Source of the DNA: a virus | Taxonomy: Duplodnaviria > Heunggongvirae > Uroviricota > Caudoviricetes | DNA length: 32,125 bases | Strand: one strand, 5' to 3' | IMG/VR virus record: IMGVR_UViG_2541047945_000009 | Span: 1 to 32,125 of that record | Shown: piece after piece, positions 1-32,125 of the stretch | How positions within the stretch are numbered: position 1 is the stretch's first letter | Layout: each line of letters opens with the position of its first letter | The notes under the pieces: model-generated | Database searches by the model: none | The model's input: the letters and a program-made list of their open reading frames with translations, nothing else | Told to the model about the DNA's origin: nothing | Position numbers and translations under genes: made by a program

Positions 1-1236
1 CTATGATAACCGCGCATTCAACATGGCTATCTGTTCGTCGTTCATGTCATCAATCCACATACCGTAAATTTCATACACCATCTGCGCAGTTTCATGCCCC
101 ATTTGGCTGGCTATAAATGCCGGGTTCGCTCCTGCCGTCAACAGCCAGCAGGCAAAAGTATGCCGCGTATGGTACGGATTACGGCGGCGAATACCAGCAC
201 GTTTTACTGCTGCATTCCACCTTGCCCCCAAACTGCTTACCGAGTAATAAGGTTTTTGTTTTCCGTTACACACCCTGGGCATGAAAACAAAATGCAGTTT
301 TTGCTTTTCGGTTCTGCCGTACTCCCGATGATAAAAGGTGATTTCGCTTTTGCGATGATGCCCGGTCAGTTTGTATTGCTCCTTCAGTGCTTCAAGAGCA
401 GGCTGCAGTAGTGTTACTGTCCGGATCCCGGCATTTGTTTTTGGGGGACCGAACATATCAAGTATCGTCAGGTTTCTTCTGACATTCACTATTCCCTTTT
501 CGAGATCCACATCCTCCCACGCCAGAGCTGCCAGTTCCCCGTGACGAAGTCCTGAGTAAACTGCAAATTTCCACATGTTCTGGCTCTGTCCTTTTTCACT
601 TTCCATTAATGCATTGAATTCTGTTTTAGATAACGGATCAGGCTTTATTCTGTTTCGCTGTAATTTTTTTACTCCTTCAAATGGTTTGGTTGATATAAAT
701 CCCGACTGATACGCAAAACGTAACAGCGAACAGAGCAGGGCGATATAGTTATCAACTGTGCGCACGGTTCTTCCTTTTTTGTTGGATCTTGGATTATCCA
801 GGTAAAGCGTTTCTCCATGCAGCAGTTCATTCCGGTAGTTTAAGATATCGCTATAACGAATATGTGATATCAGGGTACTTTCACAAATTATTATTCTGAG
901 TGTTTTTAATTGTGATTTCGTTTTCTTCATTGTGTTTGTTGTTAACTCTGTCTCTTTAATTTTTGTCCAGATATCACAAAGCTCTCCGAACGTTTTTATG
1001 ACTCTCGTTGTCACCATTTTTGCCCCAGTGCTGGACTGGGGAAAACGTCTTAAATACTCAAATTCACCGGAGTTTATTTCATGAACTATCAGCGCTCTTA
1101 AATTTCCGGCCTTTTTAATATTACTGTTTGTAATCTCCCAGCCTTTTAATGTTTCCCGACATCGTTTTCCTCGAAACATGAACCAGATGCGAATGTATCT
1201 ACCTCTAATCTCGACACCTGTTGGTAATTTAGACAT
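1..1236 (-). CDS. intR: Phage integrase, tyrosine recombinase (Rac IntR-like)
   Basis: 411-aa ORF at the prophage edge directly followed by an excisionase-like gene; C-terminal region (…NPYHTRHTFACWLL…MVYEIYG) fits the tyrosine recombinase catalytic region. Stop codon is at window position 1-3, so attL lies outside the window. Confidence 0.9.
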   Translation of the reverse strand: MSKLPTGVEIRGRYIRIWFMFRGKRCRETLKGWEITNSNIKKAGNLRALIVHEINSGEFEYLRRFPQSSTGAKMVTTRVIKTFGELCDIWTKIKETELTTNTMKKTKSQLKTLRIIICESTLISHIRYSDILNYRNELLHGETLYLDNPRSNKKGRTVRTVDNYIALLCSLLRFAYQSGFISTKPFEGVKKLQRNRIKPDPLSKTEFNALMESEKGQSQNMWKFAVYSGLRHGELAALAWEDVDLEKGIVNVRRNLTILDMFGPPKTNAGIRTVTLLQPALEALKEQYKLTGHHRKSEITFYHREYGRTEKQKLHFVFMPRVCNGKQKPYYSVSSLGARWNAAVKRAGIRRRNPYHTRHTFACWLLTAGANPAFIASQMGHETAQMVYEIYGMWIDDMNDEQIAMLNARLS

Positions 1237-1237
1237 A

Positions 1238-1453
1238 TCATGAGTCTTTGATAAACTGATTTATCTTTGGATAGTTGTACCAGATAATCCCTCGTTTGCT
1301 GTCTGGCTTACCTAAAGGAGATACTCGTTTGAAGTGGAAGCCCTCCACCCAACAGTTCTGGCGGTATGCTTCAATTTGTCTGGCCCCCAGACCAGTGCGA
1401 AGCATCAGGCCGTATTCAACCATCCACTCTTCATTAAAGATTACTTGTGCCAT
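1238..1453 (-). CDS. xisR: Excisionase-like protein (YdaQ/XisR-like)
   Basis: 71 aa from internal Met [10 protein letters not shown] of the 79-aa track ORF; immediately upstream of int on the same strand; matches my memory of Rac YdaQ. Confidence 0.65.
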
Positions 1454-1552
1454 CGCATCACCTCTGGCAGGCGCCAATGTTAGACTGAAATTGACGCCCG
1501 ATGTTGATTATTAATAATCAGCTATGAAGTTTTAATTTGAATACAATGCAAT

Positions 1553-1741
1553 TCACGAGGACTGAAGTTTCTCGCAATTAAAATTTATCAGTTTTACTTT
1601 CTGCTCTCTGGAAACGCCTGCTTCTTTTTTACCTGAGAGCATTTTTTCGCATTCTGATTTCGTTAGTTTAGATTTTGAATATCTTGTCCAGTTAGTAGGA
1701 GTGCCACCTTCCTTTTCAATAGTGGCGGTAATTTTATACAT
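1553..1741 (-). CDS. ydaC: Small Rac early protein YdaC-like
   Basis: 62 aa from internal Met MYKITATIEKEGG, preceded by GGAGGTG Shine-Dalgarno; the longer track ORF would overlap ralR extensively. Start choice is inference. Confidence 0.5.
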   Translation of the reverse strand: MYKITATIEKEGGTPTNWTRYSKSKLTKSECEKMLSGKKEAGVSREQKVKLINFNCEKLQSS

Positions 1742-1928
1742 GAACACCTCCGTTATTATTTCCAGTGGTTCGTTTATTCCATCTTTCGAGTGCTTCTTTT
1801 TCACTTCCACCATAACCGGTTCGGGATTCGCATCCGTTACACTTCGCTCGGTAATATCCTGAAATGACTTTCACCGTTACTGATGGACAACCACAAAATG
1901 GACATGGTTTAACATTGTCATATCTCAT
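1734..1928 (-). CDS. ralR: Restriction-alleviation protein / toxin RalR (Lar family)
   Basis: 64 aa from Met MRYDNVKPCPFCGC…CNGC (Cys-rich zinc-ribbon-like); sits directly downstream of recT as in Rac. Confidence 0.7.
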   Translation of the reverse strand: MRYDNVKPCPFCGCPSVTVKVISGYYRAKCNGCESRTGYGGSEKEALERWNKRTTGNNNGGVHV

Positions 1929-1984
1929 AATTTTTCTCATAAAAAATATTTCAAGTTGGCGGTGCATTACACCGCCAGGCTGAA

Positions 1985-2794
1985 TTATTCCTCTGAATTA
2001 TCGATTACACTGTATTCCCCGGTTAATACAGAGGAATCTGCAGGATCGATTGTCAGTGGTTCCTTTTCATCCATTGATACTGCACGCTGGATCTCAATTG
2101 ATACGGGCAGATATTTGAACAGGCGACGAATAGCCGTTTTCTTTGCCATTTCTTCCCAGTGAGTTACCCACGGCCCGTTATTACCAGCTTTACTCAGGCT
2201 GCGCACCAGCTCAATCTGTTTGCGCGTCATAACTTCAAACTGAGTACCTCCGTCTTTCAGTCTTGCGACAGCATAGACGTGGGTAACCGGGGCATCTTCG
2301 TTTTCTCCCGGGCGGTGTATTAACTTTTCATCAAGGCCAAATTCGAAGCTAAACTCGTCACCTTCACGGACAACACGGGCTGACAGGCTGGCGATTTGAC
2401 CAGAACGGCGAGCCAGATCAATCATGCCGCGATAGCCAATGATTAGCTGAACGTTCTTTTTACCGCTCTTTTCGTTTTTATTACCAAAAGGCAGTAAATA
2501 TGCATGACCGAGGGCGCTACCTGGCTCAAGTCCGAGCTGTGAACACTGTACGATCGCACTGACAAAACTCATAGTGTCACAGTTTCCTAACGCCGGAACT
2601 TTACGAATTTCTGTGGTGGCGATACGGATCATACGTTCAGCCGTCATATGGCGTGGAAGAGCTGCTGCCAGTTGCTCTTTCATTGATGGCTGGTTAATAA
2701 AACTAATCACGTCGCTATTTTTAACTGCTGCTGGTGCACGGTTTCCCTGAGTTTTTTGCAGATCGGCTTTTGCGATTGGTGGTTGCTTAGTCAT
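1985..2794 (-). CDS. recT: RecT single-strand annealing recombinase
   Basis: 269 aa from [16 protein letters not shown]…; near-identical to K-12 RecT as I recall it. Start chosen at the second ATG (AAGGA Shine-Dalgarno 8 nt upstream), not the track start at 2851. Confidence 0.95.
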
Positions 2795-5387
2795 TTGCAT
2801 ATTCCTTAGCCCAGCGGGGCAGTGATAATGTCTTAATAGCTGGCCATTCATCGGTATTCAGGCAGTCAGACAGGGTTCGCAGATTGCGGTGATATTCCTG
2901 TTGACCTGCCAGTTTTGCTTCTTCGCCCATCATGAAAATTTCAACCGGATAACGTCCGCATTCAATAGTTGTGCTGGCAACCAGAAAAACGAAAGTTGGC
3001 TGCACTCCAAACTGTGCTTCATAACCGTCACTGTAGAATGCATCCTGAACGTGATAGCGGTAGTCGTAATAAGCGGTTTTGAATCGTTGAATATCCGCCG
3101 TAGTTTTCACGTCCATGATCCAGTGAAATTCAGGGATAATTTTGTCCGGACGGCACCGACACAAAATTCCTGTTTCAGGATCTTCCCAGTAAATTGATGA
3201 TTCAGCGTGTCCGGCGCTTTCAACAAGCCATTGCCCCAGCGGCAAAGCCATAACGCTTTGATACATGAGTTCAATTTTCCGGCCTTCTTCCGCAGTGATA
3301 ACCGTTTTTCCTGTGCTTGCGCATTCCATCAGAAACGCTTTCTCTTCTTCTTTTCCGGCGTTTGTACGGCGGTTAAATTCAGGTGCTACGATAAAGCGGT
3401 TACTGAATTCTTCCGGTTCAAGTACCCGGCAGTGGAAAGCGGTTCCTAAATCGAGCGTTTTTGTCTTTGTGGTGTCCACGGGGGCATTTTTACGCCACAA
3501 ATATAGTGCCGGAGTATCAGCAATGTCATCGAGCTGAGACTTACTGACACCGGGACCCGCGTGGTAATTCTCATTCGAAATTCCGTAATAAATACCTGGC
3601 TCTATGTCTTCTACGATTACGGGATCTGCGACTTCGCCAGTTTCATCACTGCAATCGCGATGCGGATCGCTGCCAGCATTCTCATTGTGCGGATGTTCAG
3701 CGCCTTCCATTTCCTCCGGATCATTTTCCTTAGCTTCAACCTGACTCTCTTCATCGAATGTTTCCTGGTATGTTGCGTCGCCCATCACCGCACCACAGTC
3801 AGGGCAGTTATCCCCGCCAGTCTGGCCGCAGGCATTGCAGGCTATTTCCGGTTCCTGTTGCACTACTGGCTCAGGTTGATTCATATCCGGGCTGGTTTTT
3901 TCCGTTTCTGGCTGGTTCTGGTACACACAATCGCGAGTCTGGATCCCCTTTACCCATTTCGGATCGTTCGGGTCGCTAATTCCGTCAACAAATTCACCAC
4001 GTGATGCAGCAAGCAATTTATCGGCATCGACAGGATTTTTTGATGGAATGTTTTTCCGGGCTTCATGGAGTTCTGCCCGCAGTTCCTGATATTTCGCATC
4101 AACAGAATTTACCTGTGACTGAGCATCCAGCGGCTGCGTGTCCTGATGATGTTCAGTTGCGTCCGGTTCCATTGTTTCAGCCTCTCCCTGTTCAACTGCC
4201 GTTGTTCCAGATGGTTGCGGTTTTTCTTCATCATCCTGTTTTCCTTCTTCTGTTACTCGCTGCGGCATCGGGGCAGAGGAGCGACCGCAGGCAATATCCA
4301 CGATTTCCGGATCAGGGTTGGCATGATCGGTTTCAGTCAGTACTTTGTTCAGATATTCAGTGACGTGCGCGGGGATGACCTCGATCCCAATTGGTGCTTC
4401 TTTTACGGACGCAACCACGATGGCGCGGGAATAATCCAGCCCGCCAGGCATGGTGATGAATTTGTCGCGGAAAACAGAAAAGGGCGGTTTATTTTCAGCG
4501 ATAATTTCCTCAATGCGTTTAGCGTGTGCCGGATGAAGGTTATAGATGTCCAGATCCATTGAACGGGCCAGTACGCCAGTGGCTACGTCGCGCGCCAGTG
4601 ACGTCAGATCGTGTACGAAACCTTCGCCGCGATCGGTGAGGTTTCCGCCGCCAGCATTAGCACCGGAAGCCGTGCGAGTGATGTGTGAAACACGATTACC
4701 CTTCATCCACTCTTTTGTCAGCAGTCCTCGATCGGTGTAGTCAGCGTTCAGGTATGCTTCGAAAAAAGCAGTTATCAGTCCCAGGTTTGAATTACCAGGA
4801 TTAGGGAAAACTTTGTCAGTGTCACGAACCAGTTTGTGGAGTTCGCGAATTTCCAGCGGGTCGAGCAGGCTGGTTTTGTGGGAAACAGCCAGAGCAGTAA
4901 CAGCCGGTAGTTCTTCAGCCCGAGCAATGTGTAATGCCTGGAGTCCGTCGCGTGAAACGTGCGTTACCGGTTTTTCGCTGCCGTGTTGAGCAAGCCAACG
5001 AATGGGCAGTTCCTGGCCAGAAATTGGGAGTAGCATATTCTCCTCAATCTCAGTCATGTCTTCGCCGTTGACGTTGGTATTGCCTTGATAGTGAGCGTTG
5101 TCTGGTGCTGCTCCCGGTTTTAGTTCCCATGTCATGGAGTCTTTGCTGAGTTGATAGCGTTCACTCCAGGTAAAATCGATCTCACCTTCAGCGGGCAGGT
5201 CATTAACGACAGGAAAATTCGTGGCAACAGCTTTAAAATAGCTGCTCAGTTTTTTACCTGACTTAACGATCAGGTAGTCCAGAGTGGCACAGGTCGATTC
5301 AAAATCGTTGCTTGCCCACAGGACGACGTCAGGTTCACCGGATGATTTTTTCGCTTTCCGTAACAGGAAGAGTGGTTTTGTGCTCAT
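2787..5387 (-). CDS. recE: Exodeoxyribonuclease VIII (RecE)
   Basis: 866-aa ORF matching K-12 RecE in length and sequence from memory ([11 protein letters not shown]…WAKEYAND); its 3' end overlaps the recT start by 8 nt. Confidence 0.95.
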
Positions 5388-5488
5388 TGTTTTTTAACCT
5401 CAACTCAGATTAAAATTCGTTTTGTTCAGTGAATGATCTTGCCGGATACACACTGTTCATAGCCTGCGCCATACGCAGGCTATTTCTT

Positions 5489-5764
5489 TCAGATTTCACC
5501 TTTTAATTTCATTGCAATTAGAGTTGCCAGAAATTCGGCTTTTTTTTCTGCGGGCAGATTCTTTCCGATATGCACCAGGCACATTTTTTTGACACCTTCA
5601 TCAAGTGTTTTTACGTTGCCTGATGGACCATCGATATCAACCACAGTGAATGGGGTTTCTTTATTTTCTGTTTTAATTACGTAGCCAATGCGCTTTCCTT
5701 CCAGATTCACCTCGTGAACAATGTCATCGGTAGTTACAACAGTGGCTTCATAATTGGTAATCAT
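5489..5764 (-). CDS. racC: RacC protein
   Basis: 91 aa from MITNYEATVVTTDD… with AAGGAG Shine-Dalgarno; position between recE and kilR as in Rac. Confidence 0.75.
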   Translation of the reverse strand: MITNYEATVVTTDDIVHEVNLEGKRIGYVIKTENKETPFTVVDIDGPSGNVKTLDEGVKKMCLVHIGKNLPAEKKAEFLATLIAMKLKGEI

Positions 5765-5838
5765 GTTTTTCTCCTTAATTAAGGTTGAGCGAATACCTGC
5801 CATTTCTGGCATAAATTCAGTTTCGAATAGTCAATTAA

Positions 5839-6009
5839 TTAAAGTTCATGTGCCATCTGGTCTTTTTCGGCACAAGCTTCACTGCAATATTTTCTCGGTT
5901 CGTCTTTTGATAAAATCCCGTGCATGAAGTGAAGCATTCTTTCAATAGCTTTGCTTTCTTCAACGTCTTTTTTGCAAAGGTGGTAAGCACATTTTATTTT
6001 CTTAGTCAT
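5839..6009 (-). CDS. ydaE: Small Cys-rich protein YdaE-like (56 aa)
   Basis: Translated by hand from the minus strand: [56 protein letters not shown]; not in the ORF track because it is under 60 aa. Its ATG overlaps the kilR stop (ATGA). Confidence 0.55.
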   Translation of the reverse strand: MTKKIKCAYHLCKKDVEESKAIERMLHFMHGILSKDEPRKYCSEACAEKDQMAHEL

Positions 6010-6230
6010 CACCATGACTCCGCCTTTACAGGTAAACCATCACGACCGAGGAAGACTTTAATCATGCGGTCAGTAATGAATGTTTTTGTGGTCAGGTTAC
6101 GAATATATAGTTTTCGCTTTTTAATATTGTTTGCCGAGGCAATATATGTCCGGCCTTCATGAAGAACATAATCGCCAGGAGTCACACACTGACGTGGTAT
6201 TTCATCAGTTCCGAAGTGATGTGCAATCAT
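6009..6230 (-). CDS. kilR: KilR, FtsZ-targeting cell-division inhibitor
   Basis: 73 aa from [14 protein letters not shown]… with GGAG Shine-Dalgarno; matches Rac KilR from memory. Confidence 0.85.
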
Positions 6231-6400
6231 AATTATCTCCATTTTTACAAATGAACTTTGTTGATGCGGTGTCTGGTGCCTCCAGGTGACTGCAACCAGT
6301 TAACAATTACAGTCGGCTTTCCCACCCAAACCAATAAGGACTAACATGACTTTTAACTGTGCCACGTGCGCTTAGCCGCATTCACCGCATCACAAAATTC

Positions 6401-6452
6401 ACTTTAAAAAGGGCGGACATCAGCCGAACTTCAAGAAAAAAACTGATGCCGC
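6401..6452 (-). terminator. Candidate intrinsic terminator on the leftward transcript upstream of kilR
   Basis: About 11-bp stem (GGCGGCATCAG / CTGATGTCCGCC on the minus strand) with a long loop, followed by CTTTTT on the minus strand. Confidence 0.35.
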
Positions 6453-6671
6453 CAGGACTACACACAGCAATGTCGTTATTTACAACCGGAGGCGCACTCC
6501 CACCATTTAAATTTAACAGACAAGACCGACTCTTTATGGATATCGGAAATGCGCCTTCGTGTTGTGCCCGGTTTTATTTCACCACCTCCGGGCTTCGGTG
6601 GTCTCGGCTATACCCCTACAGCGAGAGCTTGTGTTAACATTTCAATACCCTTACAGTTGAGAGTTATTGAT

Positions 6672-7160
6672 ATGTTGGATGTATTTACTCCATTGTTGAA
6701 ACTTTTTGCTAACGAGCCACTCGAAAGACTTATGTATACGATTATCATTTTTGGTCTCACTCTCTGGCTGATACCGAAAGAGTTTACTGTCGCATTCAAT
6801 GCTTATACTGAAATACCTTGGCTCTTTCAGATTATCGTTTTTGCCTTTTCTTTCGTGGTCGCCATTTCCTTCTCAAGATTGCGAGCACATATTCAAAAGC
6901 ATTATTCATTACTACCAGAGCAACGAGTATTGCTTCGTTTATCTGAGAAAGAAATCGCTGTATTTAAAGATTTCCTTAAAACAGGAAATCTTATTATCAC
7001 TTCTCCTTGCCGTAACCCGGTTATGAAAAAATTAGAACGGAAGGGCATCATTCAACATCAGAGTGATAGCGCAAACTGTTCTTATTATCTCGTCACCGAA
7101 AAATACTCCCATTTTATGAAATTATTCTGGAACAGCAGGAGTAGACGTTTTAATCGTTAG
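6672..7160 (+). CDS. sieB: Superinfection exclusion protein B (SieB)
   Basis: 162 aa from internal ATG MLDVFTPLLKLF…; hydrophobic N-terminal segments; matches Rac SieB from memory. Only plus-strand gene inside the leftward early region. Confidence 0.85.
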   Translation: MLDVFTPLLKLFANEPLERLMYTIIIFGLTLWLIPKEFTVAFNAYTEIPWLFQIIVFAFSFVVAISFSRLRAHIQKHYSLLPEQRVLLRLSEKEIAVFKDFLKTGNLIITSPCRNPVMKKLERKGIIQHQSDSANCSYYLVTEKYSHFMKLFWNSRSRRFNR

Positions 7161-7312
7161 CTTACTGTGTGCTTCTCCAACCATCGGCGCGCACCAGTTT
7201 CGGTTTTAAATGTTTTGCTTTTGGTATACGTCATGGCAGTGAACGTTCCATCCTGGTTGGGGAACACGCCGCACACCAGGGATTCGTTGTTGCCGAGGTC
7301 GATTTTTTGCAT
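7157..7312 (-). CDS. ydaF: Small protein YdaF-like (51 aa)
   Basis: Hand translation of the minus strand: MQKIDLGNNESLVCGVFPNQDGTFTAMTYTKSKTFKTETGARRWLEKHTVS; 3' end is convergent with and overlaps the sieB stop. Confidence 0.5.
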   Translation of the reverse strand: MQKIDLGNNESLVCGVFPNQDGTFTAMTYTKSKTFKTETGARRWLEKHTVS

Positions 7313-7322
7313 TTTGCGAATC

Positions 7323-7457
7323 TCACATCTTGTTGCTACGTATAGCGACTTCTGCCTGCCAGAGATCCTAGTCGTTGCTGCGTAAAGCCTGCACAGCCTG
7401 GTTGTAAGTGATACCGCAACAATCCATCAAATACTGAACTACTTCGTAATGCACCAT
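7323..7457 (-). pseudogene. ydaG: ydaG-like small ORF interrupted by an in-frame TAG at codon 30
   Basis: Minus strand: strong GGGGAGAG Shine-Dalgarno, then ATG MVHYEVVQYLMDCCGITYNQAVQALRSND, TAG at 7368-7370, and the same frame continues DLWQAEVAIRSNKM-stop. The combined 44 codons match my memory of YdaG length. Confidence 0.35.
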
Positions 7458-7744
7458 CTTATCTCTCCCCTTAACGCCGGGTGGCGGAACTAACTGCTGC
7501 ACTGCAAAATTTGAATCCCGCCGTCATGTTCATACGCCTCGGGCTGGCTACTTAACCCCTGACCACTGCCTGGTAACTCGAAGTATTGCCCGGCGTTCTG
7601 TGGGGCGGGGTGGGTTGGTAGGTATATAATGTACTTTATGTTCATCATTGTAAAGTACTTTAAGTACATTTTATGTATAAAAAAATGAGACGGGATAAAG
7701 TGAAGCACAAACCCGGAGGGGGACGCTACCGGATTTATGCTGGT

Positions 7745-8164
7745 TTAAGAGGCTTTTTGTTTTTTCTTTCGTGCTAACTCTTCGTAAATTGCATTGTACT
7801 TCTGTTTTTTCTCCTCAAGAGTTTTTAAAAGTTCATCTGTCTCACTGTCAGGGAGCTCGTCCAGAAGGTCAATGATGATTTTTTGTCTTGGATTTAACTC
7901 CTGATAGAAACGTATCTGTCCACTTTCTTCTGTATCCTCTCCCAAAAGATAGGTTGGTGTTGTTCCAATGAGTGTTGCTAATTCCCTTAATTTCTCTCGG
8001 CGAGGAATTGTTTCACCATTAAACCATTTGCTAACCGCTTTTGGTGTTAATTTCATTCGACGGGCAATTTCTGCCTGCCTTCCATGTTGTTCATAACCAG
8101 CGTTTTCACAGGCTAGCGCAAGCCTACTGGCGAACTCTTTACGCGCTTTATCTTCATGAACCAT
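7745..8164 (-). CDS. racR: Prophage repressor RacR (HTH, CI-like)
   Basis: 139-aa ORF MVHEDKARKEFASRL… with an N-terminal helix-turn-helix (…QAEIARRMKLTPKAVSKW…); divergent from ydaS. Confidence 0.85.
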   Translation of the reverse strand: MVHEDKARKEFASRLALACENAGYEQHGRQAEIARRMKLTPKAVSKWFNGETIPRREKLRELATLIGTTPTYLLGEDTEESGQIRFYQELNPRQKIIIDLLDELPDSETDELLKTLEEKKQKYNAIYEELARKKKQKAS

Positions 8165-8243
8165 AAGTTCAATGATATTCGCTCTTGAATGTACTGTCAG
8201 TTCTGTTATAGCATGTACTCAAAGTTCACATTGTGAGGATGAT
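8165..8243. promoter_or_regulatory. Divergent racR / ydaS-ydaT promoter-operator region
   Basis: 79-bp gap between divergent repressor and cro-like genes; contains repeated (A)TGTACT motifs and a TTCAA…TTGAA inverted pair. Operator assignment is inference. Confidence 0.45.
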
Positions 8244-8498
8244 ATGAACCAGAAAACACTTGAAGATGTAATCAAAACTGTTCGCGTTTCTGTTGTGGCC
8301 GACGTTTGTGGTGTCAGCCAAAGAGCAATCTACAAATGGATGGATAACGGAAAATTGCCTCGCACAGAATATACCGGCGAAACAAATTACGCTGAAAAAA
8401 TCGCTCATGCATCAAACGGATTATTTTCTGCCGATGCAATTTTAACTATTGGCAGAAATAAAACTACTACGAAAAAGCTGATGGGAGTTGATTCATGA
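8244..8498 (+). CDS. ydaS: Cro-like HTH protein YdaS
   Basis: 84 aa from ATG MNQKTLEDVIKT… with GTGAGGATG-type Shine-Dalgarno; HTH segment …VCGVSQRAIYKWMDNGKLP…. Confidence 0.75.
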   Translation: MNQKTLEDVIKTVRVSVVADVCGVSQRAIYKWMDNGKLPRTEYTGETNYAEKIAHASNGLFSADAILTIGRNKTTTKKLMGVDS

Positions 8499-8917
8499 AA
8501 ATCAAGCATGAGCACATCGAATCAGTGTTGTTAGCCCTGGCAGCCGAAAAAGGGCAGGCGTGGGTCGCTAACGCAATTACTGAAGAATATCTGCGCCAGG
8601 GGGGCGGCGAATTGCCCCTGGTACCAGGCAAGGACTGGAACAATCAGCAGAATATCTATCATCGTTGGTTGAAAGGTGAAACGAATGCGCAAAGGGAAAA
8701 AATTCAGAAACTGATCCCTGCGGTTCTGGCAATTCTTCCTCGCGAGCTGCGTCACCGACTCTGCATCTTCGATACCCTGGAACGCCGTGCATTACTGGCG
8801 GCACAGGATGCACTGAGTACGGCAATTGATGCGCATGATGATGCAGTCCAGGCCGTTTACCGTAAAGCACATTTCAGCGGCGGCGGTTCTCCTGGCGATT
8901 CTGTCGTAGTGCATTGA
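8495..8917 (+). CDS. ydaT: YdaT (toxic partner of YdaS, repressed by RacR)
   Basis: 140-aa ORF whose start overlaps the ydaS stop (ATGA); matches Rac YdaT from memory. Confidence 0.75.
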   Translation: MKIKHEHIESVLLALAAEKGQAWVANAITEEYLRQGGGELPLVPGKDWNNQQNIYHRWLKGETNAQREKIQKLIPAVLAILPRELRHRLCIFDTLERRALLAAQDALSTAIDAHDDAVQAVYRKAHFSGGGSPGDSVVVH

Positions 8918-8994
8918 TTGAAATTAATCGTACCGAACTGTTTTGTTCGGTATCAGTTAAATGTAACGCTGCGAGCGTTACAAGGTGAAAACAA

Positions 8995-9783
8995 ATGGCT
9001 TCAAACTGGATAAAGCTCGAAGTTATTACGCCGGATAAGCCGGAAATATTCAGGCTTGCTGAGATTCTGAATATTGATCCAGATGCCGCATTAGGGAAAG
9101 TCATTCGCTTCTGGGCATGGGCGGATCAACAAATGATAGACGGTAACGCAGAGTGTAACGCTCGCGGCGTTACAAAAAGTGCAATAGATCGCATCACTTT
9201 TATGGCTGGTTTTGCTGATGCGTTAATTCAGGTTGGATGGCTGGTCGAAACTAATGGTGTGTTGTCGCTTCCTAACTTTGAGCGCCATAACGGGAAAAGC
9301 TCTAAAAAACGGGCGGTTACAAACGAGAGAGTAACAAAAATACGAGAACTGAAACGAAAAGGTAACGCTGCCAGCGTTACAAAAACGGATCAAAAAGCGT
9401 TACCAGAGGAAGAGAAAGAGGAAGATATAAATACTTATCTCCCCCTAAATCCCCCTCGCCAAAAACGAGCGTCTAAAAAATTCGAACCGGAGGCTATCGA
9501 GCTGCCTGACTGGTTGCCGGAAACACTCTGGCATGAGTGGGTTCAGTTCAGGCAGGCATTGCGAAAACCGATTCGAACGGAGCAGGGCGCTAACGGGGCG
9601 ATACGGGAGCTGGAAAAATTCCGCCAGCAGGGTTTTTCACCTGAGCAGGTGATTCGACACAGCATCGCCAATGAATACCAGGGCTTGTTCGCGCCAAAAG
9701 GTGTTCGACCTGAGACGTTACTCCGACAGGTTAACACCGTCTCGTTACCGGATAGTGCGATCCCGCCAGGCTTCAGGGGGTAA
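8995..9783 (+). CDS. ydaU: Replication protein YdaU-like (O-like initiator candidate)
   Basis: 262-aa ORF immediately upstream of a DnaC-like loader; matches Rac YdaU from memory. Confidence 0.75.
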   Translation: MASNWIKLEVITPDKPEIFRLAEILNIDPDAALGKVIRFWAWADQQMIDGNAECNARGVTKSAIDRITFMAGFADALIQVGWLVETNGVLSLPNFERHNGKSSKKRAVTNERVTKIRELKRKGNAASVTKTDQKALPEEEKEEDINTYLPLNPPRQKRASKKFEPEAIELPDWLPETLWHEWVQFRQALRKPIRTEQGANGAIRELEKFRQQGFSPEQVIRHSIANEYQGLFAPKGVRPETLLRQVNTVSLPDSAIPPGFRG

Positions 9784-9789
9784 CTGACC

Positions 9790-10536
9790 ATGAAAAATAT
9801 TGCGGCAGGCGGCATTCTTGAACGTATCCGCAGACTGGCCCCGCCACATGTAACCGCCCCATTCAAAACGGTAGCGGAGTGGCGCGAGTGGCAACTTTCC
9901 GAAGGCCAGAAACGTTGTGAGGAGATCAACCGTCAGAATCGTCAGTTGCGGGTGGAAAAAATTCTGAATCGCTCTGGCATCCAGCCATTGCACCGCAAAT
10001 GCTCGTTTGCGAATTACCGGGTGCAGAACGACGGTCAGCGATACGCGTTGAACCAGGCGAAATCTATCGCTGATGAACTGATGACCGGGTGTACAAATTT
10101 TGCGTTCAGCGGAAAACCTGGTACCGGAAAAAACCATCTGGCGGCGGCTATCGGGAATCGCCTGCTGAAAGATGGCCAGACAGTGATTGTGGTTACCGTG
10201 GCTGATGTCATGAGTGCTCTACACGCCAGCTATGACGACGGGCAATCAGGCGAAAAATTTTTGCGGGAACTGTGCCAAGTGGATCTGCTGGTTCTTGATG
10301 AAATTGGCATTCAGCGCGAGACAAAAAACGAGCAGGTGGTGCTGCACCAGATTGTTGATCGCCGGACAGCGTCGATGCGCAGCGTGGGGATGCTGACAAA
10401 CCTGAACTATGAGGCGATGAAAACATTGCTCGGCGAGCGGATTATGGATCGCATGACCATGAACGGCGGACGCTGGGTGAATTTTAACTGGGAGAGCTGG
10501 CGTCCGAATGTCGTCCTGCCAGGAATTGCGAAGTGA
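9790..10536 (+). CDS. ydaV: DnaC/IstB-like helicase loader ATPase (YdaV)
   Basis: 248-aa ORF with Walker [12 protein letters not shown] and Walker B LLVLDEIG. Confidence 0.85.
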
Positions 10537-10558
10537 TTTTTACCGGGAGGAAATTTTA

Positions 10559-11320
10559 ATGGAGACTGTTTTTGACGCACTGAAAGCAATGGGAAAAGCC
10601 ACGTCGGTAGAACTGGCTGCGCGACTTGATATCAGTCGTGAAGAGGTACTGAACGAGCTGTGGGAACTGAAAAAGGCTGGTTTCGTTGATAAAAGCGTAT
10701 ACATCTGGCGTGTGGCTGATAACAACGTTCAGCAGGAACAGCCAGAGCAGGCAGAACTGCCGGAAGAAACCACCACGGCAACAGTCGCAAAAATTTCGGA
10801 GTGCGATTTAACTGCGACGATTGAACAACGTGGCCCACAAACGGCGGATGAACTGGCTACGTTTTTCGGCATCACATCACGCAAAGTGGCTTCAACGCTG
10901 GCAATGGCAATCAGTAAAGGTCGTCTGATTCGCGTTAATCAGAACGGTAAATTTCGTTACTGCATGCCGGGCGATAATTTACCAGCAGAGCCGAAAGCTG
11001 CATCGGTAGCGGAAACTGATGGTAAAGCCTTTCCTCAGCCAGCCGGTGTTGCGTTACCAGCACAGGAAGCGGCAACACAGGAAGAAATTAAAACAGATAC
11101 TATGGGGGACATTGTGCAGTCACTACCATCGTTCACTGAAACGCGAGCCAATGACCTGATTTTACCATCGCTGCATATGGCAAACCGCGAACTGCGCCGG
11201 GCGAAAAGTCATGTCCAGAAGTGGGAGCGAGTCTGCGCCGCGCTGCGTGAGTTGAACAAGCACAGGGATATTGTACGACAGATTACTGATTCTTCCCGCC
11301 ATGTTGCATCGGAAAAGTGA
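10559..11320 (+). CDS. ydaW: YdaW-like protein, full length
   Basis: 253 aa from [13 protein letters not shown]… with GGGAGG Shine-Dalgarno; two winged-helix-like segments. The track start at 10508 would overlap ydaV. Confidence 0.6.
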
Positions 11321-11335
11321 TTGCCGGAGGCACCT

Positions 11336-11665
11336 ATGGCAAAAGTATTTACACCAGAAGAGCGGGAAAAAATTAAAGGGCAGGTTGTTGAACTTGTACG
11401 TCTGAGCGGTCGCGAGACGTTACGGGCTCTGGAGGCTAAAACCGGTGCATCAAGGTATTACATAAGCACTCTTGCCAGAGAACTGGTCGCCAGTGGTGAT
11501 GTTTACAATTCTGGCTACGGATTATTCCCGTTTGAGCAGGCGCGTAAAGACTGGCAAAACGCCCGCAAAAAACTATCAAGGGCAAAGATGAAGAAACCGG
11601 TTGTGGTAGATCCAAACCTAATCTGGTCATTACCTGATGGAGAAATCCGTCGCCTTAGTCTTTGA
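11336..11665 (+). CDS. Hypothetical protein, HTH-like
   Basis: ORF from ATG MAKVFTPEEREK… with GGAGG Shine-Dalgarno; …RETLRALEAKTGASRYYISTLAREL… looks like a helix-turn-helix. Track ORF begins at 11321 with a non-ATG codon. Confidence 0.45.
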   Translation: MAKVFTPEEREKIKGQVVELVRLSGRETLRALEAKTGASRYYISTLARELVASGDVYNSGYGLFPFEQARKDWQNARKKLSRAKMKKPVVVDPNLIWSLPDGEIRRLSL

Positions 11666-11700
11666 TACTATGTTTATAATGTTGAAAAAGAGTCTAATAG

Positions 11701-11730
11701 TTGACATTGTATGAAATATGATTGTTATAT
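11701..11730 (+). promoter_or_regulatory. Candidate sigma70 promoter for the NTPase gene
   Basis: Perfect TTGACA at 11701-11706, about 18-bp spacer, TTATAT; roughly 35 bp upstream of the ATG at 11767. Confidence 0.4.
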
Positions 11731-11766
11731 AAAATGATTTTTTTGGAGACTGTTTAAGGTAAACAA

Positions 11767-14025
11767 ATGAAACCAGAATACTTAAGGAAAATAGAATCAT
11801 TGCAACGTGAGGTTGATGATTTCCATCCAGTGCTAAGAGCGCTTCTACCACGTTTGCCGACTGTTACACATGTTGAATATAAGCAAGGACCATCAGAAAA
11901 AGGTGCTGATTTTGTCATAATTAAACGAGATGAGGCATTAGATGAGGAAATATATATTGGGGTTATTTGTAAGGTTGGAAAGATAATTCAGTCAAATAGT
12001 GAGGTCGAACGACAAATAGAAGAGTGTCAATTATACCCACGCTTTATTTCTTCTGGCTCTAAGAACATACATTTGAATGAAATTTGGGTTGTTACTAATT
12101 CATCAATCTCAAATAATGCTCAAGAAAAAATCTACTTAAAATTCAAATCTACAAATATAAAGTTTATAGAAGGTGAGAAAATATGTTCTTTAATCAGTAA
12201 ATATTACCCAGAGTTTTGGGATTTCGAATCCATTAATTATGAGCAATACTTAACAGATACATTGCAAACCATAAGTGATACTCCTGAAAGTTCTTTTTTT
12301 GGTAGTGTTGGCATAAATAACCTTATTGATAGATATGTAAGCAAGGAAGATCATAAAAAACGCAGGCACAGGCCGTTAAAACTGTATAGTGTTGTGAGAG
12401 CCGAGAGATTTATTTTTTTAGAGGGAACTGTTGGCTCCGGGAAAAGTACTTTGCTGAAACAGCTAATTAAAAAAATAAAAGAAGAATATTCTTACGAAAA
12501 AGACTACATCCTTCCAGTATTTTGCCAATACAAGGATGTTCTAGAAAAAAAACTCAATATTGAAAATATAATACAAAGTGTATTAAGTAAGTACAAAATA
12601 CAACATGATGGGAATATTTTATTAATTGTTGATTCGGTGGATGAAGTAAAGGAATCACTTGAGGAAAGGCAAAACAACTTCAGGGACATTGTAGAGAAAG
12701 TATCCAGGAGTGATAAAGTTCGATTACTAGTTGCTTCAAGAATTATGGACTCTCTTCAGGACTATGAAGTTATCGATCAGATGTTTGCAAGATACTCGAT
12801 AATACCACTTAGCACAGGTCAAATAATCGACTTTGTAGATAAAATCTGCAATGACATTAAAATAACAAACAAGCTTAAGAATGGTATAGAAAAAACACCA
12901 CTATTTAAATTCATTCCCAGGACTCCAGTGAGTGCTATTCTTCTAGCAAGAATACTCTCTGATGAGATTAAAGAATTACCATCTACAATGACAGAACTAT
13001 ACTCAAAATACAGTGAGATAGTATTGGGACGATGGGATACATCTAAGGGATTATTATCGCAAACAGAATATGATGTAATAAGTAATATATTAGTAGAAAT
13101 TGCGATGTTTATGATGGATAACTCTCTAAACTGCATATCAATTTCTGAAGTGCAGGACATGTTTTTAAATTATTTGGCCAAAAGAAACTTGAATGTTGAT
13201 GAGGACAAACTTTTCAAAAGACTAATTTATCGCAGTGAAGTAACAACAGTTAATGTTAGAACTAATACGTTCTCATTTCTACACAGATCATTCATGGAGT
13301 ATTTTTACGCTGAAGGACTTAGGAAGCGTGGCTTAATAGACATAAATGATAATATTTATGATATTTATTGGGCAAATAGTTATTTCTTCTATTTTGGTTT
13401 ATTAAGAGACAATGAATATCTTATTGATAAAATTAATGAACTTAAACCTAGTAACGATAAAACAAGATTTTTAAGGTTATTTTATAACGGTTCTTTTTAT
13501 TTGGCTTCATATCTAACTCCGTATAAAAAAATAGCAAGGGGAGTCCTTTTATCATATATAGATGCAGGTAAATTATATGTTGATATTCTCCATGGAAATA
13601 CCGACATCCCGCTGAAGGAGTTTTCACCAGTAGCTCTTCTTTGTATTTTTACAAAGTGTTTAAGTAACAATTACGCATATGATTTTTTCAAATCTGCCTT
13701 GGAAGACTTGTCAGTTCAAATTGAACAATATGAGGAAATTGGGGAACATATTGATTATGCACGTTTCTTCATAGCATCAACACTGAATGAGCTCGGGGAT
13801 AAATCCGCATTTGATAGCTTAGTGGAAAAAAATAAATTAGGTGTTTTGATTAATTTAGGGATAACTCACGTTACAGACGACTCAGGGCTACTAAGTACTA
13901 CGGTTGATAAGTACCTGAAAAAATTCAATAAAAAAGTACGAAGTAACCATGATATGTCTAATTATATATCTAAGTTATATGAGGAATCTACTGGTTCCTT
14001 ACGTACAAACCTACAAATTCAATAA
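11767..14025 (+). CDS. NACHT/STAND-like P-loop NTPase with N-terminal Mrr-like (PD-(D/E)xK-like) domain; candidate antiphage protein
   Basis: 752-aa ORF. Walker A GTVGSGKST (aa 220-228, nt 12424-12450); Walker B LLIVDSVDE (aa 285-293) followed by RLLVASR, the hhhhD[GAS]xDE + sensor pattern typical of NACHT. N-terminus …GADFVIIKRDEALDEEIYIGVICK… resembles an Mrr-type nuclease core. Strongly AT-rich compared with flanking genes. Confidence 0.8.
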   Translation: MKPEYLRKIESLQREVDDFHPVLRALLPRLPTVTHVEYKQGPSEKGADFVIIKRDEALDEEIYIGVICKVGKIIQSNSEVERQIEECQLYPRFISSGSKNIHLNEIWVVTNSSISNNAQEKIYLKFKSTNIKFIEGEKICSLISKYYPEFWDFESINYEQYLTDTLQTISDTPESSFFGSVGINNLIDRYVSKEDHKKRRHRPLKLYSVVRAERFIFLEGTVGSGKSTLLKQLIKKIKEEYSYEKDYILPVFCQYKDVLEKKLNIENIIQSVLSKYKIQHDGNILLIVDSVDEVKESLEERQNNFRDIVEKVSRSDKVRLLVASRIMDSLQDYEVIDQMFARYSIIPLSTGQIIDFVDKICNDIKITNKLKNGIEKTPLFKFIPRTPVSAILLARILSDEIKELPSTMTELYSKYSEIVLGRWDTSKGLLSQTEYDVISNILVEIAMFMMDNSLNCISISEVQDMFLNYLAKRNLNVDEDKLFKRLIYRSEVTTVNVRTNTFSFLHRSFMEYFYAEGLRKRGLIDINDNIYDIYWANSYFFYFGLLRDNEYLIDKINELKPSNDKTRFLRLFYNGSFYLASYLTPYKKIARGVLLSYIDAGKLYVDILHGNTDIPLKEFSPVALLCIFTKCLSNNYAYDFFKSALEDLSVQIEQYEEIGEHIDYARFFIASTLNELGDKSAFDSLVEKNKLGVLINLGITHVTDDSGLLSTTVDKYLKKFNKKVRSNHDMSNYISKLYEESTGSLRTNLQIQ

Positions 14026-14037
14026 TAAATAGATTGT

Positions 14038-14070
14038 CACATTGAAGGTAACGTATCGACCTTCAATGTG
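14038..14070 (+). terminator. Hairpin just downstream of the NTPase gene (possible terminator)
   Basis: Perfect 11-bp inverted repeat CACATTGAAGG / CCTTCAATGTG with 11-nt loop, followed by moderately U-rich ATTATTATCCTCTT. Confidence 0.3.
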
Positions 14071-14687
14071 ATTATTATCCTCTTAATAATATAGCCTAGG
14101 CTACTTTCGACTTTCTGAGGCACAGAGATTGCAGAATGTATCAATCATAGTGAAGCTATCGTAAATGTCCGCACGTTTCTACAGATAGTCAGATTTGAGT
14201 GAACTGCCTCCGCAAAATGCTGGTTGGGGCCTGACTTAATACATCTGAAGAAGTGTTGGTTATGTTTGGCTGTTATGAATCAGATAATTGATATGTTGAT
14301 TAGAGGAGAAGATAGAATCAACATGGTTGTTTTTCGTATAACTATTTGTTTTACTTTTAGTTTATGCATTCTGTGTGTTAGGAGTAAGTTATTAAAGTTT
14401 AACCAAAAAATCTTGATGTCGTCCACATAGATTACTGTTACTGAACCTTATTGTGTGCATTAGTTGTGTTTTGAAATTTCAATTTAATTATTTATGATGT
14501 GTATTTTTAACGATAAATGTTTTCTGGGTAAAAGACAGTGGGGGATGAGATAGGCAATATATCATTAATCTTGATTATCTCCAGGATGCCTTTACTGTTC
14601 ATATAAATAAATCACATGCGCATCAAGTAATGTAAAGGCATCCTTTTAGTTATATCTTATTAAATGTTAATGCTTTGAGTGGAAAAC

Positions 14688-14840
14688 ATGATTCCAGCAA
14701 TTATCATATGGCTACTTTATAAAAATAATGCCCATATAAAACAACAAGTGAAAAGGATTACGGATAAAAAAGGAGCGAGATGTGCAAAGTTGTTATTTTC
14801 CATGTTTAACCACCTTAAACAATTGATGATGACGGGATGA
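14688..14840 (+). CDS. Small ORF (50 aa), possibly a small membrane protein
   Basis: MIPAIIIWLLYKNNAHIKQQVKRITDKKGARCAKLLFSMFNHLKQLMMTG; weak Shine-Dalgarno; preceded by a 12-bp inverted repeat (14584-14642) and followed by a hairpin (14865-14899). Could be non-coding. Confidence 0.2.
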   Translation: MIPAIIIWLLYKNNAHIKQQVKRITDKKGARCAKLLFSMFNHLKQLMMTG

Positions 14841-15055
14841 TTGCATCTGCAATGCTTTTATTGAAATGTTATGATAAAAAAGAACTTTTTCATAACATTA
14901 AAATGCAATTTATCTAATCGTTTTTAATAATAAGTGTGGTATTTCTATCCTTGTACCAGCTATTTAGACTGGCCCCCTGAATCACCAGACAACCAATATC
15001 ACTTATTTAAGTGATAGTCTTAATACTAGTTTTTAGGCTAGTCATTGGAGAGCAG

Positions 15056-15421
15056 ATGATTGATGTCTTAGGACCGGAGAAACGCAGACGGCGTACCACA
15101 CAGGAAAAGATCGCAATTGTTCAGCAGAGCTTTGAACCAGGGATGACGGTCTCCCTCGTTGCCCGGCAACATGGTGTAGCAGCCAGCCAGTTATTTCTCT
15201 GGCGTAAGCAATACCAGGAAGGAAGTCTTACTGCTGTCGCCGCCGGAGAACAGGTTGTTCCTGCCTCTGAACTTGCTGCCGCCATGAAGCAGATTAAAGA
15301 ACTCCAGCGCCTGCTCGGCAAGAAAACGATGGAAAATGAACTCCTCAAAGAAGCCGTTGAATATGGACGGGCAAAAAAGTGGATAGCGCACGCGCCCTTA
15401 TTGCCCGGGGATGGGGAGTAA
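15056..15421 (+). CDS. insC: IS2 OrfA (InsC), HTH transposase subunit
   Basis: 121 aa from [24 protein letters not shown]…, matching IS2 InsC from memory. Confidence 0.9.
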
Positions 15422-16284
15422 GCTTAGTCAGCCGTTGTCTCCGGGTGTCGCGTGCGCAGTTGCACGTCATTCTCAGACGAACCGATGACTGGATGGATGG
15501 CCGCCGCAGTCGTCACACTGATGATACGGATGTGCTTCTCCGTATACACCATGTTATCGGAGAGCTGCCCACGTATGGTTATCGTCGGGTATGGGCGCTG
15601 CTTCGCAGACAGGCAGAACTTGATGGTATGCCTGCGATCAATGCCAAACGTGTTTACCGGATCATGCGCCAGAATGCGCTGTTGCTTGAGCGAAAACCTG
15701 CTGTACCGCCATCGAAACGGGCACATACAGGCAGAGTGGCTGTGAAAGAAAGTAATCAGCGATGGTGCTCTGACGGGTTCGAGTTCCGCTGTGATAACGG
15801 AGAAAAACTGCGAGTCACGTTCGCGCTGGACTGCTGTGACCGTGAGGCACTGCACTGGGCGGTCACTACGGGCGGCTTCAACAGTGAAACAGTACAGGAC
15901 GTCATGCTGGGAGCGGTGGAACGCCGCTTCGGCAACGAGCTTCCGGCGTCTCCAGTAGAGTGGCTGACGGATAATGGTTCATGCTACCGGGCTAATGAAA
16001 CACGGCAGTTTGCCCGGATGTTGGGGCTTGAACCGAAGAGCACGGCGGTGCGGAGTCCGGAGAGTAACGGCATAGCAGAGAGCTTCGTGAAAACGATAAA
16101 GCGTGACTACATCAGTGTCATGCCCAAACCAGACGGGTTAACGGCAGCAAAGAACCTTGCAGAGGCGTTCGAGCATTATAACGAATGGCATCCGCATAGT
16201 GCACTGGGTTATCGCTCGCCACGGGAATATCTACGGCAGCAAGCCAGTAATGGGTTAAGTGATAACAGGTGTCTGGAAATATAG
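15379..16284 (+). CDS. insD: IS2 OrfB (InsD), DDE transposase catalytic subunit
   Basis: 301-aa ORF overlapping insC in the -1 frame; matches IS2 InsD from memory. Confidence 0.9.
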
Positions 16285-16419
16285 GGGCAAATCCACTATT
16301 TGATATGTAGTGTTTGTTCATGCTATGTGGAGCTTTACACCATAGCCAGTTTATTTATACTTTATTCGTCAGCCTGAACAACTGGCATCTGCTGCACTGC
16401 GCCATAGAGAGATTGAGAA

Positions 16420-17019
16420 ATGGCGCATATACAACTAGTCAAACAAACCTCTTCCGGATTACTTCTCCCGGCGACGCCGGAGAGTTGCGATTTTCTGCAT
16501 CAAATCAAAATAGGTGAGTGGATACACGCAGACTTTAAGCGTGTGCGTAACTACGCATTCCACAAGCGTTTTTTCAAACTCCTGCAACTGGGATTCGATT
16601 ACTGGACTCCGGTCGGTGGGGCGATCACGCCTCGCGAACGAGAACTGCTGTCTGGTTTCGTTGATTACCTGTGCGAATCAGTTGGTCGGGAACACACGCC
16701 AGCCCTGAGTGATGCCGCAGAGCAATACCTTAACACCGTTGCGACTCGTAGAACCCGGGATACGGCGTTGCTAAAGTCGTTTGAGGCTTTCCGCGAGTGG
16801 GTAACCATTCAGGCCGGATTTTACACCGAGCATATTTATCCGGACGGTAGCCGTGGGCGTCGGGCAAAATCCATCGCTTTTGCGAATATGGACGAAACCG
16901 AGTTTCAGCAGGTTTATAAATCTGTACTGAATGTGCTGTGGAACTGGATTCTGTTCCGTAAATTCTCCTCTCAGGAGGAAGTTGAAAATGTGGCCGCACA
17001 ACTACTGGAGTTTGCGTAA
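16420..17019 (+). CDS. nin-region protein (DUF1367-like, uncertain)
   Basis: 199-aa ORF MAHIQLVKQTSSG… at the head of a coupled three-gene operon; family name recalled from memory and not verified. Confidence 0.6.
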   Translation: MAHIQLVKQTSSGLLLPATPESCDFLHQIKIGEWIHADFKRVRNYAFHKRFFKLLQLGFDYWTPVGGAITPRERELLSGFVDYLCESVGREHTPALSDAAEQYLNTVATRRTRDTALLKSFEAFREWVTIQAGFYTEHIYPDGSRGRRAKSIAFANMDETEFQQVYKSVLNVLWNWILFRKFSSQEEVENVAAQLLEFA

Positions 17020-17309
17020 TGGTGAATTTACGTAAAGCGGCTAAAGGCCAGATGTGCCAGATCAGAATCCCTGGCTACTGCAATCACAATCCCGAAACCT
17101 CTGTGCTGGCGCATTACAGGCTGGCGGGGACGTGCGGAACAGCGACAAAACCACACGATATGCAGGCGGCGATAGCCTGTAGCTCATGCCACGATCTAAT
17201 CGACGGGCGGGTAAAAACCAGCGATTACACCAAAGAAGAATTGCGCCTGATGCATGCTGAAGGGGTTTTTCGCACACAAGAAATCTGGAGAAAGAAAGGT
17301 CATTTATGA
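17019..17309 (+). CDS. YbcO-like protein (DUF1364, Cys-rich)
   Basis: 96 aa MVNLRKAAKGQMCQIRIPGYCNHNPETSVLAHYRL…CSSCHDLIDGR resembling DLP12 YbcO from memory; start overlaps the upstream stop (TAATG). Confidence 0.65.
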   Translation: MVNLRKAAKGQMCQIRIPGYCNHNPETSVLAHYRLAGTCGTATKPHDMQAAIACSSCHDLIDGRVKTSDYTKEELRLMHAEGVFRTQEIWRKKGHL

Positions 17310-17848
17310 TTTACCCAACGAATACAGGAAAAAGCGGAGAACACCTTCGCCTCACCACGCTGGAAAGTGTCTGGATTCAGGGAAAACTACGTATGTGGGG
17401 GCGCTGGTCGTATATTGGCGGTGGCAGGTCAGGGAATATGTTCAATCAGTTGTTGGCATCCAAAAAACTGACGAAAACAGCCATTAATGAAGCCCTGCGC
17501 AGAATGAAAAAAGCGGGAATAGAGAAAGCTGAGCTGGAAGCGTTTTTGCGAGAGATGATCAACGGCAAGCAAAAGAGCTGGCTGGCGCATTGTACTGATG
17601 CAGAGGCGTTATGTATTGATCGAGTCATAAGTGAGGTGCTGGCAGAGCATCCAGGATTGATTTGCATTCTCCGGCAACGCTATGAAGGGCGGGGGATGAC
17701 TAAGCGCAAAATGGCTGAATTGCTAAATGATGCACACCCAGAGTGGTGTTTTAGCACATGCGAAAAACGGATTGCTAATTGGTTAGCTGTTGCTGAGTAT
17801 GCCCTATATATTCCCATGCGTGAATCATTTGCTGAGAAAATGGCTTGA
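17306..17848 (+). CDS. Putative late-gene antiterminator Q-like protein
   Basis: 180-aa ORF, ATGA-coupled to the upstream gene, last gene before an intrinsic terminator and the lysis region. Assignment rests mainly on position. Confidence 0.5.
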   Translation: MIYPTNTGKSGEHLRLTTLESVWIQGKLRMWGRWSYIGGGRSGNMFNQLLASKKLTKTAINEALRRMKKAGIEKAELEAFLREMINGKQKSWLAHCTDAEALCIDRVISEVLAEHPGLICILRQRYEGRGMTKRKMAELLNDAHPEWCFSTCEKRIANWLAVAEYALYIPMRESFAEKMA

Positions 17849-17938
17849 TTTCTTACGTATAAACTGCTTCAATTTTGCTATGCTTCGCAAAGCTGTATCG
17901 CGAGGCGGATTGCAGACATGGACATCGTAAAAAAACCG

Positions 17939-17965
17939 CTTAATGCGGTTTTTTTACGTCAGGAA
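17939..17965 (+). terminator. Intrinsic terminator downstream of the Q-like gene (tR'-like candidate)
   Basis: AAAAAAACCGC-TTAAT-GCGGTTTTTTT: perfect stem flanked by A-run and T-run, so potentially bidirectional. Confidence 0.5.
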
Positions 17966-18275
17966 AGCAGGGGAGAATGCTGCTAGTTGGGCAACTGGTC
18001 TTTCTGCTCCAAATTATAACAGAGACCAGTTATAGTTTCGGTGCTGTGTTTTTTTTACAATATTGTGATAACACATTGCTGGCGGGAGTTTTGATATTTC
18101 TTGGCAGGGGCTGATGATGCGTTATCCTGATGTCGTCAACTCATATAAAATGAGATGAGAGATCATTGCAGGGTGGTTTGTAATTCGCTGTTTAGCGGGA
18201 CAATATGTTGTCTGATACAAGACACCCGACGCCTCAGATTACTATAATAAAGACGAAGCATCCTTTGTATTGACC

Positions 18276-18302
18276 AACCGCCTGTTTAGGCGGTTCTTTT
18301 TG
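18276..18302 (+). terminator. Intrinsic terminator in the Q-to-lysis interval
   Basis: AACCGCCT-GTTT-AGGCGGTT followed by CTTTTT; a TATAAT hexamer lies about 30 bp upstream (18243-18248). Confidence 0.4.
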
Positions 18303-18833
18303 GGCTGGTTTATTGTATGCCAAATGATTATTAAAAAGGTTGTGTTAATAACAAAACCCGAAATAATATGCCTGCATATTTTTATCTTGCTTATATTCTG
18401 CATATTGTGCATAGCAGGCTCATCCCTGCAATCAAAACTGTATGATGAGTATTTTTTGTTTTCCTTTTTTCCAGTCATCTGATGATGACCTGCTTCTTTT
18501 TAATCCGGATCGACATCAGTTTTTTAAGATAATTCCTGCGAGTTATATGCATAAATACCACAAACTCCGCATTTTATGTGGTTGGGAGTTGCCGGGCGCG
18601 CAGTGAGTTTGCTAAGAAAACTCCTGCATGGTGAATCCCCCTGTGCGGTGGGGTGATACCATTAACCTTTTCTGTCGCCGACAGGTATCACGAACATTTT
18701 GTTCACCGGGAGGCACCCGGCACCATGCACTTCAATAGATTCTCTCCACATTATGGATATTCTTTCAGAATATCCCACGCAGACTTTGTGTAAATGTTAA
18801 CAAATGTGCGTTTTATTTGATCTGATTCGCTGT

Positions 18834-18863
18834 TTGAGCGTCCAAAACAACGGTATATATAAT
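18834..18863 (+). promoter_or_regulatory. Candidate promoter for the first TolA-like lipoprotein gene
   Basis: TTGAGC, 18-bp spacer, TATAAT; GTGAGGA Shine-Dalgarno before the ATG at 18893. Confidence 0.35.
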
Positions 18864-18892
18864 CCTTTACTATATGACATATGTGAGGAAAA

Positions 18893-19285
18893 ATGGGTTT
18901 TCGTAGCGCATCAATTCTTACGTTGATTATTAGTGGGATTATTATCGGGTGCACTGATGCTGTATCGACAAATTATCATGACCGTACATCATATTACTCC
19001 GATAAAGCAATAGAGACACAGTATGTGAGTTCATCTGAACGTACTTCTGATGTTAGTGAGGATATCCGTCTGTATGCCCATCAAATCAAGAGCGCCATCG
19101 AAAAACAGTTCGGGGATGCGAGTAAGTATTCAGGAAAAGAGTGTACACTGAGAATGCATATGGCCCCGAATGGCCTTCTACTGGAGGTTAAAAGAGAAAG
19201 TGGAGACCTCGATTTATGTCGTGAAGCGATGAATGCGATAAAGAATGCTGATATACCTGCCCCCCCCTTCGCCGGAAGTATATAA
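18893..19285 (+). CDS. Lipoprotein with TolA C-terminal domain III-like domain
   Basis: 130 aa; signal peptide with lipobox IIGC; C-terminal YAHQIKSAIEKQFGDASKYSGKECTLRMHMAPNGLLLEVKRESGDLDLCREAMNAIKNADIPAPP aligns closely with my memory of E. coli TolA domain III (YAGQIKSAIESKFYDASSYAGKTCTLRIKLAPDGMLLDIKPEGGDPALCQAALAAAKLAKIPKPP). Confidence 0.7.
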   Translation: MGFRSASILTLIISGIIIGCTDAVSTNYHDRTSYYSDKAIETQYVSSSERTSDVSEDIRLYAHQIKSAIEKQFGDASKYSGKECTLRMHMAPNGLLLEVKRESGDLDLCREAMNAIKNADIPAPPFAGSI

Positions 19286-19472
19286 AGTATTTCAAAATGG
19301 GGTGCTGGATTTTAAACCCTGATATTTATTGTTTTGTAATAAACGGTTTCGGCTTAGGTTTGTTCTGACACAGCTACGGCACTGAGCTAAATTTAGCGGA
19401 TAGTCAGCTCTGAGCCAGTGGCGGACGTAACAACTACTATTGCTGAGATTTTAATGGATTGAGGAGCAAGAA

Positions 19473-19868
19473 GTGGGATTAAAGAAAATCGTTATGTTGA
19501 CTTTTTGGGTCGGTTTTGTTGCGGGATGCACACCTTTACACCCTTCAGATTGCCACAAAACTACTGCTACAGGTAGTTGCAGTTCAGGACGCTGGGATGA
19601 TCAGGATGAATGGGGGGCGCAAGCGCGGGGAATCAGAGCTGCAATTAATGCCAAACTTGATGAGCCGCATAACTGGAAAGGGAAAAAATGCAGGTTGCAT
19701 ATGGAATTCTCTCAGGATGGCACGGCGTTAAAAATATCTACCAGTAACGGTGATAAAGCCTATTGCGAAGCGATAAAGTCCGCAGCTCATAAAGCCAAAT
19801 TTCCGGCCTTCAACAATCCGGAAGTCTACAGAGATTTTCAGAAATCTGGCTTTGACATGCGAGGTTAG
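19473..19868 (+). CDS. Second lipoprotein with TolA domain III-like domain (paralog)
   Basis: 131 aa, GTG start with GAGGAG Shine-Dalgarno; lipobox VAGC; shares the K-C-L-HM…G…GD…C…A…P pattern and a C-terminal VYRDFQKSGFDMRG resembling the TolA end VYEVFKNAPLDFKP. Confidence 0.7.
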   Translation: MGLKKIVMLTFWVGFVAGCTPLHPSDCHKTTATGSCSSGRWDDQDEWGAQARGIRAAINAKLDEPHNWKGKKCRLHMEFSQDGTALKISTSNGDKAYCEAIKSAAHKAKFPAFNNPEVYRDFQKSGFDMRG

Positions 19869-19993
19869 CTCTTCAATTACTATATCTCATTCATAGCAAA
19901 CTGACAGATTTGATGATGTTCTATATACGAAACCTGTGATGTCAAGTCTGAGCTAATACAAATAAACATAATATCAGAGAAATACATTTTATT

Positions 19994-20016
19994 AGCTCGC
20001 TACGGCGAGCTTTTTA
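19994..20016 (+). terminator. Intrinsic terminator between the lipoprotein pair and the holin
   Basis: AGCTCGC-TACG-GCGAGCT followed by TTTTAT. Confidence 0.45.
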
Positions 20017-20119
20017 TATTGCATCGTCTCCAGCATATATATCAATTAAGGCTCTGATTGATGTGTCTGAAAGCCTACACATAATAACTATGCCATCCGT
20101 TCCGTGCGGAGGTGAGGCT

Positions 20120-20335
20120 ATGAAATCCATGGACAAAATTTCAACAGGCATTGCCTACGGCACCTCCGCAGGCAGTGCTGGCTACTGGTTTTTACAGTTG
20201 CTCGATAGAGTAACTCCGTCACAGTGGGCTGCAATCGGTGTGCTGGGTAGTCTGGTATTTGGCCTGCTGACGTACCTGACAAACCTTTATTTCAAGATTA
20301 AAGAAGATAAGCGCAAGGCTGCGAGAGGTGAATAA
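20120..20335 (+). CDS. Pinholin, phage 21 S-type, with dual-start motif
   Basis: 71 aa from [26 protein letters not shown]…; Met1/Met4 dual start; two transmembrane segments; GGTGAGG Shine-Dalgarno. Matches S21 from memory. Confidence 0.85.
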
Positions 20336-20832
20336 TGCCTCCATCATTACGAAAAGTCGTTGCTGCTGCTATTGGTGGCGGAGCAATTGCTATAGCATCA
20401 GTGTTAATCACTGGCCCAAGTGGTAACGATGGTCTGGAAGGTGTCAGCTACATACCATACAAAGATATTGTTGGTGTATGGACTGTATGTCACGGGCATA
20501 CAGGAAAAGACATCATGCTCGGTAAAACGTATACCAAAGCAGAATGCAAAACACTCTTGAATAAAGACCTTGCCACTGTCGCCAGACAAATTAACCCGTA
20601 CATCAAAGTCGATATACCGGAAACAACGCGCGGCGCTCTTTACTCATTCGTTTACAACGTGGGTGCTGGCAATTTCAGAACATCGACGCTTCTTCGCAAA
20701 ATAAACCAGGGCGATATCAAAGGCGCATGTGATCAGCTACGTCGCTGGACATATGCTGGCGGTAAGCAATGGAAAGGTCTCATGACTCGTCGTGAGATTG
20801 AGCGTGAAATCTGTTTGTGGGGTCAGCAATGA
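20335..20832 (+). CDS. SAR endolysin (lysozyme, R21-like)
   Basis: 165 aa; Gly/Ala-rich signal-anchor-release N-terminus (…[18 protein letters not shown]…); E-8aa-D-5aa-T catalytic spacing (E…D…T in [18 protein letters not shown]); start overlaps the holin stop (TAATG). Confidence 0.9.
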
Positions 20833-21293
20833 ACAGAGTAACCGCGATTATCTCCGCTCTGGTTATCTGCATCATCGTCTGCCTGTCATGGGCTGTTAAT
20901 CATTACCGTGATAACGCCATTACCTACAAAGCCCAGCGCGACAAAAATGCCAGAGAACTGAAGCTGGCGAACGCGGCAATTACTGACATGCAGATGCGTC
21001 AGCGTGATGTTGCTGCGCTCGATGCAAAATACACGAAGGAGTTAGCTGATGCGAAAGCTGAAAATGATGCTCTGCGTGATGATGTTGCCGCTGGTCGTCG
21101 TCGGTTGCACATCAAAGCAGTCTGTCAGTCAGTGCGTGAAGCCACCACCGCCTCCGGCGTGGATAATGCAGCCTCCCCCCGACTGGCAGACACCGCTGAA
21201 CGGGATTATTTCACCCTCCGGGAACGACTGGTAATGATGCAGGCCCAACTTGAAGGTGCTCAGCAATACATAACCGAGCAGTGTTTAAAGTAA
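20829..21293 (+). CDS. rzpR: Rz inner-membrane spanin
   Basis: 154 aa from [17 protein letters not shown]…; N-terminal transmembrane segment then coiled-coil; ATGA overlap with the endolysin stop. Confidence 0.8.
21049..21234 (+). CDS. rzoR: Rz1 outer-membrane lipoprotein spanin, embedded in Rz in the +1 frame
   Basis: 61 aa [24 protein letters not shown]… with lipobox VVGC and a proline-rich stretch; matches lambda Rz1 from memory. Confidence 0.8.
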
Positions 21294-21430
21294 AATCTTA
21301 ACTACAATATGATTCATTTTGATGATTGTTTCATAAGGAACAGTGAAGTAAGATCTAAGAGGAGTTAAATTTTATACAGTATAATCATAATATTGCAGCA
21401 AGGTGGTTATAATTGAAAGAATATTTAGAT

Positions 21431-22888
21431 ATGAATACATCTCATGTAAGAGTTGTTACTCATATGTGTGGGTTCCTGGTTTGGCTCTATAGTCTTTCAA
21501 TGTTGCCACCAATGGTTGTAGCATTGTTTTATAAAGAAAAAAGCCTGTTCGTTTTCTTTATAACTTTCGTTATATTTTTTTGCATTGGTGGCGGAGCGTG
21601 GTATACAACTAAGAAATCTGGCATTCAATTACGTACCCGTGATGGGTTTATTATAATTGTAATGTTTTGGATTTTGTTTTCTGTTATTAGTGCATTCCCT
21701 TTATGGATTGACTCAGAACTTAATTTAACGTTCATTGATGCTCTGTTTGAAGGGGTTTCTGGAATAACAACAACAGGAGCAACTGTAATTGATGATGTTA
21801 GTTCATTACCTCGGGCATATTTGTACTATCGGTCACAGTTAAATTTTATAGGTGGTTTAGGAGTTATTGTTCTGGCGGTTGCTGTATTGCCATTATTGGG
21901 TATTGGTGGTGCAAAGCTTTATCAGTCAGAAATGCCGGGGCCATTTAAGGATGACAAACTCACTCCCCGCCTGGCCGATACGTCACGGACACTGTGGATA
22001 ACTTATTCTTTATTAGGTATTGCTTGTATTGTCTGTTATAGACTTGCAGGAATGTCTTTGTTTGATGCTATTTGTCACGGGATTTCCACAGTTTCGCTTG
22101 GTGGTTTCTCAACTCATAGCGAGAGTATCGGATATTTTAATAACTATTTGGTTGAGCTGGTGGCTGGTTCTTTTTCCCTGCTATCGGCTTTCAACTTCAC
22201 TCTTTGGTATATTGTTATTAGCAGAAAAACGATAAAACCTTTAATCAGAGATATTGAACTTCGTTTCTTTCTGTTAATAGCCTTAGGGATGATCATTGTT
22301 ACCTCTTTCCAGGTCTGGCATATAGGTATGTATGACTTGCATGGAAGTTTTATTCATTCGTTTTTTCTTGCCAGCTCCATGCTCACTGATAATGGTTTAG
22401 CTACGCAGGATTATGCAAACTGGCCCACGCACACGATAGTGTTTTTGCTGTTGTCAAGTTTCTTTGGGGGATGTATCGGTTCAACCTGTGGTGGAATTAA
22501 GTCACTTCGATTTCTTATACTTTTCAAACAAAGCAAACACGAGATAAATCAACTTTCTCATCCCAGAGCGTTGTTAAGTGTAAATGTAGGAGGGAAGATA
22601 GTTACAGATCGTGTAATGAGGTCTGTATGGAGTTTCTTTTTTCTTTATACTCTCTTCACGGTGTTTTTTATACTGGTGTTAAATGGTATGGGATATGATT
22701 TTCTTACATCATTTGCAACAGTGGCTGCATGTATTAATAATATGGGATTAGGTTTTGGGGCTACTGCATCGTCATTCGGAGTGCTTAATGACATTGCAAA
22801 ATATTTAATGTGCATAGCTATGATTCTTGGTCGCCTTGAAATTTATCCTGTTATTATATTGTTTTCAGGTTTTTTTTGGCGCTCCTAA
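21431..22888 (+). CDS. trkG: Trk-type potassium transporter TrkG
   Basis: 485 aa from ATG MNTSHVRVVTHMCGF…; multi-pass membrane protein matching K-12 TrkG from memory; AT-rich relative to flanking phage genes. The track ORF starts 18 nt upstream at a TTG. Confidence 0.9.
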   Translation: MNTSHVRVVTHMCGFLVWLYSLSMLPPMVVALFYKEKSLFVFFITFVIFFCIGGGAWYTTKKSGIQLRTRDGFIIIVMFWILFSVISAFPLWIDSELNLTFIDALFEGVSGITTTGATVIDDVSSLPRAYLYYRSQLNFIGGLGVIVLAVAVLPLLGIGGAKLYQSEMPGPFKDDKLTPRLADTSRTLWITYSLLGIACIVCYRLAGMSLFDAICHGISTVSLGGFSTHSESIGYFNNYLVELVAGSFSLLSAFNFTLWYIVISRKTIKPLIRDIELRFFLLIALGMIIVTSFQVWHIGMYDLHGSFIHSFFLASSMLTDNGLATQDYANWPTHTIVFLLLSSFFGGCIGSTCGGIKSLRFLILFKQSKHEINQLSHPRALLSVNVGGKIVTDRVMRSVWSFFFLYTLFTVFFILVLNGMGYDFLTSFATVAACINNMGLGFGATASSFGVLNDIAKYLMCIAMILGRLEIYPVIILFSGFFWRS

Positions 22889-23025
22889 TATATGGCTGAT
22901 TTATAATTGTGAGTTTAATATTATGTTGACTCACTCATTGATCCAATACCTAACTTTACCAGCAACACCTCCGCCCCCAGTAGCACTGGCTGCTGGGGTG
23001 CGTTTTATTCATAAAGCAAGGCTGT

Positions 23026-23820
23026 ATGAGCGAGAAATTAAAGATAGTCTATCGCCCATTACAAGAATTGTCACCGTATGCGCACAATGCCAGGACGCAC
23101 AGTACTGAGCAGGTGGCACAACTGGTAGAAAGTATTAAGCAATTCGGCTGGACTAATCCGGTGCTGATTGACGAAAAGGGCAAAATTATTGCGGGTCACG
23201 GTCGTGTTATGGCGGCTGAAATGCTCAAAATGGATTCTGTTCCGGTCATTGTTCTGTCTGGCCTGACGGATGAGCAGAAAAAGGCGTACCGCCTGGCAGA
23301 TAATCGCCTGCCGATGAATGCTGGCTGGGATGAAGATCTGTTGCGGATGGAGCTGTCGGACCTAATCAATGCTGATTTTGATGTCTCCCTGACAGGCTTC
23401 ATCCCGACAGAAATTGATGAACTGTTGACGGATGTTTTGCCCGGTACAGGAAATGAGGAGGAGCCGTATACGACGAAAATTGATACGCCTGTTTATGAGC
23501 CGTCGGGCGGTAAACCGGATATCAGTGAACTGTACGACGATACGAAAACTCAGGAGCTGATCAGCCGGATACGTTCGGCGTCCCTTGATCCTGATATTGA
23601 GAAATTCCTCCTGTGTGCGGCAGAACGTCACACAGTGTTTAATTTCAGCAGAATTGCGGACTATTACGCTCATGCCCCCGCTGAAATTCAGTGCCTTTTC
23701 GAGGAGTCGGCGCTGGTGATCATTGATTATCAGCAGGCTATTGAAAATGGATTTGTCCGAATGACGCAGCGCATGGTGGAGATCATGCATGGCGGGGAGG
23801 AGGAGGAGGAATATGCGTGA
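23026..23820 (+). CDS. ParB-like nuclease domain protein
   Basis: 264-aa ORF; N-terminal ParB/Srx-like region with …IIAGHGRVMAA… motif; acidic C-terminus. Common immediately upstream of terminase genes. Confidence 0.7.
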   Translation: MSEKLKIVYRPLQELSPYAHNARTHSTEQVAQLVESIKQFGWTNPVLIDEKGKIIAGHGRVMAAEMLKMDSVPVIVLSGLTDEQKKAYRLADNRLPMNAGWDEDLLRMELSDLINADFDVSLTGFIPTEIDELLTDVLPGTGNEEEPYTTKIDTPVYEPSGGKPDISELYDDTKTQELISRIRSASLDPDIEKFLLCAAERHTVFNFSRIADYYAHAPAEIQCLFEESALVIIDYQQAIENGFVRMTQRMVEIMHGGEEEEEYA

Positions 23821-24745
23821 TGATTTTTGCGCCTTTATTCTGACTCACGGGCGACCGGACAAAGTTCTGACTTACCGGACGTTGCGTCGTGCTGGCTATA
23901 CCGGGAAAATTTTTATCGTTGTTGATGATGAAGATAAGACACGGCATCAGTACATGGCTGAATTTGGTGAACAGGTGCTGGTATTTTCCAAAGCCGATAT
24001 TGCCAGTCGTTTTGACGAAGCCGATAATTTTGGTGATCGCCGCTCAATTTTTTACGCCCGTAATGCCTGTTTCGACCTGGCAAAACTGGTCGGGTGTAAA
24101 TACTTCATTCAGCTCGATGATGATTATCACGAGTTCCAGTTTCGGGTGGATCGCAACTATGACCAGGCCTATTTCCCGATAAGGAAACTGGATGCGATCC
24201 TTTCTGAAATGCTGGCGTATTACGAATCAATACCCGCGCTTTCCATCGCTATGTCGCAGGGCGGGGATTTTCTTGGTGACAATGGCGGCCATGCTTCGTG
24301 GGTGAAACGCAAGGCAATGAACAGCTTTATCTGTTCGGTTGATCGACCGTTCTCATTCATGGGGCGCATTAACGAGGATGTGAATACGTACACGAATCTC
24401 GGTCGCTGTGGTGAATTGTTTATGACGATCGGTGCTGTCCAGTTAGGGCAGAAACAGACTCAGAAAAACAGCGGCGGAATGACCGAGCTGTATCTGGATT
24501 CCGGAACCTACGTTAAAAGTTTTTACTCCGTCATGTATTCGCCGTCGTGCGTAAAAATCTCACTGATGGGTGCCAGCCATAAACGCATTCACCATCAGGT
24601 CACCTGGAACAACGCTGCAGTAAAAATCCTTCACGAAAAATACAGGAAGAAGACACCCTGCATATCAATGGGGGTGACAAATGATTCCGTATTCGAAAGT
24701 CGAGTCTCTGGCAGCGTGCCGGATGACTGCACAACAAATCGCTGA
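23813..24745 (+). CDS. Hypothetical protein with GT-A glycosyltransferase-like motifs
   Basis: About 310 aa from MRDDFCAFILTHGRPD…; N-terminal strand…IFIVVDDED and a later FIQLDDDY DxD-like motif; start overlaps the ParB-like stop (ATGCGTGA). Fold assignment is motif-level inference. Confidence 0.45.
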   Translation: MRDDFCAFILTHGRPDKVLTYRTLRRAGYTGKIFIVVDDEDKTRHQYMAEFGEQVLVFSKADIASRFDEADNFGDRRSIFYARNACFDLAKLVGCKYFIQLDDDYHEFQFRVDRNYDQAYFPIRKLDAILSEMLAYYESIPALSIAMSQGGDFLGDNGGHASWVKRKAMNSFICSVDRPFSFMGRINEDVNTYTNLGRCGELFMTIGAVQLGQKQTQKNSGGMTELYLDSGTYVKSFYSVMYSPSCVKISLMGASHKRIHHQVTWNNAAVKILHEKYRKKTPCISMGVTNDSVFESRVSGSVPDDCTTNR

Positions 24746-24932
24746 CGTTCTGGATGTTGATCTGAACCGACTGAAAGAAAATCGGGAAGCAATGACAGAT
24801 TTTTATGCGGCCATCCGTAAGGGCAGAGCGAAAGGTGAAGCCGAGTTACGAGCGGCATTGTTTAAGCTTGCCAGAAAAGGGGATGCCTTTGCTCTGCGCG
24901 AACTACTCAGGGTGGATAAAAATCAGGACTAA
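24681..24932 (+). CDS. Small hypothetical protein, possible DNA-binding
   Basis: 83-aa ORF overlapping the 3' end of the upstream gene; internal Met at MTAQQIADVL… could be the true start. Confidence 0.35.
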   Translation: MIPYSKVESLAACRMTAQQIADVLDVDLNRLKENREAMTDFYAAIRKGRAKGEAELRAALFKLARKGDAFALRELLRVDKNQD

Positions 24933-24935
24933 CTG

Positions 24936-26030
24936 ATGAGCAGACCGGACTGGGGGGCGTTGCAGCAGGAGTATATTGCTGAATACACCCGCTCCGGTAT
25001 ATCTCCGGTGGCATGGTGTGAAGCAAGGGGACTGAACTACGCAACAGCCCGTCGTTACATCAAAAAAACTCCGAAAAATGCGCAGAAAGAAATGCGCAAA
25101 ACTGCGCAAAAAAGTGCGCGAAAAAAAACTGCGCAGACTGCGCAAAGGCAGAACGGAAAATCTCAGAAAAAAAAGGCTGTATCCGATGCACTCCTGATTG
25201 AGGGGGACACGGAAGAAATTTCGTTCTGCCCCGATGAATTCGGTATTTCTGACCAGCAGGCAAAATTCGCCATGTTGGTTGCTCAGGGGAAAAAGCCGAC
25301 AGAGGCATACCGACTGGCTGGTTATGAGGGGCAAGGTGCGACAGCTAACAGCAACGCCAGCCGTATGCTTAGAAATGCCAGGGTTTATCGTGCTATCAGC
25401 TACTTCCGCAATCAGTACCAGAAACGCTATACCGCAGACCTGGATTTACTGGTGAGCCAGTTGATGGCCATTGTCCAGGCCGACCCCAATCAGTTGGCAC
25501 AATTTCGCCGTGTTAACTGCCGTTATTGCTGGGGCGAGAATCATCTCTACCAGTGGCGTGATATTGCAGAATTCGATAAGGCTGCGGCACAGGCCTCCAG
25601 AGATGGTAAACCCGAGCCGGAATATGGAGGCCTCGGCTTTGTTGATAACGCCATACCCAATCCTGATTGCCCGAAGTGCTGCGGTGAGGGAACAGGACAG
25701 CTTTATATGGCTGATACCACACTGCTTGATGGGGATGCGCGGCAATTATATGCAGGGTCAAAGCTCGGAAAATACGGTGTTGAGATCCTGCTGGAGGATA
25801 AGGCTGCCGCCCGGCGTGAATTGTTGCGTTTGCTTTCTGCTGGCGGGGCATTATGTGCAGATAAGCGGCTACAGGAACTGGAAATTGAACGGCGCAGAAT
25901 AGAGAACCAGAAGCTGCGCAAAGAGATCGAAACGGTGGAGGATAATGAACATCCCCAGCCTGTGGCGATCAATATTAATGTGGTTGATGCCAGATTAAGG
26001 AGTGATGAAGATGATCTCTCCGACGCTTAA
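24936..26030 (+). CDS. Putative terminase small subunit
   Basis: 364-aa ORF directly upstream of the large terminase; N-terminal HTH-like region, basic repeat region and CPKCCGEG zinc-ribbon-like motif. Longer than a typical small subunit. Confidence 0.5.
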   Translation: MSRPDWGALQQEYIAEYTRSGISPVAWCEARGLNYATARRYIKKTPKNAQKEMRKTAQKSARKKTAQTAQRQNGKSQKKKAVSDALLIEGDTEEISFCPDEFGISDQQAKFAMLVAQGKKPTEAYRLAGYEGQGATANSNASRMLRNARVYRAISYFRNQYQKRYTADLDLLVSQLMAIVQADPNQLAQFRRVNCRYCWGENHLYQWRDIAEFDKAAAQASRDGKPEPEYGGLGFVDNAIPNPDCPKCCGEGTGQLYMADTTLLDGDARQLYAGSKLGKYGVEILLEDKAAARRELLRLLSAGGALCADKRLQELEIERRRIENQKLRKEIETVEDNEHPQPVAININVVDARLRSDEDDLSDA

Positions 26031-27312
26031 TGTGCCTCAGGCGCGATTTCTTTCAATGCCCCATAAATTTAAAGCCTATATTGCTGGTTTTGGCTCGGGC
26101 AAAACATGGGTTGGGTGTGGCGGCATATGCAAGGGGATTTGGGAGCATCCAGGTATAAATCAGGGATATTTTGCGCCAACGTATCCCCAAATTCGCGATA
26201 TTTTTTACCCTACAGTGGAAGAAGTTGCTGCTGACTGGGGATTGAACGTAAAAATTAATGAGGGAAATAAAGAGGTTCACTTTTATTACGGACGCCAGTA
26301 TCGGGGAACCACTATCTGCAGATCGATGGAGAAGCCACAAACGATCGTCGGTTTCAAAATTGGTAATGCGCTGGTGGATGAACTGGACATTTTGCCGAAG
26401 GAAAAAGCCAGAACGGCGTGGCGCAAGATAATTGCGCGTATGCGTTATAAGATTGATGGACTTCGCAACGGTATTGACGTTACAACCACGCCGGAAGGAT
26501 TCAAATTTGTCTACGAGCAGTTTGTTAAAGCCGTGCGTGAAAAAACAGAGCTGGCCTCACTGTATGGTCTGGTGCAGGCATCTACTTTCGATAATGAAAA
26601 GAACCTGCCAGCAGATTACATTCCTTCACTTCTTGAATCATACCCTCCAGAGCTGATTAAAGCCTATCTTCTAGGACGGTTTACTAACCTGACAAGTGGT
26701 ACTGTTTACCATCAGTTTGACCGGAAACTGAATAATTGCGAAGAAGTGGAGCAGCCAGGGGAGCCGATTTATATTGGGATGGATTTTAACGTTGGAAAGA
26801 TGGCGGGAATCGTCCATGTGCTGCGTTTGGGGCTTCCATGTGCGGTAACTGAAATCATCAATGCCTACGATACGCCGGATATGATCCGCCTCATTAAAGA
26901 ACGCTTCTGGCTGTATGACGGGCATGATTACCGGAAAGTGAGGGAGATTTATATTTATCCAGATGCTTCCGGAGATTCCAGAAAATCAAGTAACGCAAGT
27001 ACGACGGATATAGCCCAGCTTAAGCAGGCAGGTTTTAACGTTGTGGTGAACAGCTCGAACCCGCCAGTAAAAGATCGCGTTAACTCAATGAATGCAATGT
27101 TCTGCAATGCCAATGGTGAGCGTCGCTATAAAGTTAATGTGAAGCGTTGTCCGGTATATGCCGAATCTCTGGAGCAACAGGTCTGGGATGATAAGGGGGA
27201 GCCTGATAAAAAATCTGGCAATGATCACCCGAATGATGCCGGAGGTTATTTCATCGTTAAGCAATTCCCTATTGTCAAACCGACCGGAAGAGTCACATCA
27301 CTTCGGATTTAA
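26002..27312 (+). CDS. Terminase large subunit
   Basis: 436-aa ORF with Walker A-like YIAGFGSGKTW near the N-terminus and acidic motifs in the C-terminal half consistent with a nuclease domain; start uncertain. Confidence 0.75.
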   Translation: MMKMISPTLNVPQARFLSMPHKFKAYIAGFGSGKTWVGCGGICKGIWEHPGINQGYFAPTYPQIRDIFYPTVEEVAADWGLNVKINEGNKEVHFYYGRQYRGTTICRSMEKPQTIVGFKIGNALVDELDILPKEKARTAWRKIIARMRYKIDGLRNGIDVTTTPEGFKFVYEQFVKAVREKTELASLYGLVQASTFDNEKNLPADYIPSLLESYPPELIKAYLLGRFTNLTSGTVYHQFDRKLNNCEEVEQPGEPIYIGMDFNVGKMAGIVHVLRLGLPCAVTEIINAYDTPDMIRLIKERFWLYDGHDYRKVREIYIYPDASGDSRKSSNASTTDIAQLKQAGFNVVVNSSNPPVKDRVNSMNAMFCNANGERRYKVNVKRCPVYAESLEQQVWDDKGEPDKKSGNDHPNDAGGYFIVKQFPIVKPTGRVTSLRI

Positions 27313-27314
27313 TT

Positions 27315-28721
27315 ATGGCTGATATATCAACACCCAACCTCGACTATAACGATATGCTGGAGGCGTGGGATATTAACGACGCATTGATGGGCGGTACGCT
27401 TGAAATGCGCAGGCAGGGGGAAAATTATCTCCCCAAATGGCCTAATGAAGATGAAGACGCTTATAAAAAACGCCTGTCTGTGGCTACGTTACTTCCTGTG
27501 TATGAAGAAAGCATCAAACAAAATATTGGGCGCATATTTGCAGAGCCGACAGTATTGAGTGAGGAAACGCCGGAAAAAATCAGGGAATATGCAGAAAATA
27601 TCGACATGGAGGGGAGCCGACTGGATGTGTGGGCGCAGCAATTTTTCAGTCTCGCATTTCAGTATGGTGTGGCACATGCGCTGGTGGACTATCCACGAAC
27701 GGATATGAACGAGATTCGGACAAAAGCCGATGAAAACGCGGCCGGTGGTCGCCCGTACGTTACGATGCTGAATCCACGCCAGGTTATTGGATGGAAATCG
27801 AAAGTTGAAAAAGGGAAAGTTGTTCTCACTGATTTGCGTATAAAAGAGGTCATCATTATTGATGGTGATGATTTCGGGCAGAAGAAGGTGGAGCAGATCC
27901 GCCATATTATGCCCCGTCGAGTTGAAATTTATCGACGTAGCGAAGGCACTAATGGCGAATCTGTCTGGACGCTTCATGAGTCATGGAATACCAGCCGTGA
28001 TGATATTCCTCTGGTAACACTGTACACGAAGAAAACAGGATTTATGCGTGGTACACCGCCATTGCTTAATCTTGGCTTGCTGAATATCAAGCACTGGCAA
28101 AGCCAGAGCGAGCAGGACAATATTCTTCATGTTGCCCGCGTTCCATTGCTGGTGGCCTACGGGCTGGACAGGAATGAAGAACTGACGGTTGGTGCATCCA
28201 CCGCTACGATTTTTGAGGACAGAACAAAAAATGGCCTCGAATATGTTGAACATAGTGGCGCAGCGATAGAATCTGGCGAAACATCACTTGAGAAGCTGGA
28301 AAATCAGATGCGTCATGCCGGCGCTAAACTTCTGCGTGCTGAAAATACATCCACCAAATCTGTTGATCAGACTAATGAAGAGCGAATGCAGGAAAACTCG
28401 CCGCTTTATACAATGGCGAACTCCCTCGAAGATGCCCTCGATAATATTCTCCAGATAATGGCGGAATGGATCGGAGAGAGTTGCGGTGGCAATGTGGATG
28501 TGCGCACTGAACTGGATGTATCTGCCCAGGTGTTTGACTCATCCTCCGCGCTGGCTGTTCAGTCATTGCGTCAGGGCGGTGATATACGTCAGATTGATGC
28601 GGTTCGGGTGTTGCAGGCGTTGAAATTTATCGATCAGGATTCCCGTCCAGAGGAAGTGATCGATGAATTAAAAAATCAGAGTGTAATGCTGATGGAAATC
28701 AATGATGCAAACCGTGAATGA
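27315..28721 (+). CDS. Portal protein
   Basis: 468-aa ORF immediately after the large terminase, with the size and position expected of a portal. Confidence 0.7.
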   Translation: MADISTPNLDYNDMLEAWDINDALMGGTLEMRRQGENYLPKWPNEDEDAYKKRLSVATLLPVYEESIKQNIGRIFAEPTVLSEETPEKIREYAENIDMEGSRLDVWAQQFFSLAFQYGVAHALVDYPRTDMNEIRTKADENAAGGRPYVTMLNPRQVIGWKSKVEKGKVVLTDLRIKEVIIIDGDDFGQKKVEQIRHIMPRRVEIYRRSEGTNGESVWTLHESWNTSRDDIPLVTLYTKKTGFMRGTPPLLNLGLLNIKHWQSQSEQDNILHVARVPLLVAYGLDRNEELTVGASTATIFEDRTKNGLEYVEHSGAAIESGETSLEKLENQMRHAGAKLLRAENTSTKSVDQTNEERMQENSPLYTMANSLEDALDNILQIMAEWIGESCGGNVDVRTELDVSAQVFDSSSALAVQSLRQGGDIRQIDAVRVLQALKFIDQDSRPEEVIDELKNQSVMLMEINDANRE

Positions 28722-29817
28722 ACGGCTGCGTGATGAATCAATTGCTCATGCAGTCTGGATATCCCGCTATAGCACTGGCGTGGCTGCCAGAATGGTGAAA
28801 ATACTGAATGACAGCGATGCGGAACTTACTGCTCGCCTGCTGATAGCACTGGACAGCCTCGATCCAGGTAGTTTTACCGTTAAGCGCCTGGAGTCACTTC
28901 TGGCGAGCGTCAGAGAGGTTAACCGCACTGCTATTAACAGCATGTTTACCAGTCTCTCCGGAGAGCTGAACGAGCTGGCAATTTATGAGGCTGGTTATCA
29001 GTTAAGTCTGTTTGATTCTATGCTACCTGATTTTGTTGCTGATGTTCACCCTCTGGTTGGTATCTCTCCTGATGCACTTTATGCCGCTGCAATGGCGCGA
29101 CCATTCCAGGGACGACTGCTCAGTGAGTGGGCCTCAGATCTTGAGGCGGATCGGCTCAGACGCATAACAAATACAGTGCGTCAGGGTTTTTTGCTGGGGG
29201 ATACCAATGAGCAGATCGCAAGAAAAATTCGGGGACATGTCAGTAAGGGATTTCAGGATGGTGCATTGCAGATGAGCCGGGCTAATGCGGCCAGCATTGC
29301 AAAAACAGCGGTTGGACATCTTGCTGCTACTGCCCGTGAGAGTTTTGCCAGCGCGAATAATGATTTGATTAAGGGTAAGCAATGGTTATCAACGCTTGAT
29401 AATCGTACTACGCCACAATGTCGAATCAGGGATCGCCTCAAATATACGCTGAATAATAAACCTGTAGGTCACAGCGTGCCTTATTTGCAGGGGCCGGGAA
29501 AAATTCATTTCTGCTGCCGCTCAACGGAAACGTTCATTCTGAAATCAGCGAAGGAACTGGGTATTGATGTTCGCGATATTTCCCCGGCTGAGCGGGCCAG
29601 CATGGATGGCGTGGTGGCCGGAGATACAACCTACAGGGAATGGTTTTTGCGTCAGCCTTACACCAGACAAAAACAGATTGTGGGGGAAAGCCGAGCAAAG
29701 CTGATTCGGGATGGTGGTATGTCGCCAGATGAATTTTACACCGATAAAGGCGAATGGCTGACGCTGAAGCAGCTCCGTGAGCGTGATGCACAGGTATTCA
29801 GAAAAGCAGGGATTTAA
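28702..29817 (+). CDS. Head morphogenesis protein (Mu F / SPP1 gp7 family-like)
   Basis: 371-aa ORF following the portal; contains the TTPQCR-type motif I associate with this family. Confidence 0.65.
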   Translation: MMQTVNERLRDESIAHAVWISRYSTGVAARMVKILNDSDAELTARLLIALDSLDPGSFTVKRLESLLASVREVNRTAINSMFTSLSGELNELAIYEAGYQLSLFDSMLPDFVADVHPLVGISPDALYAAAMARPFQGRLLSEWASDLEADRLRRITNTVRQGFLLGDTNEQIARKIRGHVSKGFQDGALQMSRANAASIAKTAVGHLAATARESFASANNDLIKGKQWLSTLDNRTTPQCRIRDRLKYTLNNKPVGHSVPYLQGPGKIHFCCRSTETFILKSAKELGIDVRDISPAERASMDGVVAGDTTYREWFLRQPYTRQKQIVGESRAKLIRDGGMSPDEFYTDKGEWLTLKQLRERDAQVFRKAGI

Positions 29818-29836
29818 ATAAATCATTTATTACAAC

Positions 29837-29864
29837 AGGCTACCTTCGGGTGGCCTTTTTTATT
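29837..29864 (+). terminator. Intrinsic terminator-like hairpin within the late operon
   Basis: AGGCTACC-TTCG-GGTGGCCT (one G-U wobble) followed by TTTTTTATT, just after the head morphogenesis gene. Confidence 0.4.
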
Positions 29865-29921
29865 GCTGCGATCCGGATGGTGAGCAGCGTAACTGTCGGA
29901 AGACTTAAACCAGGTACTAAT

Positions 29922-30686
29922 ATGAAACTGAAAACGGTCGAGATTAACGGAAAACAATACGCAGAAATTGATACTGCTGGCCTGCCAGTTTATGTGCACG
30001 ACGATGGTAAAGAAATTGGCTTCGATGCACCGCTGGCGACAAAAAAAATTACAGAGCTTAATGGCGAGGCAAAAAATCATCGCCTGGCTAAAGAAGCTGC
30101 AGAGGAAAAACTGGCTAAGTTTGCCGCTATCGAAGACCCGAAGAAGGCGATCGAGGCACTGGAAATGCTGTCAAAAATCGACCAGAAAAAGCTGCTCGAT
30201 GCGGGACAGGTTGACCAGGTTAAGGCAGAAATTACGAAAAATTTTCAGCAGCAATTAGATGAAGAAAAGCAACGCTCTCAGATGCTGGAGAAGCAGCTTT
30301 ACGATTCTATGATTGGCGGTAGTTTTGCGGGTTCAAAATATATTGCCGATAAAATTGCGATCCCGGCAGATTTATTACAAGCCCGCTTCGGGCAGGCATT
30401 CAAAGTGGAAGAAGGGAGGATCGTTGCTTATGACGCTTCCGGCAACAAAATTTATTCCCGCGCGAAGCCTGGCGAACTGGCGCAGTTTGATGAGGCGCTG
30501 GAGTTCCTTGTCGAAAATTACCCTCAGAAAGACTACATCCTGAAAGCCAGTGGCAACAATGGCGGCGGCTCCCGTCCGACACAGCATGATATTGGTCAGA
30601 AAACGATGAAACGCTCTGCTTTTGATGCACTGGATGTTGCAGGTAAGCAAAACGCATTGAAAGACGGTATCACAATCGTTGATTAA
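29922..30686 (+). CDS. Putative scaffolding protein
   Basis: About 254 aa from internal Met MKLKTVEINGKQ…; the track ORF start at 29850 would include the terminator hairpin; charged, helical, between head morphogenesis and capsid genes. Confidence 0.45.
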   Translation: MKLKTVEINGKQYAEIDTAGLPVYVHDDGKEIGFDAPLATKKITELNGEAKNHRLAKEAAEEKLAKFAAIEDPKKAIEALEMLSKIDQKKLLDAGQVDQVKAEITKNFQQQLDEEKQRSQMLEKQLYDSMIGGSFAGSKYIADKIAIPADLLQARFGQAFKVEEGRIVAYDASGNKIYSRAKPGELAQFDEALEFLVENYPQKDYILKASGNNGGGSRPTQHDIGQKTMKRSAFDALDVAGKQNALKDGITIVD

Positions 30687-30784
30687 CACATTTGTCAGCT
30701 TCCGGATGGGAGCTGGTGTCAGGGCTGGATAGCTCATTACTCCATCTATTCACAATTACGCAAATTTTTAAGGAATATTTAATT

Positions 30785-31924
30785 ATGGCTGGAAATACCC
30801 TGACCGGGTTGATCCCGACTATTTATACCGCCCTGGATGTTGTATCCCGTGAGCAGGTAGGTTTTATCCCTGCGGTAGCAAAAAACGCAAAAGCTGACGC
30901 CGCAGCAAAAGATCAGACGGTAACCGCGCCAGTTGCGCCTGAGGCGAAAACCGAAGATATCGTACCGGGGCCGTCAGCTCCGAATACCGGTGATCAAAAT
31001 ATTGGCACTGTTGATGTAAAAATTACTAAATCCAAAATGGCACCGGTTAAATGGAATGGTGAAGAACAACTGGCTCTTGGCCCTTCAGGGACTTACAACA
31101 CCATTCTGGCTGATCAGTTCAAGCAGGCTTTTCGCGCCCTTGCAAACGAGGTTGAGGCTGATCTTGGTGCGTTGTATTTCGGTGCTTCCCGCGCCGTGGG
31201 AACCGCAGGGACAACGCCGTTTGGTGTTAAAGATGATCTTTCTGATGCTGCTCTGGCTCGTCAGGTTCTGGAGGATAACGGCGCACCGACAACCGATCTG
31301 CAGATGGTGCTTGGCTCCACTGCCATTGCTAATTTGCGCGGAAAACAGTCTGTATTGTTTAAAGTGAATGAATCCGGCACTGAACAGCTACTGCGTGAGG
31401 GCGTGTTGGGGCGTCTGGAGGGATTCAATATTCACAGTTCGGCAGGTGTGAAACGAGCGCCAAAGGTTGCTGCAACTGGTTATCTCGTGAATGGAGAGAA
31501 AAAAGAAGGCGATGTTCTTATTTCCATTGATACTGGTTCGGGGAGTATTTCTGCAGGTCAGATTGTTACGTTCGCTGGTGATCCGAATCAGTATGTTGTG
31601 GCAGCAGCGACCAGCAATCTGATTACTCTTGCAGCGCCCGGACTGCGTCAGGATCTGGCCGATGATACTGCCATCACAGTTGTTGGGGCCTTTACTGCAA
31701 ATATGGCGTTTGATCGCAACGCGTTTCTGCTGGCATCCCGTACTCCGGCAATGCCGGAAGGTGGCGATAATGCTGATGATGTAATGAATGTTACGGACCC
31801 GATTTCAGGGATTACGTTCCAGATTGCACTGTATCGTCAGTATCGCCAGGTGCGCTATGAAGTTGGACTGGCATGGGGTGTTTCATCAGTGAAGCCGGCA
31901 CATGGTTGTCTGATTCTTGGTTAA
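30785..31924 (+). CDS. Putative major capsid protein
   Basis: 379 aa from MAGNTLTGLIPT… with AAGGA Shine-Dalgarno; position after the scaffold gene; Gly/Ala-rich. Confidence 0.6.
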   Translation: MAGNTLTGLIPTIYTALDVVSREQVGFIPAVAKNAKADAAAKDQTVTAPVAPEAKTEDIVPGPSAPNTGDQNIGTVDVKITKSKMAPVKWNGEEQLALGPSGTYNTILADQFKQAFRALANEVEADLGALYFGASRAVGTAGTTPFGVKDDLSDAALARQVLEDNGAPTTDLQMVLGSTAIANLRGKQSVLFKVNESGTEQLLREGVLGRLEGFNIHSSAGVKRAPKVAATGYLVNGEKKEGDVLISIDTGSGSISAGQIVTFAGDPNQYVVAAATSNLITLAAPGLRQDLADDTAITVVGAFTANMAFDRNAFLLASRTPAMPEGGDNADDVMNVTDPISGITFQIALYRQYRQVRYEVGLAWGVSSVKPAHGCLILG

Positions 31925-31966
31925 ACATTCAAACGGGGCTTCGGCCCCATTTTTAATGGGGGGCAT

Positions 31967-32125
31967 ATGGCCGGATTAACTAAAGAGCAAAGAGCACAGC
32001 GTGAAGCCGCACAAAAAACGCAAATTGAGTTAGTGGTTATGGTGACCGATTATCAGATGTTTCCCGGCGCACCAACTATCGCTAATGTTCATCCTGATGA
32101 AGTTGACAACTGGAAGGCTATGTGA
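31967..32125 (+). CDS. Small hypothetical head-region protein (52 aa)
   Basis: Hand-translated MAGLTKEQRAQREAAQKTQIELVVMVTDYQMFPGAPTIANVHPDEVDNWKAM; below the ORF-track length cutoff; stop at the window end. Confidence 0.3.
   Translation: MAGLTKEQRAQREAAQKTQIELVVMVTDYQMFPGAPTIANVHPDEVDNWKAM

Follow-up and report, generated by a model that had tools for sequence, protein, structure and literature searches.

An AT-rich cassette of a Rac-type Escherichia coli prophage encodes bNACHT25, a single-protein anti-phage defence related to animal NLR sensors

Main

What is a long, AT-rich gene doing inside a Rac-type prophage, is it new, and how much of the surrounding AT-rich DNA travels with it? We addressed these questions for IMG/VR virus record IMGVR_UViG_2541047945_000009, the whole analysed stretch of which (32,125 nucleotides, hereafter the window) is assigned to the Caudoviricetes. 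The initial annotation, made from the letters alone, proposed that an island at positions 11666–14964 carries an NTPase fused to a nuclease-like domain and acts as a prophage-borne defence. Here we report that the 752-residue gene within it is bNACHT25, an E. coli anti-phage protein already in the literature and tested by experiment, and a relative of animal NLR immune sensors. The deduction was right, but with the gene already described under that name it is a re-discovery rather than a new finding. The Rac slot in which the gene sits, the limits of its cassette and the neighbouring IS2 element are described here beyond the published accounts. We are very confident in a single explanation that joins this identification, a clade 6 single-protein defence, carriage on a prophage cassette and the published mechanism.

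Results and discussion

Identity and published activity of the gene

11767..14025, + strand: bNACHT25 coding sequence, 752 aa (WP_001702659.1; open reading frame list, 100% DNA identity to NZ_CP091756.1)

Positions 11000–16500 of the window are 100.0% identical over 5,501 bp to the RefSeq sequence NZ_CP091756.1, in which the coding sequence at the matching coordinates carries WP_001702659.1, the accession of bNACHT25 from E. coli ECOR11 (Kibby et al., bioRxiv 10.1101/2022.07.19.500537; Conte et al. 2025, PLoS Biol, PMC12169576). The open reading frame had been placed correctly by the initial annotation, the published residue numbers D48, H506 and S508 match its residues, and the ECOR11 and window proteins are identical, with the same REase–NACHT–NCH1 architecture and no difference between them. 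The exact protein is present on 117 public contigs. Neither publication discusses its genomic setting, and Conte et al. 2025 do not use the word ‘prophage’ at all (0 occurrences). Nothing was found that contradicts the identification.

When supplied with its native regulatory region, bNACHT25 defends against T2, T4 and MS2, spanning DNA and RNA phages (Conte et al. 2025, PMC12169576; Kibby et al., 10.1101/2022.07.19.500537), and a D48A substitution abolishes both defence and DNA degradation (Conte et al. 2025, PMC12169576). Two hyperactivating substitutions, H506L and S508P, make the protein toxic, constitutively so in the case of H506L, and adding D48A relieves this toxicity (Kibby et al.; Conte et al. 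2025). The proposal of a single-gene anti-phage system with its own promoter, and the choice of D48 as a catalytic residue, are both upheld by this work; cloning with native regulatory DNA, challenge with a phage panel and substitution of D48, which had been put forward as checks, were already in the literature. Substitutions of K226 and K69 were not found in Kibby et al. or Conte et al. 2025, the latter of which reports no Walker A mutant of bNACHT25 (PMC12169576).

A NACHT module between a nuclease and an NCH1 domain

11767..12216, + strand: PD-(D/E)xK (FokI/Mrr-type) DNase effector domain, residues ~1–150
12379..13401, + strand: NACHT NTPase module (nucleotide-binding domain, helical domain, winged helix), residues ~205–545 (Pfam, invariant columns, Foldseek)
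13492..13989, + strand: NCH1 domain, residues 576–741 (Pfam PF22728, 132.2 bits, E 2.2e-38)

The claim of a NACHT-type STAND NTPase stands on several lines. The motifs read from the translation are present as first described, with Walker A GTVGSGKST at residues 220–228 (including K226), Walker B LLIVDSVDE at 285–293 and RLLVASR at 319–325; the Walker B is the D-S-V-D-E form of the signature D[GAS]hDE, which in the bNACHT literature sets NACHT apart from other STAND clades. Pfam NACHT (PF05729) scores 37.2 bits over residues 214–353 against a cut-off of 26.7. Among 106 homologs of 31–94% identity, the key residues of the module (K226, the D289-S-V-D292-E293 acidic residues, R325 and H506) are invariant, as are D48 and K69 of the N-terminal domain and the Walker A glycines G223 and G225. 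The protein therefore shows the marks of the NACHT clade, namely Walker A, D[GAS]hDE, a profile match above threshold, a sensor-1 arginine and a winged-helix histidine. R325 and H506 are predicted to contact ADP, and the bNACHT authors aligned H506 with H443 of NLRC4.

A search of PDB sequences returned no solved relative. Foldseek comparison of the full-length model ranked NLRC4, NOD2 and NLRP3 highest (E 2.5e-11 to 1e-8), followed by Avs4 and Avs3. With the animal NLRs, bNACHT25 shares the NACHT sub-domains, the regulatory histidine (NLRC4 H443, corresponding to H506) and hyperactivation by disease-type mutations; it differs in lacking leucine-rich repeats, with NCH1 as the sensor, in having just 12–15% identity, and in carrying as effector a nuclease fused in cis where animal NLRs use a CARD or PYD adaptor. 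The AVAST proteins Avs3 and Avs4, also STAND NTPases with N-terminal nucleases, belong to a different STAND clade and resemble bNACHT25 in structure only, whereas bNACHT25 carries D[GAS]hDE, matches animal NLRs more closely and is about half their size. A PADLOC-DB v2 scan of the protein found no model that recognizes it, Avs included, and gave only weak P-loop matches (HerA at 5e-06, and others); the lack of a family-level NCBIfam or PADLOC v2 match, with weak similarity to DS8 and EruA, is uninformative rather than negative.

The N-terminal domain had been likened to Mrr-type nucleases with an unclear (D/E)xK motif, a reading that fold and conservation support. It has the alpha-beta-beta-beta-alpha-beta core of the PD-(D/E)xK fold, and in the stretch GADFVIIKRDEALDEEIYIGVICK at residues 46–69 D48 lies on strand 2 and K69 on strand 3. 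The domain’s invariant residues in the 106 homologs are E15, E44, D48, K69 and Q83. Position 67, where the middle acidic residue of (D/E)xK would be expected, is a hydrophobic I or V throughout the family, so the geometry of the active site departs from the textbook arrangement; E15, E44 and Q83 are candidates for the missing catalytic ligand, and the site may be completed by one of them or only in the oligomer. Because Pfam Mrr_cat (PF04471) falls below its cut-off (17.0 bits against 21, E 0.0065, residues 23–143), we file the domain as a PD-(D/E)xK fold of Mrr/FokI-like character rather than as a member of Mrr_cat. It shares its core with the FokI cleavage domain and Mrr-type nucleases (AF1548, MspJI, AspBHI, LlaBIII), in which an Asp likewise starts strand 2 and a Lys ends strand 3. 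In contrast to these enzymes, bNACHT25 has I/V67 as the middle residue, a sub-threshold Mrr_cat score and no DNA-recognition domain, and control over its nuclease lies with the NACHT module, not with recognition of a sequence or modification.

The C-terminal ~400 residues, first described as helical with no recognizable motif, can now be divided: residues up to ~550 belong to the NACHT module, with H506 in the winged helix, and residues 576–741 form NCH1, for which the Pfam score exceeds its cut-off and which is all-helical in the predicted model. NCH1 is the named C-terminal domain of clade 6 bNACHT proteins (Conte et al. 2025, PMC12169576), and the protein has the architecture of that clade. 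The closest characterized relative, bNACHT32 (WP_057688292), has the same clade and architecture, is 81% identical according to Conte et al. 2025 and likewise depends on D48 and DnaJ and responds to MS2 coat protein; it is a different allele or ortholog. Homologs at about 80–82% identity are among the search matches. Homologs of bNACHT25 occur as lone genes in mobile or defence settings that have nothing to do with one another, adjoining Kiwa in Serratia, adjoining an IS in Pseudomonas and within an integrase/IS island in Citrobacter. A tblastn search of 50,697 phage records returned no match to bNACHT25, so the gene was seen in prophage and island contexts only, not in the sequenced free phages of that collection.

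Activation through a host chaperone or by direct recognition

The mechanism that we favour follows the published experiments. In these, bNACHT25 is made constitutively from its own regulatory DNA. Phage protein synthesis activates it indirectly, via a process needing the co-chaperone DnaJ and its interaction with DnaK; MS2 coat protein is one trigger, and infection by T2 or T4 is also activating. The N-terminal PD-(D/E)xK nuclease then degrades the cell’s DNA and halts both growth and phage production in a manner resembling abortive infection. At rest, H506 probably keeps the NACHT module ADP-bound, and activation may involve nucleotide exchange and an oligomerization that would assemble the FokI/Mrr-like nuclease domains into active units.

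Alternatively, bNACHT25 could be a direct pattern-recognition receptor like Avs1–4, with NCH1 binding a phage protein and DnaJ serving only as a folding or presentation factor. Its overall architecture and nuclease fold are like those of Avs4, a direct binder of the phage portal. Binding to conserved phage proteins has since been demonstrated for many STAND families, and an upstream protein that requires DnaJ is allowed for by Conte et al. 2025 (PMC12169576). We nonetheless consider direct recognition unlikely. MS2 coat protein suffices for activation yet does not co-precipitate with bNACHT25, and defence against T2 and T4 is lost on deletion of dnaJ or in J-domain mutants, the H506L allele still being functional (Conte et al. 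2025, PMC12169576). These J-domain mutants are broken only in DnaK coupling, and the triggers are unrelated RNA and DNA phages without proteins in common. Conte et al. 2025 (PMC12169576) describe sensing as indirect and as requiring host DnaJ, whereas for Avs3 and Avs4 the contact with terminase or portal is direct.

Limits and regulatory signals of the cassette

11653..14257, + strand: segment replacing other cargo, the DUF977 3′ end and the DUF1971 gene of other Rac-type prophages (blastn breakpoints)
11676..14093, + strand: minimal mobile cassette of promoter, bNACHT25 gene and terminator hairpin (Citrobacter sedlakii comparison)
11701..11731, + strand: candidate sigma-70 promoter (TTGACA at 11701–11706, then 18 nt and TTATAT)
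14036..14072, + strand: terminator-like hairpin of a 14-bp perfect stem and a 9-nt loop, followed by AUUAUUAUCCUCUU (folding)

The island as first drawn is indeed AT-rich (31.9% GC at 11666–14964 against 46.5% in the rest of the window) but is composite: gene-specific DNA spans 11653–14257, and its mobile part 11676–14093. Homology to three Rac-type loci (L005, L006 and L008) ends at 11652/11653 and restarts at 14258–14261, with no repeats or microhomology seen at the junctions 11652/11653 and 14257/14258. The first 114 bp of this segment occur in only 16 genomes, always together with the gene. An island of Citrobacter sedlakii, otherwise unrelated to Rac, is 87% identical over exactly 11676–14093, defining a cassette of 2.4 kb in which homology stops 21 bp past the hairpin.

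The TTGACA-N18-TTATAT sequence proposed as a promoter is present at 11701 and is retained as a candidate; it can also be read as TTGACA-N16-TG-T-TATATA, of the extended −10 type, and a ribosome-binding site, AAGGT, lies at ~11756–11760. In two diverged copies of the cassette (L002 and L009) the promoter hexamers are kept while the spacer diverges, and the hairpin (−20.3 kcal/mol, z = −5.0 against shuffles) retains an identical stem with differing loop and flanks. A generic scan for promoters and terminators listed 22 sites against 17.2 ± 3.6 in shuffles, no better than chance, and conservation between diverged cassettes is more informative; the scan passed over the promoter because TTATAT lacks an A at position 2 and the hairpin because its stem is GC-poor. 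Published bNACHT25 constructs with endogenous regulatory DNA are active.

A variable cargo slot in Rac-type prophages

11336..11665, + strand: truncated DUF977 gene on the side of the Rac replication module (RefSeq pseudogene, ‘missing C-terminus’)
16420..17019, + strand: DUF1367 gene, first of the conserved right flank (DUF1367–DUF1364–DUF1133)

The bNACHT25 cassette occupies a variable cargo slot of Rac-type prophages, in which we observed bNACHT25 with or without hokD, a DUF262, HNH and TPR set, KilA-N with Hok/Gef, and QueH. On its left, homology to full-length DUF977 ends at 11652 and the incoming cassette supplies the last codons and stop; by comparison of translations, ~34 C-terminal residues have been lost. 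The earlier comparison with K-12 holds in that Rac there runs directly from ydaW to the rzpR remnant, but it does not provide an empty site: K-12 ydaW is what is left of a DUF1627 gene, whereas the gene next to the cassette in the window is DUF977, and K-12 has therefore lost the whole slot. Literature searches of the available library turned up no specific account of a Rac or lambdoid hotspot here, which is not proof of absence. The interval from DUF977 to DUF1971/DUF1367 may be an undescribed hotspot that exchanges self-contained defence cassettes.

The gene sits immediately downstream of the lambdoid replication module, and lambda-type replication depends on DnaJ and DnaK. The sensor could therefore be tuned to, or restrained from firing on, lambdoid replication, that of its own prophage included. 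Taken jointly, the hotspot, a replication-tuned sensor and an unusual nuclease active site form a reading that we offer tentatively and regard as possible rather than probable.

Rarity and inactivation in E. coli

Only 18 of 5,426 complete E. coli genomes carry the bNACHT25 cassette, and about a third of these copies are damaged (about 5–6 of the 18 are frameshifted, split or truncated). Such rarity and damage would fit a gene that in this genome does not serve the host as a defence but is the eroding cargo of a defunct prophage, or a selfish toxic element, and is silent or selected against where it naturally resides. The prophage is cryptic: from trkG to a solitary tail-fibre gene it has no genes for head or tail assembly, and it carries two IS elements. 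The low GC content (32%) makes H-NS silencing plausible. We find this alternative quite improbable, given that the gene in the window is undamaged and is the very allele that defends from its own regulatory DNA, that promoter hexamers and terminator stem are conserved between 87%-identical cassettes, and that catalytic residues are under strong constraint across the protein family.

The downstream spacer and IS2

14258..14964, no strand: AT-rich, unannotated Rac-type backbone spacer upstream of DUF1367, outside the defence cassette (genome survey)
14965..16295, + strand: IS2 (IS3 family), 1331 bp (IS3-family transposase annotation; ends read)

The right-hand limit first given to the island, 14964, proved to be merely the edge of an IS2 copy, flanked by a 5-bp target duplication, CTATT, at 14960–14964 and 16296–16300; an otherwise identical locus (L003) lacks the element. 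The spacer before it occurs in 466 of 5,426 E. coli genomes at 90–95% identity, most of them without bNACHT25, adjoins different cargo in L005–L008, and bears no annotated feature in any sampled record. That the whole of 11666–14964 is one acquired island, its downstream 0.9 kb encoding a small toxin, an antitoxin RNA, a regulator or the like as partner of the NACHT protein, is suggested by the continuous AT-richness, a 51-codon open reading frame (14275–14430) in frame in several loci and hokD at the equivalent position of a sister allele, yet is close to refuted and highly improbable: nearly all of the 466 genomes lack the NACHT gene, the Citrobacter copy has only 11676–14093 in common, 12 of the 51 residues change at ~91% DNA identity, and bNACHT25 is described as a single-gene system (Conte et al. 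2025, PMC12169576). That reading frame had no Pfam or NCBIfam match, Hok/Gef included, and an Rfam search of 13950–15000 found nothing, hok/sok RNA included. On the genome survey, Citrobacter limits, reading-frame divergence and Rfam result, the downstream 0.9 kb was rejected as part of the defence system. A second reading frame (14689–14840, 50 aa) was rejected as a gene because a 1-bp indel removes its start in other loci.

Significance

For annotation, this locus has calibration value, in that a reading of the sequence by itself gave the architecture, function and key residue D48 of a validated defence gene that the PADLOC v2 profiles miss. To the published account we make small additions: where exactly the mobile cassette begins and ends, the variable slot that it occupies in Rac-type prophages, and how rare and how often inactivated it is in E. 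coli. The bNACHT proteins, kin of the animal NLR immune sensors, have been described as the first bacterial innate system acting on RNA phages; among them, bNACHT25 stands as the example of guarding a host chaperone rather than binding a phage molecule.

A known NACHT gene in a cryptic Rac prophage

The initial annotation had read a 752-amino acid (aa) open reading frame in an AT-rich island as a NACHT-type, single-gene phage defence; the frame is present exactly as described, and this interpretation is supported. The CDS at the matching RefSeq coordinates is WP_001702659.1, labelled 'NACHT domain-containing protein', the accession given to the E. coli ECOR11 protein bNACHT25 in the Fig. S9 legend of Kibby et al. 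(bioRxiv 10.1101/2022.07.19.500537) and also found in the accession list of Conte et al. 2025 (PMC12169576). Numbered as in those papers, D48, H506 and S508 land on the correct residues of the frame, and the exact protein sequence occurs on 117 contigs in a public protein collection. Judged by these sequence matches, the gene is already known rather than new, a re-discovery of the characterised bNACHT25.

Features of the bNACHT25 locus (nucleotide positions in the window; residues in the protein)
11767-14025, + strand: bNACHT25 open reading frame, 752 aa (ORF listing)
Residues 23-143: Pfam Mrr_cat, 17.0 bits against a cut-off of 21, below threshold
Residues 214-353: Pfam NACHT, 37.2 bits against a cut-off of 26.7
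Residues 576-741: Pfam NCH1, 132.2 bits against a cut-off of 27
11676-14093: candidate promoter, gene and hairpin cassette, a 2.4-kb unit common to a Citrobacter sedlakii island
14036-14072: hairpin with a 14-bp stem, free energy -20.3 kcal/mol, z -5.0
14965-16295: IS2, with a CTATT target duplication

Positions 11000-16500 are 100% identical to the E. coli chromosomes NZ_CP091756.1 and NZ_CM128543.1, and the annotated region is a Rac prophage integrated beside ttcA. Its order runs intR, xisR, ralR, recT, recE, racC, kilR, sieB, repressor genes, ydaT, ydaV, DUF1627 and a truncated DUF977, followed by the NACHT gene, an IS3-family element, DUF1367-DUF1364-DUF1133, lysis genes, trkG, a lone tail-fibre gene and sitD. 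As no head or tail assembly genes were found in this annotated region, the prophage is cryptic, and it is further marked as degraded by two insertion sequences, IS2 and a second IS3-family element (about 24969-26182, - strand) with an annotated frameshifting pseudoknot, which interrupts a late-region remnant. The same prophage carries sieB, kilR and a type I toxin-antitoxin pair, in which the RalA antitoxin sRNA (1557-1735, + strand; Rfam RF02694, 225 bits) lies opposite the ralR toxin gene. A match to the sRNA family STnc100 (18596-18782, + strand; RF02076, 86.6 bits) lies between DUF1133 and the lysis genes. Two TolA-related frames (about 19061-19321 and 19493-19867, + strand), the first annotated as a pseudogene of a tolA fragment and the second as a 'TolA C-terminal domain-containing protein', are unusual cargo for a position 5' of the lysis cassette. 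It is possible that bNACHT25 is silent cargo here, but the window copy is intact and does not differ from the functional allele.

A non-canonical nuclease motif

The NTPase motifs given in the initial annotation were located at residues 220-228 (GTVGSGKST, with K226), 285-293 (LLIVDSVDE) and 319-325 (RLLVASR), and the N-terminal string GADFVII...IGVICK at residues 46-69, containing D48 and K69. Profile searches place the NACHT and C-terminal NCH1 domains above their cut-offs, whereas the proposed Mrr-like domain falls short. Structure prediction returned a nuclease-type core for the N terminus: modelled with AlphaFold, residues 1-177 (pLDDT 86.4, pTM 0.76) adopt an alpha-beta-beta-beta-alpha-beta order that places D48 at the start of strand 2 and K69 at the end of strand 3. 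The full-length model (pLDDT 85.4) has NLRC4, NOD2, NLRP14 and NLRP3 as top structural matches, then Avs4 and Avs3; a PDB sequence search returned no solved structure among its sequence relatives.

A homolog search gave 172 proteins, from Enterobacterales, Aeromonas, Pseudomonas, Stenotrophomonas and other groups, the majority of them full-length at 750-800 aa. Across an alignment of 106 homologs (31-94% identity), E15, E44, G46, D48, F49, K69 and Q83 are invariant in the nuclease domain, as are G223, G225, K226, D289, D292, E293, R325 and H506 in the NACHT module. Residue 67, the acidic slot of a canonical (D/E)xK, is I or V in all 106, which bears out the initial remark that the catalytic triad is not cleanly assignable. 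Invariant E15, E44 and Q83 without a middle acidic residue point to a non-canonical metal-binding site (window 11767-12020).

Published activity and mode of sensing

The bNACHT genes of ECOR strains were cloned together with their own regulatory DNA and tested against T2-T7, lambda-vir, M13, MS2 and Qbeta (bioRxiv 10.1101/2022.07.19.500537; PMC12169576). bNACHT25 belongs to clade 6, with an N-terminal PD-(D/E)XK DNase and C-terminal NCH1, and D48A abolishes both protection and DNA degradation after MS2 infection (PMC12169576). Toxic alleles that mimic NLRC4 disease mutations (H506L/P, S508P) are rescued by D48A and counteracted by phage T5 orf015 (bioRxiv 10.1101/2022.07.19.500537; PMC12169576). 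MS2 coat protein alone suffices for activation, without co-precipitating; defence against T2 and T4 requires dnaJ with an intact J domain (PMC12169576). Protein level and solubility are the same without dnaJ, and H506L degrades DNA even then (PMC12169576). Direct reception of a phage ligand is the less probable reading in the light of the published binding and genetic data. The authors instead propose a guard-type mechanism in which bNACHT25 monitors the chaperone network, through a molecular link they describe as unknown (PMC12169576), and later work likewise cites it as a guard of that network.

A 2.4-kb cassette in a variable slot

The interval 11666-14964, taken initially as a single island, is indeed AT-rich (31.9% GC vs 46.5% in the remaining window) but splits into separate pieces when set against other Rac-type loci. 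Homology to prophages with other cargo ends at 11652, within DUF977, which here lacks about 34 C-terminal codons, and restarts at 14258. The 114 bp 5' of the ATG occur in 16 genomes only, with the gene present every time. A Citrobacter sedlakii ortholog, 92% identical, lies in an unrelated island with a partial integrase, an IS and a zeta-toxin-like gene, and the two loci have DNA in common only across 11676-14093 (87% identity). The sequence proposed earlier as a promoter (TTGACA at 11701, 18 nt, TTATAT) is present; TTGACA and TG-T-TATATA / TTATAT are both kept between cassette copies while the spacer differs, and the hairpin keeps its stem while loop and flanks vary. This conservation supports a candidate promoter and a candidate terminator for the cassette.

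The stretch 14261-14965 is found in 466 of 5,426 E. coli genomes at 90-95% identity, without annotation in any sampled record, so that 14258-14964 is backbone rather than island; 14964 is the edge of IS2, which is missing from an otherwise identical locus in strain 19KM1766N. Within this 0.7-kb AT-rich stretch lie hairpins that are conserved (about 14583-14650 and 14866-14899) and a 51-codon frame (14275-14430) that is kept open with mostly non-synonymous changes and no family match. One might guess at a regulatory role; a partner gene for bNACHT25 in this spacer is essentially excluded by an Rfam search, genome distribution, the Citrobacter comparison, ORF conservation and family searches.

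Comparison of 11653-14257 with Rac-type loci carrying other cargo (L005-L008; for example, L006 2315-4989 and L007 about 1-4989) revealed a hypothetical gene, KilA-N and Hok/Gef in one locus, a defence-like set in another (a DUF262 gene disrupted by IS1, an HNH endonuclease and a TPR protein), and a hypothetical gene with QueH in further loci; hokD follows a sister NACHT allele (97.8% identical). From these comparisons, the DUF977-to-DUF1971/DUF1367 interval looks like a cargo hotspot, a description we did not find in the searchable literature. K-12 Rac does run from ydaW to the spanin remnant, as stated in the initial annotation, but a deletion that starts inside its DUF1627 gene (the 'ydaW' of K-12) and reaches the Rz remnant makes it unusable as an empty-site control.

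Rarity and decay

The gene occurs in 18 of 5,426 complete E. coli genomes, always on the chromosome, and tblastn against 50,697 phage records found none. Judged from their annotation and the length of their alignments, about five or six of the 18 copies are frameshifted, split, IS-truncated or half-deleted (H28, H29, H39, H41, H42 and H43, with 3768-6025 of the 19KM1766N locus, L003, listed alongside); this breakage of about a third suggests that carriage is costly or that the gene is decaying inside a cryptic prophage. Homologs further removed in sequence also stand as single genes, in other mobile or defence settings, a Serratia homolog adjoining Kiwa KwaA/KwaB and recombinases and a Pseudomonas homolog adjoining an IS. 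PADLOC-DB v2 profiles gave no meaningful match to this experimentally validated defence protein, so automated defence annotation based on that release would overlook it.

Our additions to the biology of bNACHT25 are modest: its escape from PADLOC v2, a nuclease motif that is non-canonical as judged from the alignment, the limits of its cassette with a candidate promoter and terminator, a variable slot in Rac-type prophages, and its rarity and decay in E. coli.

What the first reader, a model, noticed from the sequence alone, without database searches (positions are those of the whole stretch)
14026..14964. ORF-poor AT-rich tail of the island with structured repeats and a 50-codon ORF
About 940 bp downstream of the NTPase gene has no ORF of 60 aa or more that looks real, yet contains a perfect 11-bp-stem hairpin (14038-14070), a 12-bp palindrome TAGCCTAGGCTA (14092-14103), a 12-bp inverted repeat GGATGCCTTTAC / GTAAAGGCATCC around a ~35-nt spacer (14584-14642), and a 50-codon ORF with a hydrophobic N-terminus (14688-14840) followed by an AT-rich hairpin (14865-14899). 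This could hold a small accessory protein or regulatory RNA of the NTPase system, or be the decayed remnant of a partner gene.
Basis: seen in the sequence. Interest (0 to 1): 0.4.

Follow-up and report, generated by a model that had tools for sequence, protein, structure and literature searches.

The report
Mosaic prophage spacer hiding a 28-codon gene
The 940-bp "tail" is not part of the NACHT defence gene but a patchwork of three unrelated spacer pieces at a variable cargo site of an E. coli Rac-like prophage; the 50-codon ORF is not conserved, while a never-annotated 28-codon membrane-peptide gene lies on the opposite strand in about a fifth of complete E. coli genomes.

Summary
The region is not one unit and not an appendage of the NACHT gene.

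- **Three layers.** A (14026-14277) travels with the NACHT gene and holds its terminator-like hairpin. B (14258-14715) is left over from a different cargo cassette. C (14714-14964) is prophage backbone and continues at 16301 after a 1331-bp IS2-like insertion.
- **The 50-codon + ORF is not real.** It exists only in this rare allele; a 1-nt indel stops it after 11 codons elsewhere, and its 5' part has no homologue in the other backbone lineages.
- **A real gene lies antisense to it.** A 28-codon ORF on the minus strand (14803..14717, MENNNFAHLAPFLSVILFTCCFIWALFL) is intact in 104 of 104 loci. Substitutions by codon position are 6/11/22 and dN/dS is 0.06-0.44. It has a Shine-Dalgarno site and a 19-residue hydrophobic tail, matches no Pfam, NCBIfam or PHROG family, and is annotated in no record examined.
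- **The module.** This ~224-bp unit occurs in about 1175 of 5426 complete E. coli genomes. The AT-rich hairpin sits in its 5' leader.
- **Possible regulation.** Promoter-like sites on both strands are kept in every lineage, which suggests an overlapping antisense RNA in a hok/sok-like layout. That part is inference only.

Overall: an ordinary mosaic spacer plus one modestly interesting new small gene.

The parts
11767..14025 (+). NACHT-domain defence gene (752 aa), given as context. It is the cargo of this copy of the hotspot.
   Evidence: Pfam NACHT (3e-9), NCH1 (2e-38) and a weak N-terminal Mrr_cat match. RefSeq calls it 'NACHT domain-containing protein'.
14026..14277 (+). Layer A: the 3' flank that travels with the NACHT gene.
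   Evidence: 92-95% identical behind the 97%-identity NACHT genes of L009, L010, L058-L060 and L062-L064, where a hokD locus follows instead of layers B and C.
14037..14071 (+). Hairpin 11 nt after the NACHT stop codon: 13-bp perfect stem, 9-nt loop, then UUAUUAUCCUCUU. Likely terminator or 3' stabiliser of the NACHT mRNA.
   Evidence: z = -4.6. Identical in L009. NACHT homologues at 56% identity each have a different strong hairpin at the same place. The consensus terminator scan did not call it.
14092..14103 (.). 12-bp palindrome TAGCCTAGGCTA. It reads TAGCTTAAGCTA in L009, a symmetric double change.
   Evidence: No function assigned.
14184..14272 (+). Sub-piece of layer A that also occurs upstream of hok loci without any NACHT gene.
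   Evidence: 85% identical to L011 3001-3089, next to a truncated hok. It continues into the pre-hok spacer in L009.
14258..14277 (.). A/B recombination junction. Shared microhomology GGTTATGT..GCTGTT.
   Evidence: The window follows L009 up to 14277 and follows L002 from 14258 on.
14258..14715 (+). Layer B: spacer that otherwise lies beside a DUF1971 gene cassette. Here it is orphaned.
   Evidence: 85-93% identical in 458 other E. coli genomes, in which a DUF1971 gene is its left neighbour in the three annotated examples (L002, L003, L005). Absent from the other backbone lineages.
14275..14430 (+). 51-codon ORF (MNQIIDMLIRGEDRINMVVFRITICF...). Judged not coding.
   Evidence: It looked constrained across 3 alleles. 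Across 20 alleles I count about 4 synonymous against about 15 non-synonymous changes, plus a nonsense codon in L093 and C-terminal lengths of 43, 47 or 51 aa.
14583..14648 (+). 13-bp stem with a 36-nt loop, followed by TTTT. Likely a + strand terminator that closes layer B ahead of the convergent small gene.
   Evidence: One pair goes G-C to A.C to A-T across alleles. Other changes give wobble pairs or a mismatch. A 56-nt deletion ends just before the stem in the 85% allele.
14688..14840 (+). Not a gene.
   Evidence: Stop after 11 codons in L002 and L005. No homologous 5' part in the other lineages. Its frame does worse than the opposite-strand ORF on synonymous/non-synonymous counts.
14717..14803 (-). 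28-codon ORF MENNNFAHLAPFLSVILFTCCFIWALFL. A real, unannotated small gene, predicted to be a single-pass membrane peptide.
   Evidence: Intact in 104 of 104 loci, 16 distinct alleles in three lineages. Minimum substitutions by codon position 6/11/22, chi-square p = 0.006. dN/dS 0.06-0.44. 10 of 15 changes synonymous for L104 vs L005, p = 1e-4. Kyte-Doolittle mean 2.3-2.6 for residues 10-28. No Pfam, NCBIfam or PHROG hit. No annotation in any record examined.
14810..14816 (-). Shine-Dalgarno site AAGGTGG, 6 nt before the ATG of the 28-codon ORF.
   Evidence: Variants are AAGGTGA, AAGGTAG, AAAGTGA and AAAGCGA.
14797..14823 (+). Candidate promoter for an antisense RNA: TTTCCA, 15 nt, AACAAT. The -35 overlaps the ORF's start codon.
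   Evidence: At the same position in every lineage there is a 5/6 -10 hexamer of different sequence (TATGAT, CATAAT, AATAAT), at 15-16 nt spacing. This window's allele has 4/6. Consensus match only.
14865..14899 (-). AT-rich hairpin in the 5' leader of the 28-codon ORF, and its mirror image in the putative antisense RNA.
   Evidence: The 8-bp outer stem is 100% paired in 16 alleles. The two one-sided changes are G.U on the minus strand and would be A.C on the plus strand. The 17-nt spacer has unrelated sequence in the three lineages and is self-complementary in each.
14919..14936 (+). Small hairpin CGTTT-N8-AAGTG followed by a T-rich tail. Candidate 3' end of the antisense RNA.
   Evidence: CGCTT/AAGCG in lineage 2, which the scan calls terminator-like (L009). 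CACTT/AAGTG in L104, a G-C to A-T double change. The wobble pairs in this allele work on the + strand only. Very weak stem.
14927..14932 (-). Invariant TATTAT, the candidate -10 of the small gene's promoter. The -35 elements are weak.
   Evidence: Present in all 27 intact distinct 5' regions, 121-128 nt before the ATG. Consensus match only.
14714..14964 (.). Layer C: prophage backbone. The self-contained small-gene module is about 14714-14937, possibly to 14957.
   Evidence: About 72-76% identical in roughly 700 further E. coli genomes, 1175 of 5426 in all. It begins within 3 nt of the ORF's stop codon. The L104 lineage shares only this block. It also lies between hokD and a DUF968-type module (L053).
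14965..16295 (+). IS2-like (IS3-family) insertion, 1331 bp, with 5-bp target duplication CTATT (14960-14964 and 16296-16300).
   Evidence: RefSeq calls it 'IS3 family transposase, programmed frameshift'. The same allele without the IS exists (L061, 100% identical). The name IS2 comes from my own knowledge of its ends.
16301..16419 (+). Rest of the original spacer: the near-invariant leader of the DUF1367 / DUF1364 / Q-like operon, with promoter-like TTTACA-16-TATACT at 16334-16361.

Best explanation
The window is a Rac-like lambdoid prophage of E. coli. Between its replication genes (ydaV, DUF1627, DUF977) and its DUF1367 / DUF1364 / Q-like antiterminator genes lies a site where different strains carry different cargo. 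In this copy the cargo is a single-gene NACHT defence protein. The 'tail' is what recombination left between that cargo and the backbone, in three pieces.

- **Piece A (14026-14277)** came in with the NACHT gene. It supplies a strong hairpin right after the stop codon, which most likely terminates or stabilises the NACHT mRNA. It also holds a fragment of a spacer that elsewhere precedes hok loci.
- **Piece B (14258-14715)** is an orphaned spacer from a different cassette (DUF1971 type). Its ORF is not under coding constraint. Its 13-bp hairpin plus T-run probably acts as a + strand terminator.
- **Piece C (from 14714)** is backbone and contains the one real gene. This is a 28-codon ORF on the minus strand encoding a peptide with a short polar head and a 19-residue hydrophobic tail, preceded by a Shine-Dalgarno site and a leader of about 115-120 nt that holds the AT-rich hairpin.

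Shown: the mosaic structure, the non-conservation of the + ORFs, and purifying selection on the intact 28-codon ORF.

Inferred: the peptide inserts into the inner membrane and is expressed from the prophage like other lysogen-expressed cargo. Its mRNA would start about 7 nt after the invariant TATTAT. A + strand RNA of about 100-120 nt would start near 14830 from a promoter overlapping the ORF's start codon. It would run antisense through the leader hairpin and control the peptide's synthesis. That is a hok/sok-like layout without sequence similarity to hok/sok.

The IS2-like element later split the spacer 8 nt beyond the module.
For: - Prophage identity and gene order.
- Three layers with separate distributions: A with NACHT only; B with the DUF1971 cassette only; C in 1175 of 5426 genomes beside many different cargos.
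- Junction microhomology.
- Pre-IS allele.
- Loss of the + ORF.
- B ORF evolving neutrally, with one nonsense allele.
- 28-codon ORF: intact in 104 of 104 loci; codon-position bias 6/11/22 (p = 0.006); dN/dS 0.06-0.44; binomial p = 1e-4; hydropathy 2.3-2.6.
- The homology block starts at the ORF's stop codon. L104 shares only the module.
- Hairpin kept with lineage-specific distal stems.
- Promoter-like sites kept on both strands, with different -10 sequences of equal quality.
- NACHT genes are usually solitary. Unrelated hairpins follow the stop codon of distant NACHT homologues.
Against: - No transcript or protein data were available, so every promoter, terminator and RNA end is a consensus match in AT-rich DNA, where such matches are common.
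- The generic scan called no promoter or terminator inside the module in this window.
- The antisense -35 is fixed by the ORF's start codons anyway, so its conservation is not independent evidence.
- This window's allele has the weakest antisense -10 (AACAAT, 15-nt spacer).
- The hairpin shows no double-sided covariation in its outer stem. Its distal stems pair in different registers, so they cannot be scored formally.
- Within closely related alleles the coding signal is weak (window vs L007: 6 of 17 changes synonymous, p = 0.12). The strong signal rests mainly on comparisons with one divergent lineage, L104.
- The ORF was not found outside Escherichia and Shigella in the 39 DUF1367 loci examined.
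Confidence: 0.72

Rival explanations
1. First reader's reading. The tail belongs to the NACHT system, as a small accessory protein (the 50-codon + ORF), a regulatory RNA of the NTPase, or the decayed remnant of a partner gene.
For: Layer A (14026-14277), with the hairpin and the palindrome, is co-inherited with the NACHT gene in two island variants.
Against: In the second island variant a hokD locus follows A, not B and C. The + ORF is frameshifted elsewhere. B and C occur in hundreds of genomes without any NACHT gene. NACHT homologues at 56% identity have no related tail and no conserved downstream gene. No protein-family hit was found for any tail ORF. bNACHT genes are rarely in operons.
Confidence: 0.04
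2. The conserved block 14714-14937 is purely cis-regulatory DNA or RNA for the DUF1367 / Q-like operon, for example a terminator or insulator that gates read-through into the antiterminator gene. On this view the 28-codon ORF is incidental.
For: The block lies directly upstream of the antiterminator operon in most loci. It contains conserved hairpins and a terminator-like site on the + strand. Its most invariant stretches are outside the ORF.
Against: Third-position bias, dN/dS as low as 0.06-0.17, and 104 of 104 intact ORFs of identical length in a region whose flanks are full of indels. The homology block ends exactly at the stop codon. The module also occurs in front of a different downstream gene (L053) and with no such operon nearby (L104).
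Confidence: 0.15
3. The module is an ordinary small membrane-protein gene with no antisense regulation and no toxicity. The promoter-like sites on the + strand would then be chance matches in AT-rich DNA.
For: The coding evidence does not depend on any antisense RNA. The -35 of the antisense site is fixed by coding. The generic scans show as many promoter-like hits in shuffles as in the real sequence.
Against: The antisense -10 keeps 5/6 matches at the same position through three different hexamers. The small hairpin at the predicted 3' end has a double change that keeps pairing, and wobble pairs that work only on the + strand.
Confidence: 0.35

Closest known systems
Type I toxin-antitoxin loci with cis-antisense RNA (hok/sok, ibs/sib, ldr/rdl)
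   Same: A very short hydrophobic ORF (28 aa) with a long structured leader. A candidate promoter on the opposite strand would give a short RNA antisense to that leader. It is a compact self-contained unit (~224 bp) in a prophage, often right next to a hokD locus.
   Different: No sequence or profile similarity to any known toxin family. There is no mok-like overlapping reading frame and no charged C-terminal tail. Neither toxicity nor the antisense RNA has been shown. It is single-copy, with a median of 1 place per genome.
Variable cargo ('moron' or defence) hotspots of temperate phages, e.g. the P2/P4 hotspots (PMC9122126) and the lambda nin region
   Same: A fixed backbone position is occupied in different strains by different cargo. 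Some is annotated as anti-phage (NACHT, IteA/IteS). Other cassettes are DUF262 + TPR, an ATP-dependent nuclease, DUF4145, QueH and hok. Cargo has its own terminators and recombination junctions at short microhomologies.
   Different: This site is in Rac-like lambdoid prophages, between DUF977 and DUF1367. I did not check whether this particular hotspot has been described before.
Bacterial NACHT (NLR-related) antiphage proteins (10.1101/2022.07.19.500537)
   Same: The upstream gene has NACHT and NCH1 domains and stands alone, as reported for most bNACHT genes.
   Different: This concerns only the neighbour of the finding. Apart from a 3' hairpin, the tail is not part of it.
Rho-independent terminators
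   Same: Strong stems immediately after a stop codon (14037-14071), and before a T-run (14583-14648).
   Different: The first has an interrupted U-tract and the second a 36-nt loop. Neither meets the scan's consensus.

Membership tests
Type I toxin-antitoxin system | Small (under about 60 aa) hydrophobic, membrane-directed peptide ORF | tested here: met
   28 aa. Residues 10-28 have a mean Kyte-Doolittle value of 2.3-2.6. The ORF is under purifying selection.
Type I toxin-antitoxin system | Antisense or partly complementary small RNA encoded at the same locus | tested here: inconclusive
   A promoter-like site is kept on the opposite strand in all lineages, and a terminator-like hairpin is present in lineage 2. 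No transcript data were available, and the -35 is constrained by coding.
Type I toxin-antitoxin system | Overproduction of the peptide is toxic and the RNA neutralises it | not testable with these tools
   Needs an experiment.
Type I toxin-antitoxin system | Sequence membership in a described toxin family (Hok/Gef, Ldr, Ibs, ShoB, TisB, Zor, DinQ and others) | tested here: not met
   No Pfam, NCBIfam or PHROG hit at E up to 10 apart from noise. No Rfam match in 13500-16500.
Accessory component of a NACHT defence system | Co-inheritance with the NACHT gene across island variants and homologues | tested here: not met
   Only 14026-14277 is co-inherited. 14278-14964 is replaced by a hokD locus in the 97% variant. 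Nothing is shared with the 56% homologues.
   Stop after 11 codons in L002 and L005. The 5' part is absent from the other lineages.
Protein-coding gene (minus-strand ORF 14803..14717) | Reading frame kept, excess of synonymous change, ribosome-binding site | tested here: met
   104 of 104 intact. Codon-position counts 6/11/22. dN/dS 0.06-0.44. AAGGTGG 6 nt before the ATG.
Rho-independent terminator (14037-14071 and 14583-14648) | G+C-containing stem followed directly by a U-run | tested here: inconclusive
   The stems are strong (z about -4.3 to -4.6). The first has UUAUUAUCCUCUU and the second UUUU after a 36-nt loop. Neither was called by the scan.
IS2 (IS3 family) insertion | About 1.3-kb element with a two-ORF frameshifted transposase, terminal inverted repeats and a 5-bp target duplication | tested here: met
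   1331 bp. CTATT is duplicated on both sides. The empty site exists in L002 and L061. RefSeq calls it 'IS3 family transposase, programmed frameshift'. The specific name IS2 rests on my own knowledge of its ends.
Known RNA family (Rfam) | Covariance-model match at or near the gathering score | tested here: not met
   The best hits are eukaryotic snoRNA and miRNA models at E of 1.9 or worse, far below their gathering scores.

The most novel reading that the evidence does not exclude
The ~224-bp module (14714-14937) is a previously unrecognised type I toxin-antitoxin-like unit. It would consist of a 28-aa membrane peptide whose leader is overlapped by a cis-antisense RNA of about 100-120 nt. About 22% of complete E. 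coli genomes carry it, at the edge of the cargo hotspot of Rac-like prophages. At 87 nt including its stop codon it may simply be too short for routine gene calling.
Probability: 0.3. Interest if true: 0.55.

Novelty: new member of a known kind. Interest (0 to 1): 0.33.

Why it matters
- **For the original question,** the result is a correction. The spacer behind a prophage-borne defence gene should not be read as part of that system. Comparing alleles splits it cleanly into cargo flank, orphaned neighbour flank and backbone.
- **The useful by-product** is a conserved, never-annotated 28-codon gene. It is present in roughly a fifth of complete E. coli genomes and is intact in all 104 loci examined.
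- **If it is an antisense-controlled membrane peptide,** it adds a family to the short list of E. coli type I toxin-like loci. It might also help to stabilise or mark the cargo hotspot.
- **If it is only a small membrane protein,** it is one more example of how much sub-30-codon coding capacity annotation pipelines miss.

Tried and rejected
- **Rfam.** A scan of 13500-16500 at E up to 10 gave only noise.
- **Layer B + ORF (14275-14430).** Its hydrophobic core with a basic tail looked like a type I toxin, and 3 of 3 changes were synonymous across three alleles. With 20 alleles it evolves neutrally and one allele has a nonsense codon. Rejected.
- **A ~145-nt sRNA in layer B.** I considered an RNA from the promoter-like TTGAAA-16-TATGAT (14471-14498) to the 13-bp hairpin. 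The 85% allele, carried by about 300 genomes, has lost 56 nt of its body. Rejected as a conserved RNA.
- **Large protein database search.** Structure prediction and the representative search also need 30 aa or more.
- **tblastn against phage records.** Found only four induced Rac-like phages, with no annotation under the match.
- **Literature.** A full-text search for the peptide strings returned nothing.
- **K-12.** The Qin prophage, which has the hokD - rem - ydfU order, lacks the module.
- **Other genera.** DUF1367 loci in Salmonella, Citrobacter, Pantoea, Klebsiella and others lack it.
- **Promoter scoring.** A position-weight scan for sigma-70 promoters gave no single strong site shared by all lineages. 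The sites I propose emerged only from position-by-position comparison.
- **RNAalifold.** Both strands gave weak consensus energies, -9.6 and -13.2 kcal/mol. Apart from the hairpins there is no extensive structured RNA.
- **Arms of the AT hairpin as -35 and -10 of a promoter.** The constant 17-nt spacer suggested this. I did not adopt it, because the spacer is self-complementary in every lineage and both arm changes keep G.U pairs on one strand.
Full report
**What the window is.** The 939-bp region is 100% identical to chromosomal sequence of six complete E. coli genomes. In the annotated copy it lies in a Rac-like lambdoid prophage. The gene order there is intR, xisR, recET, kilR, sieB, repressor genes, ydaT, ydaV, DUF1627 and a truncated DUF977. 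Then come a 'NACHT domain-containing protein', the unannotated tail and an IS3-family element. After that come DUF1367, DUF1364, DUF1133, lysis genes and trkG. Phage records annotate DUF1133 as antitermination protein Q. The upstream gene has Pfam NACHT and NCH1 domains and a weak N-terminal Mrr_cat match. That makes it a bacterial NLR-related defence protein. [quoted passage not shown]

**Checking the observation.**
- The 13-bp perfect hairpin 14037-14071.
- The palindrome 14092-14103.
- The 13-bp inverted repeat 14583-14595 / 14632-14644.
- The + ORF 14688-14840.
- The AT-rich hairpin 14865-14899.
- Low G+C, 0.32-0.33.

The three hairpins fold better than shuffles, with z from -3.1 to -4.6. 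Two perfect stems of 11 bp or more occur where shuffles give 0.02 on average. The right-hand limit, 14964, is the left end of a 1331-bp IS2-like element (14965-16295). It has a 5-bp duplication CTATT on both sides. The uninterrupted allele exists (L061, 100% identical). The original spacer therefore ran on to the DUF1367 start at 16420.

**The tail is a three-layer mosaic.** Comparison with 5426 complete E. coli genomes and with IMG/VR contigs splits it into pieces with different histories.

Layer A, 14026-14277, is found only behind this NACHT gene. In the second island variant (97% identical gene; L009, L010 and several IMG/VR contigs) it is 92-95% identical. There it is followed by a small hydrophobic ORF and a hokD locus, not by the rest of the tail. 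Its last 90 nt (14184-14272) also occur, without any NACHT gene, upstream of a truncated hok (L011).

Layer B, 14258-14715, is 85-93% identical in 458 other genomes. In the three annotated examples (L002, L003, L005) it lies next to the start of a divergently transcribed DUF1971 gene. Here that gene is gone. The A/B switch falls in the shared motif GGTTATGT..GCTGTT.

Layer C, from 14714 on, is about 72-76% identical in roughly 700 further genomes, giving 1175 of 5426 in all. In those genomes it follows whatever cargo occupies the site:
- IteA/IteS.
- DUF262 plus a TPR protein.
- QueH plus hokD.
- KilA-N, hok and DUF1971.
- An ATP-dependent nuclease.
- DUF4145.

NACHT homologues at 56% identity share nothing with the tail. 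Each has its own strong hairpin right after the stop codon. The 14037-14071 hairpin is therefore best read as a generic terminator or 3' stabiliser of the NACHT mRNA. Nothing else in the tail belongs to that gene.

**The ORFs on the + strand are not genes.** In the 93% and 85% alleles one extra base gives ATG ATT CCA G.A ACT .AT CAT G.G GCT ACT TTA TAA, a stop after 11 codons. In the other backbone lineages the sequence left of 14716 is unrelated cargo terminator. A 51-codon ORF in layer B (14275-14430) at first looked constrained. Across 20 alleles I count about 4 synonymous against about 15 non-synonymous changes, with a nonsense allele and three different C-terminal lengths.

**A real gene on the other strand.** AAGGTGG sits 6 nt before its ATG. 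The evidence that it is coding:
- It is intact and of identical length in all 104 loci that contain its core, although the flanks are full of indels. These loci give 16 distinct alleles in three lineages from E. coli, Shigella, E. ruysiae and IMG/VR contigs.
- The minimum number of substitutions by codon position is 6/11/22 (chi-square p = 0.006).
- Pairwise dN/dS is 0.06-0.17 between lineages and 0.44 for window vs L007.
- For the most divergent pair 10 of 15 changes are synonymous where 20% is expected (p = 1e-4). The other five frames have 0-5 synonymous changes.
- Replacements in residues 10-28 stay within A, V, I, L, F, C, T, G and S, and mean hydropathy there is 2.3-2.6.
- The backbone homology block begins within 3 nt of its stop codon.

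It has no Pfam, NCBIfam or PHROG match. No annotation lies under it in any record examined. The peptide strings appear in no searchable paper. At 87 nt with its stop codon it is very short; by my recollection that is under the 90-nt minimum of a common gene caller, which may explain its absence from annotation. K-12 lacks it, as do the DUF1367 loci of other genera that I examined.

**The module around it.** The most divergent lineage (L104) shares only the block corresponding to window 14714-14937, perhaps to 14957, and has no DUF1367 nearby. In L053 the block lies between hokD and a DUF968-type module. It is therefore a self-contained unit of about 224 bp.

The AT-rich hairpin (14865-14899) lies in the ORF's leader:
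- Its 8-bp outer stem is paired in all 16 alleles.
- The only two changes are one-sided. They give G.U on the minus strand and would give A.C on the plus strand.
- The 17-nt spacer is unrelated in sequence between the three lineages, yet self-complementary in each: AAAAAG/CTTTTT, ATCT/AGAT and AAAG/CTTT.

This is good, though not formal, evidence for a conserved stem-loop.

Position-by-position comparison shows two promoter-like sites kept in all 27 intact distinct 5' regions. On the ORF strand there is an invariant TATTAT, 121-128 nt before the ATG, with weak -35 elements. On the opposite strand there is TTTCCA, which overlaps the start codon, followed at 15-16 nt by a -10 that differs between lineages (TATGAT, CATAAT, AATAAT) but always matches 5 of 6. 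This window has AACAAT, 4 of 6. Downstream on that strand a small hairpin (14919-14936) followed by a T-rich tail is called terminator-like in lineage 2. It shows a G-C to A-T double change in L104.

Together these suggest two overlapping transcripts. One is an mRNA for the peptide. The other is an antisense RNA of about 100-120 nt across its leader. This is the layout of hok/sok-type loci, without any sequence similarity. The part about transcripts is inference from consensus matches in AT-rich DNA. The generic scans find as many such matches in shuffles, and the ORF's start codon fixes the antisense -35 regardless of any promoter role.

**Layer B hairpin.** The 13-bp stem plus TTTT (14583-14648) is confined to layer B. 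Across alleles one pair goes G-C to A.C to A-T, and other changes are wobble-compatible on the + strand. In the other contexts an ordinary cargo terminator (iteS, hok) occupies the equivalent position just outside the small ORF's stop codon. I read it as the + strand terminator that closes the upstream cassette ahead of the convergent small gene.

**Verdict.** The tail is an ordinary recombination mosaic at a prophage cargo hotspot. Its one point of interest is a widespread, unannotated 28-codon gene with a possible antisense partner.

Noticed in passing
window about 11650-14964, compared with L002, L005-L010 and L051-L056: The site between DUF977 and DUF1367 of Rac-like prophages carries very different cargo in different strains. 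Examples are NACHT, IteA/IteS, DUF262 + TPR, QueH + hokD, KilA-N + hok + DUF1971, an ATP-dependent nuclease, DUF4145 and a 'beta family protein'. It behaves like a defence/moron hotspot.
   Followed up: partly
window 14965-16295; also H4 and H58 (IS1), L008 and L055 (IS3 family): Insertion sequences have repeatedly landed in this AT-rich spacer. In L055 an IS3-family element sits directly in front of the ribosome-binding site of the 28-codon ORF, cutting it off from its leader.
   Followed up: partly
window 16330-16419 (TTTACA-16-TATACT at 16334-16361): A near-invariant stretch of about 90 bp with a 10/12 promoter-like site precedes DUF1367. It is also conserved in front of a different gene in the DUF968-type module (L105, L107). 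An own promoter in front of a Q-like antiterminator operon would be unusual for a lambdoid phage.
   Followed up: no
L009 5796-5885: Between the NACHT flank and hokD there is another short hydrophobic ORF (MLVLKCALAIAAVIAIYCLAVVLMDRLSD) with a strong CAGGAGG site. It has no family match.
   Followed up: no
window 14092-14103 vs L009 5485-5496: The palindrome TAGCCTAGGCTA reads TAGCTTAAGCTA in the other island variant. This is a symmetric double substitution that keeps it a perfect palindrome.
   Followed up: no
window about 11336-11653: The DUF977 gene is truncated at its C-terminus at the left edge of the low-G+C NACHT island (RefSeq pseudogene in L001 and L009). The island therefore replaced backbone sequence on that side.
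   Followed up: no
L011 2798-3239: A feature annotated 'tRNA-OTHER' lies just upstream of the spacer piece shared with window 14184-14272. The hok gene there is truncated by an internal deletion.
   Followed up: no
window 11767-12200 (NACHT protein residues 23-143): There is a weak Mrr_cat (restriction endonuclease) match at the N-terminus, which suggests a nuclease effector domain.
   Followed up: no

Follow-up and report, generated by a model that had tools for sequence, protein, structure and literature searches.

An intact IS2 insertion in intergenic DNA ahead of the irsA-ybcO-Q operon of a Rac-type prophage

Introduction

Polarity is a classical property of IS2 insertions, in at least one orientation, and an IS2 copy lying a short distance ahead of an antitermination gene in a prophage raises the question of whether the element silences that gene, drives it, or leaves it largely alone. 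This question is posed by a 32,125-nucleotide stretch of viral DNA (IMG/VR record IMGVR_UViG_2541047945_000009, positions 1 to 32,125; hereafter, the window), in which IS2 separates an AT-rich island encoding an NTPase from an operon ending in a Q-like gene. A first-pass annotation, made from the sequence alone, had proposed that IS2 arrived by simple transposition and that expression of Q, and hence of the lysis and late genes, may be blocked by the element or driven by an outward or hybrid IS2 promoter. Here we consider what the element is, how it arrived, whether it interrupts anything, and what it may do to transcription into the operon (Table 1). Our preferred reading, which we hold as a single joint explanation with a probability of roughly 0.9, is that an intact copy of a common IS2 isoform inserted by simple transposition into intergenic Rac DNA, most likely with a near-neutral effect.

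Table 1. Features surrounding the IS2 insertion, in window coordinates.
Feature	Position	Strand	Remarks
NACHT-domain STAND NTPase gene, 752 aa	11767-14025	+	NACHT and NCH1 domains; AT-rich cargo island
Hairpin with perfect 14-bp stem, terminator candidate	14036-14072	+	z = -4.05; just past the NACHT stop codon
Long hairpin followed by UUUU, terminator candidate	14583-14644	+	z = -3.53; upstream of the insertion site
Target-site duplication, left copy, CTATT	14960-14964		Single copy in the empty site
IS2 isoform, 1331 bp, IS3 family	14965-16295	+	97.6% identity to K-12 IS2A, 0 indels
IRL, 42-bp left terminal inverted repeat	14965-15006	+	Starts TA; from gapped alignment of the ends
orfA, 121 aa	15056-15421	+	HTH_Tnp_1; protein identical to K-12 InsC
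Slippery heptamer A-AAA-AAG, programmed -1 frameshift	15373-15379	+	In the orfA zero frame
orfB, 301 aa	15379-16284	+	HTH_21, rve and rve_3; -1 frame relative to orfA
IRR, 41-bp right terminal inverted repeat	16255-16295	+	Ends CA-3'; from gapped alignment of the ends
Target-site duplication, right copy, CTATT	16296-16300		From sequence reading
Sigma-70 promoter-like site, TTTACA-16-TATACT	16334-16361	+	10/12; outside IS2, between IS2 and operon
DUF1367 (irsA-like) gene, first operon gene	16420-17019	+	Pfam; PHROG, NinB/Orf-like
YbcO/DUF1364 (HNH-like) gene	17019-17309	+	Overlaps upstream gene by TAATG (17017-17021)
DUF1133 Q-like antiterminator gene	17306-17848	+	ATGA overlap (17306-17309)

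Identity and integrity of the element

The element occupies positions 14965-16295, exactly 1331 bp, between one CTATT at 14960-14964 and another at 16296-16300, as established by sequence reading and by script; the length and the repeats first reported for it are exact to the base. Its first letters are TAGACTGGCCCCCTGAATC and its last letters GGGGCAAATCCA. By ISfinder practice, IS2 isoforms are about 1331 bp long and share at least 95% nucleotide identity with reference IS2. The window copy aligns without gaps to IS2A of Escherichia coli K-12 MG1655 (NC_000913.3, 381260-382590) with 32 mismatches, and this 97.6% identity, together with its length of 1331 bp, places it among the IS2 isoforms, above the 95% nucleotide level.

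The coding content of the element is complete. The two transposase frames overlap (orfA in frame 2, orfB in frame 1), with the frameshift heptamer inside the overlap; an A6G frameshift window has been described for IS2 (PMC3299598), and the PGAP annotation of an identical locus records a programmed frameshift. Relative to K-12, OrfA carries no changes and OrfB carries eight changed residues. Pfam matches include HTH_Tnp_1 in OrfA (1.8e-19) and rve in OrfB (4.8e-19, aligned over positions 3-102 of a 102-position profile). In the modelled OrfAB fusion of 409 aa, D306 and E342 coincide with the positions published for the IS2 transposase (numbering of PMC3219604); D240, assigned by its WCSDGF motif, would be the first catalytic aspartate. 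The terminal repeats of IS2 are imperfect, at 42 bp (IRL) and 41 bp (IRR; PMC3299598), and those of the window copy are imperfect 42/41-bp inverted repeats that align with one 1-nt gap.

With OrfA, OrfB, the A6G site, the DDE triad, and the 42/41-bp repeats all complete, the initial description of the element as intact stands, and these features predict that it is transposition-competent. The isoform is also common: 686 records contain a copy at 99% identity or more, and copies 100% identical to the window IS2 occur elsewhere in E. coli genomes. One of the genomes carrying the window insertion, MMC-J-0105, has a second 100% identical copy at another locus, and IS2 occurs at 15-17 places in each of the carrier genomes, which suggests that the element is recent and probably active.

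The insertion event and its empty site

The CTATT repeats, or the element itself, might reflect an assembly artefact or a chance resemblance, and at the local base composition we estimate the chance of a 5-bp flank match at about 1 in 500. To reconstruct the empty site, 500 bp of left flank ending in one CTATT was joined to 500 bp of right flank, and this query was compared with 5426 complete E. coli genomes. The empty site is unbroken in E. coli FLI21 (NZ_CP139808.1) at 100% identity over 1000 bp and contiguous in 456 of the 5426 genomes at 80% coverage or more. It is also uninterrupted in two deposited Rac-like phage genomes, and the phage genome vB_EcoS-666R9 (ON470614.1) has the same junction with a single CTATT and without IS2. 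Since the empty site is exact, the element is identified as IS2 over its full length, and three complete genomes, each assembled independently, share these junctions, an artefact or coincidence is already refuted.

An exact and contiguous empty site instead implies simple transposition with a 5-bp duplication and no later rearrangement. This is the history proposed in the first-pass annotation, and the check suggested there, comparison with IS2-free Rac-like prophages, recovered the empty site with a single CTATT, exactly in FLI21 and contiguously in the 456 genomes. In FLI21, the sequence directly to the left of the site is the C-terminal portion of the NACHT gene (99.8% identity), so the AT-rich island predates IS2. 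Arrival probably followed the usual IS2 copy-out/paste-in route, in which a figure-of-eight intermediate gives rise to a minicircle that then inserts. The target was an AT-rich intergenic site in a Rac-type prophage at ttcA, with CTATT duplicated on entry.

The host prophage and the insertion site

The host is a Rac-type prophage beside ttcA, according to the RefSeq annotation of a locus 99.996% identical over window positions 1-24927. Rac genes at this locus include intR, xisR, ralR, recT, recE, racC, kilR, sieB, and a RacR-type immunity region; the replication genes resemble ydaT, ydaU, ydaV, and ydaW, and downstream of them lies a truncated DUF977 (lygF-like) gene. An Rfam scan of the whole window returned only the RalA sRNA (225 bits) and STnc100, with no match in or adjoining IS2. 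From about position 11700 up to the IS2 insertion point, the DNA has a GC content of about 31%, and the NACHT gene within it ends 940 bp before IS2. The int/xis, ralR, recET, kilR, and sieB modules at ttcA and the NACHT protein encoded in DNA of about 31% GC thus bear out both the Rac-type assignment and the AT-rich NTPase island first described to the left of IS2.

On the right, 124 bp separate the IS2 end at 16295 from the ATG of the irsA-like gene at 16420, in line with the earlier figure of about 125 bp, and the TAATG and ATGA overlaps confirm translational coupling of the DUF1367, YbcO, and Q-like genes, as had been proposed. The Q-like protein matches DUF1133 in Pfam at 356 bits and Phage_antitermQ at 26.1 bits (cutoff 26), and its PHROG match is 'anti-termination protein Q-like' (2e-79). 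A promoter scan places a candidate pR'/terminator pair at 18219-18295. Right of the operon are TolA-like genes, an essD-rrrD-Rz lysis cassette, and trkG, and further right the window contains terminase, portal, and P22-type capsid genes.

Several candidates for something disrupted by IS2 were considered and rejected. On the reconstructed empty site, the only ORF spanning the junction is a low-complexity one of 35 aa, which gives no grounds for a disrupted gene. A 53-aa ORF at 14679-14840, hydrophobic at its N-terminus, was considered a candidate antirepressor or type I toxin; Pfam and PHROG gave no match for it, a 1-nt indel interrupts its reading frame in two relatives, and a coding role is improbable. 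In Gifsy prophages, LexA controls a dinI-antirepressor-irsA operon with irsA in third place (PMC3121763), and in a Rac segment of E. coli 442/2 (MN652886) the antirepressor gene rem lies directly upstream of irsA; because of these two arrangements, the window was searched for LexA boxes and for rem, hok, and dinI. The whole window contains a single weak LexA-box match (9065-9084), far from the insertion and inside a replication gene. Neither tblastn of rem, hok, and the other genes of the 442/2 Rac slot against the window nor the search for a dinI homologue gave a match, and a disrupted SOS switch was rejected since the site has no nearby LexA box and the window no rem, hok, or dinI homologue. 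On all available evidence, IS2 interrupts no recognisable gene or operator, and the insertion is intergenic.

Transcription across IS2

All of the genes concerned, from the early rightward set through the NACHT gene and IS2 to the Q operon, lie on the plus strand, and early read-through to the Q operon must therefore cross IS2. On this point the first-pass annotation was right: with all genes co-oriented, early rightward transcription has to traverse both the island and the element, whose own transposase genes point towards the irsA-ybcO-Q operon. A polar block would have IS2 end this read-through, silencing Q, lysis, and late genes and locking the prophage in; the mechanism proposed for it is Rho-dependent termination in a poorly translated orfB. 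The shared orientation suits such a block, as does the classical polarity of IS2, for which a 1985 study by Yarulin and Gorlenko is cited. A further point in its favour is that the prophage has gone on decaying in the sister genomes since IS2 arrived. In Gifsy, irsA belongs to an operon under LexA control from upstream (PMC3121763), and in 442/2 it follows rem after a 66-bp spacer in which we see, by eye, no promoter-like site. The 442/2 spacer suggests that the operon may normally depend on upstream transcription, and if it does, IS2 could matter more.

Other features of the locus speak against a block. Two strong terminator-like hairpins already stand ahead of the insertion site, so IS2 is not the first barrier that read-through would meet. 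Between IS2 and irsA lies a promoter-like site matching the sigma-70 consensus at 10 of 12 positions; it is invariant in four related loci, but all four are close relatives (about 94-100% identity) and the conservation is therefore weak evidence. The sense strand of IS2 has a C/G ratio of 0.81, and C-rich windows make up 1 of 49 on this strand compared with 19 of 49 on the antisense strand; by this crude proxy, the sense strand is G-rich and differs from a typical Rho-loading site. Furthermore, antiterminated lambdoid transcription reportedly reads through IS2, an observation attributed to Adhya, Gottesman, and de Crombrugghe in 1974. Weighing both sides, we consider a polar block unlikely, though it deserves to be taken seriously.

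On the near-neutral reading, which we take to be the most likely, IS2 adds 1.3 kb to any early read-through, which already faces the two hairpins. The element may attenuate that read-through, but the conserved promoter-like site and the whole operon remain intact and no good hybrid promoter is created.

The opposite effect, activation of the Q operon by IS2, could come about through a hybrid promoter, through read-out from PIRL (the transposase promoter), or through the parting of the proximal promoter from AT-rich, possibly H-NS-bound, DNA. The right end of IS2 holds an outward -35 that forms the junction promoter Pjunc (PMC3219604), and in the window an outward -35 (TGGAAA, 16274-16279) in IRR faces the operon. 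IS2 fusion promoters are known at ampC (Jaurin & Normark 1983), acrEF, and neo (PMC9330008), and the left flank, at about 31% GC, would fit the third route. However, Pjunc has a mandatory 17-bp spacer (PMC3219604; PMC3299598), and at that distance across the right junction the -10 is TATTTG, matching at 3 of 6 positions and lacking the final T, for a total of 7 of 12. The best -35/-10 combination there reaches 8 of 12 with a non-functional 19-bp spacer, and the promoter scan found no site across the right junction. A recent systematic study detected no promoter activity in the wild-type 150-bp right end of IS2 (PMC12095673), PIRL is weak and repressed by OrfA (PMC3299598), and a role for H-NS is pure conjecture. 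The hybrid promoter suggested in the first-pass annotation thus finds no support, given the 7/12 match at 17 bp, the empty scan, and the inactive wild-type end (PMC12095673), and activation of the operon by any of the three routes seems highly improbable.

Distribution, lineage history, and significance

The window insertion is present in 3 of the 5426 complete E. coli genomes: LC-1302-2020, MMC-J-0105, and FDAARGOS_1249. These carriers are at least 99.96% identical to the window over 23-28 kb, the differences being a few SNPs or other IS elements, and this identity implies that the insertion belongs to one lineage. The exact right junction had no matches in GTDB species representative genomes or JGI metagenomes. 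Six fully covered matches had been taken as six carriers, a count that was rejected on finding that the IS2 in CUVM3, CPww7, and EC02 is another insertion, some 700 bp from this one.

The state of the prophage varies among the carriers. IS2 is the sole IS in the otherwise near-complete prophage of MMC-J-0105; FDAARGOS_1249 has acquired two copies of IS5 and a further IS3-family element and has a split NACHT gene; LC-1302-2020 has lost structural genes beside another IS3-family element. A description of the prophage as a short cryptic remnant, drawn from LC-1302-2020, was set aside, as the window has terminase, portal, and capsid genes and the prophage of MMC-J-0105 is near-complete. The insertion is a marker of one small E. 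coli lineage, and there the prophage went on to decay through other IS insertions and deletions.

The insertion in CUVM3, CPww7, and EC02 involves another IS2 isoform, 96.4% identical to the window IS2 and in the same orientation; it lies about 700 bp upstream of the window insertion, and one conserved AT-rich spacer, roughly 0.8 kb long, contains both sites. The Rac prophages of these strains carry different cargo (QueH, DUF1971). A second, independent, co-oriented IS2 could count against neutrality and hint at selection, and two such hits might mean that selection has repeatedly favoured uncoupling Q and lysis expression from early transcription, or re-wiring it. If so, an IS2 insertion upstream of the Q operon would be a step with which prophage domestication can repeatedly begin. 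Yet IS2 favours curved, AT-rich targets (PMC3299598), and this target preference is a simpler explanation for two hits in one spacer; we regard recurrent selection as rather improbable.

The significance of the insertion beyond bookkeeping is small: few bacterial insertion sequences are better studied than IS2, prophages commonly carry IS insertions, and insertion into intergenic prophage DNA is a commonplace event of an already known kind. This particular insertion is already present in three RefSeq genomes, where it is annotated as 'IS3 family transposase; programmed frameshift'. Its practical use is as a clean lineage marker. In addition, its exact IS2-free counterpart provides a natural pair (MMC-J-0105 versus IS2-free Rac-like prophages or phages such as vB_EcoS-666R9), suited to studying transcription of the poorly understood irsA-ybcO-Q operon in Rac- and Gifsy-type prophages.

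Comparison with known systems

The window IS2 shares with IS2A of K-12 its length of 1331 bp, the A6G window, the DDE residues, the 42/41-bp repeats with TA and CA ends, and the 5-bp target duplication. It differs in that its IRL carries 3 of the 32 substitutions, at positions 20, 42, and 43. Substitutions 42 and 43 fall within IRL residues 39-48, which are protected by the transposase and contain the OrfA repressor site (PMC3299598).

As in known IS2 fusion promoters, the outward -35 of the right end is directed at an operon downstream. Unlike them, the flank offers no well-spaced -10, and a separate promoter-like site stands between the element and the ATG, which are 124 bp apart. Lacking a -10 at the correct spacing, the insertion falls, on its sequence, outside the class of IS-generated fusion promoters.

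The prophage itself resembles Rac of K-12 in its ttcA attachment site and its intR-xisR-ralR-recET-kilR-sieB module, but it is far more complete, keeping the irsA/ybcO/Q operon, the lysis cassette, and head genes; its closest complete relative also keeps tail genes. The sister strains, which gain IS elements and lose structural genes, resemble the IS-riddled cryptic prophages of K-12 (Rac, DLP12, and Qin).

The closest parallel to the operon context is the dinI-antirepressor-irsA operon of Gifsy (Lemire et al. 2011, PMC3121763). Both prophages have a RacR/DicA-type repressor, and in the window, too, an irsA (DUF1367) homologue lies directly upstream of ybcO and Q. The window differs in lacking dinI, the rem antirepressor, and a LexA box upstream of irsA: the slot that holds the antirepressor in Gifsy is here occupied by the NACHT island, the AT-rich spacer, and IS2.

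Cargo and insertion sequences upstream of irsA

In Rac-type prophages, the interval from DUF977/lygF to irsA is a hypervariable cargo slot. The window carries a NACHT gene here, which truncates DUF977, while the Escherichia coli CUVM3 locus holds QueH and DUF1971, and the E. coli 442/2 Rac prophage has hok/mok, a rem antirepressor and small ORFs; phage vB_EcoS-666R9 (666R9) has genes other than those in these three. The final ~700 bp upstream of irsA (window 14269-14964) are kept in the window, CUVM3 and phage 666R9.

Features of the window and of related Rac-type loci (L003, E. coli CUVM3; other L numbers, further related loci)
Feature	Location	Detail
RalA antitoxin sRNA	window 1557-1735	Full length; Rfam, 225 bits
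LexA-box-like TTCTGAATATTGATCCAGAT (CTG-N10-CAG)	window 9065-9084	13/20 to consensus
Cargo slot	window 11650-14964; L003 5640-8004; L008 3966-6293; L009 2627-6000	
STAND NTPase, NACHT + NCH1	window 11767-14025	752 aa; 31% GC island
AT-rich non-coding spacer	window 14440-14964	Conserved (about 95%)
Promoter-like site	window 14471-14498	10/12; within spacer
Long hairpin + UUUU	window 14583-14644	Within spacer
10-bp AT hairpin	window about 14865-14899	Within spacer
Separate IS2 copy	L003 8005-9335	NZ_CP116970.1; equivalent window position about 14262-14278
Terminator-like AAAAAACCGCTTAATGCGGTTTTTTT	window 17931-17956	Directly after Q-like gene
Promoter-like AAGACA-18-TATAAT, then immediately GC hairpin + T-run	window 18219-18295	
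STnc100 sRNA	window 18596-18782	Rfam, 86.6 bits; between Q-like and TolA-like genes
IS-decay loci	L001 26570-27783; L006 4162-5130, 33626-38013; L002 13649-14346, 20437-21405, 24650-25618	

The CUVM3 slot was entered by a second IS2, a different isoform that is independent of the window's IS2, shares its orientation and lies ~700 bp upstream of its site. Direct repeats of 17 bp, TATGTCAAGCTGTTATG, bound this copy, where 5 bp is usual. The empty site, with a single 17-mer, is intact at 100% identity over 800 bp in at least six genomes; the 17-bp duplication therefore arose with the insertion, and it is longer than the target duplications typical of IS2. Strains CPww7 and EC02 also hold this insertion.

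Both IS2 insertions, the window's and CUVM3's, landed in the AT-rich spacer. A 53-aa ORF within this spacer has a shifted reading frame in relatives.

The left end of the window's IS2 differs from K-12 IS2 at positions 20, 42 and 43 of the left terminal inverted repeat (window 14965-15012). The AA-to-TT change at positions 42-43 converts CACTTAAATAAGTG to CACTTATTTAAGTG, the reverse complement of CACTTAAATAAGTG, and falls inside residues 39-48, a transposase-protected stretch in which the OrfA repressor site is said to lie (PMC3299598). This substitution might change autoregulation.

To the right of the Q-like gene, the AAGACA-18-TATAAT element lies ~270 bp beyond the terminator-like AAAAAACCGCTTAATGCGGTTTTTTT and, with the hairpin that follows it, makes up a candidate pR'/tR' pair at which Q would act. 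The STnc100 sRNA may belong to the late-operon leader. Elsewhere in the window, RalA is the antitoxin in the type I toxin-antitoxin pair RalR/RalA, and TTCTGAATATTGATCCAGAT, the sole LexA-box-like sequence found in a search of the whole window, sits within the replication gene that resembles ydaU and probably matches by chance.

In sister and related strains, the same prophage has decayed by differing, independent IS events: IS5 inside two genes, those for replication and the tape measure, loss of every structural gene beside another IS3-family element, an IS1-linked deletion spanning racC into the NACHT gene, and IS903B within the holin. The NACHT gene is in two pieces in FDAARGOS_1249 and is cut by IS1 in FLI21. 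The window's NACHT gene resembles the NACHT genes that bacteria use in anti-phage defence, but PADLOC v2 models gave no good match to it. The N-terminal part of its product has a weak Mrr_cat-like match (E = 0.0065).

Follow-up and report, generated by a model that had tools for sequence, protein, structure and literature searches.

Tandem TolA domain III lipoprotein genes in an E. coli prophage: possible outer-membrane decoys for Tol-dependent colicins and filamentous phages

Host TolA is hijacked by colicins and filamentous phages for cell entry. The viral DNA analysed here (32,125 nucleotides, referred to in full as the window) is a Rac-like E. coli prophage with two small TolA-domain lipoprotein genes, ORF1 and ORF2, just 5′ of its lysis genes. 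Why would a prophage encode pieces of a host protein on lipid anchors, and what might they do there? The initial annotation proposed that they may act as decoys for Tol-dependent phage or colicin entry, or may modulate Tol-Pal; here that reading is weighed against its rivals.

The window is mosaic relative to NZ_CP148277, with which it is colinear only at 2128-10671 and 16329-23447. The annotation of that genome was therefore rejected as a description of the whole window, and the window ORFs were annotated by Pfam. The features surrounding the two genes are:

17306-17848, + strand: Q-like late antiterminator gene (DUF1133 / Phage_antitermQ), with which the late region opens; Pfam PF06576 2.5e-107, PF06530 8.6e-06
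17926-17958, + strand: strong A-run/hairpin/U-run terminator ~80 nt 3′ of the Q-like gene; RNA fold -19.7 kcal/mol, z -8.2
18596-18782, + strand: STnc100-family prophage sRNA element directly 5′ of the cassette genes; Rfam RF02076
18834-18863, + strand: sigma-70-like promoter candidate for ORF1, TTGAGC-18-TATAAT; 10/12 consensus match only
18893-19322, + strand: ORF1, TolA-domain-III lipoprotein gene type 1, intact extent; the window frame stops at 19285
19260-19267, + strand: poly-C tract in ORF1, frameshift site; C8 in the window, C7 in nearly all other copies
19473-19868, + strand: ORF2, TolA-domain-III lipoprotein gene type 2, intact, 131 aa; ORF list, Pfam, AF2 model
19994-20011, + strand: intrinsic terminator (hairpin and T-run) closing the cassette 5′ of the holin; fold -13 kcal/mol, z -4.4
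20063/20120-20335, + strand: S21-type holin; Pfam PF04971
20335-20832, + strand: lysozyme; Pfam PF00959
20817-21293, + strand: Rz spanin; Pfam PF03245

The lysis genes (20063-21293) are labelled essD/rrrD/rzpD in a near-identical genome, and the strong terminator behind the Q-like gene is a candidate tR′-type terminator of the late leader. The RF02076 match at 18596-18782 is full-length and scores 86.6 bits against a gathering score of 47 (E 3.5e-18); the STnc100 family is an sRNA associated with prophages (bioRxiv 10.64898/2026.05.13.724894). ORF1 had been credited with its own promoter. While a 10/12 candidate does lie at 18834-18863, promoter-like sites are not in excess in the region (11, versus 7.1±2.8 in shuffled sequences), and it is not conserved upstream of the divergent ORF1 type, a comparison that says little about the promoter because the DNA there differs and is tRNA-like. 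No tRNA gene was found within the window. The pair had also been described as bracketed by terminators: the downstream one (19994-20011) is good, whereas terminator scanning and RNA folding place the nearest ones 5′ of the pair 600-950 nt away and found none between ORF1 and ORF2. The two-gene cassette sits within the Q-dependent late transcription unit, directly 5′ of the holin, so a function in the late phase or in lysis has to be weighed seriously against a decoy role.

Both same-strand ORFs (18893-19285 and 19473-19868 as first delimited) conform to a lipoprotein signal rule, that is, a lipobox [LVI][ASTVI][GAS]C preceded by an n-region with K/R and an h-region without charges, in keeping with the lipoboxes IIGC and VAGC originally noted. 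The ORF1 product begins with MGFRSASILTLIISGIIIG followed by the lipobox cysteine (IIGC, Cys20, Thr at +2), and that of ORF2 with MGLKKIVMLTFWVGFVAG followed by Cys19 (VAGC, Thr at +2); ORF2 starts with GTG, with GAGGAG 6 nt 5′ of the start. The lipobox cysteine is invariant in 30 aligned homologues, and the lipobox is present in at least 57 short representatives, none of which has Asp at +2. Because Asp at +2 is absent in both ORFs, the two proteins are predicted to be sorted to the outer membrane once lipidated.

The suggested likeness to TolA domain III was borne out by database searches. Pfam PF06519 (TolA C-terminal) matches ORF1 with 68.9 bits (E 4e-19) and ORF2 with 54.6 bits (E 1e-14) against a cut-off of 25, and the solved E. 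coli TolA domain III is matched with E 1e-20 and 5e-9, respectively. In AF2 models of both ORFs the domain has a pLDDT of ~90. Superpositions on TolA domain III fell within 0.7-1.2 Å: Foldseek fitted 86 residues of intact ORF1 (60% identity) to 2x9a_B/1tol at 0.7 Å and 84 residues of ORF2 (32% identity) to 3qdp at 1.1 Å, such that the helix-helix-strand-strand-helix-helix-strand order of the TolA-III fold superposes for both. For these predicted models the structural match far exceeds chance. The Cys pair of both types aligns with the C363/C388 disulfide pair of TolA in invariant columns, as anticipated. Two details of the initial annotation need correcting: the domain spans ~88 residues in both ORFs instead of ~70, and the PxPP motif is not its terminus, occurring as PAPP in ORF1 only, with PAFN in ORF2.

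The cassette proteins are not complete TolA proteins. Each consists of a 19-20-residue signal peptide, a ~30-residue linker and the domain (131-142 aa in total, taking ORF1 as intact), and neither has the TolQR-coupling transmembrane anchor or the long domain II. The NF007065 equivalog is not reached (82.7 bits for ORF1 and 53.7 for ORF2 versus 213, covering only profile positions ~293-382 of 387), and TIGR02794 is just exceeded by ORF1 (61.2 versus 59.45) through its C-terminal part alone. The genes also lie outside the tolQRA-tolB-pal operon, between the prophage Q-like gene and the holin. Recent tandem duplication was rejected as their origin: ORF1 is 60% identical to TolA and only ~28% identical to ORF2.

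Intact ORF1 keeps LDFKP of the β3 strand (TolA 417-421) identical, together with YA.QIKSAIE of the first helix; in TolA-III these two elements bind g3p-N1, ColN and TolB (PMC4339652; PMC7391070). It further keeps LL(E/D)(V/I)K and K379/K396 of the ColA site (defined on TolA-III in PMC3365938), and the structure matched by its model, 2x9a, is the complex of If1 g3p with TolA. Across the 57 short lipobox-bearing representatives, the conserved positions are the same as those of true TolA (Y340 0.77, D418 0.70 and F419 0.81, and also F412/K413/N414 and L417).

The annotation of two ORFs stands for ORF2, which is intact, but not for ORF1 as delimited to 19285. As read in the window (18893-19285, 130 aa), ORF1 is a frameshifted allele with one additional C: its poly-C tract has 8 C, versus 7 in phage mEp460_ev081 by alignment. 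The intact C7 gene extends to 19322 and encodes 142 aa, with the signal peptide and lipobox at 1-20, a disordered linker at 21-52 and the TolA-III domain at 53-142; it ends in PAPPSPEVYKVFQNGVLDFKP, with the VLDFKP terminus as in TolA. In the C8 allele the final 17 residues (SPEVYKVFQNGVLDFKP) are replaced by FAGSI and, by alignment, the last helix and β3 strand of TolA-III are missing. The strand that would be lost is the one that in TolA binds TolB, g3p and colicin N. Among the 791 E. coli genomes that carry the segment, only 2 match the window exactly and ~780 show a one-base difference (66 versus 67 bases), i.e. the C7 allele, which is also found in 80 of 80 IMG/VR prophage loci. These counts led us to reject phase variation at the tract; C8 is either a mutation or a homopolymer sequencing error. 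PGAP labels a 100%-identical copy of ORF1 as a frameshifted, incomplete tolA pseudogene ending at window position 19322. With the ligand-binding strand of ORF1 lost, at most ORF2 can act here, and activity in the window is expected of ORF2 alone.

ORF2 consists of a conserved Cys-containing N-terminal stretch (20-47) and the TolA-III domain (~40-131), and conservation of its N-terminal segment, CxPLHPSxCHKTTAxGSCSSGRWDDQDEWG, equals that of the domain. At TolA ligand positions it has Q for Y340 and FDMRG in place of LDFKP, and alignment shows none of the three ColA-contacting lysines (K368/K379/K396). Its ligand may therefore differ, and judging by these substitutions ORF2 may fail to recognise the ligands known for TolA.

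The cassette segment occurs in 791 of 5426 complete E. coli genomes (~15%). ORF1 and ORF2 travel together as a ~1.6-kb cassette between differing Q antiterminators and the holin: window positions ~18600-20300 are common to 75-80 of 80 IMG/VR loci, while the upstream Q module is present in ~40 and the downstream lysis genes in ~30. One cassette is found in at least two Q backgrounds, the Q of mEp460_ev081 differing from that of the window. In every prophage context observed it lies between a Q antiterminator and a holin, and a divergent ORF1 type occupies the slot of stx in Stx phages. The cassette thus moves as a unit between phage backbones, and in this respect the moron-like arrangement first proposed for it is supported.

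ORF2-type genes are also found on ~600 plasmids, including pO157 and IncI-complex conjugative plasmids, on which they adjoin nikB/trb transfer genes, and at variable, non-syntenic chromosomal sites in ~25 Enterobacterales species, one of them beside GmrSD and HEPN genes. A third type on Klebsiella IncF plasmids adjoins a thioredoxin-fold gene. Similar short TolA-III lipoproteins form at least 57 diverged clusters. ORF2 is under strong purifying selection, with dN/dS of 0.08-0.12 against plasmid and chromosomal homologues; dN/dS of the ORF1 domain is 0.25. A profile search with a mixed alignment gained almost nothing over single-sequence searches.

Among sequenced phage genomes in INPHARED, just one of 50,697 has the genes (mEp460_ev081). 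The proteins belong to PHROG 5772, labelled 'unknown function'; neither has a match in PADLOC-DB at E<=1, and no structural relative was found among BFVD viral structures. A full-text literature search found no paper on these prophage and plasmid TolA-III lipoproteins, and a 2025 survey of TolA/TonB evolution makes no mention of short forms that are lipoproteins. With no paper, PADLOC model or named PHROG, the earlier view that a characterised function is lacking agrees with our searches, and this class of mobile TolA-III lipoproteins is so far undescribed, with no published function.

We suggest, with somewhat less than even confidence, that outer-membrane-tethered TolA mimics would intercept Tol-dependent colicins or filamentous phages. 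Each protein is a stand-alone third domain of TolA in which a lipoprotein signal peptide and flexible ~30-residue linker replace the inner-membrane anchor and periplasm-spanning helix. Lipidated and without Asp at +2, they would end up on the periplasmic side of the outer membrane and display the ligand-docking surfaces of TolA, β-sheet edges that take partner strands by β-strand augmentation, uncoupled from the TolQR motor. Invaders needing TolA, or TolB and then TolA, would encounter the mimic first, just beneath the outer membrane. Their invading parts (in group A colicins the translocation domain, in filamentous phages the N1 domain of g3p) would be trapped unproductively, and a lysogen or plasmid host expressing the mimic would become tolerant.

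This reading is consistent with the intact ligand sites of ORF1, the mobile carriage of the ORF2 type and the purifying selection. In 1993 Levengood-Freyermuth et al. reportedly found that exporting TolA-III to the periplasm conferred tolerance of both colicins and Ff phage. Filamentous phages that next require TolA use IncI and F-type pili as their receptors. The affinity of ColN for TolA is ~1 µM (PMC4339652), and that of the TolB N-terminus for TolA-III is 40-200 µM (PMC7391070); a modest level of mimic could therefore block invaders at little cost to Tol-Pal. At high levels, periplasmic TolA-III makes cells leaky and releases periplasmic proteins (PMC6195910), so a decoy is expected to carry a cost. 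Several observations argue against a decoy. The type that is widespread, ORF2, is also the only one intact in the window, and it has diverged at Y340, LDFKP and K368/K379/K396; the cassette lies in the late unit directly 5′ of the holin, and the promoter that would serve the lysogen is a consensus match only; and the searches returned no PADLOC match, one phage genome in 50,697 and no BFVD relative.

The main rival, unlikely on balance, is that the proteins modulate Tol-Pal and help lysis: by titrating the TolB N-terminus the mimics would weaken Tol-Pal and loosen the outer membrane late in phage growth, with vesiculation and leakage aiding lysis or the release of virions or cargo, and at low level they could tune vesicles of the lysogen. 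The constant position between Q and holin, the divergent ORF1 type in the stx slot, the terminator-free gap between the ORFs and the single hairpin ahead of the holin all fit such a role, as do the retained TolB-binding β3 strand and D418, whose conservation in the short family exceeds that in TolA. Overproduced periplasmic TolA-III causes the release of periplasmic proteins (PMC6195910), and a review of Tol-Pal holds that OMV production could be regulated via TolB interactions (PMC7391070), although the same source gives a low affinity of TolA-III for TolB. The phage, however, already has a full holin/endolysin/spanin set, and the ORF2 type is under strong purifying selection on plasmids and chromosomes where a lysis cassette is absent; a lysis-only role therefore fails for this type.

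Rather improbable is a role as adaptor for another partner, with TolA-III a generic strand-augmentation module on the outer membrane whose partner might be an outer-membrane protein, part of a conjugation or entry-exclusion system, or a tailed-phage receptor, and with the Cys-containing N-terminal stretch of ORF2 adding specificity. Such a role would account for ligand positions that diverged in ORF2 beside an N-terminal segment as conserved as the domain, and the nikB/trb and thioredoxin-fold neighbours of the plasmid types point the same way. Yet the fold is still TolA-like, as are most positions of the core and the edges, the contexts are too diverse for a dedicated conjugation role, and no candidate partner was found in this analysis.

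That the genes are non-functional debris, tolA fragments acquired by illegitimate recombination as the PGAP label on the identical copy ('tolA, incomplete, frameshifted pseudogene') implies, is highly improbable and could hold at most for the truly frameshifted ORF1 allele of the window, given the conserved lipoprotein signal peptides and start sites that both types have of their own, dN/dS of 0.08-0.25, an intact 142-aa ORF1 in ~780 genomes and an architecture shared by dozens of diverged clusters.

Returning to the decoy model, a broader form, which we hold more tentatively than the interception itself, is that tethered TolA-III may constitute a widespread decoy immunity, carried by prophages, conjugative plasmids and genomic islands both within and outside Enterobacterales and protecting against Tol-dependent bacteriocins and pilus-exploiting filamentous phages, with the two cassette types covering different invader epitopes. 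If true, a TolA mimic would be a general mobile tolerance determinant, as group A colicins and filamentous phages all use TolA, and the principle would be new: the element copies the host hub that invaders require instead of plugging a receptor. Its reach would extend to ~15% of complete E. coli genomes, with a relative on pO157 and IncI-complex plasmids, and it would bear on how gut E. coli compete, on therapeutics based on colicins or phages, and on the use of plasmid-dependent phages against resistance plasmids. The cassette proteins would also be usable as they are to probe how TolB and TolA couple at the outer membrane. If Tol-Pal modulation were true instead, they would be the first case of a phage encoding a regulator of Tol-Pal and vesiculation.

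The closest known relative is E. coli TolA domain III itself (residues ~333-421; 1TOL, 1S62, 2X9A, 3QDP/3QDR), which shares family, fold and disulfide pair with the cassette proteins and, with intact ORF1, the LDFKP C-terminal strand and first helix. TolA differs in having domain I (the TolQR-coupled transmembrane helix), domain II and a place in the tol-pal operon; with these domains absent and scores far below the NF007065 cut-off, the cassette proteins cannot transduce force. An exported TolA-III construct (Levengood-Freyermuth et al. 1993; Wan & Baneyx 1998) is said to have caused colicin and Ff-phage tolerance and periplasmic leakage. It is likewise a motor-less periplasmic TolA-III, and its phenotype is the one predicted for the cassette. 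A periplasmically exported TolA-III construct was used in PMC6195910. Such constructs are soluble and overexpressed, whereas the cassette proteins are diverged, predicted to be outer-membrane-anchored and carried on mobile elements.

T5 Llp, Cor (phi80/N15/mEp phages) and TraT are small lipoproteins of resident elements; working on the periplasmic side of the outer membrane, they block the entry of competitors. A preprint (bioRxiv 10.64898/2026.03.26.714494) describes T5 Llp. The mode of action of these exclusion lipoproteins is to bind a receptor in the outer membrane (FhuA, OmpA) and plug it, whereas the cassette proteins would mimic a periplasmic host hub, and no sequence relation to Llp, Cor or TraT was found in PHROG or PADLOC. 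Ff g3p made in infected cells occupies TolA and brings about self-exclusion and colicin tolerance. It uses the same TolA-III/ligand interface and shuts Tol import; while g3p saturates host TolA, the cassette would be its mirror image, in which surplus TolA-III would saturate the invader.

In the window, a Rac-like lambdoid prophage from E. coli, two short genes, ORF1 and ORF2, lie between the Q-like antiterminator and the lysis genes. The integrase comes first, followed by recT/recE, sieB and replication genes, then by a NACHT NTPase, an IS3 element and a DUF1367 gene; trkG, terminase, portal and P22-like coat genes come after Rz.

1-1236, minus strand: integrase
11767-14025, plus strand: NACHT/STAND NTPase, 752 aa (PF05729 + PF22728)
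15011-16284, plus strand: IS3-family insertion sequence (HTH_Tnp_1 and rve ORFs)
17306-17848: Q-like antiterminator
17926-17958: strong terminator ~80 nt 3′ of the Q-like gene (-19.7 kcal/mol, z -8.2)
18596-18782, plus strand: full-length STnc100 sRNA element (Rfam RF02076, 86.6 bits)
18834-18863: candidate promoter-like site, TTGAGC-18-TATAAT, 30 nt 5′ of ORF1
18893-19285, plus strand: ORF1 as read in the window, 130 aa
19473-19868, plus strand: ORF2, 131 aa
19994-20011: good terminator, closing the unit 5′ of the holin
20063-21293: S21-type holin, lysozyme and Rz, directly after ORF1/ORF2
21413-24745, plus strand: Rz-to-terminase interval, with host-like K+ transporter trkG
23026-23820, plus strand, within that interval: ParB_N-domain ORF
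23789-24745, plus strand, within that interval: TET-associated glycosyltransferase (TAGT)

Across 18600-20100 the sequence matches E. coli Z1323PEC0011 at 100% identity, although the whole window is a mosaic relative to that genome. The NACHT/STAND NTPase is probably an anti-phage defence moron; in the related Rac prophage of NZ_CP148277, an anti-phage dGTPase takes its place in the corresponding region. The IS3 element is inserted 5′ of the late-regulatory genes (DUF1367/Q-like), and the ParB_N ORF with TAGT suggests a DNA-modification module.

Both proteins matched the Pfam TolA C-terminal domain (ORF1 68.9 bits, ORF2 54.6 bits; cut-off 25) and the solved E. coli TolA domain III (TolA-III; E 1e-20 and 5e-9), and their cysteines aligned with TolA C363/C388. 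The domain likeness and Cys pair proposed in the initial annotation were thereby borne out, and superposition agreed. AlphaFold2 gave pLDDT ~90 for residues 53-142 of intact ORF1 (the 142-aa form) and 40-131 of ORF2, with disordered N-terminal linkers in both. The top Foldseek matches were 2x9a_B and 1tol for ORF1 (0.7 Å over 86 residues, 60% identity) and 3qdp for ORF2 (1.1 Å over 84 residues, 32% identity), while TonB C-terminal domains ranked behind TolA-III structures as distant matches only. The proposed lipoprotein signals also held: the N-termini (MGFRSASILTLIISGIIIG-C20 in ORF1, MGLKKIVMLTFWVGFVAG-C19 in ORF2) fit the signal rule, and the lipobox Cys was invariant in 30 aligned homologues. 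Under the classical Lol sorting rule, the Thr at +2 in both proteins predicts an outer-membrane location. Neither ORF1 nor ORF2 reached the NCBIfam TolA equivalog cut-off (NF007065). Both are TolA C-terminal-domain proteins by membership, yet are not TolA.

ORF1 carries a frameshift in the window, where eight C occupy 19260-19267 (C8); phage mEp460_ev081 has seven (C7) in an otherwise identical sequence. Exact matches to the C8 segment were found in 2 of the 791 complete E. coli genomes carrying the segment (Z1323PEC0011/13), while ~780 of the 791 differed by one base, with a 66-base span instead of 67. The 80 IMG/VR prophage loci uniformly carry C7, and 142-aa proteins predominate in database clusters. 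The real gene is 18893-19322, ending ...IPAPPSPEVYKVFQNGVLDFKP (TolA, ...IPKPPSQAVYEVFKNAPLDFKP); the stop at 19285 results from the frameshift. PGAP labels an identical copy a frameshifted tolA pseudogene. Lost are the last helix and strand beta3 (A415-K420), which, through the backbone of D418 and K420 and together with the first helix, docks g3p-N1, colicin N and the TolB N-terminus (PMC4339652; PMC7391070). Because this ligand-docking strand and the last helix are removed, the ORF1 allele of the window has most likely lost its activity, provided that the additional C does not stem from a homopolymer error in assembly. Phase variation at the tract was considered and is unlikely, with C8 in 2/791 genomes.

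The block ~18600-20300 was present in 75-80 of 80 IMG/VR loci, and ORF2 came after ORF1 in 77 of the 80, while the upstream Q module was common to only ~40 and the downstream lysis genes to ~30; mEp460_ev081 has the same block behind a different Q. This sharing amid differing Q and lysis genes indicates that the pair is a single mobile cassette within the Q-dependent late region. An STnc100-family prophage sRNA lies directly 5′ of ORF1, and the block common to prophage backgrounds starts at or within it. Bracketing terminators had been claimed together with an own promoter. The downstream terminator was recovered, whereas the nearest upstream ones lie 600-950 nt away, and a terminator scan of the region found none between ORF1 and ORF2; promoter-like sites were no more numerous than in shuffled sequence, so that at 18834-18863 remains a candidate only.

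ORF1 shares 60% identity with E. coli TolA-III and ~28% with ORF2, which indicates different lineages. The ORF1 type is practically limited to prophages of E. coli and Shigella. A diverged form (P0148, 65% identical) occurs alone in other lambdoid prophages (loci L005-L008, ~5660-6429). The order there is lambda-type Q, a tRNA-like sequence, the gene itself, a nanS-p-like esterase and holin, so that the gene takes the position of stx in Stx phages; 5′ of it are AraC-type and TfpB-like genes. The ORF2 type has three settings: plasmids, Enterobacterales chromosomes and the present cassette. It was found at 88% identity on ~600 plasmids, near psiB/psiA/hok on pO157 and directly after the nikB relaxase gene on IncI-complex conjugative plasmids. 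Chromosomal copies, at mostly non-syntenic sites, span ~25 species (among them members of Citrobacter, Enterobacter, Klebsiella, Leclercia, Pantoea, Raoultella, Rouxiella and Serratia), one adjoining GmrSD and HEPN genes. Homology between prophage and plasmid copies is confined to -30 to +2 around the coding sequence. An ORF2 gene 89% identical to the window's also occurs on contigs assigned to Lachnospiraceae and Treponemataceae MAGs (L098, L099); these contigs most likely come from enterobacterial plasmids and were mis-binned. On ~300 Klebsiella IncF plasmids, a third type (35% identical, 144 aa) lies 46 nt 3′ of a thioredoxin-fold gene, as on K. pneumoniae plasmid NZ_CP070426 (L016, 6217-7246). 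The thioredoxin-fold protein may be a disulfide-forming helper for that domain's Cys pair. Values of dN/dS (ORF2, 0.08-0.12; ORF1 domain, 0.25; ORF1 linker, 0.49) indicate purifying selection on both types.

Searching 1.84 billion representatives with a profile yielded 572 clusters. Among the best 150, 63 of 95 short representatives (≤170 aa) had a lipobox; 57 of these 63 were at least 115 aa, and none had Asp at +2. Conservation in the short family mirrors that of true TolA, including Y340, F412-N414, L417, D418 and F419, so the ligand-docking edge is kept.

We tentatively favour, at a little short of even confidence, a decoy or competitor role. The proteins have the TolA docking domain but lack both the anchor that couples TolA to TolQR and the helix that spans the periplasm; tethered beneath the outer membrane, they would vie with TolA for strand-augmentation ligands. 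Lacking both elements and failing the equivalog cut-off, they cannot transmit force. Periplasmic TolA-III is reported, in laboratory work, to bring colicin and Ff tolerance, which favours this role, as does the benefit of host protection to carrier elements such as conjugative plasmids. The pili of these plasmids draw TolA-dependent filamentous phages (If1 g3p-TolA complex, 2x9a). Affinities favour it too, since invader epitopes bind TolA-III far more tightly (ColN, ~1 µM; PMC4339652) than does TolB (40-200 µM; PMC7391070). The main rival is that the proteins titrate TolB and so deliberately weaken Tol-Pal, in the service of lysis, release or vesiculation. It fits the cassette's position just 5′ of the holin and the leakiness of cells overproducing TolA-III (PMC6195910), but leaves the plasmid and chromosomal ORF2 genes unexplained, and we consider it unlikely.

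Less probable still is that ORF2 binds a ligand other than those known for TolA. ORF2 is the family's exception at several TolA ligand positions: it has Q in place of Y340 and FDMRG at its C-terminus, and it lacks all three lysines that contact ColA in TolA (K368/K379/K396; PMC3365938). Its residues 20-47 (19530-19613; TPLHPSDCHKTTATGSCSSGRWDDQDEWG), after the lipid-anchor Cys, contain two additional cysteines and equal the TolA domain in conservation between genera, which is unexpected for a mere linker; AlphaFold gave no confident structure there. The deposited ORF2 start is probably wrong: PGAP (L001, 20895) places it seven codons 3′ (MLTFW...), which cuts the Lys-Lys n-region off the signal peptide, while the GTG at 19473 has GAGGAG 6 nt 5′ and is kept as MG[LV]KKIV in homologues (19473-19493). 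Gene debris, applicable solely to the window's ORF1 allele, is very improbable.

The earlier statement that no function had been characterised stands: full-text literature searches found no study of ORF1/ORF2-type proteins, PADLOC has no model for them, BFVD gave no viral structural relative, and database names give no more than the domain ('TolA C-terminal domain-containing protein') or PHROG 5772 (function unknown). The family is real and widespread, and the protective mechanism is plausible and directly testable. In kind, the TolA-III proteins would belong, as a variant, with the lipoproteins by which mobile elements block entry. Their nearest analogues in mode of action include the laboratory periplasmic TolA-III construct and the exclusion lipoproteins of phages and plasmids (Llp, Cor and TraT), but the latter plug receptors and do not mimic a host hub. 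A further analogue, self-exclusion mediated by g3p, is the mirror-image strategy of a TolA-III mimic.

Follow-up and report, generated by a model that had tools for sequence, protein, structure and literature searches.

Directly upstream of the terminase genes of a Rac-like E. coli prophage lie two overlapping genes, and the question that they raise is whether they act together and on what. The preliminary description of this locus had read them as a ParB-like nuclease-domain protein coupled to a GT-A-like transferase, and had raised the possibility of a DNA modification or anti-restriction module. We analysed the pair in its whole stretch of phage DNA (32,125 nt, hereafter the window), in which the features around it are arranged as follows:

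22975..23008, + strand: putative terminator, a hairpin (10-bp stem with 7 G-C pairs, plus a T-run) found by a consensus scan
23026-23820, + strand: ORF1, 264 aa, YnaK in its full length and the dedicated partner of ORF2 (phrog_620, 4.8e-90)
23795..23820, + strand: candidate coupling junction read from the sequence, a GGAGG-rich run followed by the ATGCGTGA start/stop overlap
23813-24745, + strand: ORF2, 310 aa, TAGT-family GT-A glycosyltransferase (Pfam PF20691, phrog_842)
24681..24932, + strand: small ORF, 83 aa (phrog_309, 8.3e-23), resembling part of a small terminase subunit
24936-26030, + strand: terS
26002-27312, + strand: terL, a packaging gene (terS and terL together match Pfam Terminase_2, Terminase_6N and Terminase_6C)

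The overlap that had been noticed between the two genes is real: the 3' end of ORF1 reads ...GAA TAT GCG TGA and shares ATGCGTGA, at 23813-23820, with the start of ORF2. The GGAGG-rich run at 23795-23810 codes for the acidic ORF1 tail GGEEEEEYA and stands immediately 5' of the ORF2 ATG, where these codons may serve as a Shine-Dalgarno-like run that couples translation of ORF2 to that of ORF1. The ATG at 23813 was preferred as the ORF2 start over an alternative upstream ATG (23789) because homologue alignments all begin with MRDDFC. The position just upstream of the terminase genes also held, with the 83-aa ORF, whose first 65 nt are shared with the 3' end of ORF2, bridging the module to terS; a shorter form of this ORF is annotated as hypothetical in phage records. 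On the other side, the hairpin is located 3' of the trkG moron and ends 18 nt 5' of the ORF1 start, such that late transcripts would have to cross it. The statement that this region is fragmentary in K-12 was accurate: in the Rac prophage of MG1655, the match to the window stops at 23279, within ORF1, where an 87-aa ynaK stump remains and from where ORF2 and the terminase genes are deleted, showing that the 87-aa 'YnaK' of RefSeq is a deletion stump of the 264-aa protein. Since K-12 has lost these genes, it is a clean host for their expression.

ORF2 is a TAGT-family protein with a GT-A fold

ORF2 belongs to the TAGT family, reportedly defined by Iyer et al. in 2013. It matches the Pfam TAGT model PF20691 over aa 8-222 (E 5.5e-35; 121.6 bits for a cut-off of 27.5) and phrog_842 (1.4e-103), and its AF2 model (pTM 0.76, core pLDDT >90) has a GT-A fold. 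Foldseek searches with this model returned GT-A enzymes in PDB and TAGT proteins in BFVD; the latter were the top viral matches and included a T4-like beta-glucosyl-HMC-alpha-glucosyltransferase, and TarS, other envelope GT-A enzymes and AvpGT were also among the structural matches. A PDB sequence search with ORF2 gave nothing significant, NCBIfam contained no model matching it and PADLOC no matching defence system. The profile search and structure prediction that had been proposed as a check thus both led to a transferase, and the two motifs from which a GT-A-like enzyme had been suspected are present, in KIFIVVDDED (aa 32-41) and FIQLDDDY (aa 98-105). Homologue alignments spanning distant viruses revealed the following conserved positions:

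23852-23854, + strand: R14, an invariant column
24116-24124, + strand: D102-D104, invariant, the DxD metal/nucleotide-sugar site
24374-24379, + strand: E188-D189, with D189 invariant and E188 invariant or nearly so
24590-24595, + strand: H260-H261, invariant or nearly so

These residues fit the R...DDD...ED motif set defined for DNA-glycosylating phage GT-A enzymes (bioRxiv 10.1101/2023.12.21.572611). No membrane segment or signal peptide was found in the ORF2 sequence, transferases of this type are basic (median pI 8.75), and the last ~20 aa of ORF2 are an E. coli-specific extension modelled with low confidence. In RefSeq, ORF2 homologues carry the label 'GREB1-related protein'. Altogether, we predict with high confidence that ORF2 is an active glycosyltransferase.

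An obligate partner with a conserved adaptor core

To see how regularly the two genes travel together, we surveyed 150 TAGT clusters from viral contigs, 140 of which could be evaluated and 128 of which gave directly adjacent pairs. The partner gene adjoined the TAGT gene in 139 of the 140 evaluable clusters and its stop codon overlapped the first aligned TAGT codon in 115 of the 128 adjacent pairs, mostly with just a few bases shared, while one locus (L148) encodes a natural partner-TAGT fusion. Such pairing is far beyond chance. The coupling of the two genes that had been proposed is thereby borne out as adjacency and overlap, and their translational coupling is what this arrangement suggests. 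ORF2 is very likely to work with ORF1, presumably through a physical interaction.

The pair is kept in the Lactobacillus phages c5 and phi jlb1, in Nocardia NTR1, in a Porphyromonas phage and in the haloarchaeal HHTV-2, and the E. coli and haloarchaeal-virus enzymes are still 41-43% identical. Each protein had at least about 8,000 matches at E <= 0.001 (8,000 candidates scored), and the pair or a remnant of it was found in 1,608 of 5,426 complete E. coli genomes, nearly full length in 889 of them. The module stands directly 5' of four different terminase families, in 71-92 of 100 diverse loci the first large ORF that follows it encodes a terminase large subunit, and in phage c5 the module comes immediately after cos. 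Since the phages LL-Ku and Ld25A, which are viable, carry internal deletions within the pair and since the K-12 Rac prophage has lost the module, the pair is a dispensable accessory; the same viable phages rule out an essential packaging factor. The prophage form of the module is inducible, and dairy Lactobacillus phages carry the pair as well.

The AF2 model of ORF1 (mean pLDDT 82) consists of a domain at 1-135, a disordered segment at 137-152 and a helical part at 165-245, giving three regions along the gene:

23026..23430, + strand: ParB/Srx nucleotide-binding domain with a short helical extension (aa 1-135)
23467..23502, + strand: linker motif YTTKIDTPVYEP (aa 148-159; consensus YTxKIxxPxYEP)
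23521..23775, + strand: helical C-terminal domain (aa ~166-250)

Both fold and sequence match assign the N-terminal domain to ParB/Srx (PF02195). Its NAR (aa 21-23), GHGR (aa 57-60, nt 23194-23205) and ADN (aa 91-93) correspond to the QPR, GERR and ENL boxes of ParB, with R23, R60 (the last Arg of GERR) and N93 (in ENL) conserved, while His58 replaces the GERR Glu that is catalytic in ParB and Asn21 replaces the QPR Gln. Judging from these residues, nucleotide binding by this domain is plausible. In addition, aa 1-144 match the N-terminal module of DNA methyltransferases (PADLOC 1e-38; phrog_498 1.9e-50), and 496 phage records match this module of ORF1 with up to 53% identity. ORF1 is strongly acidic (pI 4.5, net charge about -24; -23 for the partner) and has no recognisable DNA-binding domain and no HTH, which argues against a ParB-style DNA clamp. 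The 'ParB-like nuclease' of the preliminary description did not survive, for nothing points to a nuclease in this acidic protein that has no DNA-binding domain and a His for the GERR Glu. Deposited records call ORF1 'partitioning protein' or 'ParB-like nuclease'. A partition system was likewise rejected: besides the missing HTH, no ParA is annotated in the prophage and a search for parS-like repeats or palindromes around the genes gave only short, chance-level matches, the one clear repeat lying inside terS.

In the linker of ORF1, Y148, P155 and Y157 are invariant in 50 homologues, and R201, H202, Y214, E226 and D234 are invariant in the C-terminal domain. The latter is helical and without known relative, and our analysis defines it as a previously undescribed adaptor domain; when its fusions to other enzymes were sought among 1.84 billion representatives, longer proteins added only the ParB domain. 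The ParB domain is absent in 17 of the 150 clusters, in which the linker motif, then close to the N-terminus, and the C-terminal domain are kept. Because these 17 clusters keep that part alone, it is the core adaptor: what is conserved as partner to the transferase is the linker motif with the C-terminal domain and not the ParB domain, a point that the preliminary description had overlooked. Neighbours of the partners that have no ParB domain include replication genes, namely PolA and a beta-clamp-like gene, the latter in 10 of the 17 clusters versus 0 of 99 with the ParB domain. This pattern traces to about two lineages, and a clamp that substitutes for the ParB domain was therefore kept only as a lead. 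Variant loci add a second TAGT gene, an NAD-dependent epimerase/dehydratase or a radical SAM enzyme; these additions support a genuine sugar chemistry.

The acceptor and the competing explanations

With the family, fold, catalytic motifs, obligate pairing, position and dispensability of the pair established, we tentatively favour the reading that ORF1 and ORF2 form a late and dispensable module that glycosylates in a partner-dependent way, with phage DNA as its most likely target. According to this model, the two proteins would be produced late with the packaging genes and ORF2 would move a sugar from a nucleotide-sugar donor. The linker motif YTxKIxxPxYEP and the helical C-terminal domain would be the part of ORF1 that works with the transferase, and the ParB/Srx domain, of a type also fused to phage DNA methyltransferases, may be an NTP-binding switch. 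As the ParB-like proteins that activate phage thymine dioxygenases suggest by analogy, ORF1 might activate the basic transferase or position it on double-stranded DNA, so that replicated phage DNA would be glycosylated shortly ahead of its encapsidation and shielded from nucleases in the next host. DNA modification or anti-restriction by the pair is plausible; we put the chances that DNA is the target at about even, and a protective, anti-restriction role is possible, with the balance leaning against it. This reading is favoured because of the TAGT family, the ParB/Srx domain common to DNA methyltransferases and the late, terminase-adjacent position; it is weakened because no enzyme making a 5-hydroxymethyl-pyrimidine accompanies the pair, because the partner is acidic, because 17 clusters do without the ParB domain and because GREB1 acts on protein.

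To our knowledge, canonical DNA offers no acceptor for a Leloir-type glycosyltransferase, and every DNA glycosylation pathway that we know of relies on a hydroxymethylation step. We searched for the enzymes that make such acceptors, namely TET/JBP dioxygenases, thymidylate-synthase-like hydroxymethylases and C5-methyltransferases, and found none in the 32,125-nt window, none in the Rac-like phage record (38.7 kb, complete except for distal tail genes), none in the complete genome of c5 (31.8 kb), whose largest unassigned early ORF is 208 aa long, and none among the gene families recurring within 6 kb in the 150 clusters, the search resting on annotation and on Pfam scans of recurrent families rather than on a dedicated 5mYOX profile. 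Since neither a TET/JBP dioxygenase nor a hydroxymethylase accompanies the pair, the usual acceptor is missing, and the acceptor cannot be a hydroxymethyl-pyrimidine made by any recognised route. The authors of a survey of phage glycosyltransferases considered those without a 5mYOX or ThyS neighbour less likely to modify DNA (bioRxiv 10.1101/2023.12.21.572611). That the pair performs the classical role of its family, glycosylating 5-hydroxymethyl-cytosine or -uracil made by an unrecognised phage or host enzyme encoded elsewhere, is improbable. The TAGT family is defined by its association with TET/JBP, its characterised members act on hydroxymethyl-pyrimidines or their glucosides, and O'Toole et al. 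report thousands of contigs with 5mYOX-like genes that the Pfam model misses; however, the absence of acceptor-making enzymes extends from the window to the recurrent neighbours in the 150 clusters, and the small temperate phages that carry the pair rely on host replication enzymes and ordinary dNTP pools. An undescribed glycosylation by the adaptor-TAGT pair, either directly on non-hydroxymethylated DNA (e.g., on an exocyclic amine) or by self-priming on a Tyr or Thr of the adaptor, is rather unlikely. GT-A toxins glycosylate arginine, and glycogenin primes itself.

A protein acceptor is unlikely but deserves weighing: it could be the partner itself, at Y148, T149 or Y157 of the linker, or a terminase, portal or virion protein, with ORF1 as substrate or adaptor. 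This would suit an acidic partner with no DNA-binding domain, a module that heads a structural operon and the lack of a known acceptor on canonical DNA, and the partner's invariant aromatic-Ser/Thr and PxYxP motif, which lies where partial disorder is predicted, persists even after loss of the ParB domain; GREB1, a TAGT-type enzyme, glycosylates protein, adding O-GlcNAc to Thr/Ser (PMC7968844). Yet characterised phage TAGT enzymes act on DNA, the ParB domain is of the type fused to DNA methyltransferases, partners that have no ParB domain sit amid replication rather than structural genes, and the identity that the enzymes of E. coli and of a haloarchaeal virus share suggests that the acceptor is universal, although the partner itself would also fit. 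More improbable than either a protein or a classical DNA acceptor is an anti-defence or takeover enzyme acting not on DNA or virion proteins but on a small molecule or host factor, such as an immune signal derived from a nucleotide or a nucleotide occupying the ParB/Srx domain. The ParB/Srx fold, which occurs in small-molecule kinases such as SerK and sulfiredoxin, does bind CTP, ATP or GTP, depending on the protein; the module can be dispensed with, as would be expected for an accessory gene, and the structural neighbour AvpGT glycosylates a nucleoside. That match is nevertheless generic for GT-A enzymes (TM about 0.46), the ParB domain is optional, ORF2 has no PADLOC match, and late expression with the terminase genes would be odd against defences that act early. 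Least probable of all, and very improbable, is that the genes are unrelated neighbours, ORF1 being a prophage partition or nuclease protein and ORF2 a lysogenic-conversion envelope transferase like Gtr or TarP, as the deposited names of ORF1, the envelope GT-A enzymes such as TarS among the structural matches of ORF2 and the adjacent trkG moron might suggest. Such an arrangement would hardly give 139 pairings in 140 clusters, overlapping genes and a fusion, nor turn up in hosts, a haloarchaeon among them, whose envelopes are entirely different; phages c5 and LL-Ku also carry the pair, and their annotated records list a Cro-like repressor and an Ant anti-repressor but neither an integrase nor a CI-type repressor. 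Absence of parA, a parS-like repeat and an HTH domain also counts against a partition protein, while an envelope transferase is not expected without membrane segment or signal peptide, in a late operon.

If the preferred reading is right and the target is DNA, phages would make a sugar modification without a hydroxymethylation step, and ParB-fold helpers would be general accessories of methyltransferases (as fusions), of dioxygenases (as shown in 2026) and of glycosyltransferases. Should the chemistry be new, this widespread module of bacterial and archaeal viruses, which about a sixth to a third of complete E. coli genomes contain, would represent a modification of a new kind. In practice, the pair is relevant to the evasion of restriction, to defence systems able to sense glycosylated DNA and to the sequencing and cloning of phage DNA. 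Our literature search found no paper describing a ParB-plus-TAGT module without 5mYOX.

Comparison with known systems

ORF2 has its Pfam family, its GT-A fold and the R...DDD...ED residues in common with the T2/T6 beta-glucosyl-HMC-alpha-glucosyltransferase and the other phage TAGT enzymes, and its homologues in T4-like Aeromonas phages are 23-26% identical to it over about 85% of the protein. Those enzymes, however, act on a 5-hydroxymethyl-pyrimidine, or on the glucoside of one, that a dCMP hydroxymethylase or a 5mYOX provides, neither of which is found beside ORF1/ORF2, and they have no dedicated overlapping ParB-like partner gene, whereas ORF2 does. Its clade is also highly conserved, from E. 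coli to a haloarchaeal virus, unlike the known phage TAGT enzymes. Variant loci that carry two TAGT genes in succession or a sugar epimerase resemble known DNA-glycan pathways. GREB1 and the kinetoplastid base-J glucosyltransferase (JGT) belong to the same glycosyltransferase superfamily but are eukaryotic and multidomain or very distant (phage GT-A enzymes are about 9% identical to JGT; bioRxiv 10.1101/2023.12.21.572611), and their acceptors are a protein for GREB1 and 5hmU made by JBP for JGT.

As for ORF1, it has the ParB/Srx fold, the P-motif arginine and the box III asparagine of chromosomal and plasmid ParB proteins (ParABS), but differs from them in being strongly acidic, in having a histidine for the GERR glutamate and in the absence of HTH, ParA and a parS-like repeat. 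The N-terminal ~140 aa of ORF1 also have homologues in the N-terminal module of the phage ParB-DNA methyltransferase fusions (ParB_N + N6_N4_Mtase; phrog_498, PADLOC MTase_II), which are enriched in prophages (Kaljevic et al. 2025); there, the module is joined to the enzyme, whereas in ORF1 it is joined to an adaptor and the enzyme is separate, probably coupled in translation, and of different chemistry. In ParB176, an unstructured linker joins a nucleotide-binding domain to a C-terminal domain, and there is no DNA-binding domain (O'Toole et al. 2026, PMC13229309); the protein is encoded beside the DNA-modifying 5mYOX176, near terminase genes (PMC13229309). Going by this published description and by the AF2 model of ORF1, the two proteins have the same layout. 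Their partner enzymes differ, an Fe/2OG 5-methylpyrimidine dioxygenase there and a TAGT glycosyltransferase here, and, unlike in the ParB176 system, the ParB domain of the TAGT module is dispensable, as the 17 of 150 clusters that do without it show.

The gene pair in its prophage

The window belongs to a lambdoid E. coli prophage of Rac-like type and takes in its left two-thirds. The gene order, established from ORF lists and from the RefSeq/GenBank annotation of near-identical DNA, runs from integrase, recET, kilR and sieB to regulatory and replication genes, then through a NACHT-type NTPase gene and an IS3 element to Q-region genes and a lysis cassette, and finally from the trkG moron through ORF1 and ORF2 to terS, terL, portal and head genes. 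The pair consists of:

23026-23820: ORF1, 264 aa, the ParB-like partner (full-length YnaK)
23813-24745: ORF2, 310 aa, the putative sugar transferase of the TAGT family

The preliminary description had the two genes overlapping, and they do so by ATGCGTGA at 23813-23820; the two ORF2 motifs that it quoted are also both present in the sequence. GGAGG-rich codons of the acidic tail of ORF1 lie immediately 5' of the ORF2 start, which was placed at the ATG at 23813 rather than at the upstream ATG at 23789 because all homologue alignments begin with MRDDFC. As the preliminary description had it for K-12 Rac, the region is fragmentary there: the MG1655 prophage matches the window only to 23279, within ORF1. 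Its 87-aa 'YnaK' is therefore a stump left by a deletion, and neither ORF2 nor the terminase genes remain. DNA of the pair was found at ≥90% identity in 1,608 of 5,426 complete E. coli genomes, nearly at full length in 889. In RefSeq record NZ_CP091756.1 (locus L001; 20127-20384, equivalent to window 23026-23283), ynaK is labelled as a truncated pseudogene and the next ~530 nt are unannotated; yet the sequence has 100% identity to the window, with its uninterrupted 264-aa ORF, and the annotation seems to have been modelled on the 87-aa K-12 stump.

Other features of the window are:

11767-14025, + strand: STAND/NACHT NTPase of 752 aa in the early prophage region; its C-terminus has an NCH1 domain, its N-terminus weakly matches Mrr-like nucleases, and the gene resembles antiphage genes of the Avs type
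15011-16284, + strand: insertion of an IS3-family element, its transposase encoded in two frames, that separates the NACHT gene from the DUF1367/Q-region genes
18893-19285 and 19473-19868, + strand: a tandem pair of ORFs, each encoding a TolA C-terminal domain, ahead of the lysis cassette; RefSeq labels one as a tolA fragment
24681-24932, + strand: 83-aa ORF whose first 65 nt still lie in the glycosyltransferase gene; it matches the middle of phrog_309 (small-terminase family) and possibly encodes a second DNA-recognition subunit ahead of the 364-aa terS
25074-25146, + strand: AAA(A/C)TGCGCA(A/G)A, directly repeated four to five times in a 75-nt stretch inside terS, where the small terminase has its Lys/Ala/Gln-rich repeat; a pac or TerS-binding site is conceivable, as is a mere coding repeat
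28702-29817, + strand: gene named 'NAD+--asparagine ADP-ribosyltransferase' in a GenBank phage record; in its product, Pfam recognises only a domain of Mu F-like minor head proteins (aa 154-275), leaving the N-terminal ~150 residues without assignment

A TAGT glycosyltransferase and its obligate partner

The GT-A-like character first proposed for ORF2 was borne out by profile and structure checks, which place it in the TAGT family with a GT-A fold. ORF2 matched the Pfam TAGT (TET-associated glycosyltransferase) profile with 121.6 bits (cut-off 27.5) and PHROG 842 'beta-glucosyl-HMC-alpha-glucosyltransferase' at 1.4e-103, and its homologues are sometimes named 'GREB1-related protein' in RefSeq. 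The GT-A core is confident in the AF2 model; the C-terminal 20 residues, which overlap the next ORF, are of E. coli type only and predicted with low quality. Structure matches in the PDB were generic GT-A enzymes only (GalNAc-T, ThuS, COLGALT1, AvpGT, TarS, SpsA and glycogenin; E 5e-5 to 1e-3), and among predicted viral structures TAGT-domain proteins came out best (E 1e-25), with a T4-like beta-glucosyl-HMC-alpha-glucosyltransferase at E 6.5e-7. Residues R14, D102-D103-D104, (N)E188-D189 and H260-H261 are (nearly) invariant from E. coli through a haloarchaeal virus, and they fit the R...DDD...ED motif set of DNA-glycosylating phage GT-A enzymes (bioRxiv 10.1101/2023.12.21.572611).

Both families have at least ~8,000 matches each at E ≤ 0.001 in a collection of 5.8 billion proteins (8,000 candidates scored). 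By individual look-up, overlapping pairs directly 5' of terminase genes occur in Lactobacillus gasseri phi jlb1, in Nocardia phage NTR1, in a Porphyromonas phage (27% identity) and in soil metagenome phages; in L. delbrueckii phage c5 the pair is ORF1/ORF2, immediately after the cos site and followed by the terminase genes, and in Haloarcula virus HHTV-2 terL lies ~3 kb downstream of it. We then fetched 374 viral-contig loci with queries anchored on distant members and profile-searched all their ORFs, which gave 150 TAGT clusters at ≤90% identity. A full-length partner was found in 122 of these and a short partner without the ParB domain in 17; the partner was cut at the contig end in seven, three were too truncated upstream for evaluation, and a single cluster lacked a partner, so pairing is essentially obligate. 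Among the 128 pairs that are directly adjacent, 115 have a partner stop codon overlapping the first TAGT codon in the alignment. On one metagenomic viral contig (L148, 5269-6846), a single 526-aa ORF joins a full ParB-like partner to TAGT, either as a natural fusion or through a lost stop codon.

Position is conserved as well: the first large downstream ORF in 100 diverse loci matched Terminase_6N (55), Terminase_3 (36), TerL_ATPase (12) or GpA (4), which amounts to a union of 71 to ~92 loci with a terminase large subunit, since the families overlap. With four different terminase families downstream, the module must move between phage lineages and yet hold its position. A role as part of the packaging machine was rejected, since two viable phages of the c5 genus carry internal deletions in the pair, which is therefore accessory: LL-Ku has a single chimeric ORF joining the partner gene start to TAGT from ~residue 81 (L377, 90-938), and Ld25A retains the partner gene start and only the final 45 TAGT residues (L378, 90-515). 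Each chimera is the first gene of its phage, annotated as a glucosyltransferase in one and as a ParB nuclease in the other; phiLdb and Ld17 have split copies of the pair.

The N-terminal ParB-type domain of ORF1 matched PADLOC MTase_II (1e-38) and phrog_498 (1.9e-50) and was found by tblastn in 496 phage records at ≤53% identity, mostly under adenine or 'modification' methylase annotations; it is the kind of nucleotide-binding domain that phage DNA methyltransferases carry as a fusion. Aligned to Noc and ParB, ORF1 has NAR for the QPR box, GHGR for GERR and ADN for ENL, so that the phosphate-binding arginine and asparagine are retained and a histidine replaces the catalytic glutamate. Residues 137-152 are predicted to be disordered and are followed by the motif YTTKIDTPVYEP, in which Y148, P155 and Y157 are invariant across 50 homologues. 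The 17 short partners (~135-150 aa) start 15-25 residues ahead of this YTxK...PxYxP motif and extend through the helical domain; they are spread over at least seven TAGT subclusters, include the 'hypothetical protein' directly upstream of TAGT in 191-kb Vibrio phages, and have no separate ParB-domain gene in their loci. A phmmer search with residues 140-264 against 1.84 billion representatives returned 1,195 clusters at 50% identity, where this domain is nearly always the C-terminus of a ~260-aa protein; no fusion to other enzymes was seen, longer proteins gaining ParB_N alone. Judged from sequence, the core partner of TAGT is thus the motif with the helical C-terminal domain and not the ParB domain.

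Acceptor and proposed function

Accessory genes point to genuine sugar chemistry: a second TAGT paralogue sits between partner and TAGT in six loci, an NAD-dependent sugar-nucleotide epimerase/dehydratase is added in 17 clusters and a radical SAM enzyme in nine or 10, and an N6/N4 DNA methylase is close by in a few loci. Successive glycosyltransferases and paired epimerases are subclasses reported for phage DNA-glycan pathways (bioRxiv 10.1101/2023.12.21.572611). A DNA polymerase III beta-like clamp gene lies directly 3' of TAGT in 10 of 17 short-partner loci (L239, 7065-8195, and nine other clusters) against 0 of 99 full-length-partner loci, and PolA lies upstream in nine of 17 against 0 of 99 (family-A DNA polymerase in L145, 2474-4795), which is suggestive of a DNA context although the pattern represents about two lineages. 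At two loci (L204, 5410-6855; L232, 5461-6858), the TAGT frame is continuous, with no intervening stop, with that of a ~185-aa P-loop protein; this protein has a Walker A motif (GxxxxGK[ST]) and a weak zeta-toxin-like match. Since zeta toxins phosphorylate UDP-sugars, this protein may alter the sugar donor or product.

Characterised TAGT relatives transfer sugar onto 5-hydroxymethyl-pyrimidines or their glucosides (bioRxiv 10.1101/2023.12.21.572611). No TET/JBP dioxygenase, hydroxymethylase or C5-methyltransferase was found by annotation in the window, in a 38.7-kb Rac-like phage record (which ends within tail-tip genes) or in the complete 31.8-kb c5 genome (largest unassigned early ORF, 208 aa), nor by Pfam scans among gene families recurring within 6 kb of the pair; this absence rests on annotation and Pfam, which many phage 5mYOX (TET/JBP-type dioxygenase) genes escape (O'Toole et al., PMC13229309). 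In a survey of phage glycosyltransferases, ~65% of the contigs had no 5mYOX or ThyS (thymidylate-synthase-like) neighbour and were deemed less obviously DNA-modifying (bioRxiv 10.1101/2023.12.21.572611); many of these contigs probably carry the present module.

The lack of a known acceptor in ordinary DNA and the acidic, domain-poor partner are real objections to DNA as the substrate; ORF1 has a pI of 4.5 and a net charge of -24 (partner family median -23). The transferase itself is basic (median pI 8.75). As the main rival reading, the enzyme may glycosylate a protein, perhaps the conserved Tyr/Thr/Ser motif of its own partner; the TAGT-type enzyme GREB1 does have a protein acceptor (PMC7968844). 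We favour late, partner-dependent DNA glycosylation because ORF1 shares the layout of ParB activators and a methyltransferase-associated domain. ORF1 and ORF2 would be expressed late and form a physical complex that glycosylates phage DNA shortly before packaging, comparably to Mom, and this would counter host nucleases.

That ORF2 belongs to the TAGT family and that ORF1 has a ParB fold was known before, and ParB genes near phage glycosyltransferase and TET genes have been mentioned in passing (bioRxiv 10.1101/2023.12.21.572611); a ParB-fold survey leaves glycosyltransferases unmentioned (Kaljevic et al. 2025). In the searchable literature, we found no description of the stand-alone, near-universal pair, of the adaptor made of motif and C-terminal domain, or of the missing acceptor-forming enzyme, some of which Iyer et al. 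2013 may have predicted; that the module's chemistry itself is new appears rather improbable. The closest functional precedent is the finding that thymine dioxygenases are activated on double-stranded DNA by their cognate ParB-like proteins (2026; PMC13229309). In these, an unstructured linker joins a nucleotide-binding domain to a C-terminal domain and a DNA-binding domain is absent, a layout that ORF1 shares.
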